From positions 2,842-66,841 of the forward strand of contig JAHEIW010000002.1 of the NCBI GenBank assembly GCA_024639185.1: a stretch of DNA of 64,000 bases, written 5' to 3'. This DNA comes from Deltaproteobacteria bacterium. GTDB taxonomy: Bacteria; Desulfobacterota; Desulfobacteria; Desulfobacterales; JAHEIW01. The notes under the pieces were generated by a model that saw nothing but the letters and a program-made list of their open reading frames with translations, had not been told where the DNA came from and did not search any database. The position numbers were made by a program, and so were the translations under genes. How positions within the stretch are numbered: position 1 is the stretch's first letter; every line of letters begins with the position of its first letter. This document shows positions 1-64,000 of this stretch, one piece after another.

Positions 1-631
1 TAGTATCTGTACCGTCCAAAGGTTTCAATTCTGAAACGAAGTAGGGGTTGATCAGAAAACGGACATCGATGATCAGATCGGCATCGTGGGGGATCCCATA
101 CTTAAAACCGAAAGAGACCACCTGAATCCGCATTGACACCTTGATCTTACTTTTGCGGGCAATCTCCAATATGCTGGCTTTGAGTTCATGGACCGTAAAA
201 TTGGATGTGTCAATGATTTTATCGGAAACGGCCCTCAAATCAGCCAATTGCTTTTTTTCGGCGCGGATGCCTTCCAGTAAACTTTTGGCCTGCTGAGAAA
301 GCGGATGTTGCCTGCGGGTGGCGCTATAGCGCTGTACCAGAATATCCTCTTCTGCCTCCAGAAAGAGAATTTCAAATGCGTAACCTTCTTTTTTTAGCGA
401 GTCAAAAACGGCGCTATATTCTGAAAGAAATCCCTTCTCCCGTAGGTCCATTGCCAGGGCTATACCGGCAATTCCGGTATCATTTTCAATGGGTAATTCC
501 AGAAATTTGGGTAGGAGGGCCACCGGCATGTTGTCCACACAGTAAAAGCCGGCATCCTCAAATGCTGCCATGGCCGTGCTTTTGCCGGAGCCGGATAGGC
601 CGGTTATAATGATGATAATTAGTTGTTTCAC
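1..631 (-). CDS. rapZ: RapZ (YhbJ-family RNase adapter / P-loop nucleotide-binding protein); 3' end runs off the window
   Basis: Not in the ORF track. It has a GTG start at 629-631 and stays open to position 1. Reverse-strand translation begins (V/M)[44 protein letters not shown]. This gives the P-loop GLSGSGKS and the FYCVDNxP motif. It lies next to ptsN-hpf-rpoN, the usual synteny. Confidence 0.85.
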
Positions 632-640
632 CTTATGGAT

Positions 641-892
641 TGCCTGAATTTTACATAAAAATTAATGAGACCTTAAGTTTAGAGGATTATATAGAGCTGT
701 GCAATTTATATATTTAATACATAAAATCGTTTAAGTAAAATGGATGATAATCAATTTATCTCATTAATTTTTACCCGGCGGGCGAGCCGGAGGTTTCCAT
801 CTGCTGTGTTATTAAAGGCGAAGCATAGTACACTATAGCTTCGCCCTTAAATGCCGTGCATATGAAATCCTCCGACTCGTGCAAAATTCAGG
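641..892. repeat. Nested inverted-repeat / multi-hairpin element in the rapZ-ptsN gap
   Basis: Outer inverted repeat: tgcctgaatttt (641-652) against aaaattcaggta (883-894), 11/12. Inner inverted repeat: aaaaattaatgaga (657-670) against tctcattaattttt (759-772), 14/14. Central hairpin ggcgaagcatag..ctatagcttcgcc at 817-846. Small hairpin ccggc-gggcga-gccgg at 775-790. No ORF is present. Confidence 0.4.
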
Positions 893-993
893 TAACACGC
901 CATTATCCATTAGCCGGAAAAATTGATGGCTATATCCCCTTTTTATACGAATAATGTTTTGGAATATGTAAGGCTGCCAATGATCGGTGTGGC

Positions 994-1452
994 TTAGAAC
1001 TCTTCATCATCCTGATTGATGATATCAAAGATTTCATCTTGATCAGCCGCATTCAGCAGTCGCTCTTTGAATTGATCATTTTTTAGGATTCTTGAGATGC
1101 GAGCCAGAAGCTTCAGGTGAAGTCCGGTGGAATCCTCGGGTGTGATCAGTACAAAGAAAATGTGAGTCGGTTCCCCGTCAATCGATTCAAAATCAATGCC
1201 TTTGCGGCTCAAACCAAATCCCAGCACCAGTGACTCGAGGTCTTTTATTTTACCATGCGGAATGCCGATGCCTCCGCCGATTCCAGTGCTGCCAAGCCGT
1301 TCTCTTTCCATGAGTACCCGTACCAGGTCCTCTGAATTCAGATCGGTACTTTCGGCCAATGGGGCTACCAGTTCCTCAAGCAGCCCCTTTTTATTTTGCG
1401 ATTTTAAATCATCCAAAATCGCTTCTTTCGGCATGACATCTAAGATTTTCAT
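994..1452 (-). CDS. ptsN: PTS IIA-Ntr nitrogen regulatory protein
   Basis: 152 aa with the PTS EIIA type-2 signature around the phospho-His (GIGGGIGIPHGK). Lies downstream of rpoN-hpf. Confidence 0.85.
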   Translation of the reverse strand: MKILDVMPKEAILDDLKSQNKKGLLEELVAPLAESTDLNSEDLVRVLMERERLGSTGIGGGIGIPHGKIKDLESLVLGFGLSRKGIDFESIDGEPTHIFFVLITPEDSTGLHLKLLARISRILKNDQFKERLLNAADQDEIFDIINQDDEEF

Positions 1453-1585
1453 GTACGTTTTACCTGTATGTTCTCAGGTGTTCCTGTGTTTGTAGATTAG
1501 GATTTTTAATAAAAAGAGAAGCGGGTAGGGCGTTATAGCACCTTTGATCAGTTGGGGCAATCAAAACCCGCAACCCGCGATGAGG

Positions 1586-2119
1586 TTAGCTGCTGGGTTG
1601 AATTAACCCGTAATGGCCGTCTTTACGTCGGTACAAAACGTTGACCTGATCTGAACGCGCATTGGTAAACACTAGAAAATTGTCATCGAGCAGGTCCAGC
1701 TGCAGGGCAGCTTCTTCGACATCCATGGGTTTATATTCGATGTGTTTGATGCGAATGTGACTTTCCGATTCATCATCGGTGCCACTGATATCTTGCTCCA
1801 GCATACTCTGGTTTAAGGGCCTGGCATTGCTGCGGCGTTCCCGGATTTTTTCCTTATTTTTCTTTATTTGTTTCTCCATTTTATCCAGGACCATATCAAT
1901 TGCCGAGTACATATCTACGGTTTCTTCTTTACCGTTTATCGTTAAACGGTCTCCGACGATGTTGATTTCAGCCATATGTCGAAATTTTTCAACGGATAAA
2001 ACCACGTTGGCTTCCGCTGGATTATCGAGTAAACGATCAAATCGATCTAACTTATCTTGAACGTATGATTTTAAGGTATCGGAAGAATTGAGGTTTTTAA
2101 ATGTTACCGATGTCTGCAT
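1586..2119 (-). CDS. hpf: Ribosome hibernation promoting factor, long form (sigma-54 modulation protein family)
   Basis: MQTSVTFKNL...LDRF N-terminus plus a C-terminal dimerisation extension. The track start at 2125 is a TTG. The ATG at 2119 follows an AGGGGGG Shine-Dalgarno sequence. Confidence 0.88.
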   Translation of the reverse strand: MQTSVTFKNLNSSDTLKSYVQDKLDRFDRLLDNPAEANVVLSVEKFRHMAEINIVGDRLTINGKEETVDMYSAIDMVLDKMEKQIKKNKEKIRERRSNARPLNQSMLEQDISGTDDESESHIRIKHIEYKPMDVEEAALQLDLLDDNFLVFTNARSDQVNVLYRRKDGHYGLIQPSS

Positions 2120-2130
2120 ACGCAACCCCC

Positions 2131-3567
2131 CTAAATTTGTTTACGTTTGTTGGATGGCAACACTTTGAGCATTTCACGATATTTCGCAACCGTGCGACGT
2201 GCGATGTGAATGTCATGGTCATGTTTTAAGAGTTGTGAAATTTTATCATCGCTGTATGGCTTTTTAGGATTTTCAGCCGCAATGATTTGACGTATTTTCT
2301 CCTGAACACTGGCAGAGGCGATATCACCACCATGCGACCGCCTGATAGAGCTGTTAAAAAAGTATTTTAATTCAAATATACCCTGCGGCGTGTAAGCGTA
2401 TTTATTGGTGGTGACGCGGCTAATCGTGGATTCGTGCATGCTGATATCCTGAGCCACATCCCTGAGCACCATCGGCTTCAAATAGGCAATGCCCTGTTCA
2501 AAGAAATCCCGTTGAAACTTCAAGATGCTCTCCATAACCTTATATATGGTTTTCTGACGCTGATGAATGCTTTTGATCAACCAGGCTGCCGACCTTATTT
2601 TGTCCTGAATGTAATCTTCGGCATCTCCGGGAATTTTTTTTCCGCGACTGATGGTTTTTTTATAGAATGAATTAACGCGCAGTTTGGGCATCCCGTCATC
2701 ATTGAGCATAATCACAAAATCGTCTTCCAATTTATAAACGTAGATGTCCGGGTTTATATATTGTGGCGTTTCTTCGCTAAATTGGCGGCCGGGTTTGGGC
2801 TCGAGTGCCTTGATGATGTTGACCGTCGAAACCACATCGTCCATGCTAATTTTTAGTGCTTTGCAGATACCTTTGTAATTTTTCTTTTCCAGATCATGAA
2901 GATGATTACTGATAATGTCGCAAACGATTGTATTTTCGAACCCGAAATGTTTGGCCTGAATCAGCAAACACTCCTTCAGATTTCGAGCACATACACCAAT
3001 TGGATCAAAAGACTGCATTTGCAGCAGCGTCTGTTCAACTGCCTCGACAGGTGTATTGGTTGCCGCGGCGATTTCTTCAACGGTGCTGTCCAAAAAGCCG
3101 TCTGCATTGAGGTTGCCCACGATTTGGCTGGCGACCACTTCTTCTTCGGCTTTGGGTTTGATCATCAGAAATTGCCATAACAGGTGATCGCGCAATGATT
3201 TTTTGGGTGCGATAAAAGCTTCAAAGCGCGGTGTGTCGCGATCTTCAGCCTCATAACTTACCCGTCCGGGGGTATTGTATTCCCCCAGATAGTTGCTCCA
3301 ATCGATATCGTCATGAATTTTTTCGTCAATCGTGACTTCTTCAGTCTTGGCGGTGTCTTCAGATGATTTTTCAGACTGTTCAGGCAGGTTGTCGTTGGAG
3401 GAGCTTTCCTGAATTTCTTCAAGGGCTGGATTTTCTTCGAGTTCCTGTCGGATGGTATCCAGCAGTTCCAAACGGGATAGCTGCAGTAATTTGATGGCCA
3501 TCTGCAGCTGTGGTGTCATGATAAGCTGCTGCGTCAGTTTGAGCTGTTGTCTTAATTCAAGTGCCAT
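2131..3567 (-). CDS. rpoN: RNA polymerase sigma-54 factor
   Basis: 478 aa. N-terminal Gln/Leu-rich region I (MALELRQQLKLTQQLIMTPQLQ) and C-terminal RpoN box ARRTVAKYRE. Confidence 0.96.
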   Translation of the reverse strand: MALELRQQLKLTQQLIMTPQLQMAIKLLQLSRLELLDTIRQELEENPALEEIQESSSNDNLPEQSEKSSEDTAKTEEVTIDEKIHDDIDWSNYLGEYNTPGRVSYEAEDRDTPRFEAFIAPKKSLRDHLLWQFLMIKPKAEEEVVASQIVGNLNADGFLDSTVEEIAAATNTPVEAVEQTLLQMQSFDPIGVCARNLKECLLIQAKHFGFENTIVCDIISNHLHDLEKKNYKGICKALKISMDDVVSTVNIIKALEPKPGRQFSEETPQYINPDIYVYKLEDDFVIMLNDDGMPKLRVNSFYKKTISRGKKIPGDAEDYIQDKIRSAAWLIKSIHQRQKTIYKVMESILKFQRDFFEQGIAYLKPMVLRDVAQDISMHESTISRVTTNKYAYTPQGIFELKYFFNSSIRRSHGGDIASASVQEKIRQIIAAENPKKPYSDDKISQLLKHDHDIHIARRTVAKYREMLKVLPSNKRKQI

Positions 3568-3568
3568 T

Positions 3569-4291
3569 TTATAATTTAAACTCGTCTCCTAGATATGCCC
3601 GGCATGCGGCTTCACTGTTGGCAATTTGTTGCGGACTTCCGGACTCGATCACCTGCCCGTCGCACAATATGTATGCTATATCACAGACACCCAGCGTATC
3701 TCTGACGTTGTGATCGGAAATTAAGATACCGATTCCGCGCATCTTCAAATGTTTAATTATACTCTTGATATCATTGACTGCCAGGGGGTCTACACCGGCA
3801 AATGGTTCGTCTAACAGAATGAATGAAGGATTTATGGCAAGTGATCTTGAAATTTCAAGCCGCCTTTTTTCGCCACCCGATAGCAGGCTGGCTTTTTGAT
3901 CGGCTAAATGCGTGATGCCCAGCTCTTCAAGCAGCAAATCAGCTCTTTCGGTCCGCTCAGAATTAGAAATCGGAAGAATTTCAAGAATTGCCATTACATT
4001 TTGTCTAACAGACAGCTTTCGGAAGATAGATGTTTCCTGGGGAAGATAGCCGACACCCTTGCGAGATCGGATGTGCATAGGGTAATCAGTTATGTCTTCA
4101 TCGTCAAGCAGCACATGTCCACCATTCGGCTTGACCAAACCCACCGTCATGTAAAATGTTGTGGTCTTGCCCGCTCCATTGGGGCCGAGCAAGCCGACCA
4201 CCCCGCCGCTTGCAATTTCTAAGCTGACCGAATCGACAACCTTGCGTCCGCCATATTTTTTTATCAGATTTTGAAGATACAGTGTTGTCAT
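3569..4291 (-). CDS. lptB: LPS export ABC transporter ATP-binding protein
   Basis: Walker A GPNGAGKTT, ABC signature LSGGEKRR and Walker B ILLDEP. Positioned between lptA and rpoN. Confidence 0.9.
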   Translation of the reverse strand: MTTLYLQNLIKKYGGRKVVDSVSLEIASGGVVGLLGPNGAGKTTTFYMTVGLVKPNGGHVLLDDEDITDYPMHIRSRKGVGYLPQETSIFRKLSVRQNVMAILEILPISNSERTERADLLLEELGITHLADQKASLLSGGEKRRLEISRSLAINPSFILLDEPFAGVDPLAVNDIKSIIKHLKMRGIGILISDHNVRDTLGVCDIAYILCDGQVIESGSPQQIANSEAACRAYLGDEFKL

Positions 4292-4468
4292 CTTATTCGA
4301 TTTAATGTAAGCGCCGCAAGCAGTCGCACCGCCACAAAACCGGTGTTGTAAACCGTTGCCTTTGGCGCTGGATCAATTCAACTATCTCATTTTAAATGAG
4401 TTGCACGAAAATTGCAAGCATTACAAAAAGCCGTATAATGGCGGTTGTCCAATCTATTTTGTTTACGA

Positions 4469-5038
4469 TTAATCAGGGCTGAGGATGGCCCTGACCCTAT
4501 CCCCCCCACCGCCTTCAACCGTTAAGGTCCCCTCGGAGCGCTGCAGGGTAAATTTTGATCCGGTAATCAAATCACCATCGCGCGTCACCCGGGACGGTTT
4601 TCCGGTAAGGATAAAAACATCAGATTTTATTGTATATTCGGCCAAATCCCCTTCGGCAACCATATCGTCAAATACGATTTTGACACGCCCGCTGGCAATG
4701 ATTTTGCGGATGGCATCTGCTTTGGGCGACTTGCCTTTATTCTCTACAGCAACCGCATCATAAACAATTTTTAAGCGGTTTGCGGTTATCACCGTTCCGG
4801 GTTGCTGCACTTTGACATTTCCGAAAAACGTTACTTCGGCAGCATCAATTTCAGCAATCAGCTTATCAGCCGTAATCCGAATGGTTTTGGTGTTAGAAAG
4901 GTTAACTCGATGTTCGGAGGGCTCGCTTGCTGCAGTATTTTGGACTGTCAAACCAACCGCGGCCACAATGATTATTGCCATCAGGCTGCTGATCGAGCGG
5001 CATCGATGGCCGAATTTAGAGCGCAAAATCTTCATCAA
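4469..5038 (-). CDS. lptA: LPS transport periplasmic protein LptA (OstA-like)
   Basis: 189 aa with an N-terminal signal-like hydrophobic segment and a beta-jellyroll-like repetitive sequence. Sits between lptC and lptB. Confidence 0.7.
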   Translation of the reverse strand: MMKILRSKFGHRCRSISSLMAIIIVAAVGLTVQNTAASEPSEHRVNLSNTKTIRITADKLIAEIDAAEVTFFGNVKVQQPGTVITANRLKIVYDAVAVENKGKSPKADAIRKIIASGRVKIVFDDMVAEGDLAEYTIKSDVFILTGKPSRVTRDGDLITGSKFTLQRSEGTLTVEGGGGDRVRAILSPD

Positions 5039-5597
5039 TAGTTGTTGCCACCCCGCCTTCCAGCGTCAGTCGTTTGGCATCCAGTTCAAAAGATAACGAC
5101 CTGGCCGCCAGCTCGGCCGATGCGCCCGAAATCCTTACCGGGGTTTTCGAATACAGTACGCGTTGATCGTGGACGTAGTTTAAATTTTCAGTCATTAGCT
5201 TGTATTCGTTGTTCTTGAGGACAACATTGCCGGAAACCTCAATGTTGCTCGTGTCGGTACTCAAAGTGCCCTGATCGGCTAACAGAGTGATCTCACTCTT
5301 ATCCTTAAGAAAAAAGGTAACTTTCACGTCTTTTAATAACATTTGCCGGGTCTTATCCAGATAATGGCCCGAACTGGCCTCGAGGCTCCATTCCTTTTTC
5401 CCATCTCGCGTGGCTGTTTGCTGTATTTTATTCACCGATAGTGTGGCATCCGGTTCATCCGATTCCACTTCCTGTTTCACAACGTTTGCGTCCGGTCGAA
5501 ATTGAATATAAATTGCAATAACGGCGCTCAGGGCGATCACGATGGTGGCCAGCAATATGAATTTAAGTTTTTTCGGTTTTTTGTAAACAGTTGTCAT
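5016..5597 (-). CDS. lptC: LPS export system protein LptC
   Basis: Single N-terminal TM (LKFILLATIVIALSAVIAIYI) followed by an OstA-like fold. Synteny is lptC-lptA-lptB. I prefer the ATG at 5597 (MTTVYKKPKK) over the track start at 5648. Confidence 0.62.
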   Translation of the reverse strand: MTTVYKKPKKLKFILLATIVIALSAVIAIYIQFRPDANVVKQEVESDEPDATLSVNKIQQTATRDGKKEWSLEASSGHYLDKTRQMLLKDVKVTFFLKDKSEITLLADQGTLSTDTSNIEVSGNVVLKNNEYKLMTENLNYVHDQRVLYSKTPVRISGASAELAARSLSFELDAKRLTLEGGVATTIDEDFAL

Positions 5598-5816
5598 AAT
5601 GAATTGATAGAACCATCGGGCGCCCTTGCAGCGCGATCCGTGCCGCAAATGGGCCCGGCACCTTAACGAATTGATAATACCCGTTTTTTAAATGATGGGA
5701 AAAAATTTAGCTCGTGCATTATCAAAAGTCAAGAAACGAAAAGAGGCCTTGATTCTACAACTTTGACCTGTTATTAATTCTAGTTCATTTATTGCACCTG
5801 ACTGGAGCGTAACCGA

Positions 5817-7205
5817 TTGAAAGAAAAAACGAAACGTAAGAAAAGCGGATTGTTGATAATTGCCGGCATCATCATATTGGTGCCCATTTTTTGGTTTCTG
5901 TTGATTCGCTTCGAGGGCCAGGACCCCGAAGTTGGTTTTGAGCTTGCATCGCCCTACCTGGGAAAAAAGGCACAGAAATTTTCGATCTCTTTAACAGATC
6001 CGCAAAGTGGCCTGAGAAAAGTATGGGTTGCCATGGTCAAAGACGGTAAAGAGGTGGTCCTGGTTGACACCGATTTTCCCTCAGCCGGGTTTTTCAGCGG
6101 TGGTAAGACCAAATCCCACACTATGGAAATCCCCTTTGAGCCGTCATCTTATCAATTATCGGATGGCGAAGCCATTCTGCGCCTGGCCGTCTGGGACTAC
6201 TCATGGCGGGACTGGTGGAAGGGAAATCGGGTCTATATCGAAAAGAATCTGATCATCGATACCCGGCCGCCGGAAATTGAAGTCATCAGCAGCGTACATA
6301 ACTTGACCCAGGGCGGTTCGGGGCTTGTGGTTTTCCGTACTTCGCAGGATGCCCACCAAAGCGGGGTTCAAGTGGGTGACAATTTCTTCCCTGCACATGC
6401 CGGGTATTTTCAAGATGCCGGCATTCAGATGGCTTACATTGGATTGGGTTATCTGCAGGGTCCCGAAACCCGGATTTATGTCAGGGCCGAAGATCAGGCC
6501 GGCAATAGCGCAGAGGCCGGGATCAACTATTACATCCGCAAAAAGGTTTTTAAAAAAGACAAAATCCGTATTTCGGACCGCTTTTTAAACCGCAAGATGC
6601 CCGAATTTAAGGCCCTGGCTTCCGTGCCGCCGACCGGTTCGTCGATTGAAAAATTCATTAAAATCAATCGTGATCTACGCCGGGCAAATTATCAGCAGCT
6701 CACGGAGTTGGTGCAAACCACAGCGGCGGTCAAATACTGGCAGGGGGCGTTTAAGCGGATGAGCGGAGCGGCGAATCAGGCCGGTTTTGCCGATCATCGT
6801 GTCTATGAATACAAGGGCGATCTTATTGACCGACAGGTACATCTGGGTATCGATCTGGCTTCAGTCCAACATGCACCTGTTCCAGCGGCCAATAGCGGCG
6901 TCATCATGTTTCGCGGAGACCTGGGTATTTATGGTAAAGCGGTGCTCATCGATCATGGTTTCGGGCTGTTTAGCATGTACGCCCACCTGAATGCCAGCGA
7001 CGTAACCAAAGGGCAACAGGTGCAAAGGGGCGATATCATTGGCCGCACGGGCAGTACCGGGCTTGCGGGCGGTGATCATTTACACTTCAGTATGCTGGTG
7101 CACAACACATTTGTTAATCCGATCGAATGGTGGGATGCATCCTGGATTAAAAACAATATAACCGCCAAGATTGAAGCGGTACCGTCTGCTCCGGCGTCCA
7201 AATAG
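5817..7205 (+). CDS. M23-family (LytM-type) peptidoglycan metalloendopeptidase, membrane anchored
   Basis: 462 aa with an N-terminal TM. C-terminal M23 motifs HLGIDL...GSTGLAGGDHLHFSM. TTG start with GGAG 9 nt upstream. Confidence 0.8.
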   Translation: MKEKTKRKKSGLLIIAGIIILVPIFWFLLIRFEGQDPEVGFELASPYLGKKAQKFSISLTDPQSGLRKVWVAMVKDGKEVVLVDTDFPSAGFFSGGKTKSHTMEIPFEPSSYQLSDGEAILRLAVWDYSWRDWWKGNRVYIEKNLIIDTRPPEIEVISSVHNLTQGGSGLVVFRTSQDAHQSGVQVGDNFFPAHAGYFQDAGIQMAYIGLGYLQGPETRIYVRAEDQAGNSAEAGINYYIRKKVFKKDKIRISDRFLNRKMPEFKALASVPPTGSSIEKFIKINRDLRRANYQQLTELVQTTAAVKYWQGAFKRMSGAANQAGFADHRVYEYKGDLIDRQVHLGIDLASVQHAPVPAANSGVIMFRGDLGIYGKAVLIDHGFGLFSMYAHLNASDVTKGQQVQRGDIIGRTGSTGLAGGDHLHFSMLVHNTFVNPIEWWDASWIKNNITAKIEAVPSAPASK

Positions 7206-7285
7206 TCAAATAGTTGACTGGTTCAATAGTAAAATGGGTTGAATCCTAAGACCAATTGACCATTCAACGAATTATCCGATTCGCT

Positions 7286-7855
7286 ATGACAGAAACATAT
7301 CGTGCCTTTGTCGCCATTGATCTGCCTGAAAGCGTTCGCTTTGCCCTTGGTGCGCTTCAGGAAGAGCTTAAATCATCTAAATTTCGCGTCGAATGGGTAC
7401 GGCCGGAAAGTATCCATTTAACATTAAAATTTCTAGGCGATATCGAGGTGGCCCGGACCGATGCCATCGTTGGCGCAATGACACTGGCCGCAAAAGGCAG
7501 CACCCAGCTGGCTTTGGTGCCCAGCGGTCTGGGTGTGTTTCCGAATGCCCGGCGGCCGCGTGTCATATGGGTCGGCCTGGGCGGACAATTGGACCACCTG
7601 AAAAGTTTGCAACAGACGCTTGACGCGCACCTGGCGGATTTGGGGTTTCCCTCCGAAACGCGCCCGTTTAAAGGCCATTTGACGCTGGGTCGTGTAAAAG
7701 GGAAAATTGCTGTCGATCGCATGCAGGCGGCGCTCGCTAAATTTAATGCATTTGAATTCGAAGGTTTTGAGGCCGACCGGATCATCCTGTTTAAAAGCGA
7801 GCTGCGCCCGAGCGGAGCCGTTTACACCAAGGTCGCTCAAGTCAATTTGGATTGA
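7286..7855 (+). CDS. thpR: RNA 2',3'-cyclic phosphodiesterase / 2'-5' RNA ligase family
   Basis: Two HxT/Sx motifs (HLTLKFLG and HLTLGRV) typical of the 2H phosphoesterase superfamily. The ATG at 7286 (MTETYRAF) is preferred over the TTG at 7256. Confidence 0.8.
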   Translation: MTETYRAFVAIDLPESVRFALGALQEELKSSKFRVEWVRPESIHLTLKFLGDIEVARTDAIVGAMTLAAKGSTQLALVPSGLGVFPNARRPRVIWVGLGGQLDHLKSLQQTLDAHLADLGFPSETRPFKGHLTLGRVKGKIAVDRMQAALAKFNAFEFEGFEADRIILFKSELRPSGAVYTKVAQVNLD

Positions 7856-8049
7856 ATAGCATTTTATGACAAAACAATCACGCCACCAAGCCCCAAAGGC
7901 ACAAAGATAAATATAAACCAGAGTTTTCACTTTGTGTCTTGGTGCCTTTGTGGCAATATATTCCGGGTTGACCCGGTATGGTATGTGGCGACATTATTTA
8001 GACAAAATGTTGTTGATAGAAATTTACATCAAGCCAGGAGGAGGGCTTT

Positions 8050-9105
8050 ATGACGATTTCACCGGATAAAGAAAAAGCATTGGAAACGGCGATGTCCCAG
8101 GTTGAACGCCAGTTCGGCAAGGGATCCATTATGAAACTGGGAAGCCGCCCGGTTGTTGAAGTGCCGGTTATCTCCACCAGTTCGCTGGCCCTGGACAAAG
8201 CGCTGGGAATTGGCGGCTTGCCCCGCGGCAGAGTGATTGAAATTTACGGTCCGGAAGCATCCGGCAAAACCACCCTGGCCCTGCATGCGGTAGCTGAAGC
8301 GCAGAAAAAAGATGGTATCGCGGCGTTTATCGACGCCGAGCATGCCCTTGACACGGTTTATGCCAAGCAACTCGGTGTTAATTGTGATGATCTGCTTGTC
8401 GCCCAGCCGGATACCGGCGAGCAGGCGCTTGAAATTGCGGATATGCTGGTCAGAAGCGGTGCCATTGATGTTGTTGTGATTGACTCGGTGGCCGCGCTGG
8501 TGCCACGCGCTGAAATTGAAGGTGAAATGGGAGACTCGCATATGGGGCTGCAAGCCCGTTTGATGTCCCAGGCGATGCGCAAGTTAACCGGCACGATCAG
8601 TAAAACCATGACATCCATAATTTTTATCAATCAGATTCGGATGAAAATTGGTGTGATGTTCGGCAACCCTGAGACCACCACCGGCGGCAATGCCCTTAAA
8701 TTTTATTCTTCTGTCCGACTGGACATCCGACGCATCGGCGCCATCAAGGACGGACAGGAGGTTATCGGAAACCGCACCCGGGTTCGAGTGGTTAAAAACA
8801 AAATGGCTCCGCCGTTTACCGACGCTGAATTTGACATTGTCTATGGAGAGGGCATTTCAAAATACGGCGATTTGATTGATGTGGGCGTTGCCGCCGGCAT
8901 TATCGAAAAAAGCGGTTCCTGGTATTCACACGCGGGTGAGCGCATCGGGCAGGGACGCGAAAACGTTAAACGGTTTTTAAAGGAAAATCCCGATCTTTTT
9001 GAATCCATGTATACCAATGTCAGAGATACGCTGGGGCTATCGGATGCAGAAGACACCGACGCTAAAGAAGACAAAAAAGAGCTAACCCAAAAAGCAAAAG
9101 CCTAA
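8050..9105 (+). CDS. recA: Recombinase A
   Basis: 351 aa. Walker [13 protein letters not shown] and canonical RecA core ([14 protein letters not shown]). Strong RBS GGAGGAGGG. Confidence 0.97.
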
Positions 9106-9118
9106 CTTGGAGATATGC

Positions 9119-11746
9119 ATGACAGGCAACGAAATCCGTGACCAATTTTTGCGATATTTTGAAAAGCACGATCATCGGATTGTTCGCAGCTCATCATTGG
9201 TTCCCCAGGATGACCCGACCTTGCTGTTTATCAATGCCGGCATGGTGCAGTTCAAACGTGTCTTTCTGGGCGAGGACAAAAGAGATTATGTCCGGGCAAC
9301 CACTTCTCAGAAATGCGTCCGCGCCGGGGGCAAACACAATGATCTGGAAAATGTCGGCTATACCGCCCGCCACCATACTTTCTTTGAGATGCTGGGCAAT
9401 TTTTCTTTTGGCGATTACTTTAAAGAAGGGGCAATTGAATTTGCCTGGGATTTGCTCACCAACGGTTATGGGCTGCCGGCAGACAAACTCTATGGCTCCA
9501 TTTACCTGGATGATGACGAAGCGTATGAATTATGGAGCAAAAACATCGGCCTGCCCGATGAGCGTATCGTCAGGTTCGGAGAAGAGGACAATTTTTGGTC
9601 CATGGGCGATACCGGCCCGTGTGGGCCCTGTTCTGAGATCTTGCTGGACCGCGGTGAGCAATACGGATGCGACCGACCGGATTGTGCGGTGGGTTGTGAG
9701 TGCGATCGCTATCTTGAAATCTGGAATCTGGTCTTCATGCAATTTAATCGGGATGCATCCGGTAAAATGACAGCGCTTCCCAAACCCAGTATTGATACCG
9801 GCTTGGGGCTCGAGCGTATTGTTTCGGTCATTCAGGATGTGCCCACCAATTTTGACACAGACCTCATCCGGCCTATTATTGCGGAGGCCGAACGCCTGGC
9901 AGAGAAGCGATTCGGTGAATCCCGCGAAACGGATGTGGCCATGAAGGTCATCGCTGACCACAGCCGGGCAGCGGCATTTCTGATCGGCGACGGTATTATG
10001 CCGGCCAATGAGGGGCGGGGATATGTGCTGCGCCGTATTTTACGCCGGGCCATTCGTTATGGTCGCAATATCGGCTTCAGGCGGCCGTTTCTGCATAAAA
10101 CCGCCGGTGTGGTGTTTGACATAATGAAACCGGCTTACCCGGAGCTGTCCGAAGCAGCAGCCTTTATCACCAATATTATTGAAAATGAAGAGGTTCGATT
10201 TCTGGAAACCCTGGACACCGGTCTGAGGCTATTAAATGACACGCTTTCTGAGATCAAGGCCGGCGGTGAGTCCCAGGTTCCCGGCGAGGTTATATTCAAG
10301 CTCTACGATACATATGGCTTCCCGGTCGATATCGTGCGCGATGTCGTGCGCGATGAAAATATGAGCCTCGATATGGAGGGATTTGACCGTTTTATGGACG
10401 AGCAGCGGGCCCGCTCCCGTTCGGTCGCAACCTTCACCACCCTGGGCGAAGCATACAAAAATCTGTCGGCCAAGGGGTTTAAGCCCAAATTTCATGGCTA
10501 CGATGCAATCACCAGCGAGTCAAAAGTCACGCTTTTGGTACATGACGGAACTGATGTTAATGAAGCCGCAGCCGGCCAGGAAATTGAACTGGTCAGCGAG
10601 GAAACACCGTTTTACGCAGAAGCCGGCGGCCAGGTGGGTGATAGTGGCAAAATTATCGCTAAAAATTTTGAAATGAGCGTGGTCGATACGATCAAGGATC
10701 CTGCCGGCATCGTGATCCACAGAGGCAAGGTCATATCCGGTAAAATAAAAAAAGGCCAGAAAATAAAGCTGCAGGTCGACAGGGCCAAACGCGCGGCCAC
10801 CGCCTTGAACCACACCGCGACGCACATTCTGCATGCCGTTTTGCGCGAGGTGCTCGGCGAGCATGTCAAACAGGCCGGTTCGCTGGTTGCACCGGACCGT
10901 TTGCGCTTTGATTTTACCCATTTTTCTCCTGTGGATCGTGATACGCTGACGGAAATCGAGACCCGGGTGAATCGCCGGATCCGGCAGAACGTTCCCACCC
11001 ATACCGAGGAAATGGAAGCTGAAACGGCTTTTAAATCCGGTGCCACCGCTCTTTTTGAAGAAAAATACGGCGACCGTGTGCGGGTGGTCTCGCTGTCCGA
11101 TTTCAGCAAAGAACTGTGCGGTGGAACGCATACCGGCAAGACCGGGGATATCGGTCTTTTTAAAATCACCGCTGAATCCAGTATCGCTTCCGGCGTGCGG
11201 CGCATTGAAGCGCTGACCGGAGACGGTGCGCTTCAATACGTTCAGAAGACAGCCAGCCTGCTTGAAGATGCCGCTCATCTGGTCAAAGAAAATCCGGAGG
11301 CTCTGCCGGCAAAGCTTAAAAGGATTCTCGGTGATCATAAGGCGCTTGAAAAAGAGATTGACCGGCTCAAAGCTCAAATCGCTTCAGAGTCGGCTGAAGC
11401 CGATGGTGAGGCAATTCAAACCATCAACGACACGAATGTCTTGATCCAGCAGGTGGCGGTGGACAATCCGGCTGCCCTCAGAGATCTGGCAGATCGGCTC
11501 AAAGACAAAATCAAATCCGGCATTATGGTAATGGGAAGCGTAAAAGGCCCAAAAGTATTTTTGATCGTCGGCGTGACCAAAGACCTTACAAATCGCTTTC
11601 ATGCCGGAAATATCATCAAGAAAATAGCACCGATTGTGGGGGGCGGTGGCGGCGGCCGTCCGGATCTGGCGCAGGCCGGCGGCACTCAGCCAGCCAAGTT
11701 GGATCAGGCGCTTGAAGAAGCTCGCAACATCATCGCTGGTTCCTAA
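9119..11746 (+). CDS. alaS: Alanine--tRNA ligase
   Basis: About 875 aa. Class II AlaRS N-terminus (RSSSLVPQDDPTLLFINAGM), editing-domain HxxxH motif (HTATHILH...CGGTH) and a C-terminal DHHA1-like region. ATG at 9119 with GGAG 6 nt upstream. Confidence 0.97.
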   Translation: MTGNEIRDQFLRYFEKHDHRIVRSSSLVPQDDPTLLFINAGMVQFKRVFLGEDKRDYVRATTSQKCVRAGGKHNDLENVGYTARHHTFFEMLGNFSFGDYFKEGAIEFAWDLLTNGYGLPADKLYGSIYLDDDEAYELWSKNIGLPDERIVRFGEEDNFWSMGDTGPCGPCSEILLDRGEQYGCDRPDCAVGCECDRYLEIWNLVFMQFNRDASGKMTALPKPSIDTGLGLERIVSVIQDVPTNFDTDLIRPIIAEAERLAEKRFGESRETDVAMKVIADHSRAAAFLIGDGIMPANEGRGYVLRRILRRAIRYGRNIGFRRPFLHKTAGVVFDIMKPAYPELSEAAAFITNIIENEEVRFLETLDTGLRLLNDTLSEIKAGGESQVPGEVIFKLYDTYGFPVDIVRDVVRDENMSLDMEGFDRFMDEQRARSRSVATFTTLGEAYKNLSAKGFKPKFHGYDAITSESKVTLLVHDGTDVNEAAAGQEIELVSEETPFYAEAGGQVGDSGKIIAKNFEMSVVDTIKDPAGIVIHRGKVISGKIKKGQKIKLQVDRAKRAATALNHTATHILHAVLREVLGEHVKQAGSLVAPDRLRFDFTHFSPVDRDTLTEIETRVNRRIRQNVPTHTEEMEAETAFKSGATALFEEKYGDRVRVVSLSDFSKELCGGTHTGKTGDIGLFKITAESSIASGVRRIEALTGDGALQYVQKTASLLEDAAHLVKENPEALPAKLKRILGDHKALEKEIDRLKAQIASESAEADGEAIQTINDTNVLIQQVAVDNPAALRDLADRLKDKIKSGIMVMGSVKGPKVFLIVGVTKDLTNRFHAGNIIKKIAPIVGGGGGGRPDLAQAGGTQPAKLDQALEEARNIIAGS

Positions 11747-11920
11747 AACGAGCTGCATCGAATAATTCCTCGATGCTCTTCAATCGGAATAATGGAACGC
11801 TGGAATATTGGAAAAATGGGTGATTAAGAATTTCTAGTGGCTCCATTCAGTACTTGCGTAGGAAAAATGTTACTATCCTAAACTAAAAAGCCCTTGGCAT
11901 CTTTGCGTGAGGAAATCCTT

Positions 11921-14182
11921 TTAAAATTTTAAACGCTCATCAATTAGGCGGAAGGTCTGGCGTACAAGGGCATGATAGCGCAGATCCTCGTGCAATGCCC
12001 TGAATTGAGCGTGTCGTAATTTTACCTCCGCCAACAAAGCAAGATCTGATTTTTGCGCATTACGCGCATAACTGCGAATGACAGCGCCCAGATGCAGCAA
12101 CAGGGGTTCTAAAAGATTTGAGCTTTCTGTCAGGTGATATATGTGTGCAGCCGGATTGCCGTAAACGTTAAGGGCACTGCGCAGCACCTCAAAGCCTGTC
12201 CGGCCGCCTACGAGCCCTAATAAAACATGAACCTCTCTTTCCAGCGCCAGTAAGAATCCAGCCGGTAAAAGCGGCTCGATGGCAGTCTCTGGTTCCATGG
12301 CCTCAATCAGTCTTTTGCGAATCGAAAGCATTTTTTCCAAAAACACAATCTGCGCAGCATTAATTTTCCAGATCACGTAATTGACTGCATTATTGTCCAG
12401 GCCGCCCCTGATCCGCAAAACTTCGTCAGGCGTCAATTCATTTTCCATATCGCTTTCTTTGATGTAGCTGCGCATGAATTGATTGACCAGCATGATGGCA
12501 TTTCGGTCCGCATAGGTGACTGTGCCGGGGTCCTGTAAAAAATGCGCCAGCAGTAACTTGATCGCCTGAATCGGCTGTTTGGTCTCTTTTACCAGCAGTT
12601 GAAGAGAATAGAGCAGGGGCAGGCGATTGCTGCGGCGCGACGTTTCCTTTAAAAATTCCCACAGAATTTCAAAAACCTTTTTTTTGTAGGTCGCAAACTC
12701 CGATACCTTTTTTTCGAAGGCCGATCTTAAAAAGTTACCCTGACTGTCGAAACACTTTTTAAATAATCGGATAATAGCAGCCATATCCGCAGGAGAGATG
12801 CCAAAATCTGAAGCGATGGCTTCAAAATTTGGAGCGGCGTAATCTTTATCCGGGGTAAGCGAAATTCTTCGTTGCCTGCGTGCAATGGACCGGCTTTTGG
12901 TGTGATCGATAATTTTTAAAAGATCTTTATCTACCTTGCTGACCGTCGTTTCGGCGCCTTCTGCCCAGAATTTCAGTTCATCTTCCGTGACGACAAAATC
13001 CCCTAAAATCTCGTCCGGGACCTGATCCATTCGGGCCTGAATTCTTCTTAATACTTCAGCGCTTATATCCCGGGCGGCCGGCGTTTTTTGCATACTGTCC
13101 AATAAATTGGTAACCAGTTTAAGCCTTTGGCCCAGGCCATCTGAATTGATGCGCCGGTAATCCGTCCCGTAAACGCTTTTCAATATACGGGAGGCTGTTT
13201 GGGGAGATTTGCCAAATTTTCCTTTTATAAAGCGGGCGACGCGATCTTTCAAAACAGATGGATCGGCCTTTAATTCAGGCGCTTTTTTTTGAAGGTCGCC
13301 ATCGGATGTGATTGCGCTTGAGGCGGGATGGAAACCAAATACCGGGTCGACGGTAACCTGTATCGGCGGCCGGATCAAACCCGGCCGCAGGCGCTTTATT
13401 TTAAAAATGGCATCAATAATGGGCAACTGCCCACTGTCTGCCATTTTTGGGTCAGCGACCTGATCCAGCAGTTTGGCAACGGTGCCTTGATCCATTTGAT
13501 TGACAGCTGCCAGCAGGGTCAGGTTGACATCCGGCTGGCGGCGCTCATTGTATATCGGAAACTGGGAATAGGACCTTTCGTTATTGATGAGGACAATGGC
13601 CGATTTATTCTCAACCGCCTGGTTGAAACCGGAAATCACCTGCAGCGATGTTCGTAGCGCAGCCATTGCTTTGAGAGATTCGCCCGGAAGCTTCACCCAA
13701 AACTGGTTGAAACCGTGATCCGCCAGAGTTTCAAAAGATTTGCCCAATCGACCTTCCAGATGCTTCAGGCGAATACCCATCCGGCCGATAAGGGAAACAA
13801 CGCCTGGCATATCGACCGTTATCGTCCCAAAGTGGATCACGTAGTCAGCCCTTGGGTCAATCTCGGGGTTGTGGCGGCCCCGGTAGTCGAACCGCACCCA
13901 TCCATCATGTACAGCCATCTGGTCGAGCTCATCCAGAATTCTGCTCAACTGGCGTAAGTTATCCTCTGCGGCTTTGGCATCTTCCCCAAAATGGTCGTCG
14001 CGCAATGCCACATTGAGAAGGTAAGCCAACTCCACCAGCAGAATCCCCCAGCGATCATGCTTGCCGTCTTCCCGCTTCGCTGCTGCAGTCCGGGTTGCCG
14101 ATTTCTGGCTCGATGGCGCATCCGGCATCTGGCTGCCGGTATCACTCAGGGCTCTTAGAAGTTTTTGAGTCGTTTCATCCAT
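11921..14182 (-). CDS. Large hypothetical protein (about 753 aa) with no motif I recognise
   Basis: Long uninterrupted ORF with composition like its neighbours. No P-loop, metal or TM motif seen. ATG at 14182 (the track start at 14188 is a TTG). Confidence 0.6.
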   Translation of the reverse strand: MDETTQKLLRALSDTGSQMPDAPSSQKSATRTAAAKREDGKHDRWGILLVELAYLLNVALRDDHFGEDAKAAEDNLRQLSRILDELDQMAVHDGWVRFDYRGRHNPEIDPRADYVIHFGTITVDMPGVVSLIGRMGIRLKHLEGRLGKSFETLADHGFNQFWVKLPGESLKAMAALRTSLQVISGFNQAVENKSAIVLINNERSYSQFPIYNERRQPDVNLTLLAAVNQMDQGTVAKLLDQVADPKMADSGQLPIIDAIFKIKRLRPGLIRPPIQVTVDPVFGFHPASSAITSDGDLQKKAPELKADPSVLKDRVARFIKGKFGKSPQTASRILKSVYGTDYRRINSDGLGQRLKLVTNLLDSMQKTPAARDISAEVLRRIQARMDQVPDEILGDFVVTEDELKFWAEGAETTVSKVDKDLLKIIDHTKSRSIARRQRRISLTPDKDYAAPNFEAIASDFGISPADMAAIIRLFKKCFDSQGNFLRSAFEKKVSEFATYKKKVFEILWEFLKETSRRSNRLPLLYSLQLLVKETKQPIQAIKLLLAHFLQDPGTVTYADRNAIMLVNQFMRSYIKESDMENELTPDEVLRIRGGLDNNAVNYVIWKINAAQIVFLEKMLSIRKRLIEAMEPETAIEPLLPAGFLLALEREVHVLLGLVGGRTGFEVLRSALNVYGNPAAHIYHLTESSNLLEPLLLHLGAVIRSYARNAQKSDLALLAEVKLRHAQFRALHEDLRYHALVRQTFRLIDERLKF

Positions 14183-14592
14183 CTGCAATTATAAGCGATT
14201 GAAATGCATATTCTGATGAATATTAGTCACTTATATAAGCATAGGGTAATATCGGCCGGGTGTCAATCAAGAAGAAGACTTAATTTTCAGCTAATTGAAG
14301 AGAAAGAAGCATTATTCGGAGGGTACTGTACAGGTATGTTCGCAATCTCACCAATTTTCAAAGGTAGCCCATTCGTGTGGGTTGTTGGAGAAACATGCAA
14401 ATTTGAGGCTTGAAAATATTTGGGATTACCTAGCGATATATGTAATAAATTGCGGTTATCTCTTCATAGCCGGAACCCATCACTCAACCATTTTGCACAT
14501 TTCATTACGCAGCCTAAAATTTCCAAACAATTTAATTCTTAAAGCAGATATAGTCCGTAGGATCTCATTTTGTAAGATCGTCAGATTAAAAA

Positions 14593-15465
14593 CTAAATTT
14601 TTTCTATTAAAATTATGGTCAGTATCTTTATTGGGGTGGAGTTATGCCTATCGGCAATTCCCTTGATTTTGTCGTCGTCCTTGACCTTAATTCCTTCCTC
14701 CTTTAGCCGTTGGTAAGCTGTTTTCCGGTCAATCCCATGATCCTCAATTATCTGAGCGATAGTCTTTCTGCCAACACCGGTACCAGCAAATGTTTCCTCG
14801 ATTTTCTCAGGCGTCCAGGTCGCTGTGGGTTCTATCGGTTCAGGTCTTGGCTCCAGTTTCCTGATCACCTCATAGACCGCCATGCCTGAGGCATCTTTAC
14901 TGTCGGCTATCTCGCTAAGGGTGTTGCCGGGATTGTTCAATTTAAAACCAGCCTTCCTGAGTTCTGCCATTGCCTGGTCCAGAGGAATGCTCTGTTTCTT
15001 GCAAAAAGTCTTGAGGCTAACCAGTTCAGCGTGGCCGAAAGGGGGTTCCAATCCGGGAGCAGTGATCCAAGAGTTTTTGATGGACTCGCCCAAGTTTGTC
15101 ACGTAGGCAAGAGGCGGCAGTGACCAAATGCCACTTACGACTAACCAAAAAAATATCAAGCTGCTAATCACCAATTCGCGTTTATAGCGCAGCGATGTTT
15201 CAATCTTGTCGCTCAGGTACTTAACCAAAGGTTTCCAGTTATAAAAAAGGTGGAAGCCACCCGCTACAAGGAATAAAATACCCGAGTAAATGTGTATGCT
15301 GCCCCACTGGTCCTTTTCTAGCCCAACAAAGCTCCACTTGGTCCAGTAAGCCACGCGACCGTGCGGTTCTATGTAAAGAATTACCCCAGTGACCAATAGC
15401 AAGGCAAAACTCACAAGTGAACATAATGAGGTAAAAGTCCGACCATTCCAGTTTCTATTGCTCAT
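14593..15465 (-). CDS. Membrane protein with DUF4405-like (cytochrome-b-like 4-TM) N-terminus and duplicated small helical C-terminal modules
   Basis: 290 aa. Four predicted TM helices with conserved His (EPHGR, HIYSG, FHLFYNW). RBS AAAGGTG. Confidence 0.6.
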   Translation of the reverse strand: MSNRNWNGRTFTSLCSLVSFALLLVTGVILYIEPHGRVAYWTKWSFVGLEKDQWGSIHIYSGILFLVAGGFHLFYNWKPLVKYLSDKIETSLRYKRELVISSLIFFWLVVSGIWSLPPLAYVTNLGESIKNSWITAPGLEPPFGHAELVSLKTFCKKQSIPLDQAMAELRKAGFKLNNPGNTLSEIADSKDASGMAVYEVIRKLEPRPEPIEPTATWTPEKIEETFAGTGVGRKTIAQIIEDHGIDRKTAYQRLKEEGIKVKDDDKIKGIADRHNSTPIKILTIILIEKI

Positions 15466-15504
15466 TCATAACACCTTTCTTTAATATCGACTCTTGTTTT
15501 CCAG

Positions 15505-16038
15505 CTACCGTACGATCCAAATTGTTCGATCGCGGGCCATATGAATGACCTTGTTCGTAACTCTGCCAATAAAAAAGTCCTGAACCCGGGAATGTCCTCT
15601 TCTTCCCATAATAATTGTCCCGTATCCTGCTTCTTTAGCTTCAGTGGCTATTGCCCTTGCCCGACTGTGAACACCCTTTTTTAGTTTAGTCGAAACTTTG
15701 CTAGGCTTAAAACCGGAATCAATCAGCTTTTGTTTGGCTTCATCCATCGAGGCGAGCATCATTTTCCGAGTATATTCTGTGTGTTTTTCAGGTGAAAAAA
15801 TATGCTGATATTCTTGATAGTCATGCCCGTTTCCTCTAACCACGTGCAACAGCCCGACTCTGTATACTTGCCCTCCCATGAATGATCCGACAAAATCAAC
15901 GGACCGCATAGCGCCCTCGGAATCATCATAAGCCAGCAGGATCTTATTGCCTGCTGGCGCACTGCCGACCAATACAAGCGGCAAAAAAGTGAGTTTTTCA
16001 ATCAACTTTGTAGCCACGCTGCATATAGACGTCAACAT
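15505..16038 (-). CDS. Universal stress protein (UspA family)
   Basis: KILLAYDDSEGAMRSV...GYGTIIMGRRGHSRVQDFFIGRVTNKVIHMARDRTIWIVR, the classic USP ATP-binding C-terminus. Confidence 0.8.
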   Translation of the reverse strand: MLTSICSVATKLIEKLTFLPLVLVGSAPAGNKILLAYDDSEGAMRSVDFVGSFMGGQVYRVGLLHVVRGNGHDYQEYQHIFSPEKHTEYTRKMMLASMDEAKQKLIDSGFKPSKVSTKLKKGVHSRARAIATEAKEAGYGTIIMGRRGHSRVQDFFIGRVTNKVIHMARDRTIWIVR

Positions 16039-16263
16039 TTTTTCTTTGAGTTATCTCCCATGCCTTGACCAACCTTACCGTTGAGGTACTGGCAGGATCC
16101 TTCTCAAGATCCCAGTAGGATTCTGGGACTGAATTGAATAGGTGAAATAAGACAATTTTTTTATCTAGAAATGAATCCGACCTGCCGATATATCGGACCG
16201 TATTTGCGCACGATCAGATCCGTCAACCGGTACTAAAATCTTCTTTTTTGTTGTCTCGTCCAT
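16039..16263 (-). pseudogene. Frameshifted remnant of an upstream USP domain (possible former tandem-USP N-terminal half)
   Basis: The ATG at 16263 gives MDETTKKKILVPVDGSDRA..., which stops after 32 aa. The +2 frame continues ANTVRYIGRSDSFLDKKIVLFHLFNSVPESYWDLEKDPAST...AWEITQRKNVDVYMQR and runs into the annotated USP ORF in a third frame. Confidence 0.5.
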
Positions 16264-16349
16264 TGCTGCTCCTCCAATTTAATGGCTCTTTATTATGTCA
16301 TTGTAGCAATTTTTACCCTTCTGTTGGAGCACTAAAAACAAGGAGGTCT

Positions 16350-17036
16350 TTAATTAATGACATGAATAATTCTGGTACTGAGGCGATGATCCACCATATA
16401 AAGAAGTGTGGCTTTTTCTGCCAGATCTTCTCTAAGCCTGTCCAATTTCTCTCGATTAACACGATAAGCCCTCATATATACATGACGGTAGCCCTCTGGG
16501 ACGCCTTCATAAGTTGAATATATGCTCACCACATGCCCTTCGTATTGGTGGATAATATCCGTTAACTCCATCATGGCCTTGGGTCTGTCTTCAACTCGAA
16601 ACGCAAACTGAATGCCCCTTTGGTCTACTCCGGTTACCGATGACAACACTTTGAATAGATCCTCTTTGGTGATAATTCCCACAAGTCTATTCTTATCATC
16701 TACGACGGGGGCGCCTGAAATCCTTTTATTACGCAAGAGATTGGCGGCTTCTTCTATTGTGAAATCCGGTTGGACCGTAACCGGATCGGGTGACATTATT
16801 TTTTTAATTTTAAATTGGGAAAGAAGCGTCAGAAGCTCATAAACCGCCAGTGTAGTTGCATCTGAAGCCGAGGCCCTTTTCAAATCTCGATCCGTAACGA
16901 TTCCAACTAACCTGTCATTTTGCATCACCGGCAAGGTTTTTATGCTATGTTGATTCATGAGTCGGATAGCTTTCTGCATGGAATCATCTGCTTCTATGAA
17001 GACAACCGGCGTGCTCATCCAGTTTTTGACCAACAT
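16350..17036 (-). CDS. CBS-pair domain protein with ACT-like C-terminal domain (AcuB-like)
   Basis: Two CBS repeats (LPVMQNDRLVGIVTDRDL and APVVDDKNRLVGIITKEDL). RBS AAGGAGGAG. Confidence 0.8.
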   Translation of the reverse strand: MLVKNWMSTPVVFIEADDSMQKAIRLMNQHSIKTLPVMQNDRLVGIVTDRDLKRASASDATTLAVYELLTLLSQFKIKKIMSPDPVTVQPDFTIEEAANLLRNKRISGAPVVDDKNRLVGIITKEDLFKVLSSVTGVDQRGIQFAFRVEDRPKAMMELTDIIHQYEGHVVSIYSTYEGVPEGYRHVYMRAYRVNREKLDRLREDLAEKATLLYMVDHRLSTRIIHVIN

Positions 17037-17186
17037 GGGCTCCTCCTTGTTTTAAAAATTTTAAAAGGCAAAGGTAAAGTCTTAAATAGAGAGCTACTGA
17101 GTGTTGCGCCGAACTTGTACAATTTATAATTTTAACAACACTCCTGAGAAGAATTTCGAAATCTTTGCCTTAGAAAACAAAAATTG

Positions 17187-17438
17187 TTAATCTTCCGGTT
17201 CCGCCAAAATGGCAACGACAACTTTCACAGGCACACTTATTCCGGCTGGGATAATAATTTGAGATAATTTACCTCTATCAGGGGATTGCACCTTTTTGGT
17301 AACCTTTTCCGTTTTTACTTCGAACAAATCTTCGCCTTTATCTATCCTATCTCCCTCCTTCTTGAACCATTGTGTGATTTTTCCCTCTTTCATTGCCAGG
17401 TCCCATTTGGGCATTTTAATATTGATTGACACATTCAT
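17187..17438 (-). CDS. Free-standing lipoyl/biotinyl-attachment-type domain protein (83 aa)
   Basis: MPKWDLAMKEGKITQWFKKEGDRIDKGEDLFEVKTEKVTKKVQSPDRGKLSQII matches the E2 lipoyl-domain pattern. The candidate modified Lys lies in TEK, where the canonical motif is TDK. Confidence 0.62.
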   Translation of the reverse strand: MNVSINIKMPKWDLAMKEGKITQWFKKEGDRIDKGEDLFEVKTEKVTKKVQSPDRGKLSQIIIPAGISVPVKVVVAILAEPED

Positions 17439-17477
17439 TTCTTCCCCCCCCCGATACAGACCAAATTGGTTTAAACC

Positions 17478-18371
17478 TTACCCTGCTAAGGCGCTTTTTT
17501 TATTCTGCGGGCTCTCAGGAGATATTTGCGTTAATTTCACAATCTCGTCCACCATCTTGTTGAATTCCCGGGTAATGGCAAGCTCATTGTTGGCCAGCAG
17601 GCTGATATCTCCGGCATCTCCTTTGGTTACAACCTCTAACTCTATGGGTAGCGTCGCCAAAAGCCTCAAATTCTCTTTTAATGCAGTTGTCTCGCCACCG
17701 CTTTTTTTAAATACATCTATTTTTTTTCCGCAGTAAGGACACTTTAAACCGCTCATATTTTCCACCAGGCCCAGAATCTCCATCTTGACCTGGCGGCAGA
17801 AGTTAATGGATTTCCTCACATCTGCCAGAGAAACCTCCTGCGGTGTCGTGACAATCAAAGCCTTGGCATCGGGGATGGTCTGGGCTACGGTCAGGGGTTC
17901 ATCGCCCGTCCCAGGCGGGGAGTCAATCAGCAGATAGTCCAAATCGGCCCACTCAATGTCAGATATAAATTGTTTGATCGCCCCGATCTTTAGCGGGCCT
18001 CTCCAGATCGTGGCTGCATCCTTATTTTCGCCCATGAGGGTTTCGATTGAAATCACTTCTAAATTTGGCATATAGTTGACTGGCAGCATCTTCCCTTCCT
18101 GGCTGCCAAATTCAAGGTTGCCCTCAAGGCCCAGAATGCGCGGAATGCTGGGACCGTGAAGATCCACATCCATCAGGCCAACCCGGAAACTCTTTTTTGC
18201 CAGAGCCACGGAAAGATAAGCAGCCACACTGCTTTTTCCGACCCCGCCTTTGCCGCTCATAACCAGGATTTTGTTCTTTATATGGCGCAAGGTCGCGGCA
18301 ATTTCTCGGTTTTGCTTTTCCATCTGCGCTTGGCGAGTTTCCGTGTCGATATTGCCACTTTTTTTTGTCAT
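17478..18371 (-). CDS. Mrp/NBP35 (ApbC) family Fe-S cluster carrier ATPase
   Basis: Deviant Walker A SGKGGVGKSS plus the CPYCG (CxxC) cluster-bridging motif. RBS AAGGAGATG. Confidence 0.9.
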   Translation of the reverse strand: MTKKSGNIDTETRQAQMEKQNREIAATLRHIKNKILVMSGKGGVGKSSVAAYLSVALAKKSFRVGLMDVDLHGPSIPRILGLEGNLEFGSQEGKMLPVNYMPNLEVISIETLMGENKDAATIWRGPLKIGAIKQFISDIEWADLDYLLIDSPPGTGDEPLTVAQTIPDAKALIVTTPQEVSLADVRKSINFCRQVKMEILGLVENMSGLKCPYCGKKIDVFKKSGGETTALKENLRLLATLPIELEVVTKGDAGDISLLANNELAITREFNKMVDEIVKLTQISPESPQNKKSALAG

Positions 18372-18581
18372 TGGAATTCATCTCCTTTTTTCCATGTTAA
18401 TACCAGGTCACCATGGCTGGCTTCCTGCAATTTTTGATCACCCGTCTAACCATCCTAAATACATCTGCTAATATAAAACAATTACGCTCCTATCTTCTTT
18501 GAAAATAGCCCGGCTCAATGAACGATAACGCTTCCATAACTGAAATCTATGATATAATCATTTTAATATGATTATCTTGAC

Positions 18582-18597
18582 AGCACAAGATATGCCA
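18582..18597 (-). promoter_or_regulatory. Sigma-54 (-24/-12) promoter upstream of the mrp / lipoyl-domain / CBS genes
   Basis: Minus-strand sequence TGGCATATCTTGTGCT. GG and GC are spaced as in the consensus TGGCAC-N5-TTGCW. Confidence 0.65.
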
Positions 18598-18613
18598 ACA
18601 GGCTTTTTTGTTG

Positions 18614-18639
18614 GTAAAACTAACTAATTCGATTAGTTA
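18614..18639 (-). terminator. Possible intrinsic terminator after the MFS gene
   Basis: Palindrome taactaat-tcg-attagtta (18621-18639) lies just after the stop at 18646-18648. On the minus strand it is followed by GTTTTAC. The stem is AT-rich, so the terminator would be weak. Confidence 0.3.
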
Positions 18640-18645
18640 TCAACA

Positions 18646-19992
18646 TCAGCATGTAAAAATCTTTTTTATTGAGCATTCAAGTTTAGAAAAATTACGAGAT
18701 GGAATTTCGTAAAAATTCGATATCGAGGACATCGATTGCAAGTACTTCATTTTGTGCATAAGAATTAGCCCTGTAACTTCAGTTAAAACTGCCATTGCTA
18801 TAGCAGCGTGGTATCCCCACTGTGTTGCTATTAAGCCGCCTAAAGCTGAACCCGCAACGCAAGCCGTTGCGAGAACCGCACAAAAAATGCCCATGCCTTC
18901 CCCTTCCCCAATAGGTGATAGTGATGCTGTTAAGGCAGTGGCGCTTACAATAAGAAAGGGCCAGCAAAGCACAACGACAGTAAAACTTAAAAATATCAAC
19001 TGAATCGAGCCGCCAAAATGGTGCACCTCCATAAGAAAAAAACCGATAAAAGCCACCAAACGCAATTTCATAAAACTCTTTAAAACGCGGGCCGGACCCA
19101 ATCGATGCGTCCAGTGGCCGGCTTGAGCGTATAAAAAAACAGAAATGCCCATTGCGACAGCAAAAGAGAGTGCGATAAGATTTTGCCCAATTCCATATGC
19201 TTCCTGCATCAAAACCGGATACAAAGTATAAATTGCAGATGAGCCAACAAGGCAGAGAAACCAGACCCCCATGAAATGTTCAAATGGGGTGTTGTGGATT
19301 GAATTAAAATGCCCTAAAGCTTTTAACCTCAAATGGTTAACCTGAAAGTGTGATGGCTCCTGGATCAAGTGACAGTGGCGATTATGACAAATGTTAACCG
19401 GTCGTCTCCCTATTGTCTCGTGCGCCACTTGGGGAGTCAGGCACCCTGGCAAGACCGCAGCAGTAATCAGGCCTGACGCAATAAGCAAACTGGTTCTCAA
19501 ATCAATTTGACTCAAAACGGCGGCAAGTAACATTCCGCTTACCTGACCGCCGCTGTTAAATGTCTGGAGCCAGCCAATTCGTTCGTCCCATTCTGCTTTA
19601 GGATGGACTTCCACGATGAAAAGGTTTCCTACAGTGGCAACCACGTATACGCCAATACCCTGTATCATAGCCAAACCCAGCCATACCGGGAAGGTACTGG
19701 CGAAAGATAAAACAGACAGTGCAATTGCAGTAATTATCAGACTGCTTACCAATAACTCCCGATGAATTCCATACCGATCAGCAACATTCCCAAAAACCGG
19801 CGCGATTAACCCTCCCAGGTTAAAGGCAGCCATTACGAGTCCCACGTGGCAGGCGCTGTTAAAGCGTTTTACCGCCAGAAGCGGTATCAAAATCGGAAAC
19901 ATACCGCCCATCGTACAACCCAATATAGCATAGCTAAGATACCATGGCTCCACCCACCGGTGTTTTGCCTGTCCTATTGCCGGTCGATCCAT
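18646..19992 (-). CDS. MFS transporter (12-TM type)
   Basis: Multiple TM helices and the MFS-type loop motif GNVADRYG. The track start at 20058 overlaps the sigma-54 promoter at 20052-20067. I therefore prefer the internal ATG at 19992 (MDRPAIGQ, AAGGA upstream), with 20040 as an alternative. Confidence 0.78.
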   Translation of the reverse strand: MDRPAIGQAKHRWVEPWYLSYAILGCTMGGMFPILIPLLAVKRFNSACHVGLVMAAFNLGGLIAPVFGNVADRYGIHRELLVSSLIITAIALSVLSFASTFPVWLGLAMIQGIGVYVVATVGNLFIVEVHPKAEWDERIGWLQTFNSGGQVSGMLLAAVLSQIDLRTSLLIASGLITAAVLPGCLTPQVAHETIGRRPVNICHNRHCHLIQEPSHFQVNHLRLKALGHFNSIHNTPFEHFMGVWFLCLVGSSAIYTLYPVLMQEAYGIGQNLIALSFAVAMGISVFLYAQAGHWTHRLGPARVLKSFMKLRLVAFIGFFLMEVHHFGGSIQLIFLSFTVVVLCWPFLIVSATALTASLSPIGEGEGMGIFCAVLATACVAGSALGGLIATQWGYHAAIAMAVLTEVTGLILMHKMKYLQSMSSISNFYEIPSRNFSKLECSIKKIFTC

Positions 19993-20051
19993 GGAAGCTG
20001 TTTTTCCTTTGATTGGAGATTGACCAGATGATGGACTCATACTTTTTATAA

Positions 20052-20067
20052 AGCACAAAATGTGCCA
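20052..20067 (-). promoter_or_regulatory. Sigma-54 promoter upstream of the MFS transporter
   Basis: Minus-strand sequence TGGCACATTTTGTGCT. Confidence 0.6.
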
Positions 20068-20343
20068 CTCATTTCACGCCACTTTGTAAAGCTTAAGCCT
20101 TTATATTTATATGGTTTTAAGGAGCAGCCAGCCATAACTTATTGGCGTATTTAGAATAATCTCAAACTAAAATTCTCAAATTTTCGAAATAAAAAGGGGG
20201 GGAGCAAAGTTGTGAAGGGCGTCTAATACAAATGGAGGCAAAAATTTTATTAGATTATGAGATGAGGAATTTTCCTTATAAAAATCGGCTGAGGTTACGC
20301 ACTCTATTAGAGCTAATATTATGATTTTGGAGTTTATTAAATT

Positions 20344-20709
20344 TTAATAGGGTTCGTAATATCTTACACCGATACCGTATTTATAGGATTCTGTGCTTAA
20401 TATTTCTTCGCACCGTTTGACTTCGCCAACGGTTACTGTACGACAACCACAGTGTAATTGCGAACCGGCGGTTCTTTTCGAAAGTTCTATAATTCTGATA
20501 TATATATTTGCCCCGGGTTTAAATCCAAACTCCGATTCAAGATAGAGACCACCTTCACAATAGTTTAACATTTTTGCGTGACAGTATTGATTGGTGTTAA
20601 AATAGCCACAGACAAGGCGAGCCTCCTGAAAATGGCGATCAAATTTCCTTTTTTCCATATTGGCCACGATATTGGTTTCACCTTTTAGCATCAAGTCAAA
20701 GAGTGGCAA
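20344..20709 (-). CDS. PilZ-domain protein (putative c-di-GMP binding)
   Basis: RKFDR (RxxxR) followed by NYCEGGL ((D/N)xSxxG-like). The TTG track start is uncertain. Confidence 0.5.
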   Translation of the reverse strand: MPLFDLMLKGETNIVANMEKRKFDRHFQEARLVCGYFNTNQYCHAKMLNYCEGGLYLESEFGFKPGANIYIRIIELSKRTAGSQLHCGCRTVTVGEVKRCEEILSTESYKYGIGVRYYEPY

Positions 20710-20717
20710 TTTGAAAT

Positions 20718-20909
20718 CTACCCCTTTTTGTTGTTAGGCGAATAACCGTCAGCGTACCACCCGCTGCCCTTGAGTTCGTAAGTACAGGGAGAAATAATCT
20801 TTTTGGGCCTTCCGATGACACAATGGACATTTAATTCCTCTGTGCCAACTTTAACTAGTTTTGCTGTAACCGTGCCGCCGGGACATTCGAATTCATAAAT
20901 CGGCATCAC
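20718..20909 (-). CDS. FmdB-family zinc-ribbon-like small protein with a degenerate Cys pattern
   Basis: MPIYEFEC... N-terminus and GSGWYADGY tail resemble the CxxC_CxxC_SSSS family. Both CxxC knuckles are reduced to single Cys residues. Confidence 0.45.
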   Translation of the reverse strand: MMPIYEFECPGGTVTAKLVKVGTEELNVHCVIGRPKKIISPCTYELKGSGWYADGYSPNNKKG

Positions 20910-21101
20910 GAAGTCCTCAATCTTGAAAGAAAGTTAGAGAAAATATCGGACAAAAATTCTTACACGATTTTATACAAAATGAGTGCCACCACAGACTCCC
21001 TTATTAAAGTATAACCGTTGGAGCCTATTAAGCATCCGTTGGTTCTTGTTGTGTGTGTTGAAGTTGGGTGGCACTTTAGTTATTTATAAGGCGACGCCAA
21101 A

Positions 21102-21497
21102 TCAATCTTGTTTGTATAATCCTCTTTCACGGTGGATATCCCGTATATTAATCAAATGGGTCAAAGATGCCATAAAGGTGTCCGATGTAAACGGCTTTTC
21201 GATGAATCCCTGAACCTTCAATTTCTTGGCCTCTGAAACGACATTTTCATTGCGGTAGGCAGTAATCAGTATTTTTAAGGCGTTTGGTTGGGTGTGGCCA
21301 ACTCGTTTCAGGAACTCGATACCATCCCTGCCCGGTAGTTTATAATCCACGATAATTAAATCAAAGTCTTGGTCCTTTATTGCTGATAGGCCCTCTTCGG
21401 CGGTCTCTAAGGTCAACACACAACAACCTTCAGCTTCAAAAAAAATGCTCAACGAATCACGGATCCACTCATCATCATCTATGAGTAAAATTTTCAT
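21102..21497 (-). CDS. Single-domain response regulator (CheY-like receiver)
   Basis: MKILLIDDDEW...DLIIVDYKLPGRDG...ILITAY...FIEKPF. I prefer the ATG at 21497 (AGGGA RBS). The track start at 21524 lies only 14 nt from the sigma-54 promoter. Confidence 0.85.
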   Translation of the reverse strand: MKILLIDDDEWIRDSLSIFFEAEGCCVLTLETAEEGLSAIKDQDFDLIIVDYKLPGRDGIEFLKRVGHTQPNALKILITAYRNENVVSEAKKLKVQGFIEKPFTSDTFMASLTHLINIRDIHRERGLYKQD

Positions 21498-21537
21498 TTC
21501 CCTGATTTTACTAAAGAGATCCATAACGCTTTACATA

Positions 21538-21553
21538 AGCATAAGATATGCCA
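21538..21553 (-). promoter_or_regulatory. Sigma-54 promoter upstream of the single-domain response regulator
   Basis: Minus-strand sequence TGGCATATCTTATGCT. It differs by 1 nt from the promoter at 18582-18597. Confidence 0.65.
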
Positions 21554-21679
21554 ATATGTGATACCAAATAAATTCTCTATTTATCAATAGGTTATCTAAA
21601 CACACCACGTTTGCTTTTAGTTTTATGGTTAAAATTTTGAAAATTTACAAAAATATATTTCGCAAAAATTCGAAATCTT

Positions 21680-21882
21680 CTAAAGAAATAAATGATCGTC
21701 ATGAGCAGTGAATTTGATAGGCAGTTTTTCGTTTTGTGTTGCGTATAAAATATCCTTTAGAAACATGTCGATAAAGGATTTCAACCCACTGCCTGCTGCT
21801 CTGAAAGCCAGACCCGATGCCGCTGTTGTCTTTCCTTTGCCGTTGCCTGTATAAATATGGACGTATCCTTTTTTAAATCCAT
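21680..21882 (-). pseudogene. Truncated and frameshifted remnant of ATP:corrinoid adenosyltransferase (CobO/BtuR type)
   Basis: The minus strand encodes ...GFKKGYVHIYTGNGKGKTTAASGLAFRAAGSGLKSFI..., the CobO P-loop region. This frame has no start codon. The only ATG (21880-21882) is out of frame across an A6 run. The ORF ends after about 67 codons, against roughly 175 aa for CobO. Confidence 0.5.
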
Positions 21883-22008
21883 TTATGGAATTTATTGTGA
21901 ATTTGGTGGATTAGCTTCTGCAGTCGGAAGAATATGCCTTTGTATGCATACCTTCATTTACAGTATCGTTTAACCGGCGTTTTCTGAAAATAGCACTTTC
22001 GGGCTTCT

Positions 22009-22650
22009 TTATGATCTAACCGCCTTTACCACGACGAAACCTCCATCACCATGCCCATCGCAGGGGGGTTCGATTTCTTGAATCTCATTTAATGGTTTTG
22101 TTAAAGTTTGCCTCCAGACGAGGTCGACAAATCCTGCATGTCCCATAAGCCTTTCTATTTCCAAAACCGAATAAAACCGTGCTTCACGATAAAAGACGCT
22201 TTCGGCCTGATGTGCCAGATAATGCTGTCCGAGCATGCTGGCCCGATCGACAAAACCAATGACAAGCGGTGCTCCTGATTTCAGTACCCGGTGGGCCTCA
22301 TTCAGCATTTTTTGGAGATCATTCACGAAGCAGATGGTGGTTACGACAATGGCATAGTCGAAGACTACATCCTTGAAGGGCAAAGTCTCGGCAATACCCT
22401 GAATGCCGAATATACCTCTTTCAATGGCGTAGGCCAACATTGCTCTGGAGGGATCGAGGCCGACTTCGATGCCGAGGGGAGCTGCAAAGCGGCCCGTTCC
22501 GACACCGATCTCAACCCCCAAGCCATGCCAGGGGAGCATGGCGCGGACAGCCAGCAACTCGGAATAATAAGCTGCGGCGTGGCTCTGAAACCATGCTTCA
22601 TAACGACCATGGTAGGCTTCAAAAGGATTACTCTTATATCCTGTCATCAT
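22009..22650 (-). CDS. Class I SAM-dependent methyltransferase
   Basis: 213 aa. Motif I VEIGVGTGRFAAPLG and post-I/II spacing typical of the Methyltransf_11 fold. Confidence 0.75.
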   Translation of the reverse strand: MMTGYKSNPFEAYHGRYEAWFQSHAAAYYSELLAVRAMLPWHGLGVEIGVGTGRFAAPLGIEVGLDPSRAMLAYAIERGIFGIQGIAETLPFKDVVFDYAIVVTTICFVNDLQKMLNEAHRVLKSGAPLVIGFVDRASMLGQHYLAHQAESVFYREARFYSVLEIERLMGHAGFVDLVWRQTLTKPLNEIQEIEPPCDGHGDGGFVVVKAVRS

Positions 22651-22789
22651 CGCCCTTATTTGCTTACCCCCTCAGACCGGAACCTATCCTTTGAAAAGGC
22701 CGTACCATTAGCGATGGCTCTTTCATTTCAGACGGAAAAAGAATCTTCTTTTCTTAACGCAAATTTTCATGCGAAAATCAATTGATAGC

Positions 22790-22819
22790 CTCAAAAAAAT
22801 TCAAGAGCATCCTGCTCTT
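22790..22819 (-). terminator. Possible intrinsic terminator
   Basis: Minus-strand sequence AAGAGCA-GGA-TGCTCTT followed by GAATTTTTTTGA. The stem is 7 bp with a tight 3-nt loop and a T7 run. Confidence 0.35.
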
Positions 22820-23003
22820 TATTGTTCATCTGTGCTTCCAAACAATCGCAGAAAGTATCGAATGTTAAATACATACATTTATCTGAATGAGATGATTTTT
22901 GATAGTATCGACATTTTTTTTGCTTATTCACGTTTTTTGCTGTGCAGACAGAAATAATATCTTTTTTACAAAAACAAACTTTGCTTGTGTTCTGCACTGC
23001 CAT
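22791..23003 (-). CDS. Candidate small Cys-rich protein (70 aa)
   Basis: MAVQNTSKVCFCKKDIISVCTAKNVNKQKKCRYYQKSSHSDKCMYLTFDTFCDCLEAQ... contains 8 Cys. RBS AAGGTGA lies 5 nt before the ATG. The 3' end overlaps a hairpin plus T-run. Composition is AT/Lys-rich, unlike the neighbours. Confidence 0.33.
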   Translation of the reverse strand: MAVQNTSKVCFCKKDIISVCTAKNVNKQKKCRYYQKSSHSDKCMYLTFDTFCDCLEAQMNNKEQDALEFF

Positions 23004-23235
23004 TTCTTCACCTTGTATTGTCCTGAAAAATTAAAAATAAAAGCCCCAGGGCATAAAAAGAATAGCCGGGCGATAAAAAATAATCTAAAAATCGAAAGGC
23101 CCGTTTGTTTATGTGAACCTTTAGCTTTGTGTGCTGTCGCACCATGAAAATTGTCTGTGCGATCGCCCATACAAAAGATGGGTACCTCATAGTACGAAAT
23201 TATCCGACGAATTGTTGCACTGAAGCTACCGGGTA

Positions 23236-23901
23236 TTATTGGTATTGGATGACCGCACCTAACAGTAAGGATTTGAACCGATCCAATGAAATCGTGTACG
23301 GCTGGATCGGAATTCCCATCCAATCTGAGTATTCCAAAAATTCTTCCGGTTTTTCAGCCATATAGTTTTCCACGAATCCAACACCATCTAAAACAACGGC
23401 TCCGCCTGAGTGCCTGGGAAAGTTTTCGTTGGCCAGTCCCTTGTCCCAATCTTTGAAAACATGATGGCGAAATTTGATCCAGCCCGGTGTCATCCACCAC
23501 ACTTTTTCGCCACCGGCAACTTCTCCAGCGATTTTTTCCCGCTCAGCCTCACCGGCCAGCGCGTCAATACAATGGGTCGCTTGAGCGCGCGTAACCGCCG
23601 AATCCTGTTCTGCTAAAATGGTTTGCATGGTGCGCGTGGGCTCATCGGCATTCACGTAGCAAAATTTTCCGCCGTACACCACAATGACCTTGTCGGCCTT
23701 TTCTTTAGCCTTAGCGATTCGCTGAATCAGTTGGCGTTCCAGTTCATGAATGTCTTCGTGGAGTCCCGGTGTCGTGTAGAATAAATGAACGGTGTCTAAA
23801 AAACCGTTCTTTTTTAAATAGTTGAGCTCAAGGCTCAGCGTGCCGCAGGACACAATTGCGATGCTCGAAAAAGACGAATTATTCATCATACTTTTCTCCA
23901 A
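23236..23901 (-). CDS. DUF1638-like protein (family usually next to corrinoid methyltransferase systems)
   Basis: 221 aa. IAIVSCGTLSLEL...VIVVYGGKFC pattern as I recall it for DUF1638. Family name is from memory. Confidence 0.6.
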   Translation of the reverse strand: MEKSMMNNSSFSSIAIVSCGTLSLELNYLKKNGFLDTVHLFYTTPGLHEDIHELERQLIQRIAKAKEKADKVIVVYGGKFCYVNADEPTRTMQTILAEQDSAVTRAQATHCIDALAGEAEREKIAGEVAGGEKVWWMTPGWIKFRHHVFKDWDKGLANENFPRHSGGAVVLDGVGFVENYMAEKPEEFLEYSDWMGIPIQPYTISLDRFKSLLLGAVIQYQ

Positions 23902-24193
23902 TTTTCAGATCCTGATCTTTTTCCGCCAACTGGCAGTTAGCCCTGGGCTTAATCTGTCAGGTCAAACAGGACCCGGTAACGTTGACTGATTTCACAGCTC
24001 CTTTAGATATATAATATAAAAGATTTTTCAACCATCCCCGATTTTTTGGATTCTGTCTTGCAATCATCCTGCCCCCATCAATATATTTAAATTAAACTGC
24101 AAGGGTTTACATCGGATCAAACAAATAAAGGTGCTTAACTTTTTTTATCCGATCAATGGCGCGGCCAGCCCGATTACGAAATCTTTCATCAAC

Positions 24194-25132
24194 CTATCTT
24201 CGCGCATGTTGGGCGCCGATTTGTTTCTCTGGTGATAAATTAGATACATCCAGATATGGGTGAAATTCATCGTGTAATCTAAATTTTCGCATACTTGTTC
24301 TAATAACGGGACGCTTGAGCAATCTTTCATACAGATCAATATATTGTATTTTGGCCGAATGATAATCTGTGAACGCACTGCATCCGACTGCCAATTTCTC
24401 AGCCAGTGCCTTTCCCAACGGCGCCTTGGGAAACCGGATGAGGCTTTCGCCGATTTTTACCAATGCGGCCGGGCTCGCAACACTGGCGTGGCGAGCGGCA
24501 AATATACCGCTTATAAGAAAATCAATAGCGTTGGTTTCCCGGGTTTCTTCATAATTCACCGGAAAGCGATCAAAAAATAAATGCTGCCAGAACATTGCAG
24601 CATCGATTCCGATATCTTCGACAGCGGATAGAGTGCACGTGGCGGTTTCGCAATTTTGCAGGGTAAAAATACAGGGAATCCCTAATACTGCGGCTATCGC
24701 TGGTATTAAACCGCTCATCCAATCATGACAGTGAATCAAGTCCGGCTGCAGCCGTGGTAGAATTTGATGGATGACTTCGCGCTGAAAGGTGAGAGATATT
24801 TTGATGTTTTCCCAAAGGTGATTTGTTTCAGGGCCCTTGGTGTAAAAAAACACCCTGTCCTCGGTCAAATGAACGCGGCTGTCTGGCAACCGGCGTGTCT
24901 TTGTATGGGGGCTGTTTTGTAAAATAACCGAAAAAACGCTGCGATAATCCGGTTGCGCAATATGAACATCAGCACCCTGTTCAAACAGATCGTCGAGCAA
25001 ATTGGATAAAAAGCCAGCAAATCCGCCTAATTTACAGTTTAGAAAATCAGGATTTTTCCCCGAGCAGGCAGGAACAAAGCTGACTTCCGGTGTTACAAAA
25101 AGAATTCGAGGTTGATTAGATGTAGTGGACAT
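24194..25132 (-). CDS. Glycogen/starch-synthase-like protein with the GT5 N-terminal domain only
   Basis: ILFVTPEVSFVP...KLGGFAGFLSNL...HCHDWMSGLIP resembles the GlgA N-terminal half (KTGGLADV region). At 312 aa it has no GT1 C-terminal nucleotide-sugar domain. Confidence 0.6.
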   Translation of the reverse strand: MSTTSNQPRILFVTPEVSFVPACSGKNPDFLNCKLGGFAGFLSNLLDDLFEQGADVHIAQPDYRSVFSVILQNSPHTKTRRLPDSRVHLTEDRVFFYTKGPETNHLWENIKISLTFQREVIHQILPRLQPDLIHCHDWMSGLIPAIAAVLGIPCIFTLQNCETATCTLSAVEDIGIDAAMFWQHLFFDRFPVNYEETRETNAIDFLISGIFAARHASVASPAALVKIGESLIRFPKAPLGKALAEKLAVGCSAFTDYHSAKIQYIDLYERLLKRPVIRTSMRKFRLHDEFHPYLDVSNLSPEKQIGAQHARR

Positions 25133-25229
25133 GACTTAACCCATCAAGGATAGCCAAATAATTAATTGCCCATTGTTTAGTTAGCAGCTCACCAGTATGT
25201 CCATGAATCATGGCCGCTATGTTTAAAAC

Positions 25230-25703
25230 TTAGGCATTTTTCAAATCCAGAGAATTTTTATTCTTTGAGAGCCGATCAGCGGCCGGGGGTACATCCTCAT
25301 CCAACCAACACCGATATTCATTAAGCAAATCATCGTCCATAACTTCATCTTTCGGGTGTTGCCGTATTTTTTGAACTTTCTCAAATTCCCGTGCACATGC
25401 ACGACACAGACGGGTAGCCGGCAGCGCTTTTAGGCGTTTTATTTGGATCCGGCCTGCGCAGATTTCACAGATCCCATATTTGCCCGTCGCCATTCTTTCC
25501 AGAGCCAGAATTATTTCTCCGAGCTCTTCGTTCTCGCGTTCGGCCAGATGGTCCAGCAGACGCATCAAGTCCTCCTTTTGGGCGGCATCTCCCGGCTCGA
25601 TCGCACGTTCTTGTTGAACCTTGCGTCCCATTTCCAGATGCGCGATCTGTTGAAATAATGCTCTTTTTTGTATCAGAAGCAATTCTTTTAATTTCGACAT
25701 CAT
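25230..25703 (-). CDS. DksA/TraR-family C4 zinc-finger protein
   Basis: CEICAGRIQIKRLKALPATRLCRAC (CxxC-N17-CxxC) preceded by a coiled-coil region. ATG at 25703 (the track start is a TTG). Confidence 0.78.
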   Translation of the reverse strand: MMSKLKELLLIQKRALFQQIAHLEMGRKVQQERAIEPGDAAQKEDLMRLLDHLAERENEELGEIILALERMATGKYGICEICAGRIQIKRLKALPATRLCRACAREFEKVQKIRQHPKDEVMDDDLLNEYRCWLDEDVPPAADRLSKNKNSLDLKNA

Positions 25704-25872
25704 TTTATTGACACTATAATTCAACCGAATCCGCAAAGAAGCGGGTATCGTCTATTAAGTATGGAACTTTTTCACTTCCCAGCTTAAGACAGGGGTAATT
25801 CCGGCTTTTTCGATCAGGCTGATGGCAGCCCGATCGTCAAAAGATTTGCTGCGCCGGTAATGCTGTATGACC

Positions 25873-26214
25873 TTATTCCTGCTCGCCCTTTAAATTCTTG
25901 ATCCGTTCCCGTATGGCATCCAGGTCCTGTTTCAGGGCATCGGCTTCGTCGTTGAGTGTTTCAATCTCACTTTTATAAGAAACCACAGGTCGTGAATAAG
26001 GATCCCATGCGCTCGGACCCCTTCTGGCCCAACGGGGCCGTCCAGTTTGCCAATACATATACTGAAAGCCTCTTCCACGACCATAAGCCGTTTCCGACCC
26101 AAAGCCCTGTTTGTTCCCGCGCAAAGCATTAGCACCGGAAGTGTTGCACTGCCCACGACCCCAGCCGCTCATGGAACCCCCTCCGGCTGGTCCGGTTCCA
26201 TCATATCCTGGCAT
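25873..26214 (-). CDS. DUF5320-like Gly/Arg-rich small protein with a C-terminal coiled coil
   Basis: MPGYDGTGPAGGGSMSGWGRGQC... N-terminus and LKQDLDAIRERIKNLK tail. The ATG at 26214 lies 6 nt after AAGGAGGTG. Confidence 0.65.
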   Translation of the reverse strand: MPGYDGTGPAGGGSMSGWGRGQCNTSGANALRGNKQGFGSETAYGRGRGFQYMYWQTGRPRWARRGPSAWDPYSRPVVSYKSEIETLNDEADALKQDLDAIRERIKNLKGEQE

Positions 26215-26395
26215 GGCATTCACCTCCTTTCTTTCGAAAAAAAATTAGGTTGGATAGATTTAAGCGCTTTCGCTATTGCGCCTGTATTAAAAATTAGGGA
26301 ATATATACATTACTTAAGCGTCTTTACATAAATGACTTCTCGAAATGGCACTATTTTTAACAGTGCAGTTTATTTATCTTTTAATTAGATAAGAG

Positions 26396-26411
26396 AGCAT
26401 AAAGCGTGCCA
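26396..26411 (-). promoter_or_regulatory. Sigma-54 promoter upstream of the DUF5320-like operon
   Basis: Minus-strand sequence TGGCACGCTTTATGCT. Confidence 0.7.
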
Positions 26412-26701
26412 GTATTGGCAAATCAGCCTATATGAAATTAAATCAAACTATTATCAACCAAGGGGTTCGAAAAGGATTCCTTATTCGTATTCCTTTGTTG
26501 AAAAAGTTCGATATTTTTATTTGAAGAACTTCGAAAGCATCAATCTAATACCCATTAAAAAAAGCTTCAAATTTTGCTTTTGCAAAAAAAAATAGGTCGG
26601 AATAAGGGGATACTGAAAGAATTTAGAAGGGAGATTAAAATGCGCCGGGTTTGCCAATCTTTCAAATTAACTTCTGAGAGAACGGATGGCTTTGGATGGT
26701 G

Positions 26702-28588
26702 CTATCGCCTTTGATGCCTTGCGTTGCATTCTTCAAAAATAGAATCGATCGAATCCTTTTCGATGTCCTGCCCAATTAGAGTCAGAAATCTGTCCGACAT
26801 ATTGGGATTATTAAATTCTGAAAACTCATAACGTCCCCCAACATACTGAAAGAGCATAGGTTTTTCGGTGCCCTTAAATTCTATTATACCTTTAATGCGG
26901 AAGATCAAGTGTGGAGTAGCCTCAATGGCGTTGATAAAGCGCTTCTTATTAATCGGTTCGGTAAACGAAATTTTATAACTTGAGAGTCCATCGTGTTCAT
27001 GCGACTGGCGGATTTGATGCGTTTCACCTTGATTTTTTTTCTGGTGGTTGATTATTGCTTCATCTTGCGGGTCAACCCCATAAATTAGGGTAGGATTGAT
27101 GTCGCCCTGTAAAGTCGCTATAATGGGGGCTGTCGGATTAATCTTTTTTAGTTTTTGCCTTATTTCCTGTAGTCGAAGGTCGGTTAAAAAATCTCTTTTA
27201 TTTAATAGCAAAATGTCAGCTGCTTTTATCTGATCCGCTACGACATCATAATCTTTCAGCGATTGTACCACATTCAGACCGTCAACCATTGTGGTGATGG
27301 AATCAAATCGGACCCATTCTTCTATTTCTGATATTTCATCCAGGAGATTGTAGGGATTGGCCACGCCGGTGGTCTCGCACACAATATAGTCAGGATGGAA
27401 GTTTGATAAAATTTGACGAATGGCGTTTTTTAAATTCCCCACCAGGGTGCAACATATACACCCCTCGTCGATTTCAGTGACGGCGTAATCATCATTCAAC
27501 AATTTTCCATCCAGACCGATTTCACCTATCTCATTTTGAATTACAGCCACAAACCGATTCAGTTGAACTTGATATTCAATAAAATGTTGTAAAAAACTGG
27601 TTTTGCCCGAGCCCAAAAAACCAGTCAGCACAAGCAATTGGGGCCGATCATCGACACCCAAAATTTTCTTATCAAGGGTTTTATAATCACTTAATTGATG
27701 CGCTTTCCACCATAGCGCATCTTTATATTTTGGTATGACCGCCTCTCCTATTTCCCAGTTAACCTCGTTGCTGGGGGGAACCGTTTTATCCGCCATAGTC
27801 TCGACAATGTTTCTATAACTTGCTTTCCCGTATCCTAAATATAGTGATTCTTCATTTGAATCGTCTAATGGAATTTGCCAGTGATGGCCGGTGGCATCGT
27901 AGACGACATCTTTTCCAGGTCGACGCAAATAGCTCATATAAACAGGGGGCACTTCGAGATTAAACGTAAAAGAAGCAGCCAAAACCTGATAAAAAGCCAA
28001 AGCAGTGCTGTAGGAAGGAAAATTTTGATCATAACCCCCTGGCTGGATCAGCTCAACCAAACGCCCCTCTCGGAGTAATGATACTCCGTCTATGGCAATG
28101 AGTCTCTGCCGAGAAACACTTTCAAGCCCCAGAATCAAGGCATCGCCTCCCTTGCTGATACCCAATTCGATGATCCCGATATTAAATAGCTCGCAAAGCT
28201 GCGGATAAAATAAAAACTCCCGGATATGAGGGAGATAGTCTTCCCTTTGGGTATAAGCACCAGCCTGCAAAGAAAAAAGCTCAACCAAATCTTCTTGCGG
28301 ATCCGGAAAATATAGTAAAACAAATTTGGCGATTAACCAATCTTGAACTGAGTCGAGGGCTTCAAAATACATTCCGAAAACACCTGACATATCTTTGATT
28401 TTAGCCGTCCAGCCCTCCACACTTGTAAAGGTTTCCTTCAGCCCCCGCCACCCAATGACATGCCGCACACCGGGGATAAAATTCGTCCTGACCAAAATCC
28501 CACGCATTAATTCCTGAATCCCCTGCTCAGGAGAAGATAGAATTTCATTTGGACCTAATTGTTTCAGTTTCGTTAAAGAATTGCTCAT
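26702..28588 (-). CDS. CobW/G3E-family metallochaperone GTPase with a roughly 310-aa N-terminal extension of unknown function
   Basis: P-loop GFLGSGKTS, metal motif EGCICCTL and NKRD (NKxD). A His-rich linker (THQIRQSHEHD) and a CobW_C-like tail follow. The first 310 aa or so have no motif I recognise. Confidence 0.8.
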   Translation of the reverse strand: MSNSLTKLKQLGPNEILSSPEQGIQELMRGILVRTNFIPGVRHVIGWRGLKETFTSVEGWTAKIKDMSGVFGMYFEALDSVQDWLIAKFVLLYFPDPQEDLVELFSLQAGAYTQREDYLPHIREFLFYPQLCELFNIGIIELGISKGGDALILGLESVSRQRLIAIDGVSLLREGRLVELIQPGGYDQNFPSYSTALAFYQVLAASFTFNLEVPPVYMSYLRRPGKDVVYDATGHHWQIPLDDSNEESLYLGYGKASYRNIVETMADKTVPPSNEVNWEIGEAVIPKYKDALWWKAHQLSDYKTLDKKILGVDDRPQLLVLTGFLGSGKTSFLQHFIEYQVQLNRFVAVIQNEIGEIGLDGKLLNDDYAVTEIDEGCICCTLVGNLKNAIRQILSNFHPDYIVCETTGVANPYNLLDEISEIEEWVRFDSITTMVDGLNVVQSLKDYDVVADQIKAADILLLNKRDFLTDLRLQEIRQKLKKINPTAPIIATLQGDINPTLIYGVDPQDEAIINHQKKNQGETHQIRQSHEHDGLSSYKISFTEPINKKRFINAIEATPHLIFRIKGIIEFKGTEKPMLFQYVGGRYEFSEFNNPNMSDRFLTLIGQDIEKDSIDSIFEECNARHQRR

Positions 28589-28820
28589 TTTTTTAGATTT
28601 TTGCTATGCCTGTTGATTCCGAATTTGGTCGTTTCAAATAGGAAGCTATTTAGGAATAACCTATCGTATTGACTTTTAATTATTTTTGGCTTCAACCAGG
28701 AGATGAGAACTGTTTCCTCATCCCCCGGTACCGCCTTTTAATAAAGCGTGAATTCTCGAAGCAGTTTTAGCTGAATTTGATACTTAACTCCTGATCGACC
28801 TGCAGATTCGGGACTCGAGA

Positions 28821-29996
28821 CTAAACTTCAATGCCGAATCCAATTTTATCGCCATTTCCCAGATAGGCCTTGTCTTTTGATCTGTTCTGAGCTGTGCCCT
28901 CAACCACTGGATACCCCGCCGAAATAAATTTTTTAGCGCACAGGATACCGGTACAATGATTGCAGCCGATCTTTTCGAATCCGTATTTTCCCAGCGATAT
29001 CACCAGATCGTCATATTTGGGGTCCCAATCCTCAAATGGTGAAATATGCAACCCCCCGTAGACGCCGTACAGGTTATCATTTTCATACTTGATCTCGCGA
29101 TAGGCGGTTTCAGCAAATTGAATAATACTTTGATGACAGCAGCCGGTGACGCTCACCAGACCTTTGTCTTTGATATTAAAGTACAGCGATTGTTCCCCAT
29201 AAACCCGGCAGATAATGGGTATTGCAAATACAAAAGAGGCCATACCAGGGATGACTGGGTTTAAACCGGCCTTAACCTTTATCACCTTGCCCTTATGACC
29301 TGCATCTTTGATGTACTGAAGCCCTTCAGGATAAAATCCTTCCGGTATATACATTGTGATCGTCGGGTCATATTTCATGGTGACCGGCAAACCCCAGAAG
29401 TGGTCAAAGTGTTCATGGGAAATAAAAAGGGCCTCAATCTCTCTATTTTCCAGCATCTTATCAATGCCTTCGCGTTTGAAACACTCATCGGTCCATTTAT
29501 ACGACCAGCCGGAATCGAGCAGATATTTATGTTTTTTACCATTGAGTTCTTCCAGTTCGATCAAACAGGCATAGCCGCCGGCATTTTCCGGATGCACGGA
29601 GAGTTTTTCGGTGACCGCCCAGGCTTCATCGAGCTTATCCGGCAGCAGATGTTTGATTTTAGCGATTCCCTTTTCATAGGAGCCTTTACCCAGACCGGAT
29701 CCGTCCCCGAAGGGCGGCCAGTTATAGTCATACTGGTTCACCAGCAGGCCGCCAGCGCCTTTAATATCCCCCATCAAGTGGGCATTTTCAAACCAGCTGG
29801 TTTCAGAGATATTGGTGACTTTGATATTTTTACAGGCCCCGATGTCTGCCAATTTTCTTTCAACTTTGGGAAAGTGGCCTTTGCGCCAGGGTGAGTACGA
29901 ATAAATACCCATCATGGCCAATGTTCCGCCCATCACTCCTATGGCTGTTCCTTTAAAAAAGTCGCGACGATTTATTTTACCTTTTTCGCCAGACAT
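28821..29996 (-). CDS. Tat-exported metallo-beta-lactamase-fold protein
   Basis: Twin-arginine signal NRRDFFKGTAIGVMGG and MBL motif FISHEHFDHFWG (HxHxDH). RBS AAGGAGGT. Confidence 0.8.
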   Translation of the reverse strand: MSGEKGKINRRDFFKGTAIGVMGGTLAMMGIYSYSPWRKGHFPKVERKLADIGACKNIKVTNISETSWFENAHLMGDIKGAGGLLVNQYDYNWPPFGDGSGLGKGSYEKGIAKIKHLLPDKLDEAWAVTEKLSVHPENAGGYACLIELEELNGKKHKYLLDSGWSYKWTDECFKREGIDKMLENREIEALFISHEHFDHFWGLPVTMKYDPTITMYIPEGFYPEGLQYIKDAGHKGKVIKVKAGLNPVIPGMASFVFAIPIICRVYGEQSLYFNIKDKGLVSVTGCCHQSIIQFAETAYREIKYENDNLYGVYGGLHISPFEDWDPKYDDLVISLGKYGFEKIGCNHCTGILCAKKFISAGYPVVEGTAQNRSKDKAYLGNGDKIGFGIEV

Positions 29997-30046
29997 ATTT
30001 CATACCTCCTTGTTTCAGGTTTAACCCCAAAAGGATGCAACGCCGA

Positions 30047-31459
30047 TTACTTAATGACATCGATTGCCGCATAAAATACCGGCAACAAAGCAATTGTTAT
30101 AAAGTAGGCTACTACTCCAACAACGGCCCCGACACCCATGCCCCAACCCAGGGCGGGATTCCACCTGACGTCTCTGACAAGAGCCTGCTCGGCTTCATGA
30201 TCGCGGGCAATTTCCTCGGCGGTTTTGGGAACCATCTTCCAACCGGGCCAGTTGTCCATAAACCAGTGGTGTACCAGCCAGATGTTAATCAACCAGATAG
30301 TCGGAATCATTGGAAACTGCTGCGGATGCGAAAACCCTTTTTGAGTGCCCAGAAAGTTATGAGATGTCTTGTAGTATAAAATATACAGCAGGATGGCGGC
30401 AACGATCGTAATCACCGTCCGGATAAGTACGTTGACCGGCATGCTGAATTTTTTGGGCCAGTTGTTGCAGTAAAAGGTAATAAACAGGGCCGGTACCAAA
30501 AAGAACACTGCCATTTCACCAACATGCAGCCAGCGCCAATCCGGTGCAAAAGCTCTACGGGTACCCCGAATGGCCGGTCCCCAGGTCATTTCCTGTAGAA
30601 AATAGAGAAAGAAATGCATGGCAAAGGCAATGGCGATGATTCCAAAAAACGCCACCAGGCGCCGCAACCAGTTCCGCTTGATCAGATTAAACGGATAGCG
30701 ACCCCAGATGGTTTCAACAATCCAGACCGTGACCGTACAACACATGATCCAGGAAACGTGAAAGTTGCCGGAAACGGTGTTGGCGAATTTTTCCCAATAG
30801 GGCGGTGCAATTGAAGTAAAATACTGCCAGGGATAATATAAAATGCCCATGTGCGAATGCATGGTCATAAAATAGACCAAGGTGCTCAGGAAAAAAGTCA
30901 TAATCAGAATACTGACGCCCTTTCCCGGTTGTTTTAAATCCTGCCAGGGGGCCTCCTCGCAGGCAACCACCCAGGCCGGACTCAACCAGGAAGCAATGGC
31001 AGCAAACATCAGGCAGGCCAGAGCCGCGTATTCGATCGCAAAAAATTCGGTAACCCCCGGCAGTTTAGTCAGTTGTCCGGGGTTAAAATAGGCCAAACCA
31101 AAATTTCCCAGCAGCCCTTCAAAGAAACCTTTGATCAAAATGTACAGGACGCCAAACGAGACGGCTGTGAGGACCCCCCCTTTTATCAGTGGATGGGTTT
31201 TTTCCAGCCAGGATCGTTTAAAAGGCCAGTAATTAAAAATGTAAACCATCCAGATGAGTACGATCAACCACCACCGTGTATACATATAGCCCACATAGGG
31301 TGTATACATTCGCATCCATCCGCGCGGATCCTGGAAAATCCACCAGGTGGCATAAAACAAAATCAGCGTAAAGACCAAGCTGACAATGGCCGGAATCGGC
31401 TGCGGCCATCGTTGCGTAAGGCTACGCTCCTCCAGATAGTCTATACCAAATTTTTCCAT
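30047..31459 (-). CDS. Polytopic Trp/Tyr-rich integral membrane protein of unknown family (470 aa)
   Basis: At least 10 hydrophobic segments. Very high aromatic content, with about 35 Trp. RBS GGAAGGAGG. Confidence 0.7.
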   Translation of the reverse strand: MEKFGIDYLEERSLTQRWPQPIPAIVSLVFTLILFYATWWIFQDPRGWMRMYTPYVGYMYTRWWLIVLIWMVYIFNYWPFKRSWLEKTHPLIKGGVLTAVSFGVLYILIKGFFEGLLGNFGLAYFNPGQLTKLPGVTEFFAIEYAALACLMFAAIASWLSPAWVVACEEAPWQDLKQPGKGVSILIMTFFLSTLVYFMTMHSHMGILYYPWQYFTSIAPPYWEKFANTVSGNFHVSWIMCCTVTVWIVETIWGRYPFNLIKRNWLRRLVAFFGIIAIAFAMHFFLYFLQEMTWGPAIRGTRRAFAPDWRWLHVGEMAVFFLVPALFITFYCNNWPKKFSMPVNVLIRTVITIVAAILLYILYYKTSHNFLGTQKGFSHPQQFPMIPTIWLINIWLVHHWFMDNWPGWKMVPKTAEEIARDHEAEQALVRDVRWNPALGWGMGVGAVVGVVAYFITIALLPVFYAAIDVIK

Positions 31460-31556
31460 TGCAGCCTCCTTCCTATCCTATAAAGTTTTCGTTTTTATTA
31501 CGCCTATTAGTTATGTCCAAGCCTCAGCTTTCTGATGGATATAATTTTATAGTTGC

Positions 31557-31793
31557 TTAGTTGTTATTCGTGTCATCCCTTAAACGATTGACCGCCACAC
31601 TTAATTGCTCCGGATCCATTGTTGCGGGATCAATTCCAAGACATATCGCCTCCAGAAACAGTGATTCGGGGATCAACTCAGCGAGTTCGGAAGAAGACTC
31701 TTTTTTTTGAAATGAAAAAATTGAGTTGAAGTCTTTGATCAAGTCAAAACACTTTACGGCCGTAACATGGAAAAATTGTTTTCTGGAATACAT
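31557..31793 (-). CDS. Small hypothetical protein (78 aa), first gene after a sigma-54 promoter
   Basis: ORF only, with a weak RBS. Its position between the promoter at 31902-31917 and the membrane-protein gene supports expression. Confidence 0.4.
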   Translation of the reverse strand: MYSRKQFFHVTAVKCFDLIKDFNSIFSFQKKESSSELAELIPESLFLEAICLGIDPATMDPEQLSVAVNRLRDDTNNN

Positions 31794-31901
31794 ATCTAGT
31801 TGACCCTAAATTTGTTTGAAAATCTACCATTTGAAGGTATTCGTTTGTGCTTACATATAATGCCTATTGCTGAATTGTAGCCTAATCAATTTTGTTACGA
31901 A

Positions 31902-31917
31902 TGCACGCAGCATGCCA
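31902..31917 (-). promoter_or_regulatory. Sigma-54 promoter upstream of the small protein / membrane protein / Tat-MBL operon
   Basis: Minus-strand sequence TGGCATGCTGCGTGCA. Confidence 0.65.
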
Positions 31918-32184
31918 CAGCCAGCAATTTTTTTATACTAATGTTATCAATTTGTTATCGGCATTATGATTAAAAATTTTTCCGAGATAGAGTGGAATTT
32001 AGAAAAATTGCGAAGGCTGAATTAGAAAAATTTCAAGATTAAACTCGCGGTTTATGAATTGGAGAGTAGCTGGAAGTTGCACAAAAATGGCTGATCATTC
32101 TCCTCTTTTGTAAATCGGCAAACAAAGTAATTATGGTTTTATTGGCTTGATTTGCCCCAACGGCCAATTGTAGATAAAAGACAT

Positions 32185-32442
32185 TTATGGCTGGATATCT
32201 GGGATTTCCACATCTCCCCAATCTGGGATGTAACAAGTGATATTTTTAAACTCAACTTTTGCGCCACATTCAGGACACGTTTCAGGGGCACTCGCAGAAA
32301 TTAGAGTGTAGGCACAGTGATCGCATTTCCAGAAGGTGAGATGACATTTAGGGCAGATATCTCCATCAAAACGTTTTGATGAGGAATATCCGCAATTTGT
32401 GCATATCCATACAGATTGACTATCTTCGCATTTTTCTATCAT
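32185..32442 (-). CDS. Rubredoxin-like double zinc-ribbon protein (85 aa)
   Basis: Four CxxC pairs: CTNC, CPKC, CDHC and CPEC. Confidence 0.6.
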   Translation of the reverse strand: MIEKCEDSQSVWICTNCGYSSSKRFDGDICPKCHLTFWKCDHCAYTLISASAPETCPECGAKVEFKNITCYIPDWGDVEIPDIQP

Positions 32443-32519
32443 TTTTCACATAGTGCTGATTTCTACCTGTATCCAATCAAGATATGGTTGGCTGTTGGGT
32501 AATAAGTATTTTAGAAGCA

Positions 32520-33506
32520 TCAAATATGAATGGATAGATCAGCCTCCATTGGCTGATCTTCGCTTAAGTTAACGTTCGACTTCCGCATGATAAACATCTT
32601 ACCCCGGTATTTTGCTTCAACAAGCAGATCTTGAGCCATTAATTTTCGAACAATTTGCCAATCCGCGCCGGCTCGCATCAAAAATTCATTGACCGCATCC
32701 TGGCGCATGGGATGCACGGCGGTGATACTCAGCAGGTCCTGTTCGACATCACCGGTAAAAGCGAAGGCATTGCCTTCGTAGCCAATCAAATACTCCACCT
32801 GAAATGGCCGTTGACTGAAAATTTGGAAAGCTTCGTTTAAGACATTCTCAGATGGAGGTCTCACCCATTTTGTGGCGGGGGGTCTTGTTGGAACGGCTAA
32901 ATAAGCCTTATGCGGTTGAAGGTGGTTCAAAAAGACGGCAATTTTTCGAAGGCTTTTAGCGCTGTCATTGAGGCCTCTAACCAGCATGGTCTCCGTTACC
33001 AGGGTTCCTGAATAATCATTAGCAAATTCAACCATGCCTCTCAAAATAGTCTTCTGTTTCAGCGTCCGCTGGGGGCAATTCATTCGGCGCCAGGTATTTC
33101 CATGGGTGGAATCAATTTTAAAAGAGACCCAATCCGCTTTTGCCAGGTCTGCTCTGACATCCTTGCGCCAGATGAGAGCGCCGTTTGTAATGACGGCAAT
33201 TTTGAACCCCAGCGATTTTAGAAGCTCGATTTCCCGTCCAAGATTGGCATCCAGGGTAGCTTCGCCATCGGGCACGAAAGTCAAATAATCAACTGATTCG
33301 CTTTTCTTCTGTGCTTCTTGGACTTTCTGGCCAACATCCCTATAAATTTCTTCTGGATCATAGAACCGGGCTCGATGGACTTCCATCCGGGTTGTTTTTC
33401 CGACCTGGCAGTACACACAGGCGTAAGTACACACCTTGGGTGGTATATTGTTAATTCCCAGGCTTCGGCCTAAGCGTCTGGAAGGAACCGGCCCAAAGGC
33501 AATCAT
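32520..33506 (-). CDS. Radical SAM protein (COG0731-like, function unknown)
   Basis: N-terminus FGPVPSRRLGRSLGINNIPPKVCTYACVYCQVG carries the CxxxCxxC radical-SAM triad. Confidence 0.85.
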   Translation of the reverse strand: MIAFGPVPSRRLGRSLGINNIPPKVCTYACVYCQVGKTTRMEVHRARFYDPEEIYRDVGQKVQEAQKKSESVDYLTFVPDGEATLDANLGREIELLKSLGFKIAVITNGALIWRKDVRADLAKADWVSFKIDSTHGNTWRRMNCPQRTLKQKTILRGMVEFANDYSGTLVTETMLVRGLNDSAKSLRKIAVFLNHLQPHKAYLAVPTRPPATKWVRPPSENVLNEAFQIFSQRPFQVEYLIGYEGNAFAFTGDVEQDLLSITAVHPMRQDAVNEFLMRAGADWQIVRKLMAQDLLVEAKYRGKMFIMRKSNVNLSEDQPMEADLSIHI

Positions 33507-33601
33507 GATATCTTATATCCTTCAGTAAGACATGCGATCCCAAATAGTCGACATCAAGTGTACACCTACTTATATGATCGTTGGCGAGTGGTATAACTTT
33601 A

Positions 33602-34297
33602 TCAGATAGTTGTATACTTCAATTCAAATTCCTTTATAGCCACCATAATTCCTGCGAGCATCGCTTTTCTTAGTGAGGGGGTTTGCAAAGTTCTATCCTT
33701 GCTATGTTCAAGCTCTTTTTCCTTTTTTAATTGGATAATAGTATCAAGCATCAGATCTGTTTCAGCGTGCTGGTTTAACTCTTTTAATACCTTGCATCCT
33801 AAGCCGCTTCCGTTCCACTTGTCAAAATATAGGCCAAAATGCTGCATCAAATAATCGTGGCTCTGTTTTCGCGCCCATTCATTTCCAATCTTATAAGCCT
33901 CAGATTCAGTTATAGCCTTGTCATTTCGAACAGCCTCTGCCTCTTTTTCAAATCCCCAATCCATCAATAAATCTTCTATGTCTTTCTCACAGAATCCGGC
34001 TTCTGCTTCGGTCACACTGAGAACATATTTTGCAACCTCATGTGCGATTATATAAATTATTTGGTGTCCGGACTTTGTGAGGATTTTCGAATTTAAATAA
34101 ACCAGCGCTTTGACAGGACTAGCAAAGTCATACCGCAGCAGGTATGCATTAAAAATATCCTCATCAGTGAGTATTTGAAAACTCTCATCGCTTAAAATCT
34201 TATCACGCGCCGCTTCCGGGAGGCGTTCAAAGACGGCTGCCAAATAGGGATAAAACCGGAAATCACAAACCTTGAATCTATTTATCCTTTTATCCAT
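33602..34297 (-). CDS. Hypothetical protein (231 aa)
   Basis: ORF with an AAGGA RBS. It lies between cooS and the radical SAM gene on the same strand. It contains IAHEVAKYV, which is HExxK and not a true HExxH. Confidence 0.5.
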   Translation of the reverse strand: MDKRINRFKVCDFRFYPYLAAVFERLPEAARDKILSDESFQILTDEDIFNAYLLRYDFASPVKALVYLNSKILTKSGHQIIYIIAHEVAKYVLSVTEAEAGFCEKDIEDLLMDWGFEKEAEAVRNDKAITESEAYKIGNEWARKQSHDYLMQHFGLYFDKWNGSGLGCKVLKELNQHAETDLMLDTIIQLKKEKELEHSKDRTLQTPSLRKAMLAGIMVAIKEFELKYTTI

Positions 34298-34409
34298 GAT
34301 GAAGTCCTTACAAAGTGGGATTACAGAAAATTTTTTAAACTCACATAAAAATTTTTCATGGAATCGGCAAAATATTTATCCATCTAACCCCGATTTTGTG
34401 AAATTTATA

Positions 34410-36440
34410 TTACGCCGATTCGAGTTCCCGGCGCGCGGCCATATCCACCAGTATTCGTTCTCTGGCCTTGTCGATGCCGAGATCGCTGCGCTTCTTGTCG
34501 ATGTGGGCAATCATCTTGTGGGCGTGCTTAATCGGATCGACTTCCAGGTCCCACATACCGCCGTACATTTTTTCAAATTCCTTGAACAGGTAGTCTTTAA
34601 ACACCGGTGCACCGGATACCGGAAGGGTGACACCAAAAACCGTGTAGACACCGGAGGCCACAAAATAATGGCCGATACTGATGGCTTTTTCACTCATCCA
34701 TTCCGGCGCGCTGCCGGCCGCAGGCAGATCACTGATGTCGTTGCCCAGGCCACCGGCCTTGACCACCTCTGTGGCCGCCAGCAGGATACGGCTGTTGTCC
34801 ACACAGGATCCCAAATGCAGCACGGGCGGAATACCGACGGTTTCACACACCTCGGCCAGACCCGGCCCACAGAACACACGGGCGGATTCCGGCGTCAGCA
34901 AACCCTCCATGGCGCAGGCAATTGCATTGCAACCGGTCGTCAGCACAATCACGTCATTTTTGATGAGCTCCTTTACGATCTGGATATGACTCTCATTATG
35001 CCGGGTCCTCACATTGTTGCACCCCACTACACCGCCAATTCCGCGGATGCGACCGTTAATAATGTTGTCGTTCAACGTGTAGTAAGACCCGCGAAACATG
35101 CCGCCCAGATGGTATTCGATGGATTCCACACCGAAACCCGCTACGATCGGAGATTTCTGCCTGGGGATCATCACCTCGGATTTTCGGGTTTCAAAATTGT
35201 CAATGGCCAGCTTGACGATCCTCTCGGCATCTTCGATGGCATGATGCTCATCAAACTCAATGTGAATGACGTTGTCCTGTTCCATACGGGCAATGGGGTG
35301 GGTGGTAATCAGTTTAGTGTGAAAGCATTTGGCCACGTTGGCTAAATTTTGAAAGATACATTGAATATCGACGACCATGGCATCACAGGCACCTGTGATG
35401 ATAGCCAGTTCCTGCTGCAGAAAGGTCCCGCACAGGGGCACCCCGTGGCGCTGTAAAATCTCATTGGCCGTACAGCAGATGCCGGAAAGCTGGATGCCTT
35501 TGGCGCCCCTGGATTTGGCATATTCATGCATCTCTTTTTTCTGGGAGACCGCAACGATCATCTCGGAGAGCACCGGTTCGTGGCCGTGAATGACGATATT
35601 GACCATGTCTTCTTTCATAACTCCGAGATTGGCTTCGGATGCCAGCGGATAAGGCGTTCCAAAGAGGATGTCCTGCAGCTCGGTGGCCAGCATCGAACCG
35701 CCCCAGCCGTCGGCGATGGCCGCGCGGGTGCCCTGCTTCATCAGGTTTTTGTAATCCTGATCCACACCGATGTGGGTGCGGTGCATGATTTCAACAATTT
35801 CGCGGTCGATGTTGCGCGGCAAAACGCCCTGCTTTTGCCAGAGCTCGTAACGCGGCTCAGGCGCGCGCCTGGCAAAAAGAAGTTCGCCTTCAGCCTTGCC
35901 CCATTCATTGAGCGCTTTTTCACCGACTTCCACGGCGATTTCATCCATATCCCGATCAAGCTGCTCACCGTCAACCTCCACCGTTGTGTCGACGCCCAAA
36001 ACCCCGGCCACTTCGATAAGCTTTTTCTTATCCTTGATCTTATAAGCATCGGTTTCTTTTCGCGCAGCGGCCATAAAGATTTCTGCCACTGAACGGCCAT
36101 GGTCCGAATGGGCGGCTGCACCGCCGGCAATCATGCGGATAAAATTGCGGGCCGCAATAGTGTTGGGAGTAGCCCCGCAAATTCCCTTGCGGGTGTCTTC
36201 GCCCTCAATCCCGCCTTTGGGAAGCGGCAGGCGACAGGGCCCCATGCCGCAGTTTTTACAGCAGATACCCTGGGTTCCGATATTACACGGTTTCATTGTC
36301 ACAGCCCGGTCAAAGGCTGTCTCCACCCCCAGGTCATGGGCCCGTTGAATCATCTGCTGACTGGCCGGATCAATGGTTGCCGCTGCAGGATCAGCCAATT
36401 TCTTTGCCTTGGGCGCTTCTTTTTCGTTTTTTTCTGCCAT
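34410..36440 (-). CDS. cooS: Anaerobic Ni,Fe carbon-monoxide dehydrogenase catalytic subunit
   Basis: 676 aa. N-terminal D/B-cluster Cys motif CNIGTQGICCKNCGMGPCRL and C-cluster region ...HGHEPVL...GICCTANE...GCNNV.... RBS AAGGAGGA. Confidence 0.95.
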   Translation of the reverse strand: MAEKNEKEAPKAKKLADPAAATIDPASQQMIQRAHDLGVETAFDRAVTMKPCNIGTQGICCKNCGMGPCRLPLPKGGIEGEDTRKGICGATPNTIAARNFIRMIAGGAAAHSDHGRSVAEIFMAAARKETDAYKIKDKKKLIEVAGVLGVDTTVEVDGEQLDRDMDEIAVEVGEKALNEWGKAEGELLFARRAPEPRYELWQKQGVLPRNIDREIVEIMHRTHIGVDQDYKNLMKQGTRAAIADGWGGSMLATELQDILFGTPYPLASEANLGVMKEDMVNIVIHGHEPVLSEMIVAVSQKKEMHEYAKSRGAKGIQLSGICCTANEILQRHGVPLCGTFLQQELAIITGACDAMVVDIQCIFQNLANVAKCFHTKLITTHPIARMEQDNVIHIEFDEHHAIEDAERIVKLAIDNFETRKSEVMIPRQKSPIVAGFGVESIEYHLGGMFRGSYYTLNDNIINGRIRGIGGVVGCNNVRTRHNESHIQIVKELIKNDVIVLTTGCNAIACAMEGLLTPESARVFCGPGLAEVCETVGIPPVLHLGSCVDNSRILLAATEVVKAGGLGNDISDLPAAGSAPEWMSEKAISIGHYFVASGVYTVFGVTLPVSGAPVFKDYLFKEFEKMYGGMWDLEVDPIKHAHKMIAHIDKKRSDLGIDKARERILVDMAARRELESA

Positions 36441-36601
36441 TGGATTCCTCCTTAGAGCGTATGTGTTTTTCTAATGATTGAGATGCCGAAATTCTGGAAG
36501 CTGCATTGGGTTCGAGCAGCGAAAAGAAAAATTTTAACCGCATGGCAGTTAAATCATTTCAATGAATTTCGAAATGACTCACTGATTTACGAAGGAAATT
36601 T

Positions 36602-36617
36602 TGCATGATGTATGCCA
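36602..36617 (-). promoter_or_regulatory. Sigma-54 promoter upstream of cooS
   Basis: Minus-strand sequence TGGCATACATCATGCA, about 160 nt upstream of the cooS ATG. Confidence 0.7.
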
Positions 36618-36893
36618 TTAATCAAAGATGACAGCATATTATAAATATTCAGTAACTTAGAATATTATCTGATATAGAAAGAGAGGGTTGAGAATCTCAG
36701 ATTCGAAAAACTTCAAATTATTTTTCGCATAATTTCTAAGTTGATTTATCGAAGATTATAAAGGTTTGGTAAAAAGGTAAGATTTTCTTTGGATTTCCAC
36801 TGCGAAAAACAATCAATCATTTAGTGATGATATGTAACTACGTAAATTTTCATTCCTAAGGCTTTCCGATTTTCTATTGGCTTCGTCCAGAAA

Positions 36894-37394
36894 TCATGTC
36901 TTTTCTTTTCTCGACAATGAAATAATGTGAACAGGGGTATCGGTTCTACGAATTACTTTTCGGGCTAAACTTGGACAAAGGATTCGGCCCAAAAACTTTC
37001 TTCTGCGAGGCCCAAAAATAATCATTTCACATCCCCACTGATTGGCCTTGTTAACAATTTCCTCTGCTATCTTCCCGTAGTGAACAACAAGGTATGCGAT
37101 TGTATCGAGGTGTTCGGGATGATCATTTGGTTTCGTTTTACTGGTCATCTTAAATTGCCCTTGCATCCGCTGTAATGCGGCCTTCGATTTTTCTTGGAGG
37201 GTTTTGGATCCATGGGTGCTATCAAAAGACATAGGAAAAAAATTAGAAAAGGTAATCGATCCTTGATCGATGATGTGGAAAATAATCAGTTTGGCTTTGT
37301 GATGGTATGCAAGTTTTATGGCGTAAGGGATTGCCGCAATGGAATCCGCTGAAAGATCTGTTGCATAAAGCATTCTATGAAGTTCACTGGCCAT
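36894..37394 (-). CDS. Universal stress protein family
   Basis: 166 aa. MLYATDLSADS...KLIIFHI...CEMIIFGPRRR...VIRRTDTPVHII. Confidence 0.72.
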   Translation of the reverse strand: MASELHRMLYATDLSADSIAAIPYAIKLAYHHKAKLIIFHIIDQGSITFSNFFPMSFDSTHGSKTLQEKSKAALQRMQGQFKMTSKTKPNDHPEHLDTIAYLVVHYGKIAEEIVNKANQWGCEMIIFGPRRRKFLGRILCPSLARKVIRRTDTPVHIISLSRKEKT

Positions 37395-37574
37395 ATAGAA
37401 TATTAATTTTTATCTTTCTGGCTAATTTGATCTGTGAAGTTAATTTAGAGTAATTTCGAAGATTGCCTTTAAAAATGACAAATACAGGCGAGATATCTCA
37501 GGAATGAATTAGATCTATAGATTTTTATTGAAATAAAAAAGAATATAGAAGCGCAGTAATAAGAAGACTGCAAG

Positions 37575-38963
37575 TTAATCACCCAGCAATTTTTTTCTGC
37601 GGTAACGGAAGGTGTGATGATTCATTTTCAGTAACCTTGCGGCTTGGCTTTCATTTCCTTTAGCGATTTTAAGGGCCTGTTCAATATAGTCCCTTTCAAA
37701 TGATTGAAGCTGCTCGGACAAATCAATCCCTTCGGGAGGCAAAAGGGCAAGCTCGGCCTCATTTTTGGCTACGGTAAATTGTTGATGCTGATTTTTAAAT
37801 TCAATGCCCAGGTCCTTCAGTTTGAGCTGAGGTCCAGTGCCGATTAGCACTGCTCCTTCCATGAGATTTTTTAACTCCCGAACATTGCCGGTCCAGTTAT
37901 GCGCCAATAACGCATGCTTGGTATCAGGCGATATGTCGCTAAATTCCTTATTAAACTTAGAGCTGAACTCTTGAAGAAAATATTTCGCCAGGGGCACAAT
38001 ATCGTCTGGCCGCTCGTTTAATGAGGGTACCTGGACTTTGACTACCCCCAGTCGGAAATAAAGATCCTTTCGAAATAAACCGTCGTCGATCATCTTATTA
38101 AGGTCTTTGTTGGTGGCGGAAATTAAGCGGGTTTTGATATGTAATTTTTTGGTCCCCCCGACTCTATAAAATTCGCCGAGCTCAAGAAACCTGAGCAGCT
38201 TGGCCTGGGCTTCAAGACTAAGATCGCCAACTTCATCTAAAAATAAAGTACCATTTGCCGACTCCTCGATTAGCCCTTTCTTACCGGATGCTCCGGCACC
38301 GCTGAAGGCTCCTTTTTCATATCCGAAAAGCTCACTTTCGATCAGATCTTTTGGGATAGCCGCACAGTTTACGGTTGCGAAAGGCGCTTGGAAGTTCGGG
38401 CTGTTATAGTGAATAGCGCTGGCAATTAATTCTTTCCCGGTTCCAGTTTCGCCCATGATGAGCACCGGTGTGTCAGGGCTTTTCGCCACCATTTGGACAA
38501 AGTCCATCACATCCTGAATGGCATTACTCTCCCTGATAAAGCATGGGATATTTTCTTTTAGGTGCTTTTCCTGTAAATGTTGAATTTCCTTTTTTAGCCG
38601 GATTGAATCCAGGGCATTGCGAATCGTGACCTCCAATCCGTCCATGTGGAGCGGCTTGATGACATAGTCATAGGCCCCCAGTTTCATGGCCGATATCACG
38701 GTATCGACATCTTCATAAGCCGTTATCATGATGACCAGTATTTCAGGATTTGAGGATTTGATTTGGCGAAGCGCTTCAATCCCATTCATCCCAGGTAAGC
38801 CAACATCAAGCAATACCAAATCGGGGGGATCCTCTTCCAAGGCATTGATGGCAGGTTCCGCCTGTGGAAAAGACCGAATACGATAATCGGCTTCAAGGGT
38901 CAATGTGATGCCGTCACGTATGGTCTGTTCATCGTCTATAACGAATATGGAAAAGGTAATCAT
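37575..38963 (-). CDS. NtrC-family sigma-54-dependent response regulator (REC-AAA+-HTH)
   Basis: REC (VIDDEQT...LVLLDVGLPGMNG...KP), Walker A GETGTGKE, GAFSGA loop (GAFTGA variant), and a C-terminal Fis-type HTH (GNESQAARLLKMNHHTFRYRRKK). Confidence 0.93.
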   Translation of the reverse strand: MITFSIFVIDDEQTIRDGITLTLEADYRIRSFPQAEPAINALEEDPPDLVLLDVGLPGMNGIEALRQIKSSNPEILVIMITAYEDVDTVISAMKLGAYDYVIKPLHMDGLEVTIRNALDSIRLKKEIQHLQEKHLKENIPCFIRESNAIQDVMDFVQMVAKSPDTPVLIMGETGTGKELIASAIHYNSPNFQAPFATVNCAAIPKDLIESELFGYEKGAFSGAGASGKKGLIEESANGTLFLDEVGDLSLEAQAKLLRFLELGEFYRVGGTKKLHIKTRLISATNKDLNKMIDDGLFRKDLYFRLGVVKVQVPSLNERPDDIVPLAKYFLQEFSSKFNKEFSDISPDTKHALLAHNWTGNVRELKNLMEGAVLIGTGPQLKLKDLGIEFKNQHQQFTVAKNEAELALLPPEGIDLSEQLQSFERDYIEQALKIAKGNESQAARLLKMNHHTFRYRRKKLLGD

Positions 38964-38969
38964 AATTCG

Positions 38970-41648
38970 CTAAGCTCCTTTGCGTTTTTTTAATGGAATT
39001 TCGATCCGAAATTCCGCACCCCCTAATTCACTGGCCGACACGGTCATTGATCCACCGTGATCGCTGATAATTCGGTGACACAAACTCAAACCGATACCGG
39101 TTCCCTCGTGTTTGGTAGTAAAGTACGGATCCAGTATTTTATCTCTCATTTCAAGGGGAACACCCGGTCCTGAATCAGAAACTTGAATAATAATTCGGTC
39201 GGCTTCAACGAAAGACGCAACGACAATATTTTTGCCGGTTTCCATAGTTTTCATAGCTTCGGCAGCATTATTTAAAAGGTTTAATACCATCTCTTCAATT
39301 AAGTTTTTATCTGCATATGATTGCGGCAAATTATTTGACAATAATTTATCGATTTTTATGCCGCTTTTGCCCATCGTCACGGCAGTAAGGTTGATCGCAT
39401 CTGTGATGGGTTCATTGATATCGATTAAGGTTATCTTCGGTTCACTGGGTTTGGCGAAATCCATGACTCTTCGAATAACGGATTCAATTTTAATAGATGC
39501 TGATTGAAGTTGTTTCAATATTTGCTCAACTTTTGCTTCAGTTCCATCCCGGTGATGGAGTTTTTTGAGCGTGTTTAGATAGATATTGATTCCCGAAAGA
39601 GGATTTCGGATTTCATGTGCAATACCGGCTGCCACCCGACCCAGAGATGCCATCTTATCCTGGATGGTTAAGAGATGTTCAAGTTCTTTGGCTTTGGTCA
39701 TGTCCATTATATTGACCAGTATCGCATCTTTCCCCTGAAATTCTATCCGGCTGGCCTGGCAATGGACCCATTTCATTTGGCTCCGATTGGCTCTTCCATC
39801 CTGTGGATAAAATCTGAAATCCATAGATTCAATCGGCAGATTCCCCGACCTGATACTTTTATAAAATGCATCTACCTTTGCGATATCGTCCGGGTGGATA
39901 GAGTCCTTGTCTTTAAATTTAATCGGACGCGGTAATGGACCCAGCAGTCTTTCTTGTTCCGGATTCTGGTAGACGATTTGGTCATTTTGAATGATCGATA
40001 TACCCGTTAAGGAATGTTCTACTAATTCTCGAAAGCGTTTTTCGCTTTCAACTATGGCCGTTTGCGCTCGATCGCGTTCTATGATTCGTCCAATTCGTTC
40101 AGCAATCGTATTTATCAAAGCTCTTTCTTCTATTAAAAACGGTCCCTCATCGCTTTCCGGTCGCTCTTCAAGATAATGAGCAGATAGAACACCAACCGTC
40201 TTATCATTGACAATAATGTTTTGTGCAAGCATCCTTTGTGTTTCTTCAAAGTTTTCTGTGCTGAATTCTTGACTGTCTATGATGATTCTACCACATGTGA
40301 TTTCTGGATACTGATAAGCCGGTGGAATGAGCTCAACGATTCCCTGGAGGATCTCCTCTAGTGTAAGTCTGCGTCTTTCAACCAAACGTGAAATCTCAAA
40401 AAGGCAATTTAACTCTTTAATCCGCTCTTCCACCTCATTCATACTTTTCTGTAAATCTTTCTCTACTGATCTGCGTTTCTTTATCTCTTTATCCAATTCA
40501 TCCCTTGAAGCTGTAACAGCCTTTAACCGGTCAGTCATTTGATCGAATGCCCGTCCCAGCTGTCCGATCTCATTCCGTGCATCGGTAGCAATTTTATGGT
40601 CTAAATTGCCTTTACCGATTTCTTCCGCACCAGCTTGTAAAAGTTGAATCGGATCGGATATGGATTTTCCAACGATAAATGCAGCAAACATACTGATTAC
40701 AATAAGAGCAAGGACGAGCACGAGGACAAAATTTCTTAACGTCGTTATGGGTTCAAAAGCTTCAGCGACGTCTATTTTGGCCACCATCCCCCAGTCCAGC
40801 GAAGGAATGTATCGCCAGGCTGCGATGACTTTTTGCCCGCGGTAGTCCACAGATATTCCACTTCCGTTGTTGCCGTTGAGCGCTTTTTGAACAGGTATGG
40901 CTTGCTTTTCACCAAAATCAACCTTTCTCTTTAGAACTGCACTTGGATCATGACGAAGTGGATTTAGAAACAGAGCTTGATTCCCGGCTTTTTTGGCGAT
41001 CAACGTCTCACCGGTTGTTCCCAAACCGGTCGTATTTTGAATGAGTTCGTAAATGGGTGCCATGTCGCTCTCAAAAGCGGCTACGCCAATGAGCTGGCCC
41101 ATATCAGAACGAATCGGAGCTGAGATGATCATGGAGAATTGGCCGGTTTCGATTTTACTGGCAACAATATCTGAAAGTTGGATTCCGGTTTTGCCATCAT
41201 CAAATGATGTCCCCAACAGGTCCGGTTTGATCGTGCCAAGTATGCCCGAAGCTAAAGAGCGATCCAAAACGTAGACGATCCTTCCCGTCGAATTTATCAG
41301 GATAACGTTTCTGAAATCATAAACCGGCTTATATATTCGAATGGCCTGGTCAAGTTCGTCTCTGATGGCTTCATAAACCGGAGTGGAAAAGTCGCCCGAA
41401 AAGTCTGCAAGCATGGCAGCCAATTTTTTTAGTGTTGGGCGCTCTTGTGCAATCTGGATGTGTTTTTTCTGATCGACGAAAAAGTCTTCTATTCTTTTGA
41501 CCTTGAGATCGGCAATGCTTTGCAATTCTTCCATTCGCAGGGATGTCAGAGCTTTCATGGCGTGATAATATCCAAGCAGACCGACAAAACACATTGGTAT
41601 GATCGTGCACGCCAGAAGAATCATGATCATTTTTTTTCGGACGGTCAT
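38970..41648 (-). CDS. Sensor histidine kinase with periplasmic Cache-like domain, HAMP, GAF/PAS, HisKA and HATPase
   Basis: Two TM helices flank a periplasmic domain of about 270 aa. HAMP, H-box AAGIAHEIRNPLSGI and G-boxes DSGPGV / GTGIGLS are present. Confidence 0.9.
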   Translation of the reverse strand: MTVRKKMIMILLACTIIPMCFVGLLGYYHAMKALTSLRMEELQSIADLKVKRIEDFFVDQKKHIQIAQERPTLKKLAAMLADFSGDFSTPVYEAIRDELDQAIRIYKPVYDFRNVILINSTGRIVYVLDRSLASGILGTIKPDLLGTSFDDGKTGIQLSDIVASKIETGQFSMIISAPIRSDMGQLIGVAAFESDMAPIYELIQNTTGLGTTGETLIAKKAGNQALFLNPLRHDPSAVLKRKVDFGEKQAIPVQKALNGNNGSGISVDYRGQKVIAAWRYIPSLDWGMVAKIDVAEAFEPITTLRNFVLVLVLALIVISMFAAFIVGKSISDPIQLLQAGAEEIGKGNLDHKIATDARNEIGQLGRAFDQMTDRLKAVTASRDELDKEIKKRRSVEKDLQKSMNEVEERIKELNCLFEISRLVERRRLTLEEILQGIVELIPPAYQYPEITCGRIIIDSQEFSTENFEETQRMLAQNIIVNDKTVGVLSAHYLEERPESDEGPFLIEERALINTIAERIGRIIERDRAQTAIVESEKRFRELVEHSLTGISIIQNDQIVYQNPEQERLLGPLPRPIKFKDKDSIHPDDIAKVDAFYKSIRSGNLPIESMDFRFYPQDGRANRSQMKWVHCQASRIEFQGKDAILVNIMDMTKAKELEHLLTIQDKMASLGRVAAGIAHEIRNPLSGINIYLNTLKKLHHRDGTEAKVEQILKQLQSASIKIESVIRRVMDFAKPSEPKITLIDINEPITDAINLTAVTMGKSGIKIDKLLSNNLPQSYADKNLIEEMVLNLLNNAAEAMKTMETGKNIVVASFVEADRIIIQVSDSGPGVPLEMRDKILDPYFTTKHEGTGIGLSLCHRIISDHGGSMTVSASELGGAEFRIEIPLKKRKGA

Positions 41649-41742
41649 GTTAACGACTCTTGTATTTTTAAACGCAGATAAAGTTGGGCGATGCCGATTA
41701 AGTTAGCTTTTAAGCTGGAATTGCAGTCTACTATAACAAATA

Positions 41743-41779
41743 ATTTCGAAATTTTGCGAAAAAAATTTCGAAATTTTTC
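41743..41779. promoter_or_regulatory. Tandem palindromic candidate enhancer (UAS) sites AAATTTCGAAATTT x2
   Basis: aatttcgaaatttt (41743-41756) and aaatttcgaaattttt (41764-41779). The CG centres are 22 bp apart and lie 120 and 98 bp upstream of the GG of the sigma-54 promoter at 41867. Confidence 0.5.
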
Positions 41780-41866
41780 TAAATTTAAAATCCCATTAAT
41801 TTAAATTAAAGGCAAAAATTTAAATAACCCTTTAATTTTAAATAACTTTTCATTAGAACTCCGCAC

Positions 41867-41882
41867 TGGCATACTCCATGCT
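41867..41882 (+). promoter_or_regulatory. Sigma-54 promoter upstream of the hdrD-like / hybrid HK / EBP operon
   Basis: Plus-strand sequence TGGCATACTCCATGCT, about 165 nt upstream of the ATG at 42047. Confidence 0.7.
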
Positions 41883-42046
41883 TTGAAATAATCAATGAAA
41901 AATCCGTACCACCTTCACCTCCAAAGCAGCAATTTGTAAGACACAAATAAATTTTTGAAAGGGGTTCTGTACCGCTGTATTTTCAATAATGTGAGCCTGC
42001 CGTACAGTTTCGTTTAACCGATAAAAAACAAACCAAGGAGGCCCAA

Positions 42047-43354
42047 ATGTCTGATAAGGTCGTCAAACTGGGTGGCAAAAAGAAAAGCCGGTTTATGGAC
42101 AAGGTCATGCAGCTTCTGCCGGAAGGCGGCAATCTGAATCTTTGCCTGACCTGCGGGGCCTGTTCGTCCGGATGCCCGGCCACGGGTCTGGATGGTATGG
42201 ATCCGCGTAAATTTTTACGCATGGCCGCTCTGGGAATGGATGCTGAAATTCTCAAATCGGACTGGCCCTGGATGTGCACCCAGTGCCAGCGCTGCATTTA
42301 TGTCTGTCCAATGAAAATCGACATTCCCCAGCTGGTGTACAATGTGCGCGGAACCCGGCCGCGAGAAGAACGGCCAAAGGGGATCTTGGGTTCCTGTGAT
42401 ATGGCCCTGAAAAATGACAGCTGCAGTGCCATGGGCGCATCGCCGGAGGATTTCACCTTCGTGGTCGAAGACGTTCTGGAAGAGTACCAGGAGGCCCAGC
42501 CCGAATTTAAAGACATGCAGGCACCCATTGACAAACAGGGCGCCACCTTCTTTTTAAATCAAAATTCCAGGGAGCCGGTAACCGAACCCGATGAAATGGT
42601 TCCCCTCTGGAAAATTCTGCACCTGGTGAGCGCGGACTGGACCTATGGGAGTAAGGGCTGGGGCGGGGAAAACTACTGCATGTTTCTGGCCGACAATGAC
42701 TCCTGGGAACACATTGTGCGAACCACCGCCAAACAGGCTGACGATCTGGGCTGCAAGATATATCTGAATACCGAGTGAGGGCATGTCACTTTCTCAGTCC
42801 TGGCAGGACTGAAAAAATTCAACATTGACCACAAATTTGAGGTTAAAAATATCTATGAGTACTATGCGCAATGGATCCGCGAAGGCAAACTTCAGGTCAA
42901 TTCCGATTGGAACAAAGATCTAAAAATCAAGTTTACGGTTCAGGATCCCTGCCAGATCGTGCGCAAAAGCTACGGCGATCCCATCGCCGAAGATCTGCGC
43001 TTTGTGGTCAAAACCCTGGTGGGGGAGGAAAACTTCATTGATATGACCCCCAACCGCTCCAACAATTACTGCTGCGGCGGAGGGGGTGGTTTTCTGCAGT
43101 CCGGCTATAAACAACAGCGGTTGGAATTCGGCCGCTTGAAAGACAATCAAATTCAAGCCACCAAAGCCGACTATTGCATCGCGGGTTGCCACAATTGCCA
43201 CGCCCAGATTCACGAGCTCAGCGACCACTATGGTGGGGGCTACGGTGTCATCCATCTGTGGACCCTGATCTGTTTTGCCCTGGGTATCCTCGGTGAAAAT
43301 GAACGAGAATATCTGAACGATGATCTCAAAGAGGTGGCCGTTTATGGCGCTTAG
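42047..43354 (+). CDS. HdrD/GlpC-like Fe-S oxidoreductase (2x[4Fe-4S] ferredoxin plus CCG domains) with an in-frame UGA at 42776-42778; candidate selenoprotein
   Basis: Track ORFs 42047..42778 and 42959..43354 are in the same frame. No stop occurs between them other than this TGA. There is no ATG and no RBS downstream until far inside the second part. N-terminal motifs CLTCGACSSGCP and CTQCQRCIYVCP. C-terminal CCG motif DPC-x39-CCGGGGG...CHNC. Context is ..KIYLNTE-U-GHVTF... Confidence 0.78.
42789..42814 (+). other. Candidate bacterial SECIS hairpin
   Basis: Stem tcagtcct / aggactga (42793-42800 and 42804-42811) with G-rich apical loop GGC (42801-42803). The stem extends by ttt/aaa with a bulged C. 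The loop lies 25 nt after the UGA. Confidence 0.5.
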
Positions 43355-43368
43355 TACAAGAGAAACCC

Positions 43369-44916
43369 ATGAACACACCCACTAAATGGAAAGTCGTCTT
43401 AATCGATGACGAAGAAGACATTCGAGATGTCCTGGCCGTTGCGCTTCGGGATAGCGGGTATGATGTCATTGCGGCAGAAGATGGCGAAACCGGCTTACGG
43501 TTGTGTGAAGAGACATCCCCCCAAATTGTCGTTACCGATATCCGCATGCCGGGGATGGACGGTCTCCAAGTATTAGAGGTTTTGAAAAACAAGACCCCCG
43601 ATATAGAGGTCATTGTGGCCACTGCATTCGGGGAGATGGACGTGGCTATTCAGGCGCTGCAGCTCGATGCTTCGGATTTTATCACCAAGCCCATCAGCGA
43701 CGAAGCTTTGCATCTGGCACTGAAACGCGCCAAAGCCCGCTTTAGCTCGAAAAAGCAGCTTAGAGACTACACCGCTCTTTTGGAGCGCGAGAAGGCGGAG
43801 ACAAGTCAAGAACTTTTTAAAACCCTATCTTTCCAGAAAAATTTAATTGCGCACTCCATCGACGGCATCCTGGGATGTGACGAAAACAAGCGGGTCATCA
43901 TCTATAATAAAAGCATGGAAAAGATGCTGGGTTACGAGAGCAACGAAGTGTTGCACAAAATGACATTTAGCCATTTTTTATCGCCCGGCGAGGAGCTGAA
44001 CTTTATTGCCGAACTGGAAGATGAGCGTTACGGTGGCAAACACAAGCTACAACTTTATGAAACCACCCTGAAGGCAAAATCCGGCCGCAGGATTCCTGTA
44101 CAAGTATCGGCGACCCCCTTATTTGACCATGAAAACGTCAATGGTCTAGTTTGTTTTTTCAGAGATCTGCAGGAAACCCGAAAGCTAGAAAGAGAAATGG
44201 AGGATCAGGCGCGCATCCTGCATCAGGACAAAATGATGTCTTTAGGACGACTGGCTGCCAGTGTGGTTCACGAGATCAACAACCCGTTAGCGGGAATTTT
44301 AAATTATCTGCGGCTGATGCTCCGGATCCTGGATGAGGAGCAGCTGACAGAAGAGCGGGTGGAAAAATTTAAGCATTATTTAAAGCTGGTCGAAAATGAA
44401 ATCAATCGATGCGCACAGATTGTATCCAGCTTGCTCAATTTCTCGCGCGTATCTCCGCCGGCCTTTGGCGAAGTCCGGATTAAAGAGCTCGTCGAACGCT
44501 GTATCATTTTGAGCCAGCACAAGCTGGAACTGAGCAACATCCAGCTGAAATATAGCATCCAAAATGGCATCCCTGCTGTCCGGGGCGACTTCAACCAACT
44601 GCAGCAATGTATCATCAATCTCATATTCAATGCAATCGATGCCATGTCGGAGGGAGGAACGTTGACCCTGCAAGGACACCATGAATCTGCGACAGGAAAA
44701 GTGGTAATAGCCATAAAAGACACCGGTCAGGGTATTGCCCCTGATGCTCTTCCGTATATTTTTGAACCTTTTTTTACGACGAAAAGTCAAGCTTTTGGCG
44801 TAGGACTCGGCTTGTCGACGGTTTACGGCATTATCGAACGACACAACGGCAGTGTTGATGTCGACAGTCAACCTGGGAAAGGTGCCGTGTTTACGCTAAA
44901 AATACCGGTTCTTTGA
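43369..44916 (+). CDS. Hybrid response regulator / histidine kinase (REC-PAS-HisKA-HATPase)
   Basis: REC (VVLIDDEED...VVTDIRMPGMDG...ITKP), a PAS domain, H-box VVHEINNPLAGI, and G-boxes DTGQGI / GVGLGLS. Confidence 0.9.
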   Translation: MNTPTKWKVVLIDDEEDIRDVLAVALRDSGYDVIAAEDGETGLRLCEETSPQIVVTDIRMPGMDGLQVLEVLKNKTPDIEVIVATAFGEMDVAIQALQLDASDFITKPISDEALHLALKRAKARFSSKKQLRDYTALLEREKAETSQELFKTLSFQKNLIAHSIDGILGCDENKRVIIYNKSMEKMLGYESNEVLHKMTFSHFLSPGEELNFIAELEDERYGGKHKLQLYETTLKAKSGRRIPVQVSATPLFDHENVNGLVCFFRDLQETRKLEREMEDQARILHQDKMMSLGRLAASVVHEINNPLAGILNYLRLMLRILDEEQLTEERVEKFKHYLKLVENEINRCAQIVSSLLNFSRVSPPAFGEVRIKELVERCIILSQHKLELSNIQLKYSIQNGIPAVRGDFNQLQQCIINLIFNAIDAMSEGGTLTLQGHHESATGKVVIAIKDTGQGIAPDALPYIFEPFFTTKSQAFGVGLGLSTVYGIIERHNGSVDVDSQPGKGAVFTLKIPVL

Positions 44917-44937
44917 TCCGACCCGCGAGGATCTGAC

Positions 44938-46677
44938 ATGAATCATGCCACAAATCCAAAGAAAACCAGTGTCCGGTCTGATGAATGGCTTGAGATTCTG
45001 GATGAAATAAATGTCGGCGCTTTTACGGTCGACAACAACCGGCGGGTTGCGTCGATGAACCTGAATGCCCAGGCTTTAATCGGAATGAAAGAAAGTGAGG
45101 CCATCGGAAAAGACTGCCGCGAGGTGTTTGTCGGGGTCCCCTGTCTGGCAAGGTGTCCGTTTAGCGGTTCATCAGATTCGGATACCGAAGAGCCGGTTAT
45201 TCAAATCGAGGACGAAAATCAACAACCCCATTTCGTCACCCGCATGGCAACGCCGGTTTATGGACGGAACCAATCGGCGGCCGGTTGTCTGACGATATTG
45301 CAGGACCATTCACCGATTGCCGATCTGATAGACCGCATTCATTATGAGGAGCGCAGTCTGAAAATAATTCTGGACAACCTTGATGTCGGAATTTTCACCG
45401 TCGACCGCAGTGGTCATATCACTTTTTTTAATACCGAGGCAGAAAAGATTTCAGGCTACAATCGTCGCGACGTTTTGGGTCAATCGTGTACGACGCTGTT
45501 TGAAGGCAAGGGCGTCCGGGATTTGTGTTTATTAAAAGAGTCCATCATTGATGGCGAATCACGCAGCAGCCAGCAGGGTAAAATGATGACACGAGACGGC
45601 GTGACCATCCCCATCCGGGCCAACTACATGGCGCTTCGCAACGAGAAAGGCACGATTGTGGGCGGGTTGGCGACGTTTCATGACCTGACCCTGATACGAC
45701 AGTTTAAGCAGGCGATGCGCAATCGCTATACCTTCCATGATATGGTTGGCAAAAGCCCACTGATGCAAAAAATTTTCGGGATGGTCAATATTGTCGCCTC
45801 CACAGATGCCACCATTCTGATCGAAGGCACAACGGGAACCGGCAAAGACCTGCTGGCCAAGGTCATCCATTCAGCCAGTCACAGGGCGAATAAACCATTT
45901 GTCAAAGTGAATTGCGCCGCCATACCCGATAACCTGATCGAATCGGAGATGTTCGGTTATGTCAAAGGCGCGTTTACCGGGGCCGAAAGAGATAAGATCG
46001 GGCGGTTCCAGGAGGCTGAGGGCGGCACCATTCTTTTAGATGAGATTGGTGATCTACCGCTCCCCTTGCAAGCTAAGCTGCTGCGCGTTATCGAAGATAA
46101 GGAATTTTATCGTTTGGGCAGCCGGCATACGATTAAAGTCAATACCCGCATAATTTCGGCCACAAACCGCAATCTCGAAAAGCTGGTAAAAAACCGGCTT
46201 TTCAGAGAAGATCTTTATTACCGGCTGAACGTGTTCCGTATCGAAATACCTACTCTAAGAGAGCGGCAAGACGATCTACCCCTCTTGATCGGTCACATTT
46301 TAAGACGCCTGGTTGCCGCAGCGGGGCAGCGGCCACCGGAAGTATCTGAAACGGTAATGAAAATTCTGCTGAACTACACCTATCCCGGAAACGTCAGAGA
46401 ACTGGAAAATATTTTAGAGCACGCCCTGATCACCTGCCAGCACGATACCCTCGAAGAGCGACATCTTCCCGAATATCTCATAAGCCCCCAAACCGCACGC
46501 CGACCCGGGCTGCGCGAGAAACAACAGCGCCTTCCGATCCCAGACAATCTGGAGTGTGATGATATTCTGGCCGCCCTCAACCAACACAACTGGCACCGCA
46601 TCCGGACCGCCAGGGCTTTGGGAATGGACCGCACCACGCTCTGGCGTAAGATGAAGAAATTCGGCCTCAGTGATTGA
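44938..46677 (+). CDS. Sigma-54-dependent transcriptional activator with two PAS sensor domains and no receiver
   Basis: Walker A GTTGTGKD, exact GAFTGA loop, ESEMFGY, and a C-terminal HTH ([21 protein letters not shown]). The first PAS carries C60/C69/C73 ([16 protein letters not shown]). Confidence 0.92.
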
Positions 46678-46686
46678 GCTTTTTTT
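46665..46686 (+). terminator. Weak terminator-like hairpin plus T7 run at the end of the EBP gene
   Basis: cctca-gtgat-tgagc followed by ttttttt. The stem is only 4-5 bp. Confidence 0.25.
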
Positions 46687-46742
46687 ATATTCTGACATAA
46701 AGCACCGCTGAACCCAGTTAGTGCAGCATATGTTGCAGATTC

Positions 46743-46754
46743 TGTTGTACAACA
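46743..46754. promoter_or_regulatory. Perfect palindrome TGTTGTACAACA, a candidate UAS for the hdr operon promoter
   Basis: 12-bp perfect palindrome. Related sites are TGCAGCATATGTTGCA (46722-46737) and TGTTGTAAATAGTGCAACA (46817-46835). All lie 85-200 bp upstream of the promoter at 46921. Confidence 0.4.
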
Positions 46755-46920
46755 CCGCGTCTTTAACCAAATTCATTATATTTTATATACTTACAGAGAT
46801 TACGGCCCACGCATCGTGTTGTAAATAGTGCAACATCATTGCGAGCCCCCGTCCTCAAATCATGATCACCACTCCGCTAACCCTCTGTAATTAATATCAT
46901 AGCTTTTTATTCCGCTCACC

Positions 46921-46936
46921 TGGCATAGTCTATGCT
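46921..46936 (+). promoter_or_regulatory. Sigma-54 promoter upstream of the REC-hdr operon
   Basis: Plus-strand sequence TGGCATAGTCTATGCT, about 75 nt upstream of the ATG at 47012. Confidence 0.7.
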
Positions 46937-47011
46937 CTTACAGGGGCCAAGACCCTTTACCAGGCGTGCTGAGCTTACCCATCATAGCGTCAGCGTTTCA
47001 GAGGATTTTAA

Positions 47012-47455
47012 ATGTCAAATCCCGTTGAAAGAAAGAAAATTCTTGTCGTTGATGACGAGGCGGATATGCGGATCTTTCTGTGTAATCTGTTGGGTAATTG
47101 CGGATTCCAGCCCATCGGCGCCGCTGATCGCATCGAAGGGATCCAAAAAGCAAAAGAACAAAAGCCGGCCTTGATTATCCTGGATGTAATGATGCCGAAG
47201 GAAAGCGGGATTCTGATGTATCGCCAACTCCGAGAAGACAAGAACCTCAGGAAAGTGCCGGTCATCATGGTATCGACCATCGATAAAAAGATGTTTTCAC
47301 GATACCAGAAATTGCAAAGCAGACCTCAAAAAACGGCCGCCGCCGAACCGGGCGCCTACCTGGAAATGCCCCTGGAAACCGAAGAACTGGTTCGGCTGGT
47401 GCGCAAGATGACGTCAACCACAGCATATGATGCTGCAAGGAAACTTGACAAATAA
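47012..47455 (+). CDS. Single-domain response regulator (atypical: the conserved Lys is replaced)
   Basis: KILVVDDEADMR...ALIILDVMMPKESG...VIMVST, but YLEMPL where receivers have xxKP. Confidence 0.8.
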   Translation: MSNPVERKKILVVDDEADMRIFLCNLLGNCGFQPIGAADRIEGIQKAKEQKPALIILDVMMPKESGILMYRQLREDKNLRKVPVIMVSTIDKKMFSRYQKLQSRPQKTAAAEPGAYLEMPLETEELVRLVRKMTSTTAYDAARKLDK

Positions 47456-47479
47456 CAGGACGCAAGAGGCACAGCCATT

Positions 47480-50400
47480 ATGTCTGTCAGAATAGGATTT
47501 TATATCTGCCACTGTGGAATCAACATCGCTTATAAAGTGCGCGTGGAAGAGGTCGCAGCCTTTGCCCTTAAATTGAAAAACGTGATCGTCGCCCGGGATT
47601 ATAAATTTATGTGCTCGGACCCGGGTCAGGTGATGATTGAAAAAGATATAAAGGAATTGGATTTGAATCGGGTCGTAGTGGCCTCATGTTCGCCGCGCTT
47701 GCACGGGAAAACGTTCATGGGGGTCTGCGAGCGCGCCGGGATTAATCCGTATTTTTTTCAAATGGCCTCGGTACGCGAACAGGTCTCCTGGGTAACGACC
47801 GATGAAAACGAAGCCACCGACAAAGCCAAAAGTCTGGCAGCGGCGGCCATTTATCGCGTCAACTACCATGAAAGCCTCGAAGCCCGTCAAGCCCCTGTAA
47901 ATCCTGATATGCTGGTGATTGGTGGCGGTATCGCCGGAATGCAGGCCGCCCTGGACATCGCCGACTCGGGCCATCAGGTCTATCTGGTGGAAAAGGATAC
48001 CACCATCGGCGGTCACATGCTGCAGTTTGATAAAACCTTCCCCACTCTGGATTGCGCCGCCTGCATTGGAACACCCAAAATGGTCGAGGTAGCGCAAAAT
48101 TCGAATATCAAACTGCTTTCATACAGTGAAGTGACGGATGTTTCCGGATTCATCGGAAATTATACGGTTAGCGTCCGACGCAAGCCCCGCTACGTAAAAG
48201 AGGACCTCTGCACCGGGTGCGGCGAATGTGAAAAGGTCTGTCCGGTGAGCATATCGAGCTCGTGGGATGCCGGGATAGGCACTCGCAAAGCCATTGGCCG
48301 CACGTTTCCGCAAGCCATTCCGATTACCTTTAACATCGAAAAAAAGGACCGGGCACCCTGTGTGGCGGCCTGCCCTGCGGGCACGAACGTGCAGGGGTAC
48401 ATCCAATTAATCGGCCAGGGCAAGTATGCGCAGGCGATCCAACTGATCATGGAGCGCATTCCGTTACCGGGGGTGCTGGGCCGGGTGTGCCCGCATTTCT
48501 GCGAGGCACAATGCCGCCGTGTTGAAATTGATGAGCCGGTAGCCATCCGGGAATTAAAGCGCTTTGTGGCCGATCAGGTGAACCTGGAAATGCTACCACC
48601 GCCGGAAATAAATGAACGTCCGGAAAAAGTGGCCATTGTGGGATCGGGCCCGGCCGGATTGACGGCGGCTTATTACTTGCGCTTGAAAGGATATCAGATA
48701 ACTCTCTTTGAAGCGCTAAAAGAATTGGGCGGCATGCTGCGTGTCGGTATCCCCGATTATCGCTTGCCGCCAGAAATTCTGGCAAAAGAAATCGATCACA
48801 TTCTGCGACTGGGTGTCGAAACCCGCACCGGCGTCCGATTCGGCGACGATTTCAGTATGAAGGATCTTGAACAGGAAGGTTTTTCAGCTGTTTTTCTCGC
48901 AGTGGGTGCCCATCGGTCGACCAAACTCGGCATCAACGCTGAAATGGACGCTGATGGAATTATCGATGCCCTGCAATTTTTAAGAAATATTAATCTTGGC
49001 TCTCGGACATCCCCTGGAAATGATGTGGTGGTTATCGGCGGCGGCAATGTGGCCATCGATGCGGCGCGGTCGGGCAAACGGTCAGGCACACACAAAATGA
49101 CGGTGGTATACCGCCGTTCAAAAGATGAGATGCCGGCCTATGCTGAAGACCTACAGGGCGCCATCGAAGAAGGAATTGACTTTTCATATCTAACGGCGCC
49201 GGTCCGCGTCCGGGTGAATAACGGCAAGGTTGTCGGGTTGGAATGTTTGCGCACCGAACTGGGCGCACCGGATGAAAGCGGCCGGCGCCGACCGGTTCCG
49301 CTGGAAGGATCCGAATTTCTGATCTCATGTGATGCCATCATTTCGGCGATCGGCCAGCGCGTCGATACCTCATGGGCCGATCAGATACCGGTTCTGAAAT
49401 GGTCGCAACGGGGAACGCTCGAAGTGGATCCTGACACCATGCAGACATCTGTGCCCCATGTATTTGCCGCCGGGGACGCCGTCAGCGGCCCGGCCACCGT
49501 CATTGAGGCCGTTGCTGCGGGACATCGGGCGGTCAAGGCCATAGAGCATTACCTGGCCGGCGAGGAAATGGAGGAAGCCCATGTACAAAAGGCCACCGCG
49601 AATCCCGGCACTCAAAATTGGCAGGCAATCCCCGAAAATGTTTCGAAGGCAGATCGCGCTGTGTCACGCCAAATCGTGGCTGCAAAGCGGATAACTTCTT
49701 TTGAAGAAATCGAACAGGGATTCTTAAAGGCTGAAGCCAGACAAGAAGCCCAGCGCTGTCTGAACTGCGGCATCTGTAGCGAATGCATGGAATGCGTCCA
49801 GGTCTGCGAGCCGCAGGCCATTGACCATTCCATGAAAGAAGAAGAAATAACCCTGGAGGTCGGCAGCATCATTATGGCCACCGGATACGACACCATGGAT
49901 CCCACACCTTTAAAACCCTATGGCTACGGTGTATATCCGAATGTTTTCACGGCGCTTGAATTCGAACGCCTGAGCAATGCAACCGGTCCCACCGGTGGAA
50001 AAATTCTGATTCGTGACGAAAACGGCGAATTCACGCGAACCCCGCAAAGTGTCGCTATCCTTCACTGTATCGGCAGCCGCGATGTGAATTACCACGAATA
50101 CTGCTCACGGGTGTGCTGTATGTATGCACTTAAATATACCCATCTTATCAAAGAAAAAGTGGGACATGATACCCAAGTGTATGATTTTTACATTGACATG
50201 CGCTGTTTTGGTGAGGGCTATGAGGAATTTTTCCGCCGCTGCCAGGAAGAAGGAACCATTTTCATACGCGGTAAGGTTGCCGAGATCACAGATAATGCCA
50301 TCCATCCCGGCGAAACGGGAAAACTCATTGCGCTGGGTGAAGACACGTTGCTTGCAAAGAAATTGCGGGTTCCGGTCGATATGGTGATTCTATGCACGGC

Positions 50401-50890
50401 TATGGAGGCCCGCGAGGATGCCGCCGATATGGGCCGCATTTTGGGTGTCAATTTAGGAGCCGATGGATTCTTTCTTGAAGAGCATCCGAAGCTGGGGCCG
50501 CTAAATACCGCAACCGACGGCGTATACCTTTGCGGGTGCTGTCAGAAACCATTGGATATCCCGGATACGGTTTCGCAGGCAAGCGGTGCAGCTGCGAAGG
50601 CCCTCTCGCTAGCTACCCGCGGAACGGTAGATATTTCACCGACAATATCCTGGATCGACCCGGACATTTGCATTGGATGCCAGACCTGCATTGAACTGTG
50701 TCCATACTCGGCGATTGAATTTGACAAGCGACGTGGTGTCTCGGTCGTCAATGAGGCGGTTTGCAAGGGATGCGGTAGCTGTTCGGCACATTGCCCCAGC
50801 GGAGCAGCTCGCAGCCGCCATTTTCAAAGCAGACAGATTTTTGCCGAAATTGATGGAATTTTAGAAACCGTCTCCCGGCTGGGACGGTAA
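47480..50890 (+). CDS. hdrL: HdrL-type large HdrA homologue: HdrA flavoprotein with an inserted GltD/NfnB-like NAD(P)H-binding module
   Basis: HdrA N-terminal domain (FYICHCGINIA...VVASCSPRLH). FAD fold MLVIGGGIAGMQAALDIA. HdrA signature HCIGSRD...YCSRVCCMY. Several CxxCxxCxxxCP ferredoxin motifs. Residues of about 290-700 look like the glutamate-synthase small subunit (GRVCPHFCEAQC; VAIVGSGPAGLTAAYYL; GGMLRVGIPDYRLP). Confidence 0.9.
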   Translation: MSVRIGFYICHCGINIAYKVRVEEVAAFALKLKNVIVARDYKFMCSDPGQVMIEKDIKELDLNRVVVASCSPRLHGKTFMGVCERAGINPYFFQMASVREQVSWVTTDENEATDKAKSLAAAAIYRVNYHESLEARQAPVNPDMLVIGGGIAGMQAALDIADSGHQVYLVEKDTTIGGHMLQFDKTFPTLDCAACIGTPKMVEVAQNSNIKLLSYSEVTDVSGFIGNYTVSVRRKPRYVKEDLCTGCGECEKVCPVSISSSWDAGIGTRKAIGRTFPQAIPITFNIEKKDRAPCVAACPAGTNVQGYIQLIGQGKYAQAIQLIMERIPLPGVLGRVCPHFCEAQCRRVEIDEPVAIRELKRFVADQVNLEMLPPPEINERPEKVAIVGSGPAGLTAAYYLRLKGYQITLFEALKELGGMLRVGIPDYRLPPEILAKEIDHILRLGVETRTGVRFGDDFSMKDLEQEGFSAVFLAVGAHRSTKLGINAEMDADGIIDALQFLRNINLGSRTSPGNDVVVIGGGNVAIDAARSGKRSGTHKMTVVYRRSKDEMPAYAEDLQGAIEEGIDFSYLTAPVRVRVNNGKVVGLECLRTELGAPDESGRRRPVPLEGSEFLISCDAIISAIGQRVDTSWADQIPVLKWSQRGTLEVDPDTMQTSVPHVFAAGDAVSGPATVIEAVAAGHRAVKAIEHYLAGEEMEEAHVQKATANPGTQNWQAIPENVSKADRAVSRQIVAAKRITSFEEIEQGFLKAEARQEAQRCLNCGICSECMECVQVCEPQAIDHSMKEEEITLEVGSIIMATGYDTMDPTPLKPYGYGVYPNVFTALEFERLSNATGPTGGKILIRDENGEFTRTPQSVAILHCIGSRDVNYHEYCSRVCCMYALKYTHLIKEKVGHDTQVYDFYIDMRCFGEGYEEFFRRCQEEGTIFIRGKVAEITDNAIHPGETGKLIALGEDTLLAKKLRVPVDMVILCTAMEAREDAADMGRILGVNLGADGFFLEEHPKLGPLNTATDGVYLCGCCQKPLDIPDTVSQASGAAAKALSLATRGTVDISPTISWIDPDICIGCQTCIELCPYSAIEFDKRRGVSVVNEAVCKGCGSCSAHCPSGAARSRHFQSRQIFAEIDGILETVSRLGR

Positions 50891-50908
50891 AAAAACAAGG
50901 AGCGCCTT

Positions 50909-51331
50909 ATGCAAGATTTTGAACCGACGATTATTGCCTTTGTCTGTAACTGGTGCACATACACGGCAGCAGATCTGGCCGGCACCTCCAGGCTGACCTA
51001 TCCTAAAAATGTGCGTTTGATTCGGGTGATGTGCACCGGCATGGTGGATCCTCAGTACGTCATCAAAGCTTTTTTGGAGGGGGCCGACGGCGTGCTGATC
51101 AGTGGCTGTCATCCGGGTGACTGTCATTACATCAATGGCAATTATAAAGCCCGCCGGCGCATTAAGCTTTTAAAGGAAATTCTGCCCCAATTCGGTTTTG
51201 AGCCCGAGCGGCTTCGATTAACCTGGATCGGCGCCAGCGACGGGATTCAATTTGCCGAAATTATGGATGAACTTGTCGACCAGGTCAAGGCTTTGGGACC
51301 CAATCAGGCAAAGCTCAAAATGGTCATTTAA
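50909..51331 (+). CDS. mvhD: Methyl-viologen-reducing hydrogenase delta subunit homologue
   Basis: 140 aa. IIAFVCNWCTYTAADLAG...VMCTG...ISGCHPGDCHY, the MvhD [2Fe-2S] Cys pattern. Confidence 0.9.
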   Translation: MQDFEPTIIAFVCNWCTYTAADLAGTSRLTYPKNVRLIRVMCTGMVDPQYVIKAFLEGADGVLISGCHPGDCHYINGNYKARRRIKLLKEILPQFGFEPERLRLTWIGASDGIQFAEIMDELVDQVKALGPNQAKLKMVI

Positions 51332-51444
51332 CTTTGGGTAATGGATATTGGGTATTCGGTATTGGTGGCCTAACACAAAAAGATGCAAACAGCAAACAAC
51401 TCGTACCAAATACCCAGTACCGAAAATCAAAATTGGAGATACCG

Positions 51445-52590
51445 ATGTCGATTACGGGAAAAATCGAGGTGCAAGACAAAGATATTTTAGGAGCTTTGGG
51501 AGCGTTTTTTAAGCGCGTTTTGGAAACAGATGACATCAACGCCATTTTGGTGCCGCAGCATCTTTCAATGAAAAATATGGTTATGCCGACGCTGGTAACA
51601 GATCCCGAACAGCTCAATGGTGTAGATCCCCTAGCACCGGCATTTCCCATGAATGCCGCTAAAATTGTTTCGCGTCTGACCCGTAAACAGATGGGATCTA
51701 AAATTGCGGTGGTGTTGCGCCCCTGCGAAATCCGAGCCTTTGTTGAACTGGTCAAACTCAAGCAAGGTCAAATGGACGAAGTGATGCTCATCGGCATGGA
51801 TTGCCTGGGCGCATTTCAAAACAAAGATTACCTGCAATATGTTGACAGGCACGGGGACAAATCCACCGAGCGCTTCTATCAAGACGTTTTGGATGGGAAG
51901 CAGGCAGACATAGAAGGTGCTACTTTGGCTTCAGCGTGTATGTCTTGCGAAAATCCGGTGCCCACAAATGCAGACATCCTGATCGGTCTATTTGGCGTTG
52001 AGATCGCGGATTATCTGTTGGTACAATCGCAAAGCAAACGCGGAACAAATCTTTTAAATCAGATGCACATGACCGAAATCCCAGAACCAGCCTCACGCCA
52101 GGATGCCATCACCGCCATCGTTGCGCAGCGCATTGCCTGCCGAGATGAAATGTTTGTCAGAACACGCGCAGCTACCGATAGCCTGGAAAAAATGACGGCC
52201 TATCTGGCCAATTGCGTCAATTGTTATAACTGCCGGGTGGCATGCCCGGTGTGTTACTGCAAGGAATGTGTTTTTGTAACCGATGTGTTTAACCATGATC
52301 CGTCTCAATACTTGCGATGGGCCAATCGGAAAGGCGTCATTAAAATGCCAACCGATACGCTCTTTTTCCATCTGACCCGCTTGGCCCATATGAGCACGGC
52401 CTGTGTGGGGTGCGGCCAATGTTCAAATGCCTGTCCAAATGGTATTCCGGTGATGGAGCTCTTTCGCACCATATCACAAAGCACCCAGCGCGCATTTGAA
52501 TATGAGGCCGGAAAAAGCATCCAGCAGGAACCGCCCCTTTCGGTATTTTATGAGGATGAATTTCCAGAGGTGGTTGGCATCAACAGTTAG
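51445..52590 (+). CDS. FrhB/FdhB-like Fe-S flavoprotein (F420-hydrogenase beta-subunit-like N-domain plus 2x[4Fe-4S])
   Basis: IAVVLRPCEIRAFVEL resembles the FrhB_FdhB N-domain. Ferredoxin motifs CVNCYNCRVACP and CVGCGQCSNACP. ATG at 51445 with GGAGA 6 nt upstream. The track start at 51334 lies in a structured spacer. Confidence 0.72.
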   Translation: MSITGKIEVQDKDILGALGAFFKRVLETDDINAILVPQHLSMKNMVMPTLVTDPEQLNGVDPLAPAFPMNAAKIVSRLTRKQMGSKIAVVLRPCEIRAFVELVKLKQGQMDEVMLIGMDCLGAFQNKDYLQYVDRHGDKSTERFYQDVLDGKQADIEGATLASACMSCENPVPTNADILIGLFGVEIADYLLVQSQSKRGTNLLNQMHMTEIPEPASRQDAITAIVAQRIACRDEMFVRTRAATDSLEKMTAYLANCVNCYNCRVACPVCYCKECVFVTDVFNHDPSQYLRWANRKGVIKMPTDTLFFHLTRLAHMSTACVGCGQCSNACPNGIPVMELFRTISQSTQRAFEYEAGKSIQQEPPLSVFYEDEFPEVVGINS

Positions 52591-52628
52591 CAAATTATTT
52601 AATAAACCTATGAAAGCGGGTGTTGCAT

Positions 52629-55600
52629 ATGGCTAGAAAAATCGGCAAAGCGCTGGTCGTCGGTGCTGGTATCGCCGGTATAAGAGCTGCTTTGGATTTA
52701 GCAGAGTCCGGTTATGGCGTCATTCTGATTGATAAGTCCCCGCATATAGGCGGGATCTTAAGCCAGCTCGATTACCAGTTCCCCACCGACCATTGCGGGA
52801 TGTGCAAAATGCTTCCGCTGGTGGACCGGGATGCCAGTTCGCAGTATTGTCTGCGCAAGGGTCTGTTTCATGAAAACATCGACATTACGTTATCCACAGA
52901 GCTTGTTTCCATCAAAGGAGAACCCGGCCAATTTCAGGTGATGCTGAAAGAACATCCGAACTGGGTGACCTCAGATCTTTGCACAGGCTGTGGCGAATGC
53001 GTTGACGCTTGTCCGATTGAGGTTCCGGATGAATTCAATTCCGGCCTGGGAACCCGTAAAGCAATTTATCTGCCGATACCCCATGCCATTCCAAATCCCT
53101 ATGTCATTGATTACACTGTGTGCACCCGCTGCGGTGCATGCGAAGAGATGTGCCCGACAGGCGCCATTAAAATTCCCGAAAAGGCCCGCGGGGACTTCCG
53201 CATTTTAGTTGTGGATGATGAACTGATCGTACGCGATTCATTAAAAGAATGGCTTGCGGAAGAGGGTTTTGCAGTCGATATGGCTGCATCCGGTCAGGAA
53301 GCGATAGAACAATTGTCTCAACAGACCTACCAGCTGATGCTTTTAGACTTAAAAATGCCCGAAATGGATGGTGTTGAGGTCTTGCAAAAAACCATTGATG
53401 AATTTCCCGATCTGGATGTCGTCATGATGACCGCCTACGCAACCGTGGAAACCGCTGTCGAAGCCATGAAAATCGGGGCCCTGGATTATCTGGTAAAGCC
53501 TTTTGATCCGGAAACCCTGATCCCCATGGTCAAACGCTTATATCAAGAGCGGGCTGCCTCTGAAGGTCGCCAGATTGAAGTTGGCGCAGTCGTGTTGTGC
53601 GGGGGCACCGCTTTTTTTGATCCGGCCAGCGGCAAAAATACGTTTGGTTATGGAATATTTCCCAACGTCGTCACCCACCTGGAATTCGAGCGGCTTTTAA
53701 GCGGTACCGGTCCTTATCACGGACAGCTTGTCAGACTGGGCGACGGCCAAGCGCTCCAAAAAATTGCCTGGATCCAATGTGTCGGTTCCAGAGACCTGCA
53801 GCTGGAAGCCGATTACTGTTCCAACATCTGCTGCATGGCAGCGATCAAGCAAGCACTGGTGGCCAAACAAAAGGCCCGCGGAAATTTAGATACAACCATT
53901 TTTTACATGGACATGCGCACCTTTGGAAAATCCTTCGAACGCTACCGGCAGCAGGCCGAGGCAAAACATGGCGTTCGGCTCAAAAGGGCGCGGATTCATA
54001 CGGTGGACCGGCATGCCGCTTGCGGCGATTTGATTCTGCGCGGCGTGGATCTGGCAGGACAATCCAGCGAAGAACGTTTCGACATGGTGGTTCTGACTGT
54101 CGGTCAACGGCCGATCGGTGGCGCAAATGACCTATCCGAATTGGCAGGAATAGAGCTAAATTCACTTGGTTTCGCGCAAACCGAAGCTTTTTCGTTAACG
54201 CGGTCCTCACGAAGCGGAATTGAACTGGGGGGATCATTTACGGGTCTAAAGGATATCAGTGATTCTGTTGTACAAGCGTCTGCCGCCGCTTTAAATGCCT
54301 CACGAATTCTGCATGCCGCCGGCGGCAGTCTGGCCCTAAAGTCCTCGTCATTCATACCATCGACCGATGTGCTGCGAGAAGTCCCCCGGATCCTGGTGAT
54401 CGTTTGTACCTGCGGTGTTCGGCTCCCGGCAGCCGTCGACACCCAAAAAGTCATCGAACAGCTCACGGCTGATCCGCTGGTTGATGGCGTCGATTTTGTC
54501 GAGCAAACCTGTACGGCCGCTGGATGGGAACATCTTGAAAAACGGGTCGCTGAAAGCAAACCAAATCGGATCCTGATCGGATCCTGCCTGCCATATGTCT
54601 ATAAGCGCAAGATTAAAGATCTCGGCCAGCGAATCGGTCTGAATCCGAGCCTCATCGACGTGGTCGATCTTGCATCTGAGTACCAGAAACACGTTTTAGA
54701 AAAAGAGCCCAAGGAGTTTATTACCCAAAATGTAACTTCCAAACTGGAGATGGGCATCGCCAGGCTAAAATGGATTGAACCGTCAGCACCCCCGGACATT
54801 CCGGTCATCCAGCGGGCACTGGTGATCGGTGGCGGCGTTGCCGGTATGACGGCCGCTTTGGCAATCGCCGATCATGGTTTTCAGGTGGATCTGGTGGAAC
54901 AAAATGATCGATTGGGTGGCAACCTCAACTGGTTGGAGCGAACGCTGGATGGGCACCAGCCCACAGAGTTGCTGCAACAAACGCGTACATCCGTAGAAAA
55001 ACATCCTCAAATACAGGTGCATACCCAAACGCGTGTGGTGCGCTCAACAGGCGAAGTAGGCCACTTTCAGACCACCATAACCGATGCGCAAAACACTGAG
55101 CAAACCCTGGATCATGCGGTCACCATATTGGCGACCGGTGGCAGGGAGGCCGCGACCTCCGCTTATGGGTACGGGACAAGCCCGGTCATTGTCACACAGA
55201 AGGAACTGGAAGAAAAACTGTCAAACCAACCATTGGATGCCACCCAATTACATTCAATCGCCATGATCCAGTGTGTGGATTCGCGCGAGGAGCCCCGAAA
55301 TTATTGCAGCCGCGTATGTTGCGCGAATGCTTTAAAGCACGCCCTGCACCTGAAAGAAATAAATCCTGACATTCAAATTTATATTCTCTATCGGGATATG
55401 ATGACCTACGGCTTTGACGAATCCTATTATACCCGGGCCCGCAAGGCCAACGTGATCTTCATCCAATATCAATTCACTGAAAAACCGCAGGTCATGGCTA
55501 ATCAAGAAAGTGTGCGCGTAACCGTCATTGATTCCATTATAAATAGGCCCATACAAATCGAGGCGGATCTTCTGGTGCTGGCCACCGGCATCATTCCCAA

Positions 55601-56054
55601 TCTGCCGACCCAGCTGGCTGAAACCTTCGGCGCCTCTGTGGATGAGGACGGCTTTTTTCAGGAGGCCGACAGCAAGTGGCGGCCGGTGGATTCACTCAAA
55701 GAAGGCGTTTTTGCCTGTGGCTTGGCCCACTCGCCGCGCAACATTGCCGAATCGATTACGACTGCCGAGGCAGCCGCCCAGCGTACGCTTAGAATATTAG
55801 GGCATGAGCGTCTGTCGGCGGGAAAGGTGGTCGCCAATGTTCATCATAGCCTTTGCAGTTTATGTGAACGCTGTATTGATGCCTGTCCTTATCGGGCCCG
55901 CAGCATTGATATGGATCAAGACAGAGTGCTGGTGAATCCGGCCATGTGCCAGGGATGCGGCTCCTGTGCCGCCATTTGCCCCAATGGGGCTTCGGTCCTG
56001 GAAGGATTTTTGGAACAACAAATGCTGGAAATGATCGACGCGGCCATCGGTTAG
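52629..56054 (+). CDS. hdrA: Tandem HdrA-like flavoprotein with an embedded CheY-like receiver domain (REC at about 53200-53575)
   Basis: Module 1: ALVVGAGIAGIRAALDLA, ferredoxin insert CTGCGECVDACP/CTRCGACEEMCP, then RILVVDDELIVRD...LMLLDLKMPEMDG...VVMMTAYA...YLVKPF, then IQCVGSRD...YCSNICCMA. Module 2: HdrA N-domain (ILVIVCTCGVRL...LIGSCLPY), ALVIGGGVAGMTAALAIA, IQCVDSRE...YCSRVCCAN, and a C-terminal 2x[4Fe-4S]. Confidence 0.9.
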   Translation: MARKIGKALVVGAGIAGIRAALDLAESGYGVILIDKSPHIGGILSQLDYQFPTDHCGMCKMLPLVDRDASSQYCLRKGLFHENIDITLSTELVSIKGEPGQFQVMLKEHPNWVTSDLCTGCGECVDACPIEVPDEFNSGLGTRKAIYLPIPHAIPNPYVIDYTVCTRCGACEEMCPTGAIKIPEKARGDFRILVVDDELIVRDSLKEWLAEEGFAVDMAASGQEAIEQLSQQTYQLMLLDLKMPEMDGVEVLQKTIDEFPDLDVVMMTAYATVETAVEAMKIGALDYLVKPFDPETLIPMVKRLYQERAASEGRQIEVGAVVLCGGTAFFDPASGKNTFGYGIFPNVVTHLEFERLLSGTGPYHGQLVRLGDGQALQKIAWIQCVGSRDLQLEADYCSNICCMAAIKQALVAKQKARGNLDTTIFYMDMRTFGKSFERYRQQAEAKHGVRLKRARIHTVDRHAACGDLILRGVDLAGQSSEERFDMVVLTVGQRPIGGANDLSELAGIELNSLGFAQTEAFSLTRSSRSGIELGGSFTGLKDISDSVVQASAAALNASRILHAAGGSLALKSSSFIPSTDVLREVPRILVIVCTCGVRLPAAVDTQKVIEQLTADPLVDGVDFVEQTCTAAGWEHLEKRVAESKPNRILIGSCLPYVYKRKIKDLGQRIGLNPSLIDVVDLASEYQKHVLEKEPKEFITQNVTSKLEMGIARLKWIEPSAPPDIPVIQRALVIGGGVAGMTAALAIADHGFQVDLVEQNDRLGGNLNWLERTLDGHQPTELLQQTRTSVEKHPQIQVHTQTRVVRSTGEVGHFQTTITDAQNTEQTLDHAVTILATGGREAATSAYGYGTSPVIVTQKELEEKLSNQPLDATQLHSIAMIQCVDSREEPRNYCSRVCCANALKHALHLKEINPDIQIYILYRDMMTYGFDESYYTRARKANVIFIQYQFTEKPQVMANQESVRVTVIDSIINRPIQIEADLLVLATGIIPNLPTQLAETFGASVDEDGFFQEADSKWRPVDSLKEGVFACGLAHSPRNIAESITTAEAAAQRTLRILGHERLSAGKVVANVHHSLCSLCERCIDACPYRARSIDMDQDRVLVNPAMCQGCGSCAAICPNGASVLEGFLEQQMLEMIDAAIG

Positions 56055-56118
56055 CTAATTCGTTATTGGTTATTTGTTATTCGTCGCAACGGCATCCCGC
56101 TGCAAAAAGGATGTTTTC

Positions 56119-56691
56119 ATGAAAACAGCAACAAATTTAGATGTATATTACGAAGCCGTTTCAGCTTCTGATAAGCTGGCACCCATTCAGGAAATGATAC
56201 GCGCCTGCATGCAATGCGGCACGTGCACCGGCAGCTGCCCCAATGCGTTTGCCATGGATTACACGCCCCGTCAACTCTGGCGTCTGGTATTGCTCGGACA
56301 AAAGGACGAAATTTTCCGGAGCAAAACATTTTCCTTATGCTCAGACTGTTACCTCTGCACGCTTCGCTGCCCGCGCGGTCTTCATCTGACGGAAGCCATG
56401 GATGCACTGAAACAGATAGCCGCCGGCGAAAATAGGGCTGAGTACAAATACAGTATCTTATTTAACAAAAATTTCATGCAAAGTGTTCGGCGGCACGGCC
56501 GCGTCAAGGAAATGGAATTTATGACGAATTATTTTACAGCCGTGAAAAATCCTCTGGTACCCTTCCGATTTGCTTCCTTGGGGATCAAGCTGATTGCGAA
56601 AGGAAAAGTTTCTGTCAGCTGGCTTCCCAAAGCACGGTTTCCTTTAGAGAAGATTTTTCAAAAAGTAAACGAGTTGGAGACACCCCCATGA
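56119..56691 (+). CDS. hdrC: Heterodisulfide reductase subunit C-like protein
   Basis: CMQCGTCTGSCP and CSDCYLCTLRCP, the two [4Fe-4S] motifs. The ATG at 56119 is preferred over the TTG at 56074. Confidence 0.85.
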   Translation: MKTATNLDVYYEAVSASDKLAPIQEMIRACMQCGTCTGSCPNAFAMDYTPRQLWRLVLLGQKDEIFRSKTFSLCSDCYLCTLRCPRGLHLTEAMDALKQIAAGENRAEYKYSILFNKNFMQSVRRHGRVKEMEFMTNYFTAVKNPLVPFRFASLGIKLIAKGKVSVSWLPKARFPLEKIFQKVNELETPP

Positions 56692-57563
56692 GATATCTAT
56701 ATTATCCCGGATGTTCCCTTGAGGGCACCGCTATTGAATACAACCTTTCCACCCGCTGCATCATGCACATGGCGGGGGTCGAACTGGTTGAAATAGATGA
56801 CTGGACCTGCTGCGGTGCCAGCGCTGCTGAGGCCACAAGCGATTTGCTTTCGCTGGCCCTGCCGGCGAGAAATCTCGCCATTGCCGAAAAAATGGAAGAT
56901 GTCGACGAAATTCTGGTCCCCTGCAGCGCCTGTTATCTGAATCTAAAAAAAGTAGAAGAAAAGACCCGTGGAGACCAGCGGATGATGAATACCTTAAACA
57001 CAATTTTAGCCGAAGAAAATCTTCGCCTACAGGGTCGGGCTGTTGTCCGGCATCTGCTGGATGTCATCGCCAATGATTTAGGTGCGCAAAAGATTCTGTC
57101 ATTGGTGAAGCATTCCCTCAGAGGCCTCATCATTGCCCCTTATTATGGCTGTCAATGTTTGCGGCCTTATACCGTATTTGATGACCCGGAGGTGCCGCAA
57201 TCCATGGAGCCGATTATTGAGGCCACCGGCGCAAAGGCCCACCATTGGGACATGGGGGCAACCTGCTGCGGCGCTTCTCATATGAATACCCGCATGGATG
57301 TGGGCATCGAGCTCGTCGCCCATATTTTGGAGGGGGCCAAAGGAGCCGATGCCATTGTTACCGTATGCCCGATGTGTCAGATGAATCTTGAGGCCCATCA
57401 GCGCAAAATTTCCCATTGGCGCCATGCAGAATTGGACATAACCATACTTTATCTGCCGCAGCTATTGGGACTGGCATTCGGTATTTCTGAAGAAGAGCTG
57501 GGGCTAAATTTGAATCTGTCCGCCAGTGACGCTTTTTTGGAGAAAATACAAAAGGCAGCCTAG
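56688..57563 (+). CDS. hdrB: Heterodisulfide reductase subunit B-like protein (two CCG domains)
   Basis: YYPGCSL...WTCCGAS...PCSACYLNL and YYGCQC...ATCCGAS...VCPMCQMNL. The ATGA overlap with the hdrC stop suggests translational coupling. Confidence 0.9.
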   Translation: MRYLYYPGCSLEGTAIEYNLSTRCIMHMAGVELVEIDDWTCCGASAAEATSDLLSLALPARNLAIAEKMEDVDEILVPCSACYLNLKKVEEKTRGDQRMMNTLNTILAEENLRLQGRAVVRHLLDVIANDLGAQKILSLVKHSLRGLIIAPYYGCQCLRPYTVFDDPEVPQSMEPIIEATGAKAHHWDMGATCCGASHMNTRMDVGIELVAHILEGAKGADAIVTVCPMCQMNLEAHQRKISHWRHAELDITILYLPQLLGLAFGISEEELGLNLNLSASDAFLEKIQKAA

Positions 57564-57649
57564 CAAACAATTTTTGAGTATGTTGACAAAAAAAGTAAAG
57601 AACAATTCAGATGATTTAAAGCTTAATCACAATTAGCAGTAACTTCGAA

Positions 57650-59956
57650 ATGCTCAACTATATATCCAAAATACGACACAGTTTAATTTCGAAACTAATT
57701 GTTTCCGTAGGCCTGGTGCTGTTGCTGTCTTTGGCAGTCTGGGCTTACTTCAACACCAATTATCAGAAAAACAAGTTTATGGCAGACATTATCTGCAGTA
57801 CGGACAGATTGACGAATACCATCCGGTTGGGTGCGCACTATGCCATGATGCTGAATTCACGCGATGACATCAATCAAATTATTCAAAATATCAGCAAGCA
57901 AAGGGAAATCGAAAATATTCGGATTTATAACAAGGAAGGAAAGATAAAATTTTCAAATGAATTAGCGGAAGTCGACAATACCACCAATATCGAAGCCGAA
58001 GCCTGTTATATCTGTCACCGTTCAGAACCACCTCTGTCAGAAGTGAGTCTGAATCAACGGACACGGATATTTAATTCTCCGAAGGGGTATCGGCTGCTGG
58101 GCATCATCAGCCCGATCCGCAACGAGCCAGGGTGTTCCACCGATGCCTGTCACGTGCACCCCAGGGGCAAACAAATTTTGGGTGCGCTGGATCTGGTGGT
58201 TTCGCTGAAGGATACCGATAAGGAAATCTTAAAAGCACAAAAAGGCATGATGGGACTGAGCGCATTTTTGTTTTTGCTGACTTCTGCCATCATCTTCATA
58301 TGTGTTTTGCGATTCGTCAACCGGCCAATCAAGAAATTAATCAATGGCACCCAAGAAATCGCAATCGGTAACTATCTGGACAAGGTGGCTGTCGATCAGG
58401 ATGATGAAATGAGTCAGCTGGCTGGGGCCATCAATCAAATGAGTGATGAAATTGCTAAAAAGCAGCTGGAACTGAACAAACAAAGAGACGAATATCAAAC
58501 ATTGTTTGAACGCGTGCCGTGCTTGATTACGGTTCAAGATAAAAATTTCAAGTTGTTAAGATATAATCGCGAATTTTTTGAACGCTTTGCCCCGCAGTCT
58601 GAGGATTTCTGCTTTCATGCTTACAAAGGCCGAGACGAAAAATGTGTCAATTGCCCGGTTGAAAAAACCTTTGAAGATGGTTTGCCCCACTATGGCGAAG
58701 AGACAGGGGTGTGCAAGGATGGCAGTATGACCTACTGGATCGTCAGAACGTCTCCGATTCTAAATGCCAGCGGTGAAATTGTGGCGGCAATGGAGATGAG
58801 CCTGGACATTACCGAAAGAAAACAACTTGAAGAAAAATTAAAGGCATCTGAGAAAAAATATCATGACATTTTCAACAATATGCCAAACCCGGTTTTCGTT
58901 TTGGATATGGATTCACTTGTAATTCTTGATTGCAATGCGAGTGTTAAGACCGTCTATGGTCATGACAAAGCGGAAACGCTTAATCGCTCCTTTTTAGAAC
59001 TATTTTATGAAGCTGATCGAAACAAATATGCATCTGAAATAAAGCAATCTGAAGTGATCAACCAAGTCAAACAGCGAACTCGGACAGGCAAAACAGTTTT
59101 TGTCAACATTCGGGTGTCACCGTGGAGCTATCAGGGCAAAGACGTATTGCTGGTCACTACCAGCGACATCACCAAGCGGCTTGAAACCGAGCAACAGCTC
59201 ATTCAGGCCAGCAAAATGGCAACTTTGGGAGAAATGGCAACCGGCGTTGCCCACGAACTCAACCAGCCGCTTTCGGTGATCAAAACCGCCAGCAGTTTTT
59301 CCATTAAGAAACTTGAGAAAAATGAGCCGATCGAATTCGAAATTCTGTCTAAGATCTTATTAAAAATAGATAGCAATGTTGATCGTGCTACACGTATCAT
59401 TAACCATATGCGACAGTTCGCCCGTAAATCAGATATGGACCTGGAAAGGGTATACGTCAACGATGTATTGAAAAATGCCTTTGAAATTTTCAGCCAGCAG
59501 TTGAAGTTACGCGGAATTGAAGTGCAGTGGCAGCTTGAGACAAACCTCCCACAAATTTATGCCGACCCCGGCCGTTTGGAACAGGTATTCATAAATCTTT
59601 TGCTAAATGCCAGAGACGCCATTGAAGCAAAATGGAATTACGCGGATGCCAAGCAGGAAAACAAAAAGATTACGCTGAAAACGATGCGTAACAGCCAAAC
59701 CGTTATCTGCGAGGTTTGTGACACGGGAATAGGCGTTCCGGAAGCCATCACCGATAAAATTTTTGAACCCTTTTTTACCACCAAGGAGGTCGGTAACGGC
59801 ACCGGGTTGGGATTAGCCATCAGTTACGGGATCATCAAAGACTGCGGCGGCAGTATACAGGTTGGGTCAAACAAACCAAACGGGGCGTGCTTTATCCTAA
59901 AATTTCCGATTCCGGAAACAACAGATGAAAATGAAAAAGAAAATATTACTCGTTGA
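57650..59956 (+). CDS. Sensor histidine kinase with a periplasmic domain carrying c-type haem-binding motifs, HAMP, 2 PAS, HisKA and HATPase
   Basis: TM1 at about aa 15-34 and TM2 at about aa 203-220. The periplasmic domain has CYICH (CxxCH, nt 58004-58018) and CSTDACH (Cx4CH, nt 58133-58153). H-box [12 protein letters not shown]-boxes DTGIGV / GTGLGLA. Confidence 0.9.
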
Positions 59957-61091
59957 TGACGAGAAAGATATCCGCGACGTTCTGTATTTACCCCTGACGG
60001 ATATGGGATATGAGGTCTTTATGGCCGAAGATGGCAACGAGGCACTACGCGTATTTGAAGAAGCGCAACCGTCGATTGTACTGACCGATATAAAAATGCC
60101 CGGAATGGATGGCATTGAATTGTTACAGCAAATCAAACGTGAAAACCCTGAGACCGAAGTGGTTATGATAACCGGCCATGGCGATATGGATCTGGCCATC
60201 AAAAGTTTGAAATATGAAGCCACCGATTTTATCACCAAGCCGATTAATGTGAATGCCCTGGAAATAGCGCTACAGCGAGTTCGCGAACGCATCCTGACCC
60301 GACAACAATTAAGAGAATATACCGAAAACCTGGAAAGACTGATTCGCAAAAAAACAGAATTGCAAGATCATCTCTCATCATTGGGGCTGATGATCAGTTC
60401 AATATCTCACGGAATAAAAGGGTTACTAACCGGCTTGGACGGCGGAATGTATATCCTTGAGAGGGGATTTACACAAAAAAACCAAGATCAGATCACAGAG
60501 GGATGGGAGGTTGTCAAACAAATGGTTGAACGCGTCCGTAAGATGGTTCTGGATATTCTTTATTACGCTAAAGAACGGGATCTGAAATGGGAGCGAATCG
60601 ATGCTTTGAGCTTTGCAGAAGAAGTCGCCAGGGTCGTTGAACCGAAAATACAGTCTCAATCGATCGCGTTTGAAACTAGTTTTGATTCAGCAACCGGAGA
60701 ATTTGAAATTAATGCAGGTTATGTTCATTCAGCAATCCTGAATATTCTGGAAAATGCAGTGGATGCGTGCTGTAGAGACAAGTCAAAACAGAAGCATAAA
60801 ATTACCTTAAAGGTAAGCCAGGATAAAGGTCACATCATATTTGATATTGCTGACAATGGAATTGGAATGGATAGTGAAACCAGCGAAAAAATATTTACGC
60901 CTTTTTTCTCTTTAAAAGGAGAGGAGGGAACCGGTTTAGGCCTTTTTATTTCAAACAAAATCGTCGAGCAACACGGCGGTGAAATAATTGTAAAATCAAA
61001 ATTACGGCAAGGGACCGCGTTTAGAATTAAATTACCCAAAATGCAGTCCCAATCCGCCCCGGCGCCCGAAGCTTCCGCCCTGGCTGGATAA
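59925..61091 (+). CDS. Hybrid response regulator / histidine kinase (REC plus HK core)
   Basis: [13 protein letters not shown]...IVLTDIKMPGMDG...FITKP. H-box-like ISSISHGIKGLLTG. G-boxes DNGIGM / GTGLGLF. Overlaps the preceding gene by 32 nt. Confidence 0.85.
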   Translation: MKMKKKILLVDDEKDIRDVLYLPLTDMGYEVFMAEDGNEALRVFEEAQPSIVLTDIKMPGMDGIELLQQIKRENPETEVVMITGHGDMDLAIKSLKYEATDFITKPINVNALEIALQRVRERILTRQQLREYTENLERLIRKKTELQDHLSSLGLMISSISHGIKGLLTGLDGGMYILERGFTQKNQDQITEGWEVVKQMVERVRKMVLDILYYAKERDLKWERIDALSFAEEVARVVEPKIQSQSIAFETSFDSATGEFEINAGYVHSAILNILENAVDACCRDKSKQKHKITLKVSQDKGHIIFDIADNGIGMDSETSEKIFTPFFSLKGEEGTGLGLFISNKIVEQHGGEIIVKSKLRQGTAFRIKLPKMQSQSAPAPEASALAG

Positions 61092-61294
61092 ACATCACCC
61101 TGGTTCTATATGGATCAGCCGTAAAATAATATCATGAACAGGCCACTCAAATTATGCACATTTTGCTCCCATCATGCCTAAACGGCTGTCTTGGGAGCAC
61201 CCAGTCGCCTTTTGAACCTAAAAAGGCGTATACGATATCGTGAATTTTTTCTTTGAGAAAAATTGACTAAATGACCGGCGAAGGAGGAATAAAA

Positions 61295-61609
61295 ATGAAT
61301 AAGCCGCTTAAATATATGGTGGTCCATGATGACCCGCACATTCCATGGGAGAAGGTTGAAGAGAACTGGGCCAAACTGGCCAATGTCGAACACGCCACCT
61401 GGGTCCGAACCTGTTACAACAAGGAAAAAGGTGTTCGCTATTGTGTTTGGTTGGCACCGAATGAAAAGGTGTTGGCTACGATATTTGATGAGCTTCATAT
61501 CTCATACGAGTCTATCATTGAAGTCGAAGAAACTGTTCCCGATCTGTGGGGTAAGAAATGGCAGGAACATCTGAAGGCTGAAGCAACAGCGGACACACTT
61601 GGTTTCTAA
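61295..61609 (+). CDS. DUF4242-like small protein
   Basis: MNKPLKYMVVHDDP...VRYCVWLAPNEKVLATIFDE resembles the SCO4226/DUF4242 pattern (from memory). Strong RBS GAAGGAGGA lies before the ATG at 61295. Confidence 0.55.
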   Translation: MNKPLKYMVVHDDPHIPWEKVEENWAKLANVEHATWVRTCYNKEKGVRYCVWLAPNEKVLATIFDELHISYESIIEVEETVPDLWGKKWQEHLKAEATADTLGF

Positions 61610-61669
61610 TGGCACTACCCAGTAACTTGCTCAACACTAAACCCATGGGTGTTGTCAAATGGTGATTCT

Positions 61670-61690
61670 GCCCGGCATGAATTGCCGGGC
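61670..61690 (+). terminator. GC-rich hairpin downstream of the DUF4242-like gene (non-canonical terminator candidate)
   Basis: gcccggca-tgaat-tgccgggc, an 8-bp perfect stem. There is no adjacent T-run. Confidence 0.3.
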
Positions 61691-61845
61691 GGGTCACGAC
61701 TTTAAAAAAATATGAAGCGCCTGAGATGTATTGATCGAAGGCATTAGTCTTTCTACAGCATTTTATCAATCGAATTCGAACCCTTAACAAACGATGGTCT
61801 CATAACAATCCTCAACGCTTCATCGCAAAACATGTCAGAGGAGGA

Positions 61846-62163
61846 ATGATGAACATCGATCATTTGATATCAAGTTTCGAGTTTGACAAATCCAGAAGCG
61901 ATTGTCTGATACATGATTTTTTGAAGACATATATTAAAATGAAATCGCATCTATCCATTTGTGAAAATAATGAAGCTGACAGGTTTAAAAAGCAATTAAA
62001 TAATTATTCAGATAATCTAGAGCAATTACTAGAATGCGCTATGTGTTTTCCTTCAGGCTGTAAAAACTGTGTTGGTATGCAAAAATGCATCGATTGTATC
62101 AATCAGGATAATTTGGCATCCTCATTTGTTAAACTAAAGCGCTATATGGAAAACCAAACGTGA
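61846..62163 (+). CDS. Small Cys-rich hypothetical protein (105 aa)
   Basis: RBS GAGGAGGA. C-terminal cluster CAMCFPSGCKNCVGMQKCIDC. Confidence 0.5.
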   Translation: MMNIDHLISSFEFDKSRSDCLIHDFLKTYIKMKSHLSICENNEADRFKKQLNNYSDNLEQLLECAMCFPSGCKNCVGMQKCIDCINQDNLASSFVKLKRYMENQT

Positions 62164-62216
62164 GGCTGCCTTTGACTTTTGAGAAAATTGGCAAACGATA
62201 GTCAATAATTGATGTC

Positions 62217-63302
62217 ATGTCTAACAACAAACAATTGTCGTATGGTACGTTGGCGACGACTCGCAAAATTTGGGGGCGAGATTCAAATCAGATCCTCGAC
62301 CTTCTACCCAGTTCCTTATCCATTCAGGATTCCGAATTTCGTATCGTATTTTATAACCAAAATTTTAAAAAAAACTTTGGTGATGCGCTCGGCCGGCGAT
62401 GCTACTCGGTTTATAAGGGCTCAGATAATATCTGTCCCTTCTGTCCTGTCAAAGAAAGCTTTGGCGATAAACGCATTCACATTCGAGAAGAAACCGTTAA
62501 ACTCCTCAATGGAAAGTGTTGCCAGATGCTCATACAAACGTCCCCCATTGTGAATGCGTATGGTGAGGTAACGGCCGTCATCGACATGGCCACCAACATC
62601 ACGCAGGTCAAAACAGATCGCAAAGAACTGGCCACCCTGGGTCAATCGATTGCGCAGTTATCTCACGGTATTAAAAACATACTGGAAGGATTGCAAGGCG
62701 GCGCCTATGTTGTTGATGAAGGCTTAAAGGATGCGGATTTGAATCTCATCGAGAAAGGGTGGAATATTGTCAACAAAAATATTTTTGAGGTAACCGATTT
62801 TGTAAAAAATATACTGCATTCATCCAAAAGACCCCGCCTTAGATTTGAAATGGCATCACCCGGCCAACTGGTGAAAGACTCAGTCGCATTATTTAAAGAA
62901 AAAGGCAGCGGCTTGCAAATTCGCCTCAGAGAACAGGTCAATCCATATCTGCCCGAAGTTTCGGTTGATACTGCCGGGCTTCGCAGAGTGTTAAACAATC
63001 TGATCTGGAATGCTATGGAAGCCTGCATGAACGATAAACTTAAAAAGAACCATTTTGTCAGTGTAAAAACAGATTTCTATGATGATGATCATTTTATGTT
63101 CGAAATAACGGATAACGGCATCGGAATGGATCAAGCCACCCAGCAAAAAATTTTTGATGATTTTTTTTCAACCAAAGGAAGCAGCGGTACCGGGCTCGGT
63201 CTGGCGGTGGTGGATAAGATCATCAACATGCACGGCGGTAAAATTGAAGTGACTTCAAAGCAGGGAAAGGGCACTAAATTCACAGTTATCCTGAAAATAT
63301 AG
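62217..63302 (+). CDS. Cytoplasmic PAS histidine kinase
   Basis: PAS with CYSVYKGSDNICPFCP. H-box-like IAQLSHGIKNILEG. G-boxes DNGIGM / GTGLGLA. Confidence 0.85.
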   Translation: MSNNKQLSYGTLATTRKIWGRDSNQILDLLPSSLSIQDSEFRIVFYNQNFKKNFGDALGRRCYSVYKGSDNICPFCPVKESFGDKRIHIREETVKLLNGKCCQMLIQTSPIVNAYGEVTAVIDMATNITQVKTDRKELATLGQSIAQLSHGIKNILEGLQGGAYVVDEGLKDADLNLIEKGWNIVNKNIFEVTDFVKNILHSSKRPRLRFEMASPGQLVKDSVALFKEKGSGLQIRLREQVNPYLPEVSVDTAGLRRVLNNLIWNAMEACMNDKLKKNHFVSVKTDFYDDDHFMFEITDNGIGMDQATQQKIFDDFFSTKGSSGTGLGLAVVDKIINMHGGKIEVTSKQGKGTKFTVILKI

Positions 63303-63358
63303 TAACCGCATCCGAATGAGATGAGTCCAGTTCTGAAATGACCAAAAAGGAGATAAAC

Positions 63359-63829
63359 ATGGCAAAAAGTCATAAAATCGTCATTGTCGATGATAATACC
63401 GACTTCCTTTTTACCATGCATACCTTTCTAAGAAGAAATGGCTTCGTAGTATTCACTGCCGATGATGGTCAAAAAGGAATAAAATTAATCCGTAAAGAAC
63501 GGCCCGACGTGATCCTGTTGGATATCATGATGGAAACCTTGTTTTCTGGATTTGAGGTTTTTATGCAGATACGGTCCGATAATGCGCTGAAGAATATTCC
63601 GATTATTGGTATTTCCGCCATGAGAGATGCATTGGACATCGACTACAGCCAATGGCCGGATTATGAGTATTTCAGTCCGGACACATTTTTAGATAAACCC
63701 GTTGACAGACAACGATTGCTGCGGATGATTCCGGAAGTGATCCGAAAAGCCAAAAAGCGTAAACGCCGGCCAAAATGGCAAAAGAAAATGGAACAGGATT
63801 GGGCGAACAAGGCTTCCCAATCGCAGTGA
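63359..63829 (+). CDS. Single-domain response regulator with a basic C-terminal tail
   Basis: KIVIVDDNTDF...VILLDIMME...IIGISA...FLDKP. RBS GGAGA lies before the ATG at 63359. The tail is KAKKRKRRPKWQKK. Confidence 0.85.
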   Translation: MAKSHKIVIVDDNTDFLFTMHTFLRRNGFVVFTADDGQKGIKLIRKERPDVILLDIMMETLFSGFEVFMQIRSDNALKNIPIIGISAMRDALDIDYSQWPDYEYFSPDTFLDKPVDRQRLLRMIPEVIRKAKKRKRRPKWQKKMEQDWANKASQSQ

Positions 63830-63956
63830 TGCGCATCGCATGCCCCGCCAGCATTCCTATCGCTATGCCCTCCTGAAATAAGCAGAATTCCCTTTTCCTT
63901 CTTTATTCATTCCGTCGTAAAACAATCTAAGCTGAAGCCATAAGAGGATTTTGAGA

Positions 63957-64000
63957 TGCATCCAATTTATCTGTTGGCTGCTGGTTTTCGAAAATCTTCA
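63957..64000 (+). CDS. Start of an unidentified ORF running off the window
   Basis: ATG at 63957 is preceded by AAGAGGA. Only 14 codons are visible (MHPIYLLAAGFRKS). Confidence 0.2.

What the first reader, a model, noticed from the sequence alone, without database searches (positions are those of the whole stretch)
42047..43354. In-frame UGA with downstream hairpin in an HdrD/GlpC-like Fe-S oxidoreductase: probable selenocysteine
The ORFs at 42047..42778 and 42959..43354 share one frame, and the only stop between them is the TGA at 42776-42778. The downstream part has no ATG until deep inside it and no RBS. That part holds the CCG motif (DPC-x39-CCGGGGG...CHNC) needed to complete an HdrD-type protein.

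Sixteen nt after the UGA begins a hairpin, tcagtcct-GGC-aggactga, with a G-rich loop 25 nt from the UGA. This fits bacterial SECIS geometry.

The local context ..IYLNTE-U-GHV.. aligns by eye with the (V/P)C-x-x-C element that ends the CCG domains in the HdrB of this same window (ILVPCSAC, VTVCPMC). If that holds, Sec would replace a cluster or active-site Cys.
Basis: partly seen in the sequence, partly recalled or inferred. Interest (0 to 1): 0.7.

Follow-up and report, generated by a model that had tools for sequence, protein, structure and literature searches.

The report
Selenocysteine codon in HdrD-like iron-sulfur reductase
The in-frame TGA is almost certainly a selenocysteine codon with its own RNA hairpin signal, placing selenium at the catalytic cysteine position of an iron-sulfur disulfide reductase; this family of selenoproteins has been known since 2004, so the finding is correct but not new.

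Summary
42047..43354 (+) is one 435-codon reading frame, interrupted only by the TGA at 42776-42778.

All 120 best full-length homologues (62-76% identical) have Cys at that column, in an invariant E-C-G-H motif. The 80 closest genomic loci (75-92% identical; Desulfobacterales, each from a different species' representative genome) all carry TGA there. Each also has the hairpin UCAGUCC(U/G)-GGC-(A/C)GGACUGA beginning 16 nt downstream.

Four of the hairpin's base pairs show compensatory changes. Its synonymous sites are nearly frozen, while codons on either side vary freely at third positions. A tandem Cys paralogue lacks the hairpin.

The protein has two ferredoxin-type [4Fe-4S] motifs and one complete CCG motif, so it is an HdrD/HmcF/TmcB/DsrK-like enzyme. 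The Sec sits in the T/GE-C-GH motif. [quoted passage not shown]

This is the known "Fe-S oxidoreductase (GlpC)-like" selenoprotein family, whose Sec motif is UGH. Public annotation truncates the gene at 243 aa.

The Sec machinery, selenium incorporation and the substrate could not be tested here.

The parts
42047..43354 (+). Complete selenoprotein gene: 435 codons plus a TAG stop. It encodes an HdrD/HmcF/TmcB-like Fe-S oxidoreductase. Public annotation truncates it to the 243-aa product of 42047-42778.
   Evidence: The cluster holding the 243-aa product has 1721 members, and many of the members read are also 243 aa.
42036..42041 (+). Shine-Dalgarno sequence AGGAGG, 5 nt upstream of the ATG.
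   Evidence: Read directly from the sequence.
42776..42778 (+). UGA codon 244, read as selenocysteine.
   Evidence: Cys at this column in 120/120 close homologues and in 36/36 diverse full-length representatives. TGA in 80/80 closest genomic loci.
42770..42784 (+). Active-site motif T-E-U-G-H (aa 242-246). It corresponds to the T/GECGH motif of DsrK, HmcF and TmcB.
   Evidence: Literature (PMC10861901; bioRxiv 10.64898/2026.08.25.746951).
42794..42812 (+). bSECIS hairpin inside the coding region: 8-bp stem (42794-42801 / 42805-42812) and a GGC apical loop (42802-42804).
   Evidence: Fold. Conserved in 80/80 loci. Four pairs show compensatory changes, and 0/500 shuffles reach the observed covariation score. 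Third-position entropy is 0.35 within the hairpin codons against about 1.16 beside them. The hairpin is absent from the Cys paralogues.
42134..42322 (+). HdrC-like ferredoxin domain with two CxxCxxCxxxC(P) motifs (C33/36/39/43 and C77/80/83/87), predicted to bind 2 x [4Fe-4S].
   Evidence: Pfam Fer4_8 and related models at aa 30-92. PDB HdrC chains match at E 1e-12 to 1e-15.
42935..43210 (+). The single complete CCG domain (C302, C342, C343, C381, C384), the predicted site of a non-cubane [4Fe-4S] cluster.
   Evidence: Pfam PF02754 at E 3.4e-10. HdrB alignments. All five Cys are invariant in distant relatives.
41866..41881 (+). Putative sigma-54 (-24/-12) promoter TGGCATACTCCATGCT, about 180 nt upstream of the ATG. 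Inferred only.
   Evidence: The same motif lies upstream of 11/79 orthologues, against about 1.1 expected. rpoN and three sigma-54 activators are in the window.
47480..57563 (+). Probable partner genes, inferred from synteny only: HdrL-type HdrA/GltD fusion, MvhD, FrhB-like protein, HdrA carrying a receiver domain, HdrC and HdrB.
   Evidence: In L004, L005, L008, L043 and L066 the Sec gene lies inside this cluster, between the FrhB-like gene and the HdrA gene. About 26 of 80 loci have MvhD and/or HdrA-like genes adjacent.

Best explanation
42047-43354 is one gene for a 435-aa selenoprotein.

During translation, the UGA at codon 244 is decoded as selenocysteine. This happens because the 8-bp, GGC-looped hairpin 16 nt downstream acts as a bacterial SECIS element, recruiting SelB-GTP-Sec-tRNASec. 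This step is inferred from conservation and covariation; it was not shown experimentally.

The product is a cytoplasmic HdrD-type iron-sulfur disulfide reductase with three parts:
- an HdrC-like domain with two [4Fe-4S] clusters, which relays electrons;
- a degenerate second CCG lobe in which only one residue survives, in the motif T-E-(C/U)-G-H.

By analogy with DsrK Cys329/His331, Sec244 is the non-ligating nucleophile that attacks the sulfur substrate (a disulfide, persulfide or trisulfide). It would carry the substrate as a Se-S adduct next to the cluster, which reduces the adduct in one-electron steps, with His246 acting as proton relay. Selenium would make this step faster and the adduct easier to reduce.

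Electrons probably come from neighbouring HdrL/HdrA-MvhD flavoprotein modules. This is inferred from synteny. The substrate is unknown.
For: The gene is a single unit.
- There is one internal stop, a strong RBS only at 42047, and no start signal for the distal part.
- The top 120 of 2568 homologues are full-length, about 435 aa, and cover 94-100% of the query.

The UGA column is Cys in homologues.
- 120/120 close homologues have Cys there, in an invariant E-C-G-H.
- 36/36 diverse full-length representatives from 50%-identity clusters also have Cys.

The UGA is conserved.
- 80/80 nearest loci, each from a different species' representative genome, have TGA. They include Desulfocicer vacuolatum DSM 3385, Desulfobacter latus AcRS2 and Desulfobacterium sp. 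N47.

Translation continues past the UGA.
- Entropy at codon positions 1/2/3 is 0.29/0.22/1.07 over the 60 downstream codons.

The hairpin behaves as a SECIS element.
- It is an 8-bp hairpin with a G-first loop.
- 90% of cells are paired, against 35-52% when the partner columns are slid.
- Four pairs have double changes. Pair 32-36 is U-A in 37 sequences and G-C in 35.
- 0/500 shuffles reach the observed covariation score.
- Third-position entropy drops to 0.35 within the hairpin codons.
- Cys paralogues lack the hairpin.

The family is known.
- The Fe-S oxidoreductase(-like, GlpC) selenoprotein has Sec motif UGH (PMC13188914; PMC1794560).
- A Sec-containing hdrD4 is reported in Desulfobacterium autotrophicum (PMC2702500).

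The role of the residue is documented in relatives.
- The GECGH Cys329 of DsrK and the T/GECGH Cys of HmcF/TmcB are described as the sole survivor of the second CCG motif (PMC10861901).
- In the cryo-EM structure this Cys is non-ligating and persulfidated, with His331 nearby (bioRxiv 10.64898/2026.08.25.746951).
- A profile alignment to HdrB 8rvv_B places the column on the first Cys of the N-terminal CxxC.

Fold: the AF2 model matches M. smegmatis EtfD 9ojn (E 2.4e-8) and HdrB 5odc_B.
Against: - No selA, selB, selD or tRNA-Sec gene lies in the 64-kb window, so Sec-decoding capacity of this genome is inferred rather than shown.
- There is no experimental evidence of selenium incorporation for this clade.
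- Rfam has no matching model.
- The free-energy z-score of the 65 nt after the UGA is unremarkable at -0.8. Only the local hairpin stands out.
- The catalytic role is transferred from DsrK, which differs in two ways: it has Asp instead of the last CCG Cys, and it is membrane-bound. This protein scores far below the NCBIfam cut-offs for HmcF, TmcB and DsrK.
- The alignment to HdrB around the Sec column has only moderate posterior probability.
- In the window the gene is separated from the hdr cluster by regulators, so the proposed partnership rests on synteny elsewhere.
Confidence: 0.9

Rival explanations
1. The UGA is a genuine stop. Either the locus encodes a 243-aa ferredoxin-like protein plus a separately initiated C-terminal CCG protein, or it is a pseudogene or an assembly error.
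For: Gene callers annotate it this way. The 243-aa product is in the public collection, in a cluster of 1721 members. A GTG exists at 42959.
Against: - The TGA is retained at the same column in 80/80 loci, one from each of 80 species genomes, so it is not an error or a recent pseudogene.
- The 60 codons between the TGA and the GTG show a clear coding signature in frame, and they align without a gap to full-length Cys homologues.
- There is no RBS or ATG for the distal part.
- A 243-aa product would lack every CCG ligand.
Confidence: 0.03
2. The UGA is recoded through the SECIS/SelB-type route, but the inserted residue is cysteine (a selC*-type tRNA-Cys system) or another residue rather than selenocysteine. 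This is stated from my own knowledge of reports of such systems in some anaerobes; it was not checked in the paper library here.
For: The data show recoding plus an RNA signal, but they cannot identify the inserted amino acid. No tRNA gene is present in the window to examine.
Against: - The family is catalogued as a Sec family with the UGH motif.
- Related Desulfobacteraceae encode the full selABCD machinery and many selenoproteins (PMC2702500).
- The co-existence of tandem TGC (Cys) and TGA paralogues is the pattern known for Sec/Cys isoenzyme pairs. It would serve no purpose if both inserted Cys.
Confidence: 0.04
3. Sec244 is a direct ligand of an iron-sulfur cluster, either a Se-Fe bond to the non-cubane cluster or part of a second cluster, rather than a free nucleophile.
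For: - The column is homologous to a ligand of the distal non-cubane cluster of HdrB.
- PMC10861901 speculated that the Cys might bind the cluster, to explain the as-isolated EPR signal.
- C211 is invariant in this subfamily.
Against: - The other four ligand positions of that second motif are lost; relatives mostly have N or G/A at N173 and C211.
- The DsrK cryo-EM structure shows the equivalent Cys non-ligating and persulfidated.
- The conserved neighbouring His fits acid-base catalysis.
Confidence: 0.15

Closest known systems
Fe-S oxidoreductase (GlpC)-like selenoprotein family. Sources: Kryukov & Gladyshev 2004, as cited in PMC13188914; Zhang et al. 2006, PMC1794560; Olavius symbionts, PMC1976440; marine Deltaproteobacteria, PMC8318568.
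   Same: One Sec in a U-G-H motif, Cys homologues at the same column, deltaproteobacterial hosts, and frequent linkage to hdrA and mvhD/frhD genes.
   Different: Nothing essential differs. In the window the gene heads its own unit next to two-component and sigma-54 regulators, rather than sitting in an hdrA-frhD-frhG-frhA operon. PANTHER PTHR43551 membership could not be tested.
HdrD4, the Sec-containing soluble HdrD of Desulfobacterium autotrophicum HRM2 (PMC2702500)
   Same: A soluble fusion of HdrC-like and HdrB-like domains, containing Sec, from the Desulfobacteraceae, in a genome rich in hdrA/hdrL-mvhD loci.
   Different: The D. autotrophicum locus was not among the 80 best loci.
[quoted passage not shown]
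   Same: Two ferredoxin clusters, one CCG motif, and a T/GE-C-GH motif with a conserved His two residues after the Cys.
   Different: - Scores are far below the equivalog cut-offs: 164 vs 750, 157 vs 735 and 110 vs 400.
- No adjacent membrane cytochrome b or cytochrome c partner genes are present.
- It keeps Cys384 where DsrK has Asp500.
- It has Sec instead of Cys.
HdrB/HdrC of methanogen-type heterodisulfide reductase (PDB 5odc, 8rvu, 7bkb)
   Same: The fold and the ferredoxin plus CCG architecture. Sec244 is homologous to the first Cys of the N-terminal CxxC of HdrB.
   Different: HdrB has two complete CCG motifs and two non-cubane clusters, and it cleaves the disulfide between them. Here the second motif is reduced to a single Sec. 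A canonical HdrC/HdrB pair is encoded separately in the window at 56074-57563.
M. smegmatis EtfD (PDB 9ojn), equivalent to HdrF-type membrane Fe-S oxidoreductases
   Same: It is the best structural match (Foldseek E 2.4e-8, TMq 0.63). Some Cys homologues lie next to etfAB genes (L082).
   Different: EtfD is a 742-aa membrane protein with a cytochrome b domain. This protein has no such domain. Sequence identity is 16%.

Membership tests
Bacterial selenoprotein gene (UGA-Sec with a bSECIS element) | In-frame UGA aligned with Cys in homologues | tested here: met
   120/120 close homologues have Cys, as do 36/36 distant full-length relatives.
Bacterial selenoprotein gene (UGA-Sec with a bSECIS element) | UGA conserved in orthologues, with an intact downstream frame under purifying selection | tested here: met
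   80/80 loci carry TGA. Codon-position entropy downstream is 0.29/0.22/1.07.
Bacterial selenoprotein gene (UGA-Sec with a bSECIS element) | Stem-loop immediately downstream, with the apical loop roughly 16-37 nt from the UGA and G in the loop. These bSECISearch-type criteria are recalled from my own knowledge. | tested here: met
   An 8-bp stem at 42794-42812 with a GGC loop starting 24 nt after the UGA. The loop G at alignment column 33 is invariant.
Bacterial selenoprotein gene (UGA-Sec with a bSECIS element) | Evolutionary support for the RNA structure | tested here: met
   Four pairs have compensatory changes. The covariation score is 0.158, against 0.058 for shuffles and 0.024 or less for slid versions. 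Synonymous sites within the hairpin are constrained.
Bacterial selenoprotein gene (UGA-Sec with a bSECIS element) | selA, selB, selC and selD present in the genome | not testable with these tools
   None are in the window. The rest of the 109,864-bp contig and of the genome could not be reached.
Bacterial selenoprotein gene (UGA-Sec with a bSECIS element) | Selenium demonstrated in the protein | not testable with these tools
   This needs 75Se labelling or mass spectrometry.
Fe-S oxidoreductase (GlpC)-like selenoprotein family | A single Sec in a U-G-H motif | tested here: met
   The window reads N-T-E-U-G-H. The review table lists the motif as UGH.
Fe-S oxidoreductase (GlpC)-like selenoprotein family | Fe-S oxidoreductase architecture: 4Fe-4S dicluster domain plus Cys-rich CCG domain | tested here: met
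   Pfam Fer4_8 and related models plus PF02754.
Fe-S oxidoreductase (GlpC)-like selenoprotein family | Membership of PANTHER PTHR43551, or similarity to the reference WP_174406253.1 | not testable with these tools
Fe-S oxidoreductase (GlpC)-like selenoprotein family | Linkage to hdrA and frhD/mvhD genes | tested here: met
   MvhD and/or HdrA-like genes are adjacent in about 26 of 80 loci. In the window they lie 4 kb downstream.
DsrK/HmcF/TmcB-type HdrD-like enzymes (single non-cubane cluster) | Exactly one complete CCG motif (CXnCCGXnCXXC), plus a T/GECGH remnant of the second | tested here: met
   C302, C342, C343, C381 and C384 are present, with TE-U-GH as the remnant. The other second-motif positions are N173 and C211.
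DsrK/HmcF/TmcB-type HdrD-like enzymes (single non-cubane cluster) | Reaches the NCBIfam equivalog cut-off for DsrK, HmcF or TmcB | tested here: not met
   Scores are 110 vs 400, 164 vs 750 and 157 vs 735. It is a relative, not an orthologue.
DsrK/HmcF/TmcB-type HdrD-like enzymes (single non-cubane cluster) | Encoded with a membrane cytochrome b partner (DsrM/HmcE/TmcC) | tested here: not met
   The neighbours are histidine kinases, sigma-54 regulators and HdrA/MvhD-type genes.
Methanogen-type HdrD/HdrB | Two complete CCG motifs, binding two non-cubane clusters | tested here: not met
   Only one CCG domain is found. Of the five positions of the second motif, only Sec244 survives across relatives (C211 is conserved only within this close subfamily).
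GlpC (anaerobic glycerol-3-phosphate dehydrogenase subunit C) | Reaches the NCBIfam GlpC cut-off | tested here: not met
   Scores are 29.6 vs 278 and 23.2 vs 279.9. 'GlpC' in the selenoprotein literature is only a COG-level label.

The most novel reading that the evidence does not exclude
The Sec-HdrD may be the catalytic subunit of an uncharacterised soluble complex restricted to Desulfobacterales. The complex would be built from an NAD(P)H-linked HdrL, MvhD, an FrhB-like protein and an HdrA that carries a phospho-receiver domain. A flavin-based, phosphorylation-regulated module would then feed a single non-cubane cluster plus a selenol, which reduce a sulfur carrier such as a DsrC-type tri- or persulfide.

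The natural Sec substitution would independently confirm that the T/GECGH cysteine of DsrK-type enzymes is a redox-active nucleophile. It would also provide a 77Se spectroscopic handle on that mechanism. Neither DsrK paper mentions selenocysteine.
Probability: 0.2. Interest if true: 0.5.

Novelty: new member of a known kind. Interest (0 to 1): 0.27.

Why it matters
There are three practical consequences.

1. **Annotation.** The gene is mis-annotated as a 243-aa 'ferredoxin'. The cluster of that truncated product has 1721 members. No full-length product of the Sec clade appeared among the best hits in 5.8 billion protein clusters. Metabolic reconstructions of Desulfobacterales therefore miss this enzyme systematically.

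2. **Mechanism.** Sec lies exactly at the cysteine that 2024-2026 work on DsrK proposes as the catalytic, non-ligating residue. This is natural evidence that the position does nucleophilic redox chemistry. It also suggests that Sec/Cys isoenzyme pairs exist for it; tandem copies are seen in L081 and L067.

3. **Scope.** It does not change what is known about selenoproteins, because the family and its UGH motif were catalogued in 2004-2006.

Tried and rejected
- **Rfam.** The gathering-threshold scan of the whole window and the permissive scan of 42600-43000 gave nothing relevant. Rfam appears to have no model that captures this bacterial SECIS.
- **Whole-segment fold.** The fold of the 65 nt after the UGA is not exceptional (z = -0.8). 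Only the local hairpin is, so I relied on comparative evidence instead.
- **hhalign against the window's own HdrB.** It aligned only the C-terminal CCG domain (probability 17%). The N-terminal equivalence came from a PDB profile search with the C-terminal 276 residues and from the literature.
- **The search of protein representatives.** I repeated it with database homologues only.
- **AF2 model.** It is of medium quality (pLDDT 73.8), with low confidence at the cluster loops, and coordinates are not exposed. Distances from residue 244 to the cluster and to C211 could not be measured.
- **The look-up of encoding contigs.** It found no record for two window proteins. The nearest relatives are Desulfobacterales MAGs at 92% identity.
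- **Other in-frame TGA candidates in the window.** All are ordinary gene ends or overlapping non-coding frames. For example, 44914 is the stop of the RR-HK gene, and 7853 ends a 2',3'-cyclic phosphodiesterase. No second selenoprotein gene was found.
- **Rejected readings.** I rejected split genes, a pseudogene and a sequencing error, for the reasons given under the rival explanations.
Full report
**Observation**

Reading 41900-43500 and translating 42047-43354 (+) gives a 435-codon frame with one internal stop, the TGA at 42776-42778. The two listed ORFs, 42047..42778 and 42959..43354, are in the same frame. AGGAGG (42036-42041) precedes the ATG at 42047. The distal ORF's GTG lies 60 codons after the TGA and has no RBS.

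The hairpin tcagtcct-ggc-aggactga is at 42794-42812. It starts at the 16th nt after the UGA. Perfect 8-bp hairpins with 3-8 nt loops occur 17 times in 64 kb, so about 0.007 is expected in a given 26-nt interval.

**What the protein is**

Pfam finds a 4Fe-4S dicluster domain (aa 30-92) and one CCG domain (aa 297-388). The best NCBIfam matches are HmcF, TmcB and DsrK, all far below their equivalog cut-offs. GlpC and HdrB/HdrC score weaker still.

PDB profile searches hit only HdrC, for the N-terminal part, and HdrB, for the C-terminal part. An AlphaFold2 model (pLDDT 73.8) matches M. smegmatis EtfD (9ojn, E 2.4e-8) best, and then HdrB chains.

The protein is therefore a soluble HdrD-type fusion of HdrC-like and HdrB-like modules with a single complete CCG motif (C302, C342, C343, C381, C384).

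**Is the UGA a Sec codon?**

- *Homologues are single and have Cys.* A search of 5.8 billion protein clusters gave 2568 homologues. The best 120 are single proteins of mostly ~435 aa (412-532), 55-76% identical (62-76% apart from one 532-aa hit), covering 94-100% of the read-through product. All 120 have Cys at the UGA column, within an invariant E-C-G-H. The homologues are neither truncated nor split.
- *The nearest relatives keep the TGA.* A scan of one genome per species (GTDB) found 591 relatives. The 80 best are 75-92% identical, closer than any full-length protein in the protein database. All 80 have TGA at the column. They include Desulfocicer vacuolatum DSM 3385, Desulfobacter latus AcRS2 and Desulfobacterium sp. 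N47.
- *Public annotation truncates the gene.* The truncated 243-aa product sits in a 90%-identity cluster of 1721 members, and many of the members read are also 243 aa. This explains why the Sec clade is invisible as full-length proteins.
- *Translation continues past the UGA.* Across 82 sequences (loci plus the window), codon-position entropy in the 60 codons after the UGA is 0.29/0.22/1.07. That is the signature of a translated frame.

**Is the hairpin a SECIS element?**

The hairpin is present in all 80 loci. On the 80-sequence alignment:
- 90% of cells pair, against 35-52% when the partner columns are slid by 1-3 positions;
- four of the eight core pairs show compensatory double changes;
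- the loop-closing pair is U-A in 37 sequences and G-C in 35, and the other three pairs show G-C/A-U, A-U/U-A and U-A/G-C swaps;
- 0/500 shuffles reach the observed covariation score.

The U-A to G-C swap changes an amino acid (Leu CUG to Arg CGG) together with a synonymous GCA to GCC change that restores pairing (read from the alignment). Third-position entropy falls to 0.35 in the seven hairpin codons, against about 1.16 on either side. Selection therefore acts on the RNA as well as on the protein.

Cys homologues have Trp where Sec forms have Leu or Arg. The Cys paralogues in L081 and L082 cannot form the hairpin, whereas the Sec paralogue 500 nt downstream of the Cys copy in L081 has it unchanged.

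The first loop base (G at alignment column 33) is invariant, and the loop lies 24 nt from the UGA. These values fit the usual bSECIS criteria, which I recall from my own knowledge of the bSECISearch model.

**Evolution**

A rough neighbour-joining tree puts all 82 Sec forms in one group. Only two Cys proteins, P0001 and P0002, are nested inside it, and the other 118 Cys forms lie outside. P0002 is the tandem Cys copy in L081 and still reads ...RAGLEKF, like the Sec forms. This suggests one Cys-to-Sec origin with occasional reversion. The tree is crude, so this is tentative.

**Role of the residue**

In 36 diverse full-length representatives (clusters at 50% identity or below), the column is always Cys. 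E-C-G-H is nearly invariant, and the five CCG cysteines are invariant. C211 is conserved only in the close subfamily.

A profile alignment to HdrB (8rvv_B) puts 'nteCGHs' on 'TECNGC', the CxxC of the N-terminal CCG domain. The posterior probability there is moderate.

PMC10861901 states the following about DsrK Cys329:
- it lies in a GECGH motif;
- it is the only surviving cysteine of the second CCG motif;
- HmcF and TmcB carry it as T/GECGH;
[quoted passage not shown] - Cys329 is non-ligating and was modelled as a persulfide;
- His331 is a likely proton relay;
- the proposed mechanism has Cys329 take over the sulfur moiety before reduction at the cluster.

The window's N-T-E-U-G-H is that same motif. 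Sec therefore replaces the catalytic nucleophile rather than a cluster ligand, most probably. Neither DsrK paper mentions selenocysteine. Unlike DsrK, which has Asp500, this protein keeps the last CCG cysteine (C384).

**Context**

The gene is followed by three regulators: a receiver-PAS-histidine kinase, a PAS-sigma54 activator and a receiver protein. After them come:
- an HdrL-type HdrA/GltD fusion;
- MvhD;
- an FrhB-like protein;
- an HdrA carrying a receiver domain;
- HdrC and HdrB;
- further kinases.

In L004, L005, L008, L043 and L066 the Sec gene sits inside that cluster, between the FrhB-like gene and the HdrA gene. In about 26 of 80 loci MvhD and/or HdrA-like genes adjoin it. This supports an HdrA/HdrL-MvhD electron-input module, but only by inference.

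A sigma-54-type motif (TGGCATACTCCATGCT, 41866-41881) lies upstream. It recurs upstream of 11/79 orthologues, against about 1.1 expected.

No sel genes or tRNA-Sec are in the window. The rest of the genome could not be reached.

**Comparison with what is known**

'Fe-S oxidoreductase (GlpC)' is one of the 25 bacterial selenoprotein families listed in Zhang et al. 2006. That paper records five members, found next to hdrA-frhD-frhG-frhA operons in Syntrophobacter fumaroxidans (PMC1794560).

A 2026 review lists it as 'Fe-S oxidoreductase-like protein', motif UGH, one Sec, predicted with high confidence and function uncharacterised (PMC13188914). The family has also been reported in Olavius symbionts and in marine Deltaproteobacteria. 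Desulfobacterium autotrophicum has a Sec-containing hdrD4 (PMC2702500).

The window gene matches this family in motif, architecture, host lineage and gene linkage. It is not an orthologue of DsrK, HmcF, TmcB or GlpC, because it falls below their cut-offs and lacks a membrane partner. It is not a two-cluster HdrB/HdrD either.

**Verdict**

The feature is a genuine, strongly supported Sec codon with its SECIS element in an HdrD-like reductase, but it belongs to an already catalogued selenoprotein family.

Two points add modest value. The truncated annotation of this clade is systematic. The Sec position coincides with the recently proposed catalytic cysteine of single-cluster DsrK-type enzymes.

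Three things remain unshown: the presence of the Sec machinery in this genome, selenium incorporation into the protein, and the identity of the substrate.

Noticed in passing
window 52620-56054 (+): An HdrA2-like flavoprotein of 1144 aa with a response-regulator receiver domain inserted at about aa 190-320. This would put an electron-bifurcation-type subunit under possible direct phosphorylation control. Homologues (59-68% identical) follow the Sec gene in L004, L008, L043 and L066.
   Followed up: partly
window 47480-52590 (+): An HdrL-type fusion of HdrA with a GltD-like NAD(P)-binding module (1136 aa). It is followed by MvhD (50909-51331) and an FrhB-like Fe-S protein (51334-52590) that matches no NCBIfam model. 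All are Cys forms, with no in-frame TGA.
   Followed up: partly
window 41866-41881 and 41744-41778 (+): A sigma-54-type -24/-12 motif, TGGCATACTCCATGCT, lies 180 nt upstream of the Sec gene. The same motif is found upstream of 11/79 orthologues, against about 1.1 expected. An AT-rich stretch further upstream has two TTTCGAAATT palindromes that could be activator sites.
   Followed up: partly
L081 8001-9320 and 9822-11150; L078 about 6000-7300 and about 7940-9250; L067 about 6001-7299 (+) and about 743 (-): Paralogue pairs occur close together: a Cys copy next to a Sec copy in L081 and L067 (Desulfocicer vacuolatum), and two Sec copies in L078. This resembles the Sec/Cys isoenzyme back-up pairs known for hydrogenases.
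   Followed up: partly
P0001, P0002 (L081 8001-9320): These are the only Cys forms nested within the Sec clade in the NJ tree. P0002 keeps the Sec-type peptide ...RAGLEKF and a degraded hairpin, which looks like a fossil SECIS from a Sec-to-Cys reversion.
   Followed up: partly
window 34410-36440 (-); L021 2857-; L048 8427-: A prismane/CO-dehydrogenase-family gene (676 aa) lies 6 kb upstream in the window. Its 80-87% identical homologues sit directly next to the Sec gene in L021 and L048.
   Followed up: no
L082 1989-6315 (Desulfonema magnum CP061800.1): A Cys homologue (P0034) is encoded next to etfB/etfA and a DAO-family flavoprotein. Some members of the family may therefore take electrons from ETF, which is consistent with EtfD being the best structural match.
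   Followed up: no
window 37575-46677 and 57650-63829: There is an unusually dense set of two-component and sigma-54 regulators around the hdr genes: a Cache-HAMP kinase, two sigma-54 activators, several receiver or hybrid kinases, and rpoN itself at 2131-3567.
   Followed up: no

Follow-up and report, generated by a model that had tools for sequence, protein, structure and literature searches.

An HdrABC/HdrL-type gene cluster with a nested NAD(P)H module and a receiver domain within a fused tandem HdrA

Which reaction is served by a block of seven genes that encode three HdrA units and an NAD(P)H module, and how is it controlled? The genes for REC, HdrL, MvhD, an FrhB-like protein, HdrA-REC-HdrA, HdrC and HdrB were all found on the forward strand of the window, that is, the whole stretch of 64,000 nucleotides that was analyzed (Table 1). 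The ORF scan and Pfam searches backed the gene content read in the first-pass annotation of this DNA, domain by domain, and its count of three HdrA units was correct. The encoded proteins most likely form an NAD(P)H- and ferredoxin-linked, electron-bifurcating disulfide reductase, as judged from their domains and motifs.

Table 1. Features of the cluster and its flanks, with positions in the window.
Feature	Position	Strand	Support or detail
Sigma-54-type motif TGGCATACTCCATGCT	41867-41882	+	Upstream of Sec-hdrD-kinase-activator genes, 165 nt before ATG 42047
HdrD-type protein (HdrC+HdrB fusion) with selenocysteine	42047-43354	+	In-frame TGA 42776-42778, LNTE-U-GH
Hybrid histidine kinase, REC-PAS-HisKA-HATPase	43369-44916	+	Pfam
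Sigma-54 enhancer-binding protein, PAS-PAS-AAA+-HTH_8, no receiver	44938-46677	+	Pfam Sigma54_activat E 1e-70, HTH_8
Candidate activator-binding sites	46719-46836	+	TAGTGCAGCATATGTTGCA at 46719-46737, TAGTGCAACAT at 46826-46836
Sigma-54-type motif TGGCATAGTCTATGCT	46921-46936	+	75 nt before REC start
REC, single-domain receiver protein	47012-47455	+	Pfam Response_reg E 4e-15
HdrL, 1136 aa	47480-50890	+	Full HdrA with nested NfnB/GltD-like FAD/NAD(P)H module, residues 289-764
MvhD-type [2Fe-2S] connector subunit	50909-51331	+	Pfam FlpD E 7e-56
FrhB/FdhB/ElpB-like iron-sulfur (possibly flavin) subunit	51445-52590	+	Pfam FrhB_FdhB_C E 5e-9, dicluster motifs
Fused HdrA-REC-HdrA, 1141 aa	ATG 52629-56054	+	Alignment to 8rvu HdrA in four pieces
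HdrC-like subunit, two [4Fe-4S] motifs	ATG 56119-56691	+	Pfam Fer4_17
HdrB-like subunit, two CCG domains (disulfide-reducing site)	56688-57563	+	Pfam CCG, two stretches, E 3e-25
Membrane sensor kinase, extracytoplasmic CxxCH domain then HAMP-PAS-PAS-HisKA-HATPase	57650-59956	+	Pfam
REC-HATPase kinase	59925-61091	+	Pfam; start overlaps previous gene's end by 32 nt

The intergenic gaps are, in cluster order, 24, 18, 113, 38 and 64 nt, and the last junction is the 4-nt ATGA overlap of hdrC and hdrB noted earlier. Terminator-like sites within the block were not more common than in shuffled sequence, and none was found on the forward strand from hdrB to the two kinase genes that follow it, which makes a single transcript across the cluster plausible. 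The transcription unit probably takes in the upstream genes for Sec-HdrD, the hybrid kinase and the activator as well as the two kinase genes downstream. Both this wider unit and the asymmetric pseudo-dimer of the tandem HdrA had been overlooked in the first reading.

The module had been called unusual, which did not hold: the cluster type is already described in sulfate reducers, under the name HdrABC/HdrL, and the same set is present in locus VIII of Desulfobacterium autotrophicum, in Sfum_0819-0824 of Syntrophobacter fumaroxidans and in about 30 Desulfobacterota loci. We compared the gene neighborhoods of related loci (L-numbers; 80 loci were returned, the D. autotrophicum genome not being among them) and recovered the order HdrL-MvhD-FrhB-like-HdrAA-HdrC-HdrB in about 30 loci from the Desulfobacterales and Syntrophobacteria, with HdrAA identities of 46-76%. 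As judged from the published description, locus VIII of D. autotrophicum HRM2 has the gene set of the window (hdrL, mvhD, fdhB, hdrA4, hdrC and hdrB, followed by hdrD2), with mvhD after hdrL and the FdhB-like gene between, an arrangement termed hdrACB-like; an HdrD gene is nearby, and the hdr loci are shown with a response regulator, a histidine kinase and a CheY-like protein (Strittmatter et al., 2009, PMC2702500). No receiver domain or tandem structure in HdrA4 is named in that paper, and the window HdrL has a Cys where some D. autotrophicum HdrL proteins carry Sec. In S. fumaroxidans, the cluster comprises HdrABC, an Fdh/hydrogenase-beta-like Fe-S protein, MvhD and HdrL, as in the window, and no catalytic hydrogenase or Fdh subunit; the proteins were abundant in the proteome with sulfate and detected only with sulfate, and confurcation linked to DsrC was proposed (Sedano-Nunez et al., 2018, PMC5947623). 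Three loci from Syntrophobacter/Syntrophobacteraceae MAGs (L011, L014, L018) have the gene order of the window, a receiver in HdrA and about 53-64% identity to the window proteins, which suggests that Sfum_0819-0821 itself contains the receiver. The earlier statement that there is no hydrogenase, formate dehydrogenase, Dsr or Qmo partner stands for the window ORFs scanned, dsrC is absent from the window, and a neighborhood check of 39 related loci found no recurrent partner of these types in the handful of shared gene families inspected.

The name HdrL, proposed in the first-pass annotation by likeness to D. autotrophicum, is correct; in that organism it denotes a fusion of HdrA with glutamate synthase that has an NADH site (PMC2702500). 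All three peptides quoted in the first-pass annotation were found in the HdrL translation, and the domain search agreed with its GltD/NfnB-like insert (Pfam Fer4_20 at 291-367, Pyr_redox_2 at 383-681, E 2e-43). Residues 4-288 of HdrL align with residues 13-298 of HdrA in 8rvu and residues 765-1129 with residues 300-654, the NfnB-like module of 476 residues being inserted exactly between HdrA residues 298 and 300. By these alignments, HdrL is a complete HdrA with an NfnB/GltD-like NAD(P)H-flavin module nested in its inserted ferredoxin domain. HdrL 290-772 matched NfnB in 4ylf_B at E 7e-93 and 9bov_A at 1e-123, and the protein scored above the cut-off of NCBIfam NF009410. The homologous NfnB-type subunit of the bifurcating NfnAB/StnABC-type transhydrogenases (PDB 4YLF, 5JCA, 8OH5, 9N5U) binds two [4Fe-4S] clusters, FAD and NAD(P)H, whereas the window cluster lacks an NfnA-like partner and carries the module as an insert in HdrA rather than as a subunit. 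In seven Desulfovibrionaceae-type loci, the first HdrA is without the NfnB-like insert, and NAD(P)H can therefore not be the universal donor of the cluster family. No biochemical characterization of HdrL-containing complexes was found in the searchable literature, in which only three papers name HdrL together with MvhD.

The window proteins scored below the NCBIfam HdrA/B/C equivalog cut-offs (HdrC against TIGR03290, E 1e-22; HdrB against TIGR03288, E 2e-50), as did MvhD below that of VhuD (E 2.5e-42). The Fe-S and CCG cysteines of the cluster proteins are all invariant in the homolog alignments, and AAGGA precedes the hdrC ATG. For the FrhB-like subunit, the best start is ATG 51445, giving 381 aa, the length of all 120 homologs listed, and TTG 51334 was rejected on this ground. 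Residues 1-250 of its AF2 model are confident while the Fe-S half is poor (pLDDT <50 from residue 256), and the modeled fold is nearest to ElpB (8rvu_E, E 4e-15, TM 0.63) and FdhB (7bkb_E), the top Foldseek matches. The protein has 15 invariant Cys and possibly binds a flavin. The Elp-Hdr and Fdh-Hdr complexes resemble the window cluster in their HdrA/B/C core, in the connector subunit (MvhD/ElpC) and in a subunit with the ElpB/FdhB fold, about 380 residues long; in the solved structures, electrons from the ElpB/FdhB subunits arrive at the bifurcating FAD by way of MvhD/ElpC and leave through the ferredoxin domain inserted in HdrA (PMC12350162). Their donor is F420H2 or formate and ElpA or FdhA is present, whereas the window has no such subunit; instead, one HdrA has the NfnB-like NAD(P)H module and the other is a fused pseudo-dimer with a receiver.

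This second HdrA starts at ATG 52629, which is also the start of an identical database protein. Unit 1 (residues 1-186 and 309-575) consists of a TrxR-like FAD domain and an inserted ferredoxin domain, and unit 2 (576-1141) of an N-terminal domain, a TrxR-like FAD domain and a C-terminal ferredoxin domain. Unit 1 has the FPTDHCGMC cysteines along with the inserted ferredoxin domain but no N-terminal or C-terminal domain, and the converse is true of unit 2; by its domain anatomy, the 1141-residue protein is a fused asymmetric pseudo-heterodimer with complementary domains. Fused or tandem HdrA proteins of ANME archaea (HdrA3/4, 5/6, 12/13) likewise have two HdrA units in one polypeptide of >1000 residues, with the N-terminal domain and the "Cys197" ligand in complementary units, implying an intramolecular heterodimer (Chadwick et al., 2022, PMC9012536). 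In the window protein the unit order is reversed, with the Cys unit first, no receiver is present in the archaeal proteins described, and the partners also differ. In MetFV-HdrABC-MvhD clusters (L077-type loci), a paralogous tandem HdrA (36-39% identity, no receiver) is followed by MvhD beside MetV and MetF, with a receiver gene and kinases downstream; the window has neither MetF nor MetV and instead contains HdrL, the FrhB-like subunit and the receiver insert. Among the new details are the insertion of the receiver after the ferredoxin domain and the fused pseudo-heterodimer nature of HdrA.

We favor, with moderate confidence, a cytoplasmic HdrABC-type iron-sulfur flavoprotein system of the HdrABC/HdrL kind that forms a single NAD(P)H/ferredoxin-linked complex under transcriptional and phosphorylation control. 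Hydride from NAD(P)H would be transferred to the NfnB-like flavin nested in HdrL, and electrons would move through the [4Fe-4S] chain to the [2Fe-2S] cluster of MvhD and on to the ElpB/FdhB-like subunit. The flavins of the fused HdrA pseudo-dimer would then bifurcate or, in reverse, confurcate. The high-potential branch would pass via HdrC to HdrB, where a disulfide or trisulfide would be reduced at the two CCG-domain clusters; DsrC is the usual guess for this substrate in sulfate reducers. In the low-potential branch, electrons would enter or leave at the single inserted ferredoxin domain, in exchange with ferredoxin. The role suggested earlier, a soluble multi-flavin complex joining NAD(P)H, ferredoxin and a disulfide, agrees with what is speculated in PMC2702500 and PMC5947623.

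The cluster could also encode two separate, co-regulated enzymes that share carrier pools, an NAD(P)H:ferredoxin-type oxidoreductase of HdrL-MvhD(-FrhB-like) and an independent HdrA(REC)A-HdrC-HdrB disulfide reductase, which we consider unlikely. No gene for HdrL, MvhD or an FrhB-like protein lies within 10 kb of HdrA(REC)A-HdrC-HdrB in Desulfonema magnum, other D. autotrophicum loci carry hdrL-mvhD pairs, beside dsrABC or fdhA (PMC2702500), and the disulfide-reducing partner is swapped among loci (HdrCB in the window, soluble Sec-HdrD in L019 and L030, a membrane HdrE/D-like fusion in L019), all of which would suit two enzymes, but the strict order HdrL-MvhD-FrhB-like-HdrAA is held over about 30 loci from several families, which argues for the single complex. 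The Sec-HdrD encoded upstream in the window was assembled from two same-frame ORFs joined by a single in-frame TGA, the position of which is shared with 8 orthologs; its best NCBIfam matches (HmcF, TmcB, DsrK) were all below cut-off. An ortholog with 87% identity is located between frhB-like and hdrA-REC-hdrA in L019, and that of L030 is in pieces with 73-88% identity. Sec-HdrD is probably part of the same system as the Hdr cluster.

The least-studied feature of the cluster is a phosphorylatable signaling domain built into an enzyme subunit. The CheY-type receiver is located at residues 190-308 of the tandem HdrA, directly after the ferredoxin domain of unit 1 (Pfam Response_reg 195-304, E 1e-30), and residues 187-309 of the AF2 model adopt a (beta-alpha)5 fold (pLDDT mostly 71-88). 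In Syntrophobacteraceae loci, the adjacent NtrC-type regulator has a receiver that shares 50-52% identity with that of the HdrAA encoded at the same locus. Phosphorylation of the domain by the co-encoded kinases would tune electron exit or complex assembly. It is doubtful that the insert is instead a structural or pseudo-receiver, serving as a phosphorylation-free surface for docking or dimerization next to kinases that act in transcription only, since the quintet D196, D197, D240, T268 and K290 is invariant in 120 of the 120 homologs listed (64-100% identity), as it is in about 29 loci with identities as low as 49%, and such conservation is difficult to account for unless phosphotransfer is under selection. 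Moreover, no DNA-binding response regulator lies beside the three kinases of the window cluster, and its only receivers outside the kinases are the single-domain protein and the one in HdrA. The seven Desulfovibrionaceae-type loci point the other way: the receiver is full length (113-116 residues) but has lost the acidic pocket, Thr or Lys (quintets DPDGH, HSDYT, AGDIT, TPDAR, SADTK or SADAK), and the domain can therefore persist without phosphotransfer. A tandem HdrA also works without a receiver in the related MetFV-type clusters.

Control of the enzyme is probably exerted at transcription as well as by phosphorylation. The sigma-54-type motif upstream of REC was present as first described, with rpoN (2131-3567) and a sigma-54 activator gene in the same window. 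The window has 5 matches to the pattern TGGCAY-N5-WTGCW versus 0.47 expected (0 of 100 shuffles reached 5), and the three placed sites (36602, 41867, 46921) are all upstream of same-strand genes. In L010, L019 and L030, the orthologous REC gene is preceded by a near-identical TGGCACAGTCTATGCT, and sites scoring at least 10 of 11 were found in 9 of 30 loci, compared with 1.35% of random 400-nt windows. Transcription from this promoter would be driven by the adjacent PAS-containing activator, and the direct and palindromic repeats between the two are its candidate binding sites; in L010, L019, L030 and L029, ATGTTGCAC also precedes the orthologous first gene.

Judged from the gene neighborhoods, the histidine kinases and the sigma-54 activator are co-conserved with the cluster. 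Kinases flank nearly every related locus: homologs of the hybrid kinase do so in most, activator homologs adjoin the cluster in many, and the membrane sensor kinase, with both Cys motifs kept in the window protein and 8 orthologs, is directly downstream in L010, L014, L019, L020, L021, L029 and L034, the REC-HATPase kinase being co-conserved with it. That the Hdr-like proteins mainly sense the NAD(P)H, ferredoxin or thiol state and signal through the receiver into a phosphorelay, rather than carry bulk catabolic electron flow, is very improbable: almost all loci, also those lacking the receiver insert, have kinases, receivers and a sigma-54 activator around the cluster, and Cys-rich PAS domains and the CxxCH domain occur in the kinases and activator, but the abundance of the S. 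fumaroxidans counterpart under sulfate reduction (PMC5947623) fits an enzyme better, and the catalytic cofactor motifs, including both HdrB CCG domains, are all intact and invariant. The single-domain REC is the conserved first gene in 9 loci, and in the window copy a Met replaces the conserved Lys of its orthologs.

The first-pass annotation had proposed a seven-gene operon on one strand, and this is borne out by the layout of the open reading frames and by their Pfam domains. Seven head-to-tail genes span positions 47012 to 57563 of the forward strand, with intergenic gaps of 24, 18, 113, 38 and 64 nt; the last junction is the ATGA overlap that had been claimed for hdrC and hdrB. Three gene starts needed correction. 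For the FrhB-like protein, TTG 51334 was dropped in favor of ATG 51445, which yields a protein of 381 residues, identical in length to the 120 listed homologs. The tandem HdrA, a fused HdrA with an inserted receiver (REC) domain, starts at ATG 52629, where an identical database protein of 1141 residues begins, while ATG 56119, preceded by an AAGGA sequence, is the most likely start of HdrC. The operon is part of a run of twelve same-strand genes between 41867 and 61091, which consists of a gene for a selenocysteine-containing HdrD (Sec-HdrD), a hybrid kinase, an activator, the seven operon genes and two more kinases. The G+C content is 0.49-0.55 over the hdr block (42001-56000), 0.38-0.46 in most of the 14-42 kb region and 0.42-0.46 beyond 56 kb; it is also about 0.51 in the recA/alaS region (6-12 kb).

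Features of the operon and its surroundings, with coordinates in the window
Feature	Position	Strand	Characteristics
rpoN	2131-3567	-	RpoN
ABC-transporter ATPase	3569-4291		Adjoins rpoN; Pfam ABC_tran only
Match to sigma-54-type pattern	21538-21553	-	
Match to sigma-54-type pattern	26396-26411	-	
CooS-type CO dehydrogenase	34410-36440	-	Prismane family, E 2e-172
Sigma-54-type motif	36602-36617	-	TGGCATACATCATGCA; about 160 nt upstream of the CO dehydrogenase gene
Universal stress protein	36894-37394	-	Beside cooS
NtrC-type regulator and its kinase	37575-41648	-	Beside cooS
HdrD-type protein	42047-43354	+	In-frame TGA at 42776-42778 (LNTE-U-GH)
Small hairpin	about 42794-42812		After the hdrD TGA
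Activator	44938-46677		Cys-PAS motif
Repeated motif	46719-46737 and 46826-46836	+	TAGTGCA(G/A)CAT / ATGTTGCA; 85-200 nt upstream of the operon's sigma-54 motif
Sigma-54-type motif	46921-46936		TGGCATAGTCTATGCT
Single-domain receiver	47012-47455	+	Pfam Response_reg
HdrL, 1136 aa	47480-50890	+	HdrA-like; Pfam Fer4_20 (291-367), Pyr_redox_2 (383-681)
MvhD/FlpD	50909-51331	+	Pfam, E 7e-56
FrhB-like	51445-52590	+	Pfam FrhB_FdhB_C plus dicluster motifs
HdrA-REC-HdrA	52629-56054	+	Pfam Response_reg at 195-304, E 1e-30
HdrC-like	56119-56691	+	Dicluster protein; Pfam Fer4_17
HdrB	56688-57563	+	Two CCG domains (Pfam, two stretches, E 3e-25)
Sensor kinase	57650-59956	+	3' of hdrB; extracytoplasmic domain with CxxCH (CYICH) and a second C-x3/4-CH motif; C-x12-C-x2-C in the PAS domain
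Kinase	62217-63302		Cys-PAS motif

The cluster type to which the operon adds a new member has been known since 2009 and is widespread in Desulfobacterota, and the earlier description of the operon as unusual did not hold up. Locus VIII of D. autotrophicum has the same set, with hdrL, mvhD, an fdhB gene, hdrA4 with hdrC and hdrB, and hdrD2 (Strittmatter et al., 2009, PMC2702500), as does the HdrABC/HdrL system of S. fumaroxidans (Sfum_0819-0824), which includes MvhD and an Fdh-beta-like Fe-S protein and was detected in the proteome only with sulfate (Sedano-Nunez et al., 2018, PMC5947623). Our operon agrees with locus VIII in the succession of hdrL, mvhD, an FdhB/FrhB-like gene, hdrA, hdrC and hdrB on one strand, and in an HdrL with an NfnB-like NAD(P)H-binding module.

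We compared the gene neighborhoods in other Desulfobacterota, as the first-pass annotation had suggested, by scanning for the tandem HdrA in one genome per species. More than 589 relatives were found, and the order HdrL-MvhD-FrhB-like-HdrAA-HdrC-HdrB (HdrAA being the tandem HdrA) recurs in about 30 of the 80 best-matching loci; these 30 or so represent Desulfobacterales, Syntrophobacteria, Desulfobacula and Desulfamplus. The closest relatives with names are Desulfobacterales MAGs. Variants on this order were also observed: HdrL is replaced by an ordinary HdrA, with no NfnB-like insert, in seven Desulfovibrionaceae-type loci, the tandem HdrA lacks the receiver in about seven loci with HdrL, and Desulfonema magnum has the HdrA(REC)A-HdrCB part alone. 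In two loci (L019, L030), a selenocysteine HdrD takes the place of HdrCB within the operon. The closest species-representative locus, L019, additionally codes for a membrane HdrE/D-like fusion protein of 764 residues (1086-3380, forward strand) between the receiver gene and hdrL, which comprises an HdrC-like part, transmembrane helices as read from the sequence, and a second HdrC-like part with CCG domains. This protein may link the system to the membrane or the quinone pool in some genomes.

The first large HdrA had been claimed to carry a GltD/NfnB-like insert. Alignment to the HdrA of the solved Elp-Hdr complex 8rvu matched residues 4-288 to HdrA 13-298 and residues 765-1129 to HdrA 300-654, and HdrL is therefore a complete HdrA, in which a module of 476 residues sits between the two cluster motifs of the inserted ferredoxin domain. 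The Pfam domains and the homology of the insert (290-772) to NfnB-type subunits confirm the claim, with E-values of 7e-93 for T. maritima NfnB (4ylf_B), 2e-83 for the P. furiosus NfnI large subunit (5jca_L) and down to 1e-123 for larger relatives; both Rossmann motifs quoted earlier lie within it. The name HdrL used in the first-pass annotation is correct: in D. autotrophicum, hdrL was defined as a fusion of heterodisulfide reductase and glutamate synthase (PMC2702500). An NfnB-type subunit with two [4Fe-4S] clusters, FAD and an NAD(P)H site is common to the HdrL insert and the NfnAB transhydrogenase, but the latter has an NfnA-type partner subunit, for which no gene is present in the operon.

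The closest solved folds to the FrhB-like protein, as identified by Foldseek, are ElpB of the Methanothermobacter Elp-Hdr complex (8rvu_E, E 4e-15, TM 0.63) and FdhB of the Methanospirillum Fdh-Hdr-Fmd complex (7bkb_E, E 4e-15), followed by FrhB, Fsr and plant HCAR. The protein contains 15 invariant cysteines, and the match extends to an ElpB/FdhB fold with several [4Fe-4S] clusters, although the AlphaFold2 model is confident for residues 1-250 and poor for the C-terminal Fe-S half. With regard to the F420H2-oxidizing FAD site of Elp/Fdh-type arms, sequence identity to ElpB is only 23%, and the Pfam domain FrhB_FdhB_N was not detected. The Elp/Fdh-type arms of Hdr complexes include ElpA or FdhA, whereas no such partner was found in the operon or among the scanned open reading frames of the window. 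In the solved archaeal complexes, electrons from ElpB/FdhB pass through Fe-S clusters to the N-terminal domain of HdrA and MvhD/ElpC and on to the bifurcating FAD, and they exit through the inserted ferredoxin domain of HdrA (PMC12350162). Given this role of the domain, both insertions in the operon are located in or next to an exit domain, with the NfnB-like module inside the inserted ferredoxin domain of HdrL and the receiver directly after that of the tandem HdrA.

The tandem HdrA aligns to HdrA in four pieces. Unit 1 contains the FAD domain with the inserted ferredoxin domain (7-184), the receiver (190-308) and the remainder of the FAD domain (312-508), while in unit 2 the N-terminal domain of HdrA (583-757) is followed by another FAD domain, which lacks the inserted ferredoxin domain, and by the C-terminal ferredoxin domain (962-1140). 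Sequence identity between the units is only about 30%, and the FPTDHCGMC cysteines are retained in unit 1 and absent from unit 2 in all relatives examined. The same complementarity has led to the argument that fused archaeal HdrAs are intramolecular heterodimers (Chadwick et al., PMC9012536), in which the order of the units is the reverse of that in our protein. The AlphaFold2 model of the complete protein is of moderate quality (pLDDT 67.8, pTM 0.57).

From its composition and the solved Hdr complexes, the operon most likely encodes an HdrABC-type flavin-based electron-bifurcating or confurcating system. The entry point for NAD(P)H would be the NfnB-like flavin in HdrL, with MvhD and the ElpB-like subunit as a connecting arm, and the fused HdrA pseudo-dimer would provide one entry side and one exit on the ferredoxin side. 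HdrC and HdrB would reduce a disulfide or trisulfide, for which DsrC is the candidate favored in the literature; confurcation to DsrC was offered as a speculation by Sedano-Nunez et al. (PMC5947623). The parts list is present and conserved, and from it we infer a single complex, its donors and acceptors, and the direction of flow. Three observations weigh against so simple a picture, namely that the modules also occur apart, that one clade lacks the NfnB-like insert and that some receivers are degenerate.

A canonical methanogen HdrABC resembles the encoded proteins in that HdrB has two CCG domains and HdrC two ferredoxin-type cluster motifs, but their scores fall below the NCBIfam equivalog cut-offs (HdrA2, 697 vs. 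1100; HdrA, 547 vs. 1400; HdrC, 80.5 vs. 160; HdrB, 172 vs. 345). As regards CoM-S-S-CoB as a possible substrate, the relatives are bacterial, and the window showed no genes of methanogenesis. The more distant, paralogous tandem HdrA-MvhD loci, which have no receiver, are part of MetV/MetF clusters, and a MetFV-type methylene-THF reductase was rejected because the window contains neither MetV nor MetF.

In the search for a partner, all unmatched open reading frames in the 10-kb flanks of 39 receiver-type loci were clustered. The recurrent families that could be assigned by eye included universal stress proteins (8 loci), the membrane HdrE/D-like protein (6 loci) and clade-specific TetR, Etf and acyl-CoA ligase genes, while the family ranked first (8 loci) appears to be a spurious open reading frame. 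No Fdh, hydrogenase, Dsr or Qmo was recognized among the families assigned by eye at these 39 loci, and a constant catalytic partner was rejected on these grounds.

Among the uncharacterized complexes that may couple NAD(P)H, ferredoxin and DsrC in sulfate reducers and in syntrophs, those of the HdrL type are some of the most widespread. The system in the window is not of a new kind; what the comparison provides is a sharper picture that can be tested, with an asymmetric fused HdrA pseudo-dimer that has a single entry arm and a single exit domain, with an NfnB-like module and a receiver that are each inserted in or next to the ferredoxin domain serving as the exit in the archaeal complexes, and with a co-conserved set of kinases. 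Of remaining interest are the biochemistry of HdrL-type complexes generally and the receiver that the HdrA pseudo-dimer contains.

In the searchable literature, we found no account of an HdrA with a receiver domain. The Pfam Response_reg model matches over positions 1-110 of 111, and the AlphaFold2 model displays a clean (beta-alpha)5 fold at residues 187-309 with five strand/helix alternations (pLDDT mostly 71-88). The five residues typical of phospho-accepting receivers (an acidic pair, the phospho-acceptor Asp, Thr/Ser and Lys) are present as D196, D197, D240, T268 and K290. All 120 of the 120 homologs with 64-100% identity share them without exception, as do about 29 loci down to 49% identity. 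At 50% clustering, some 15-20 representative clusters cover the ferredoxin-receiver-flavin junction in one stretch, and the receiver-bearing HdrA family is real, though of moderate size. In the seven Desulfovibrionaceae-type loci in which HdrL is replaced (L022, L023, L025, L026, L027, L033, L044), the length of the receiver is kept but the five residues have degenerated (DPDGH, HSDYT, AGDIT, TPDAR, SADTK, SADAK), with loss of the acidic pair and often of the Thr or Lys as well. Within each of three Syntrophobacteraceae loci, the HdrA receiver and that of the adjacent NtrC-type regulator are 50-52% identical, which suggests common ancestry and possibly a common kinase.

The HdrA receiver is conserved, apparently phosphorylatable and located beside the electron-exit domain. 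It is possible, though we consider it doubtful, that a flavin-based electron-bifurcating enzyme would here be the direct output of a His-Asp phosphorelay, in which phosphorylation of D240 would switch or re-route bifurcation post-translationally and the same kinase would also drive sigma-54 transcription. Phosphorylation would act at the hinge where the inserted ferredoxin domain, the presumed low-potential electron exit of the HdrA pseudo-dimer, rejoins the flavin domain, and transcription would be controlled through a paralogous receiver on an NtrC-type regulator. If functional, the receiver would be an example of direct two-component control over an energy-conserving redox enzyme.

The sigma-54 context proposed for the operon was recovered at the level of sequence features, with a -24 GG/-12 GC element, an adjacent gene for a PAS-PAS-AAA+-HTH_8 enhancer-binding protein directly upstream of the operon, and rpoN in the same window. 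The pattern TGGCAY-N5-WTGCW has 5 matches in the window vs. 0.47 expected. Each of the three sites that were placed precedes genes on its own strand, among them cooS for the site at 36602 and the hdrD-kinase-activator set for that at 41867. In 9 of 30 orthologous loci, the region ahead of the first gene contains a site with a score of 10 or more out of 11, against a background of 1.35% of random 400-nt windows. The repeats between the enhancer-binding protein gene and the operon are a candidate activator-binding site, and ATGTTGCAC is also found upstream of the orthologous operon in four loci (L010, L019, L030, L029). The promoter at 41867 carries another repeat, AATTTCGAAATTTT, and a single activator common to both promoters is unsupported because the upstream repeats differ.

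The same TGA codon in the HdrD-type gene occurs in 8 orthologs of different genera, and it is this conservation that identifies the protein as a selenoprotein; the hairpin after the TGA has no significant folding energy as a SECIS element (z = -0.95). An ORF caller would split the gene in two. We count Sec-HdrD within the system because its ortholog is situated inside the operon in L019 and L030.

Genes for kinases, receivers and sigma-54 activators flank almost every related locus, with or without the receiver insert. The cysteine motifs of the sensor kinase downstream of hdrB, in regions at residues about 95-200 and 300-350 and in its PAS domain, are all retained in the window protein and 8 orthologs, which suggests a haem-c or metal-binding redox sensor. 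Comparable Cys-PAS motifs are present in one activator and one further kinase (see table). In the family of the single-domain receiver, a long insertion separates the fourth strand from the fifth, and residue 118 is Met (YLEMP) in the window protein, as compared to a conserved Lys (YLEKP/YIEKP) in 10 of 10 orthologous sequences from 9 loci.

Follow-up and report, generated by a model that had tools for sequence, protein, structure and literature searches.

Histidine kinases with output-less receivers next to an HdrA-like flavoprotein that carries a receiver domain

In the window, that is, the whole 64,000-nucleotide stretch of deltaproteobacterial DNA that we analyzed, an hdr operon encodes an HdrA-like flavoprotein with a receiver domain (REC) and is accompanied by histidine kinases and further receivers. 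Among the conserved receivers of the locus, none has a DNA-binding output. Our preferred reading, held tentatively, is that two output-less two-component modules sit on a sigma-54-controlled hdr operon and that the kinase network acts on Hdr at the protein level. No paper describing such a system was found in the literature. The genes that follow hdrB are:

57650-59956, + strand: membrane histidine kinase with haem motifs, 768 aa (Pfam)
59925-61091, + strand: REC-kinase hybrid, in which an N-terminal REC is joined to DHp (SISHGIKG) and HATPase_c (Pfam)
61271-61609, + strand: SCO4226-like (formerly DUF4242) small protein (Pfam PF14026, E 1.9e-14)
61846-62163, + strand: Cys-rich protein, 105 aa (from the translation; no family assigned)
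62217-63302, + strand: cytoplasmic PAS and HATPase_c histidine kinase (Pfam)
63338-63829, + strand: single-domain receiver (Pfam and alignment)

This gene content had been described in an earlier note on the same DNA, and both Pfam and the sequence confirm it, including the overlap between the first two genes, which is exactly 32 nt. The note's statement that the signalling genes of 57650-63829 lack an output domain also holds, as a Pfam scan found no HTH, AAA+ or Hpt domain in any of the six proteins.

Co-occurrence of the kinases with the receiver-bearing HdrA (REC-HdrA) across genomes, a point raised in the same note, is seen in both directions. When only REC-HdrA loci whose downstream flank reached 6.5 kb or more were considered (n=58), an orthologue of the haem kinase was present in 43, of the REC-kinase in 40 and of both in 38. 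Conversely, REC-HdrA, including the REC region, was found in 32 of the 36 haem-kinase loci for which 5.5 kb or more of upstream sequence was available. In 50/61 metagenome loci, haem kinase and REC-kinase are neighbours. The synteny is reciprocal and reaches across several orders, with more than 100 loci; the gene set is kept while its order is shuffled between lineages, with HdrCB lying up- or downstream. The kinase pair is absent locally in 15 of the 58 REC-HdrA loci, including that of Desulfonema magnum, for which the genome is complete. It is very improbable that this adjacency is incidental, such that the partners of the kinases are DNA-binding regulators encoded elsewhere or just past the window end and there is no specific link to Hdr. 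Deltaproteobacterial genomes do hold many orphan kinases and regulators (109 kinases in Desulfobacterium autotrophicum; PMC2702500), and the window stops 171 nt past the terminal REC gene, 63338. However, the reciprocal synteny persists despite the shuffled order, no DNA-binding gene was found over about 5 kb past the terminal REC of the one equivalent locus examined (L164), and the haem-kinase gene starts only 86 nt after hdrB, with no + strand terminator predicted.

The protein at the center of this reading is encoded within the operon:

52620-56054, + strand: tandem HdrA-like flavoprotein with REC at aa 195-304, approximately nt 53202-53531 (Pfam)

Pfam thus confirms the REC that had been noted inside HdrA. 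It is inserted directly behind the ferredoxin insert of the first HdrA half, such that the alignment to PDB 8rvu covers 152-320, then meets the REC, and then covers 323-517. In phmmer comparisons with the HdrA structures 8rvu and 5odc, E-values were 1e-120 or better, and the four aligned stretches correspond to two HdrA-like halves. The thioredoxin-reductase-like FAD fold, the inserted 2x[4Fe-4S] ferredoxin and the C-terminal ferredoxin that define the HdrA fold are all found. As matches to the NCBIfam HdrA2/HdrA models fall under the equivalog cut-offs, the protein should be considered HdrA-like rather than orthologous to the methanogen enzyme. The REC was present in 82 of 82 genome loci, and among these no REC-less orthologue was found within the clade of the window HdrA that could serve as a negative control. 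It presents every residue type expected of a phosphorylatable receiver (acidic pair, acceptor Asp, Thr/Ser, aromatic switch and Lys), with D199, D200, D243, T271, Y290 and K293 being invariant in 119/119 sequences of which the overall identity goes down to 49%. Its alpha1 helix is the most conserved among four receivers of the locus (0.87 vs 0.65-0.74), although this could reflect intramolecular packing instead of kinase docking. On the kinase side, the nine residues after the His of the DHp helix are invariant, as are 11 of the first 12.

Pseudo-receivers usually lose active-site residues. That the REC in HdrA is such a structural domain, serving dimerisation or docking and never phosphorylated, while the kinases signal only to one another and to single-domain receivers, is quite unlikely when the DD, D, T, Y and K residues are retained throughout the 119 sequences. 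The free receiver encoded at 47012 (REC_47012), by contrast, does lose such residues, with Met replacing the conserved Lys in the window copy (K in 28/32 orthologues). In favor of a pseudo-receiver, some REC-HdrA loci have no nearby kinase and unphosphorylated REC folds are known, such as DVU0749, where Gly takes the place of the acceptor Asp (PMC3333781).

The haem kinase consists of a TM segment, a periplasmic PAS/PDC-like domain, a second TM segment and, by Pfam, HAMP, two PAS domains, HisKA (H-box AHELNQPL) and HATPase_c, and its hydrophobic segments span approximately aa 12-34 and aa 199-223. Between the two TM helices are found CYICH at aa 119-123 (CXXCH, C119-H123), which lies within the PAS-like fold of the periplasmic part as in haem-c sensors, and CSTDACH at aa 162-168 (CX4CH, C162-H168). 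The CXXCH and CX3-4CH pair is retained in 38/46 orthologues, always about 43 residues apart. The first PAS domain bears four Cys residues that are invariant among orthologues (C291, C321, C332 and C335). The predicted model of the periplasmic part presents a PAS/PDC topology with a pLDDT of 64, and Foldseek matched it to the sensor domains of WalK, KinD and CitA; the haem-c sensor of GSU0935 (3b42) ranked sixth, a weak match (TM 0.36-0.44) that should be read with the pLDDT of the query in mind. PF21563 is precomputed on many orthologues and reaches 21.9 bits on the window kinase, below the cut-off of 27. Searching PDB sequences with the sensor gave no match. Haem-c PAS-like periplasmic sensors are known from the Geobacter chemoreceptors GSU0582 and GSU0935 (PDB 3b42, PF21563; PMC3460858), and haem-c Cache domains have also been described (PMC12889525). 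The window sensor resembles the Geobacter proteins in having a periplasmic PAS/Cache-like domain with CXXCH between two membrane helices, yet it belongs to a histidine kinase and not to a chemoreceptor, and it has the extra CX3-4CH motif. The kinase would sense the periplasm by means of two c-type haem motifs in its PAS-like domain, and the cytoplasm by means of the four-Cys PAS.

The haem kinase is probably translationally coupled to the overlapping REC-kinase hybrid, and it is the REC of this hybrid, rather than HdrA, that would obviously accept its phosphate first. In about 40 orthologues of this hybrid, D11, D12, D55, T83 and K105 of the REC are kept, as is H162. HATPase_c and an H-box His, the kinase part of a two-component system, were found in 57650, 59925, 62217 and 43369. 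The haem kinase, the REC-kinase, the REC-PAS-kinase 43369 and REC_47012 may form a branched network, in which the most probable end point would be the canonical receiver in the tandem HdrA. We observe the domain content, the motifs, the synteny, and the promoters with their conservation; we infer the phosphotransfer from the kinases to HdrA, the pairing of kinases with receivers and the consequences for Hdr. The term phosphorelay, used in the earlier note, does not apply if taken strictly as His-Asp-His-Asp, since an Hpt domain is missing (26 proteins were scanned without a match to PF01627). The hybrid kinases, moreover, carry an N-terminal REC; relay hybrid kinases typically have a C-terminal one. 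Multi-kinase networks with single-domain receivers are known from Myxococcus (RedCDEF) and Caulobacter (DivJ/PleC/DivK), where they control development or the cell cycle. As in the window, these networks combine several kinases, REC-kinase hybrids and stand-alone receivers without a DNA-binding domain, with an output through protein contact that the window network would share. The latter is physically linked to the operon of a redox enzyme.

The two small proteins of the cluster are less widespread. For the SCO4226-like gene, the true start is likely the ATG at 61295, judging from the GGAGGA that precedes it, and the gene follows the REC-kinase in close relatives only (L015, L085-L087, L107, L113 and L128). 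The Cys-rich protein presents C-x2-C-x4-C-x2-C-x5-C-x2-C, i.e. CxxC-type pairs, near its C-terminus; it matched DUF7496 in Pfam below threshold only and nothing in NCBIfam, and orthologues were seen only in L071 and L110.

The PAS-kinase and the terminal REC behave as a unit. The kinase has the H-box LSHGIKN and a PAS domain bearing C-x10-C-x2-C-P, which resembles the first PAS of the haem kinase. The receiver shows DD, D62, S and K. An insertion separates its beta4 from beta5, and its basic C-terminal tail (KRKRRPKWQK..DWA.KASQS) is kept in L164, L166 and L167. In L164 and L166 the pair comes after the conserved core module of haem kinase and REC-kinase, and in L167, L169 and L170 it directly precedes tandem-HdrA operons; that these operons lack the REC was read in L167 only. 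Hdr-like operons headed by the pair have no sigma-54 box. From the comparison of these loci, the pair is an accessory, variable module, and it probably works through protein-protein contact.

Upstream of HdrA, further signalling genes include DNA-binding regulators:

37575-38963, - strand: NtrC-type REC-AAA+-HTH_8 regulator (Pfam; PF00158 E 2e-63, PF02954)
38970-41648, - strand: dCache-HAMP-PAS kinase, a classical pair with regulator 37575 (Pfam)
43369-44916, + strand: REC-PAS-HisKA-HATPase_c hybrid kinase (Pfam)
44938-46677, + strand: sigma-54 activator (EBP), PAS-PAS-AAA+ (GAFTGA)-HTH_8, without REC (Pfam and translation)
47012-47455, + strand: single-domain receiver, first gene of the hdr operon (Pfam and alignments)

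The wider claim that the hdr neighbourhood holds no HTH or AAA+ domain was therefore wrong, as the EBP lies between two of the genes that were counted for it, 43369 and 47012, and regulator 37575 is a second case. The count of four kinases and three free or hybrid receivers also has to be replaced, by five kinases and six RECs when those of HdrA and the NtrC-type regulator are included. No DNA-binding output is fused to the receivers in 59925, 63338, 47012 and 43369 at E<=0.01, and the sole REC with such an output is that of 37575-38963(-), paired with the dCache kinase. The EBP has an AAA+ sigma-54 interaction domain (PF00158, E 1e-70) with GAFTGA and Walker A in the translation and a C-terminal HTH_8 (PF02954, E 9e-13), and is PrdR/NifA/NorR-like in NCBIfam. 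Its orthologues are retained in many REC-HdrA loci, and those of hybrid kinase 43369 in 18/38 fully flanked loci.

Predicted promoter elements were found at the following positions:

46920-46936, + strand: sigma-54 -24/-12 box CTGGCATAGTCTATGCT, 76 nt upstream of REC_47012 and the hdr operon
46730-46754 and 46817-46836, no strand: upstream activator sites, conserved palindromes, ATGTTGCA-N5-TGTTGTACAACA and TGTTGTAAATAGTGCAACAT, respectively
41748 onwards, + strand: 32-nt element GAAATTTTGCGAAAAAAATTTCGAAATTTTTC, followed 87 nt downstream by a sigma-54 box at 41866-41882
36705-36736, - strand: second copy of the 32-nt element (27/32 identical), followed 88 nt downstream by a sigma-54 box at 36602-36617

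A box like that at 46920-46936 stands upstream of the orthologues in 11/31 loci (background 0.023 per kb), and TGTTGCA or TGTTG[CT]GCAACA palindromes occur 100-200 nt 5' of the box in 10/11 related loci compared. The predicted sites thus combine the -24 GG/-12 GC and the upstream activator sites of a target promoter. The element and box at 41748-41882, retained in L009, precede the 42047 operon (HdrC-like, HdrB-like, REC-PAS-kinase and EBP), while those at 36602-36736 head a prismane/CODH-family gene, 34410-36440(-), so that one element is common to two promoters at equal spacing (87-88 nt to the box). The PAS-type EBP would drive the sigma-54 promoter of the hdr operon, with its own operon behind a second such promoter and the 32-nt enhancer shared with the prismane gene; the NtrC-type regulator 37575 probably serves these last two promoters.

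Because an EBP and a sigma-54 promoter belong to the locus itself, a purely transcriptional role of the kinases, via the EBP or REC_47012, is possible, if rather unlikely. The haem-kinase signal would then pass through the hybrid RECs and/or REC_47012 to the EBP by protein contact and set hdr expression, leaving the HdrA REC as a side acceptor or phosphate sink. The EBP gene starts 22 nt after that of the REC-PAS-kinase, the two are neighbours in many loci, the EBP lies directly 3' of the haem kinase in L162, L137 and L150, and the hdr operon has the conserved box and enhancer, all of which would fit such a role. However, the EBP has no REC and there is therefore no direct phosphotransfer path to it; moreover, both the invariance of the HdrA REC residues and the PAS-kinase/REC pair ahead of Hdr-like operons without a sigma-54 box are left unexplained. 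The earlier suggestion that the kinases target the Hdr enzyme itself gains comparative support from the reciprocal synteny, the receiver residues and the lack of a DNA-binding output among the conserved receivers, but its premise falls, as transcriptional output is present.

A REC-less sigma-54 activator can be controlled by direct binding, as the PAS/GHKL sensor protein NifL does with NifA. The window resembles this system in having a PAS-containing kinase-like gene immediately 5' of a REC-less EBP; here, however, kinase 43369 has a normal H-box and its own N-terminal REC, and the EBP input is PAS and not GAF. The transcriptional role also has a precedent in Desulfovibrio vulgaris, where the sigma-54 two-component system DVU2394/DVU2395 regulates the adh/hdr-flox operon (PMC3333781, PMC4641369). 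In this sulfate reducer, as in the window, an hdr-type operon is adjoined by a sensor kinase and by both an activator and a promoter of the sigma-54 type. While the D. vulgaris regulator is a classical REC-AAA+-HTH protein, the window has an EBP with PAS input, conserved kinases with output-less receivers only, and a REC in HdrA. A matching structural order is that of hdr locus VIII of D. autotrophicum HRM2, hdrL-mvhD-fdhB-hdrA4-hdrCB (PMC2702500). The window has the same succession of HdrL with a GltD-like part, MvhD, FdhB/FrhB-like protein, HdrA, HdrC and HdrB, compared by gene order. A figure legend in that paper lists a histidine kinase, a response regulator and a CheY-like regulator at hdr loci without specifying which, and the paper mentions no receiver in HdrA and does not discuss the signalling genes (PMC2702500).

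For a protein-level action on Hdr, the relevant comparison is with response regulators that act as enzymes. These include the methylesterase CheB, the GGDEF proteins PleD and WspR, the HD-GYP protein RpfG, and RssB, as listed in the censuses of Galperin. As in these, a canonical REC and an enzyme share one polypeptide in the window HdrA, and catalysis could be controlled non-transcriptionally. The REC is, however, not N-terminal but lies inside the thioredoxin-reductase-like fold of a multi-cluster flavoprotein, directly after the ferredoxin insert, and its phosphorylation would act on electron transfer or bifurcation, an output class of which no description was found. Phosphorylation of the HdrA REC would then tune the electron flow of the Hdr-like complex at the protein level. 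In its full form, this proposal is possible, although slightly less probable than the protein-level action as such: the network would read the redox state of periplasm and cytoplasm by c-type haems and a Cys-rich PAS, and phosphorylate the REC of the HdrA-type flavoprotein beside a mobile ferredoxin insert, switching electron flow post-translationally. If true, this would constitute a new output class of response regulators and the first phospho-regulated enzyme of the electron-bifurcation type.

The sensor cluster at 57650-63829 consists of six genes, which are listed here by position, strand and domain content:

57650-59956, +: haem kinase, a membrane protein of 768 aa with HAMP, two PAS, HisKA (AHELNQPL) and HATPase_c
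59925-61091, +: REC-kinase, with REC, DHp (SISHGIKG) and HATPase_c; its first 32 nt lie inside the haem kinase gene
61271-61609, +: SCO4226-like protein (PF14026, formerly DUF4242)
61846-62163, +: Cys-rich protein of 105 residues with three CxxC-type pairs
62217-63302, +: PAS kinase, with PAS and HATPase_c
63338-63829, +: REC_63338, a receiver-only protein

The earlier note is correct on which genes are present, on the 32-nt overlap, on the haem motif and on the lack of an output domain in these six genes, since HTH, AAA+ and Hpt were all absent from their products upon domain scanning. The haem kinase gene begins 86 nt after hdrB, with no + strand terminator predicted between them, and may thus be co-transcribed with the hdr genes. 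The true start of the SCO4226-like gene is probably the ATG at 61295, behind GGAGGA, and no family match was found for the Cys-rich protein. The 236-nt gap between these two genes holds a G+C-rich hairpin (GCCCGGCA-TGAA-TTGCCGGGC, 61660-61700), with no T tract and no terminator called. The G+C content is 0.42-0.45 in the sensor cluster (57650-64000), like the upstream flank, and 0.49-0.55 in the hdr and regulator operons (42001-56000).

The kinases are closely associated with REC-HdrA (52620-56054, +), a 1144-aa HdrA-like flavoprotein with an embedded receiver. Homologues of REC-HdrA number in the thousands, and PF00072 was found in all 120 of the best listed protein clusters. In our scan of species-representative genomes, over 590 stretches matched, with the top 80 belonging to Desulfobacterales, Syntrophobacteraceae and relatives, and REC-HdrA loci were compared by tblastn of all window proteins. 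In the 58 loci whose downstream sequence extends for 6.5 kb or more, a haem kinase orthologue (57-72% identity) was present in 43, the REC-kinase in 40 and both of these core kinases in 38, almost always right behind REC-HdrA or HdrCB. When the search was reversed, using the sensor half of the haem kinase against a metagenome collection, REC-HdrA, including its REC region, was found in 32 of the 36 loci whose upstream sequence extends for 5.5 kb or more, and the REC-kinase adjoined the haem kinase in 50 of 61. The co-occurrence with REC-HdrA that the earlier note had proposed to check thus holds in both directions. Gene order varies, with HdrCB-like genes before or after HdrA and the sigma-54 activator gene (EBP) sometimes directly after the kinase, while the gene set persists, as would be expected of a functional unit. 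We therefore give only small weight to the reading that kinases and hdr genes adjoin incidentally. Only close relatives have the SCO4226-like gene after the REC-kinase, and the Cys-rich gene turned up at two loci.

Genes for an HdrC-like (Fer4) and a short HdrB-like (CCG, 131 aa) protein at 42047-43354 lie 10 kb upstream in the window and directly ahead of REC-HdrA in eight related loci (L004, L010, L015, L024, L025, L029, L046 and L077). In relatives, this pair sometimes replaces the downstream HdrCB, which suggests that the two sets are alternative partner subunits.

Alignment to solved structures places residues 9-187 of REC-HdrA on HdrA 152-320, namely the start of the FAD fold and the inserted 2x[4Fe-4S] ferredoxin domain, while residues 194-310 are the REC domain and residues 315-511 resume at HdrA 323-517. 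By these boundaries, the receiver is spliced exactly where the chain returns from the ferredoxin insert. A second HdrA-like half follows (586-760 on HdrA 9-181; 965-1143 on HdrA 476-653). The N-terminal domain with which the second half begins is missing from the first. The two-half fusion may mimic the methanogen HdrA dimer in a single chain. In the HdrA receiver, D199, D200, D243, T271, Y290 and K293 are invariant in 119 of 119 sequences, down to 49% overall identity; by contrast, losses are seen in REC_47012 (47012-47455), the receiver-only protein encoded first in the hdr operon (acceptor Asp kept in 26/32 and Lys in 28/32 orthologues, with Met replacing the Lys in the window copy). The window copy of REC_47012 also carries an insertion of about 20 residues between beta4 and beta5. 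No REC-less orthologue of REC-HdrA was found among 82 genome loci, the only REC-less relative being the paralogous tandem HdrA of related locus L167. That the HdrA receiver is a pseudo-receiver is a reading to which we assign little weight.

We also compared conservation levels of the kinase DHp with those of receiver helix alpha1, which should be taken as weak evidence. In the haem kinase, the nine residues after the His of the DHp helix are invariant (11 of the first 12), and no other receiver of the locus has a helix alpha1 as conserved as that of the HdrA REC. Such conservation of putative docking surfaces is no more than suggestive. Covariation-based partner prediction across about 90 loci was dropped, as there is hardly any variation at the interface among the members of any one orthologue group.

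The earlier note had further held that DNA-binding output is missing from the hdr neighbourhood, and this premise is wrong, as two sigma-54 activators are encoded there, one of them beside a further kinase:

44938-46677, +: EBP, 579 aa, PAS-PAS-Sigma54_activat-AAA_lid-HTH_8 (sigma-54 domain E 1e-70; Walker A and GAFTGA)
38970-41648, -: dCache-HAMP-PAS kinase
37575-38963, -: NtrC-type regulator, classical REC-Sigma54_activat-HTH_8, 7 nt after the dCache kinase

The EBP gene sits between the REC-PAS-kinase gene at 43369 (REC-PAS-HisKA-HATPase_c) and REC_47012. In total, the hdr neighbourhood encodes five kinases, six REC domains and the two DNA-binding activators. The note's observation on the cluster itself thus stands, while its premise for the surroundings does not.

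Matching promoters were spotted by eye and then by pattern search. The strict sigma-54 consensus TGGCAC-N5-TTGC gave no match near hdr, even with one mismatch allowed; the boxes read TGGCAT-N5-ATGC instead. The window contains just two near-identical -24/-12 boxes (CTGGCATAnTCnATGCT), at 41866-41882 and 46920-46936 (0.18 expected). The second is 76 nt before REC_47012 and hence before the hdr operon, which runs REC_47012, HdrL-like (47480), MvhD, FrhB-like, REC-HdrA, HdrC and HdrB. Of 31 related loci, 11 carry a similar box ahead of their REC_47012 orthologue (0.023 per kb in the background), and TGTTGCA and TGTTG[CT]GCAACA palindromes occur 100-200 nt upstream of it in 10 of these 11 loci, as well as in the window:

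46730-46754 and 46817-46836: palindrome sites ahead of the hdr operon

The box at 41866 fronts the operon 42047-46677 (HdrC-like, HdrB-like, REC-PAS-kinase and EBP). No palindromes were found upstream of this box; a 32-nt element, GAAATTTTGCGAAAAAAATTTCGAAATTTTTC, is instead present 87 nt upstream (element and box span 41748-41882, +). A third sigma-54 box (36602-36617, -), which fronts a prismane/CODH-family gene at 34410-36440, has a second copy of the element 88 nt upstream, identical at 27 of 32 positions (element and box span 36602-36736, -). The gene for the NtrC-type regulator lies between the two promoters bearing the element. Element and box are both retained in L009, the closest genome relative. 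The simplest reading is that the dCache kinase and NtrC-type regulator would serve both of these promoters, and that EBP would be expressed from one of them and then drive the hdr operon.

These regulators bring in an alternative, namely that the kinases act purely on transcription through the REC-less EBP, in a NifL/NifA-like manner. PAS-type one-component EBPs are common in Desulfovibrio vulgaris (PMC4641369). Upstream of REC-HdrA, EBP recurs at 16 of 38 loci, the REC-PAS-kinase at 18 of 38 and REC_47012 at 23 of 46. Set beside the intact receiver of HdrA, we consider this alternative unlikely, and give it more weight than the other rivals.

As for the signals perceived, the haem kinase N-terminus comprises K/R residues, a hydrophobic segment (about aa 12-34), a 165-residue loop with the motifs CYICH (119-123) and CSTDACH (162-168), and a second hydrophobic segment (about aa 199-223). 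Of 46 orthologues, 38 retain both periplasmic haem motifs, and six (497-544 aa) are without the periplasmic part. Short orthologues at L021, L023, L024, L040, L052 and L072 (482-544 aa) still adjoin REC-HdrA; five have no CXXCH, and by their length these appear to lack the periplasmic domain. A model of the loop shows a long helix and a five-stranded sheet (pLDDT 64), with low confidence at the haem regions, as expected from the absence of the cofactor. In structural comparison, the model is nearest to the extracellular PAS/PDC domains of WalK, KinD and CitA, with the haem-c sensor of Geobacter GSU0935 in sixth place. The sequence of the periplasmic domain, run against the PDB, gave chance-level matches only. 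PF21563 is precomputed on many orthologues, and the window protein scores below threshold. Geobacter and the Cache domains provide known examples of haem-c periplasmic sensors (PMC3460858, PMC12889525).

PAS1 of the haem kinase contains four invariant Cys, C291, C321, C332 and C335 (window 58520-58654). The PAS kinase at 62217 has the same C-x10-C-x2-C-P (aa about 62-85), and PAS1 of EBP has a looser C-x8-C-x3-C-P (aa about 60-73). The shared motif may form a metal or Fe-S redox-sensing site, and the three proteins may all sense the same cytoplasmic cue, either redox or metal.

The accessory pair, consisting of the PAS kinase and REC_63338, follows the core pair in L164 and L166, just as it does here. 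At L167, L169 and L170, it lies on the same strand 15-363 nt ahead of another Hdr-like operon, whose products are a NarI/Fer4 membrane subunit, a CCG protein, a tandem HdrA with a probable selenocysteine and an FrhB-like protein. The tandem HdrA was read in L167 (12358-15408), where REC is absent and an in-frame TGA (...NDCAM*I...) likely encodes selenocysteine; for L169 (12916-15969) and L170 (12511-15564), only the same split into 59-aa and ~900-aa genes was seen. No sigma-54 box was found at these three loci. The pair behaves as a mobile accessory. REC_63338 has a strongly basic, conserved C-terminal tail (KRKRRPKWQK..DWA.KASQS; copies at L164 9167-9658, L166 9142-9618 and L167 9253-9729). 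A protein 100% identical to the PAS kinase is recorded only on a 1.9-kb Logan contig. The flank beyond the window end was judged from L164 and L166, and no regulator genes occur in the 5 kb downstream of the terminal REC of L164, its best proxy.

What we observed directly are the domains, the motifs, the promoters, the synteny and the conservation of residues, and the model we build upon them is tentative, at slightly under an even chance. Sigma-54 activators would set hdr transcription; the haem kinase, REC-kinase, REC-PAS-kinase and REC_47012 would form a branched kinase network ending most probably at the HdrA receiver; and the accessory pair would act by protein contact on Hdr-type complexes. 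Such a network would not be the phosphorelay proposed previously, in the strict sense, as Hpt is absent. A signal directed onto the enzyme HdrA is plausible, is supported by the comparative data and is apparently undescribed.

In Desulfovibrio vulgaris, sigma-54 control of an hdr operon is known (DVU2394; PMC3333781). The structural gene order of the window equals that of D. autotrophicum locus VIII, and kinase and response-regulator genes were drawn at the hdr loci of that organism without comment (PMC2702500). Our literature search, which was incomplete as most subscription journals lay outside its coverage, returned no description of a receiver inside HdrA or of kinases dedicated to REC-HdrA.

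Hdr-like complexes play a central part in how sulfate reducers and syntrophs conserve energy, and, to our knowledge, the physiological roles and regulation of the bacterial complexes are largely unknown. The two-tier sigma-54 cascade with defined enhancers ahead of hdr offers concrete, testable regulatory sites. If two-component signalling does act on the enzyme, redox and electron-bifurcating flavoproteins would join the outputs of response regulators, and a phospho-mimic or phospho-ablative mutant of D243 would provide an experimental handle on the switching-on of Hdr complexes. As the REC-HdrA clade is widespread, any mechanism found would hold for an ecologically important group.
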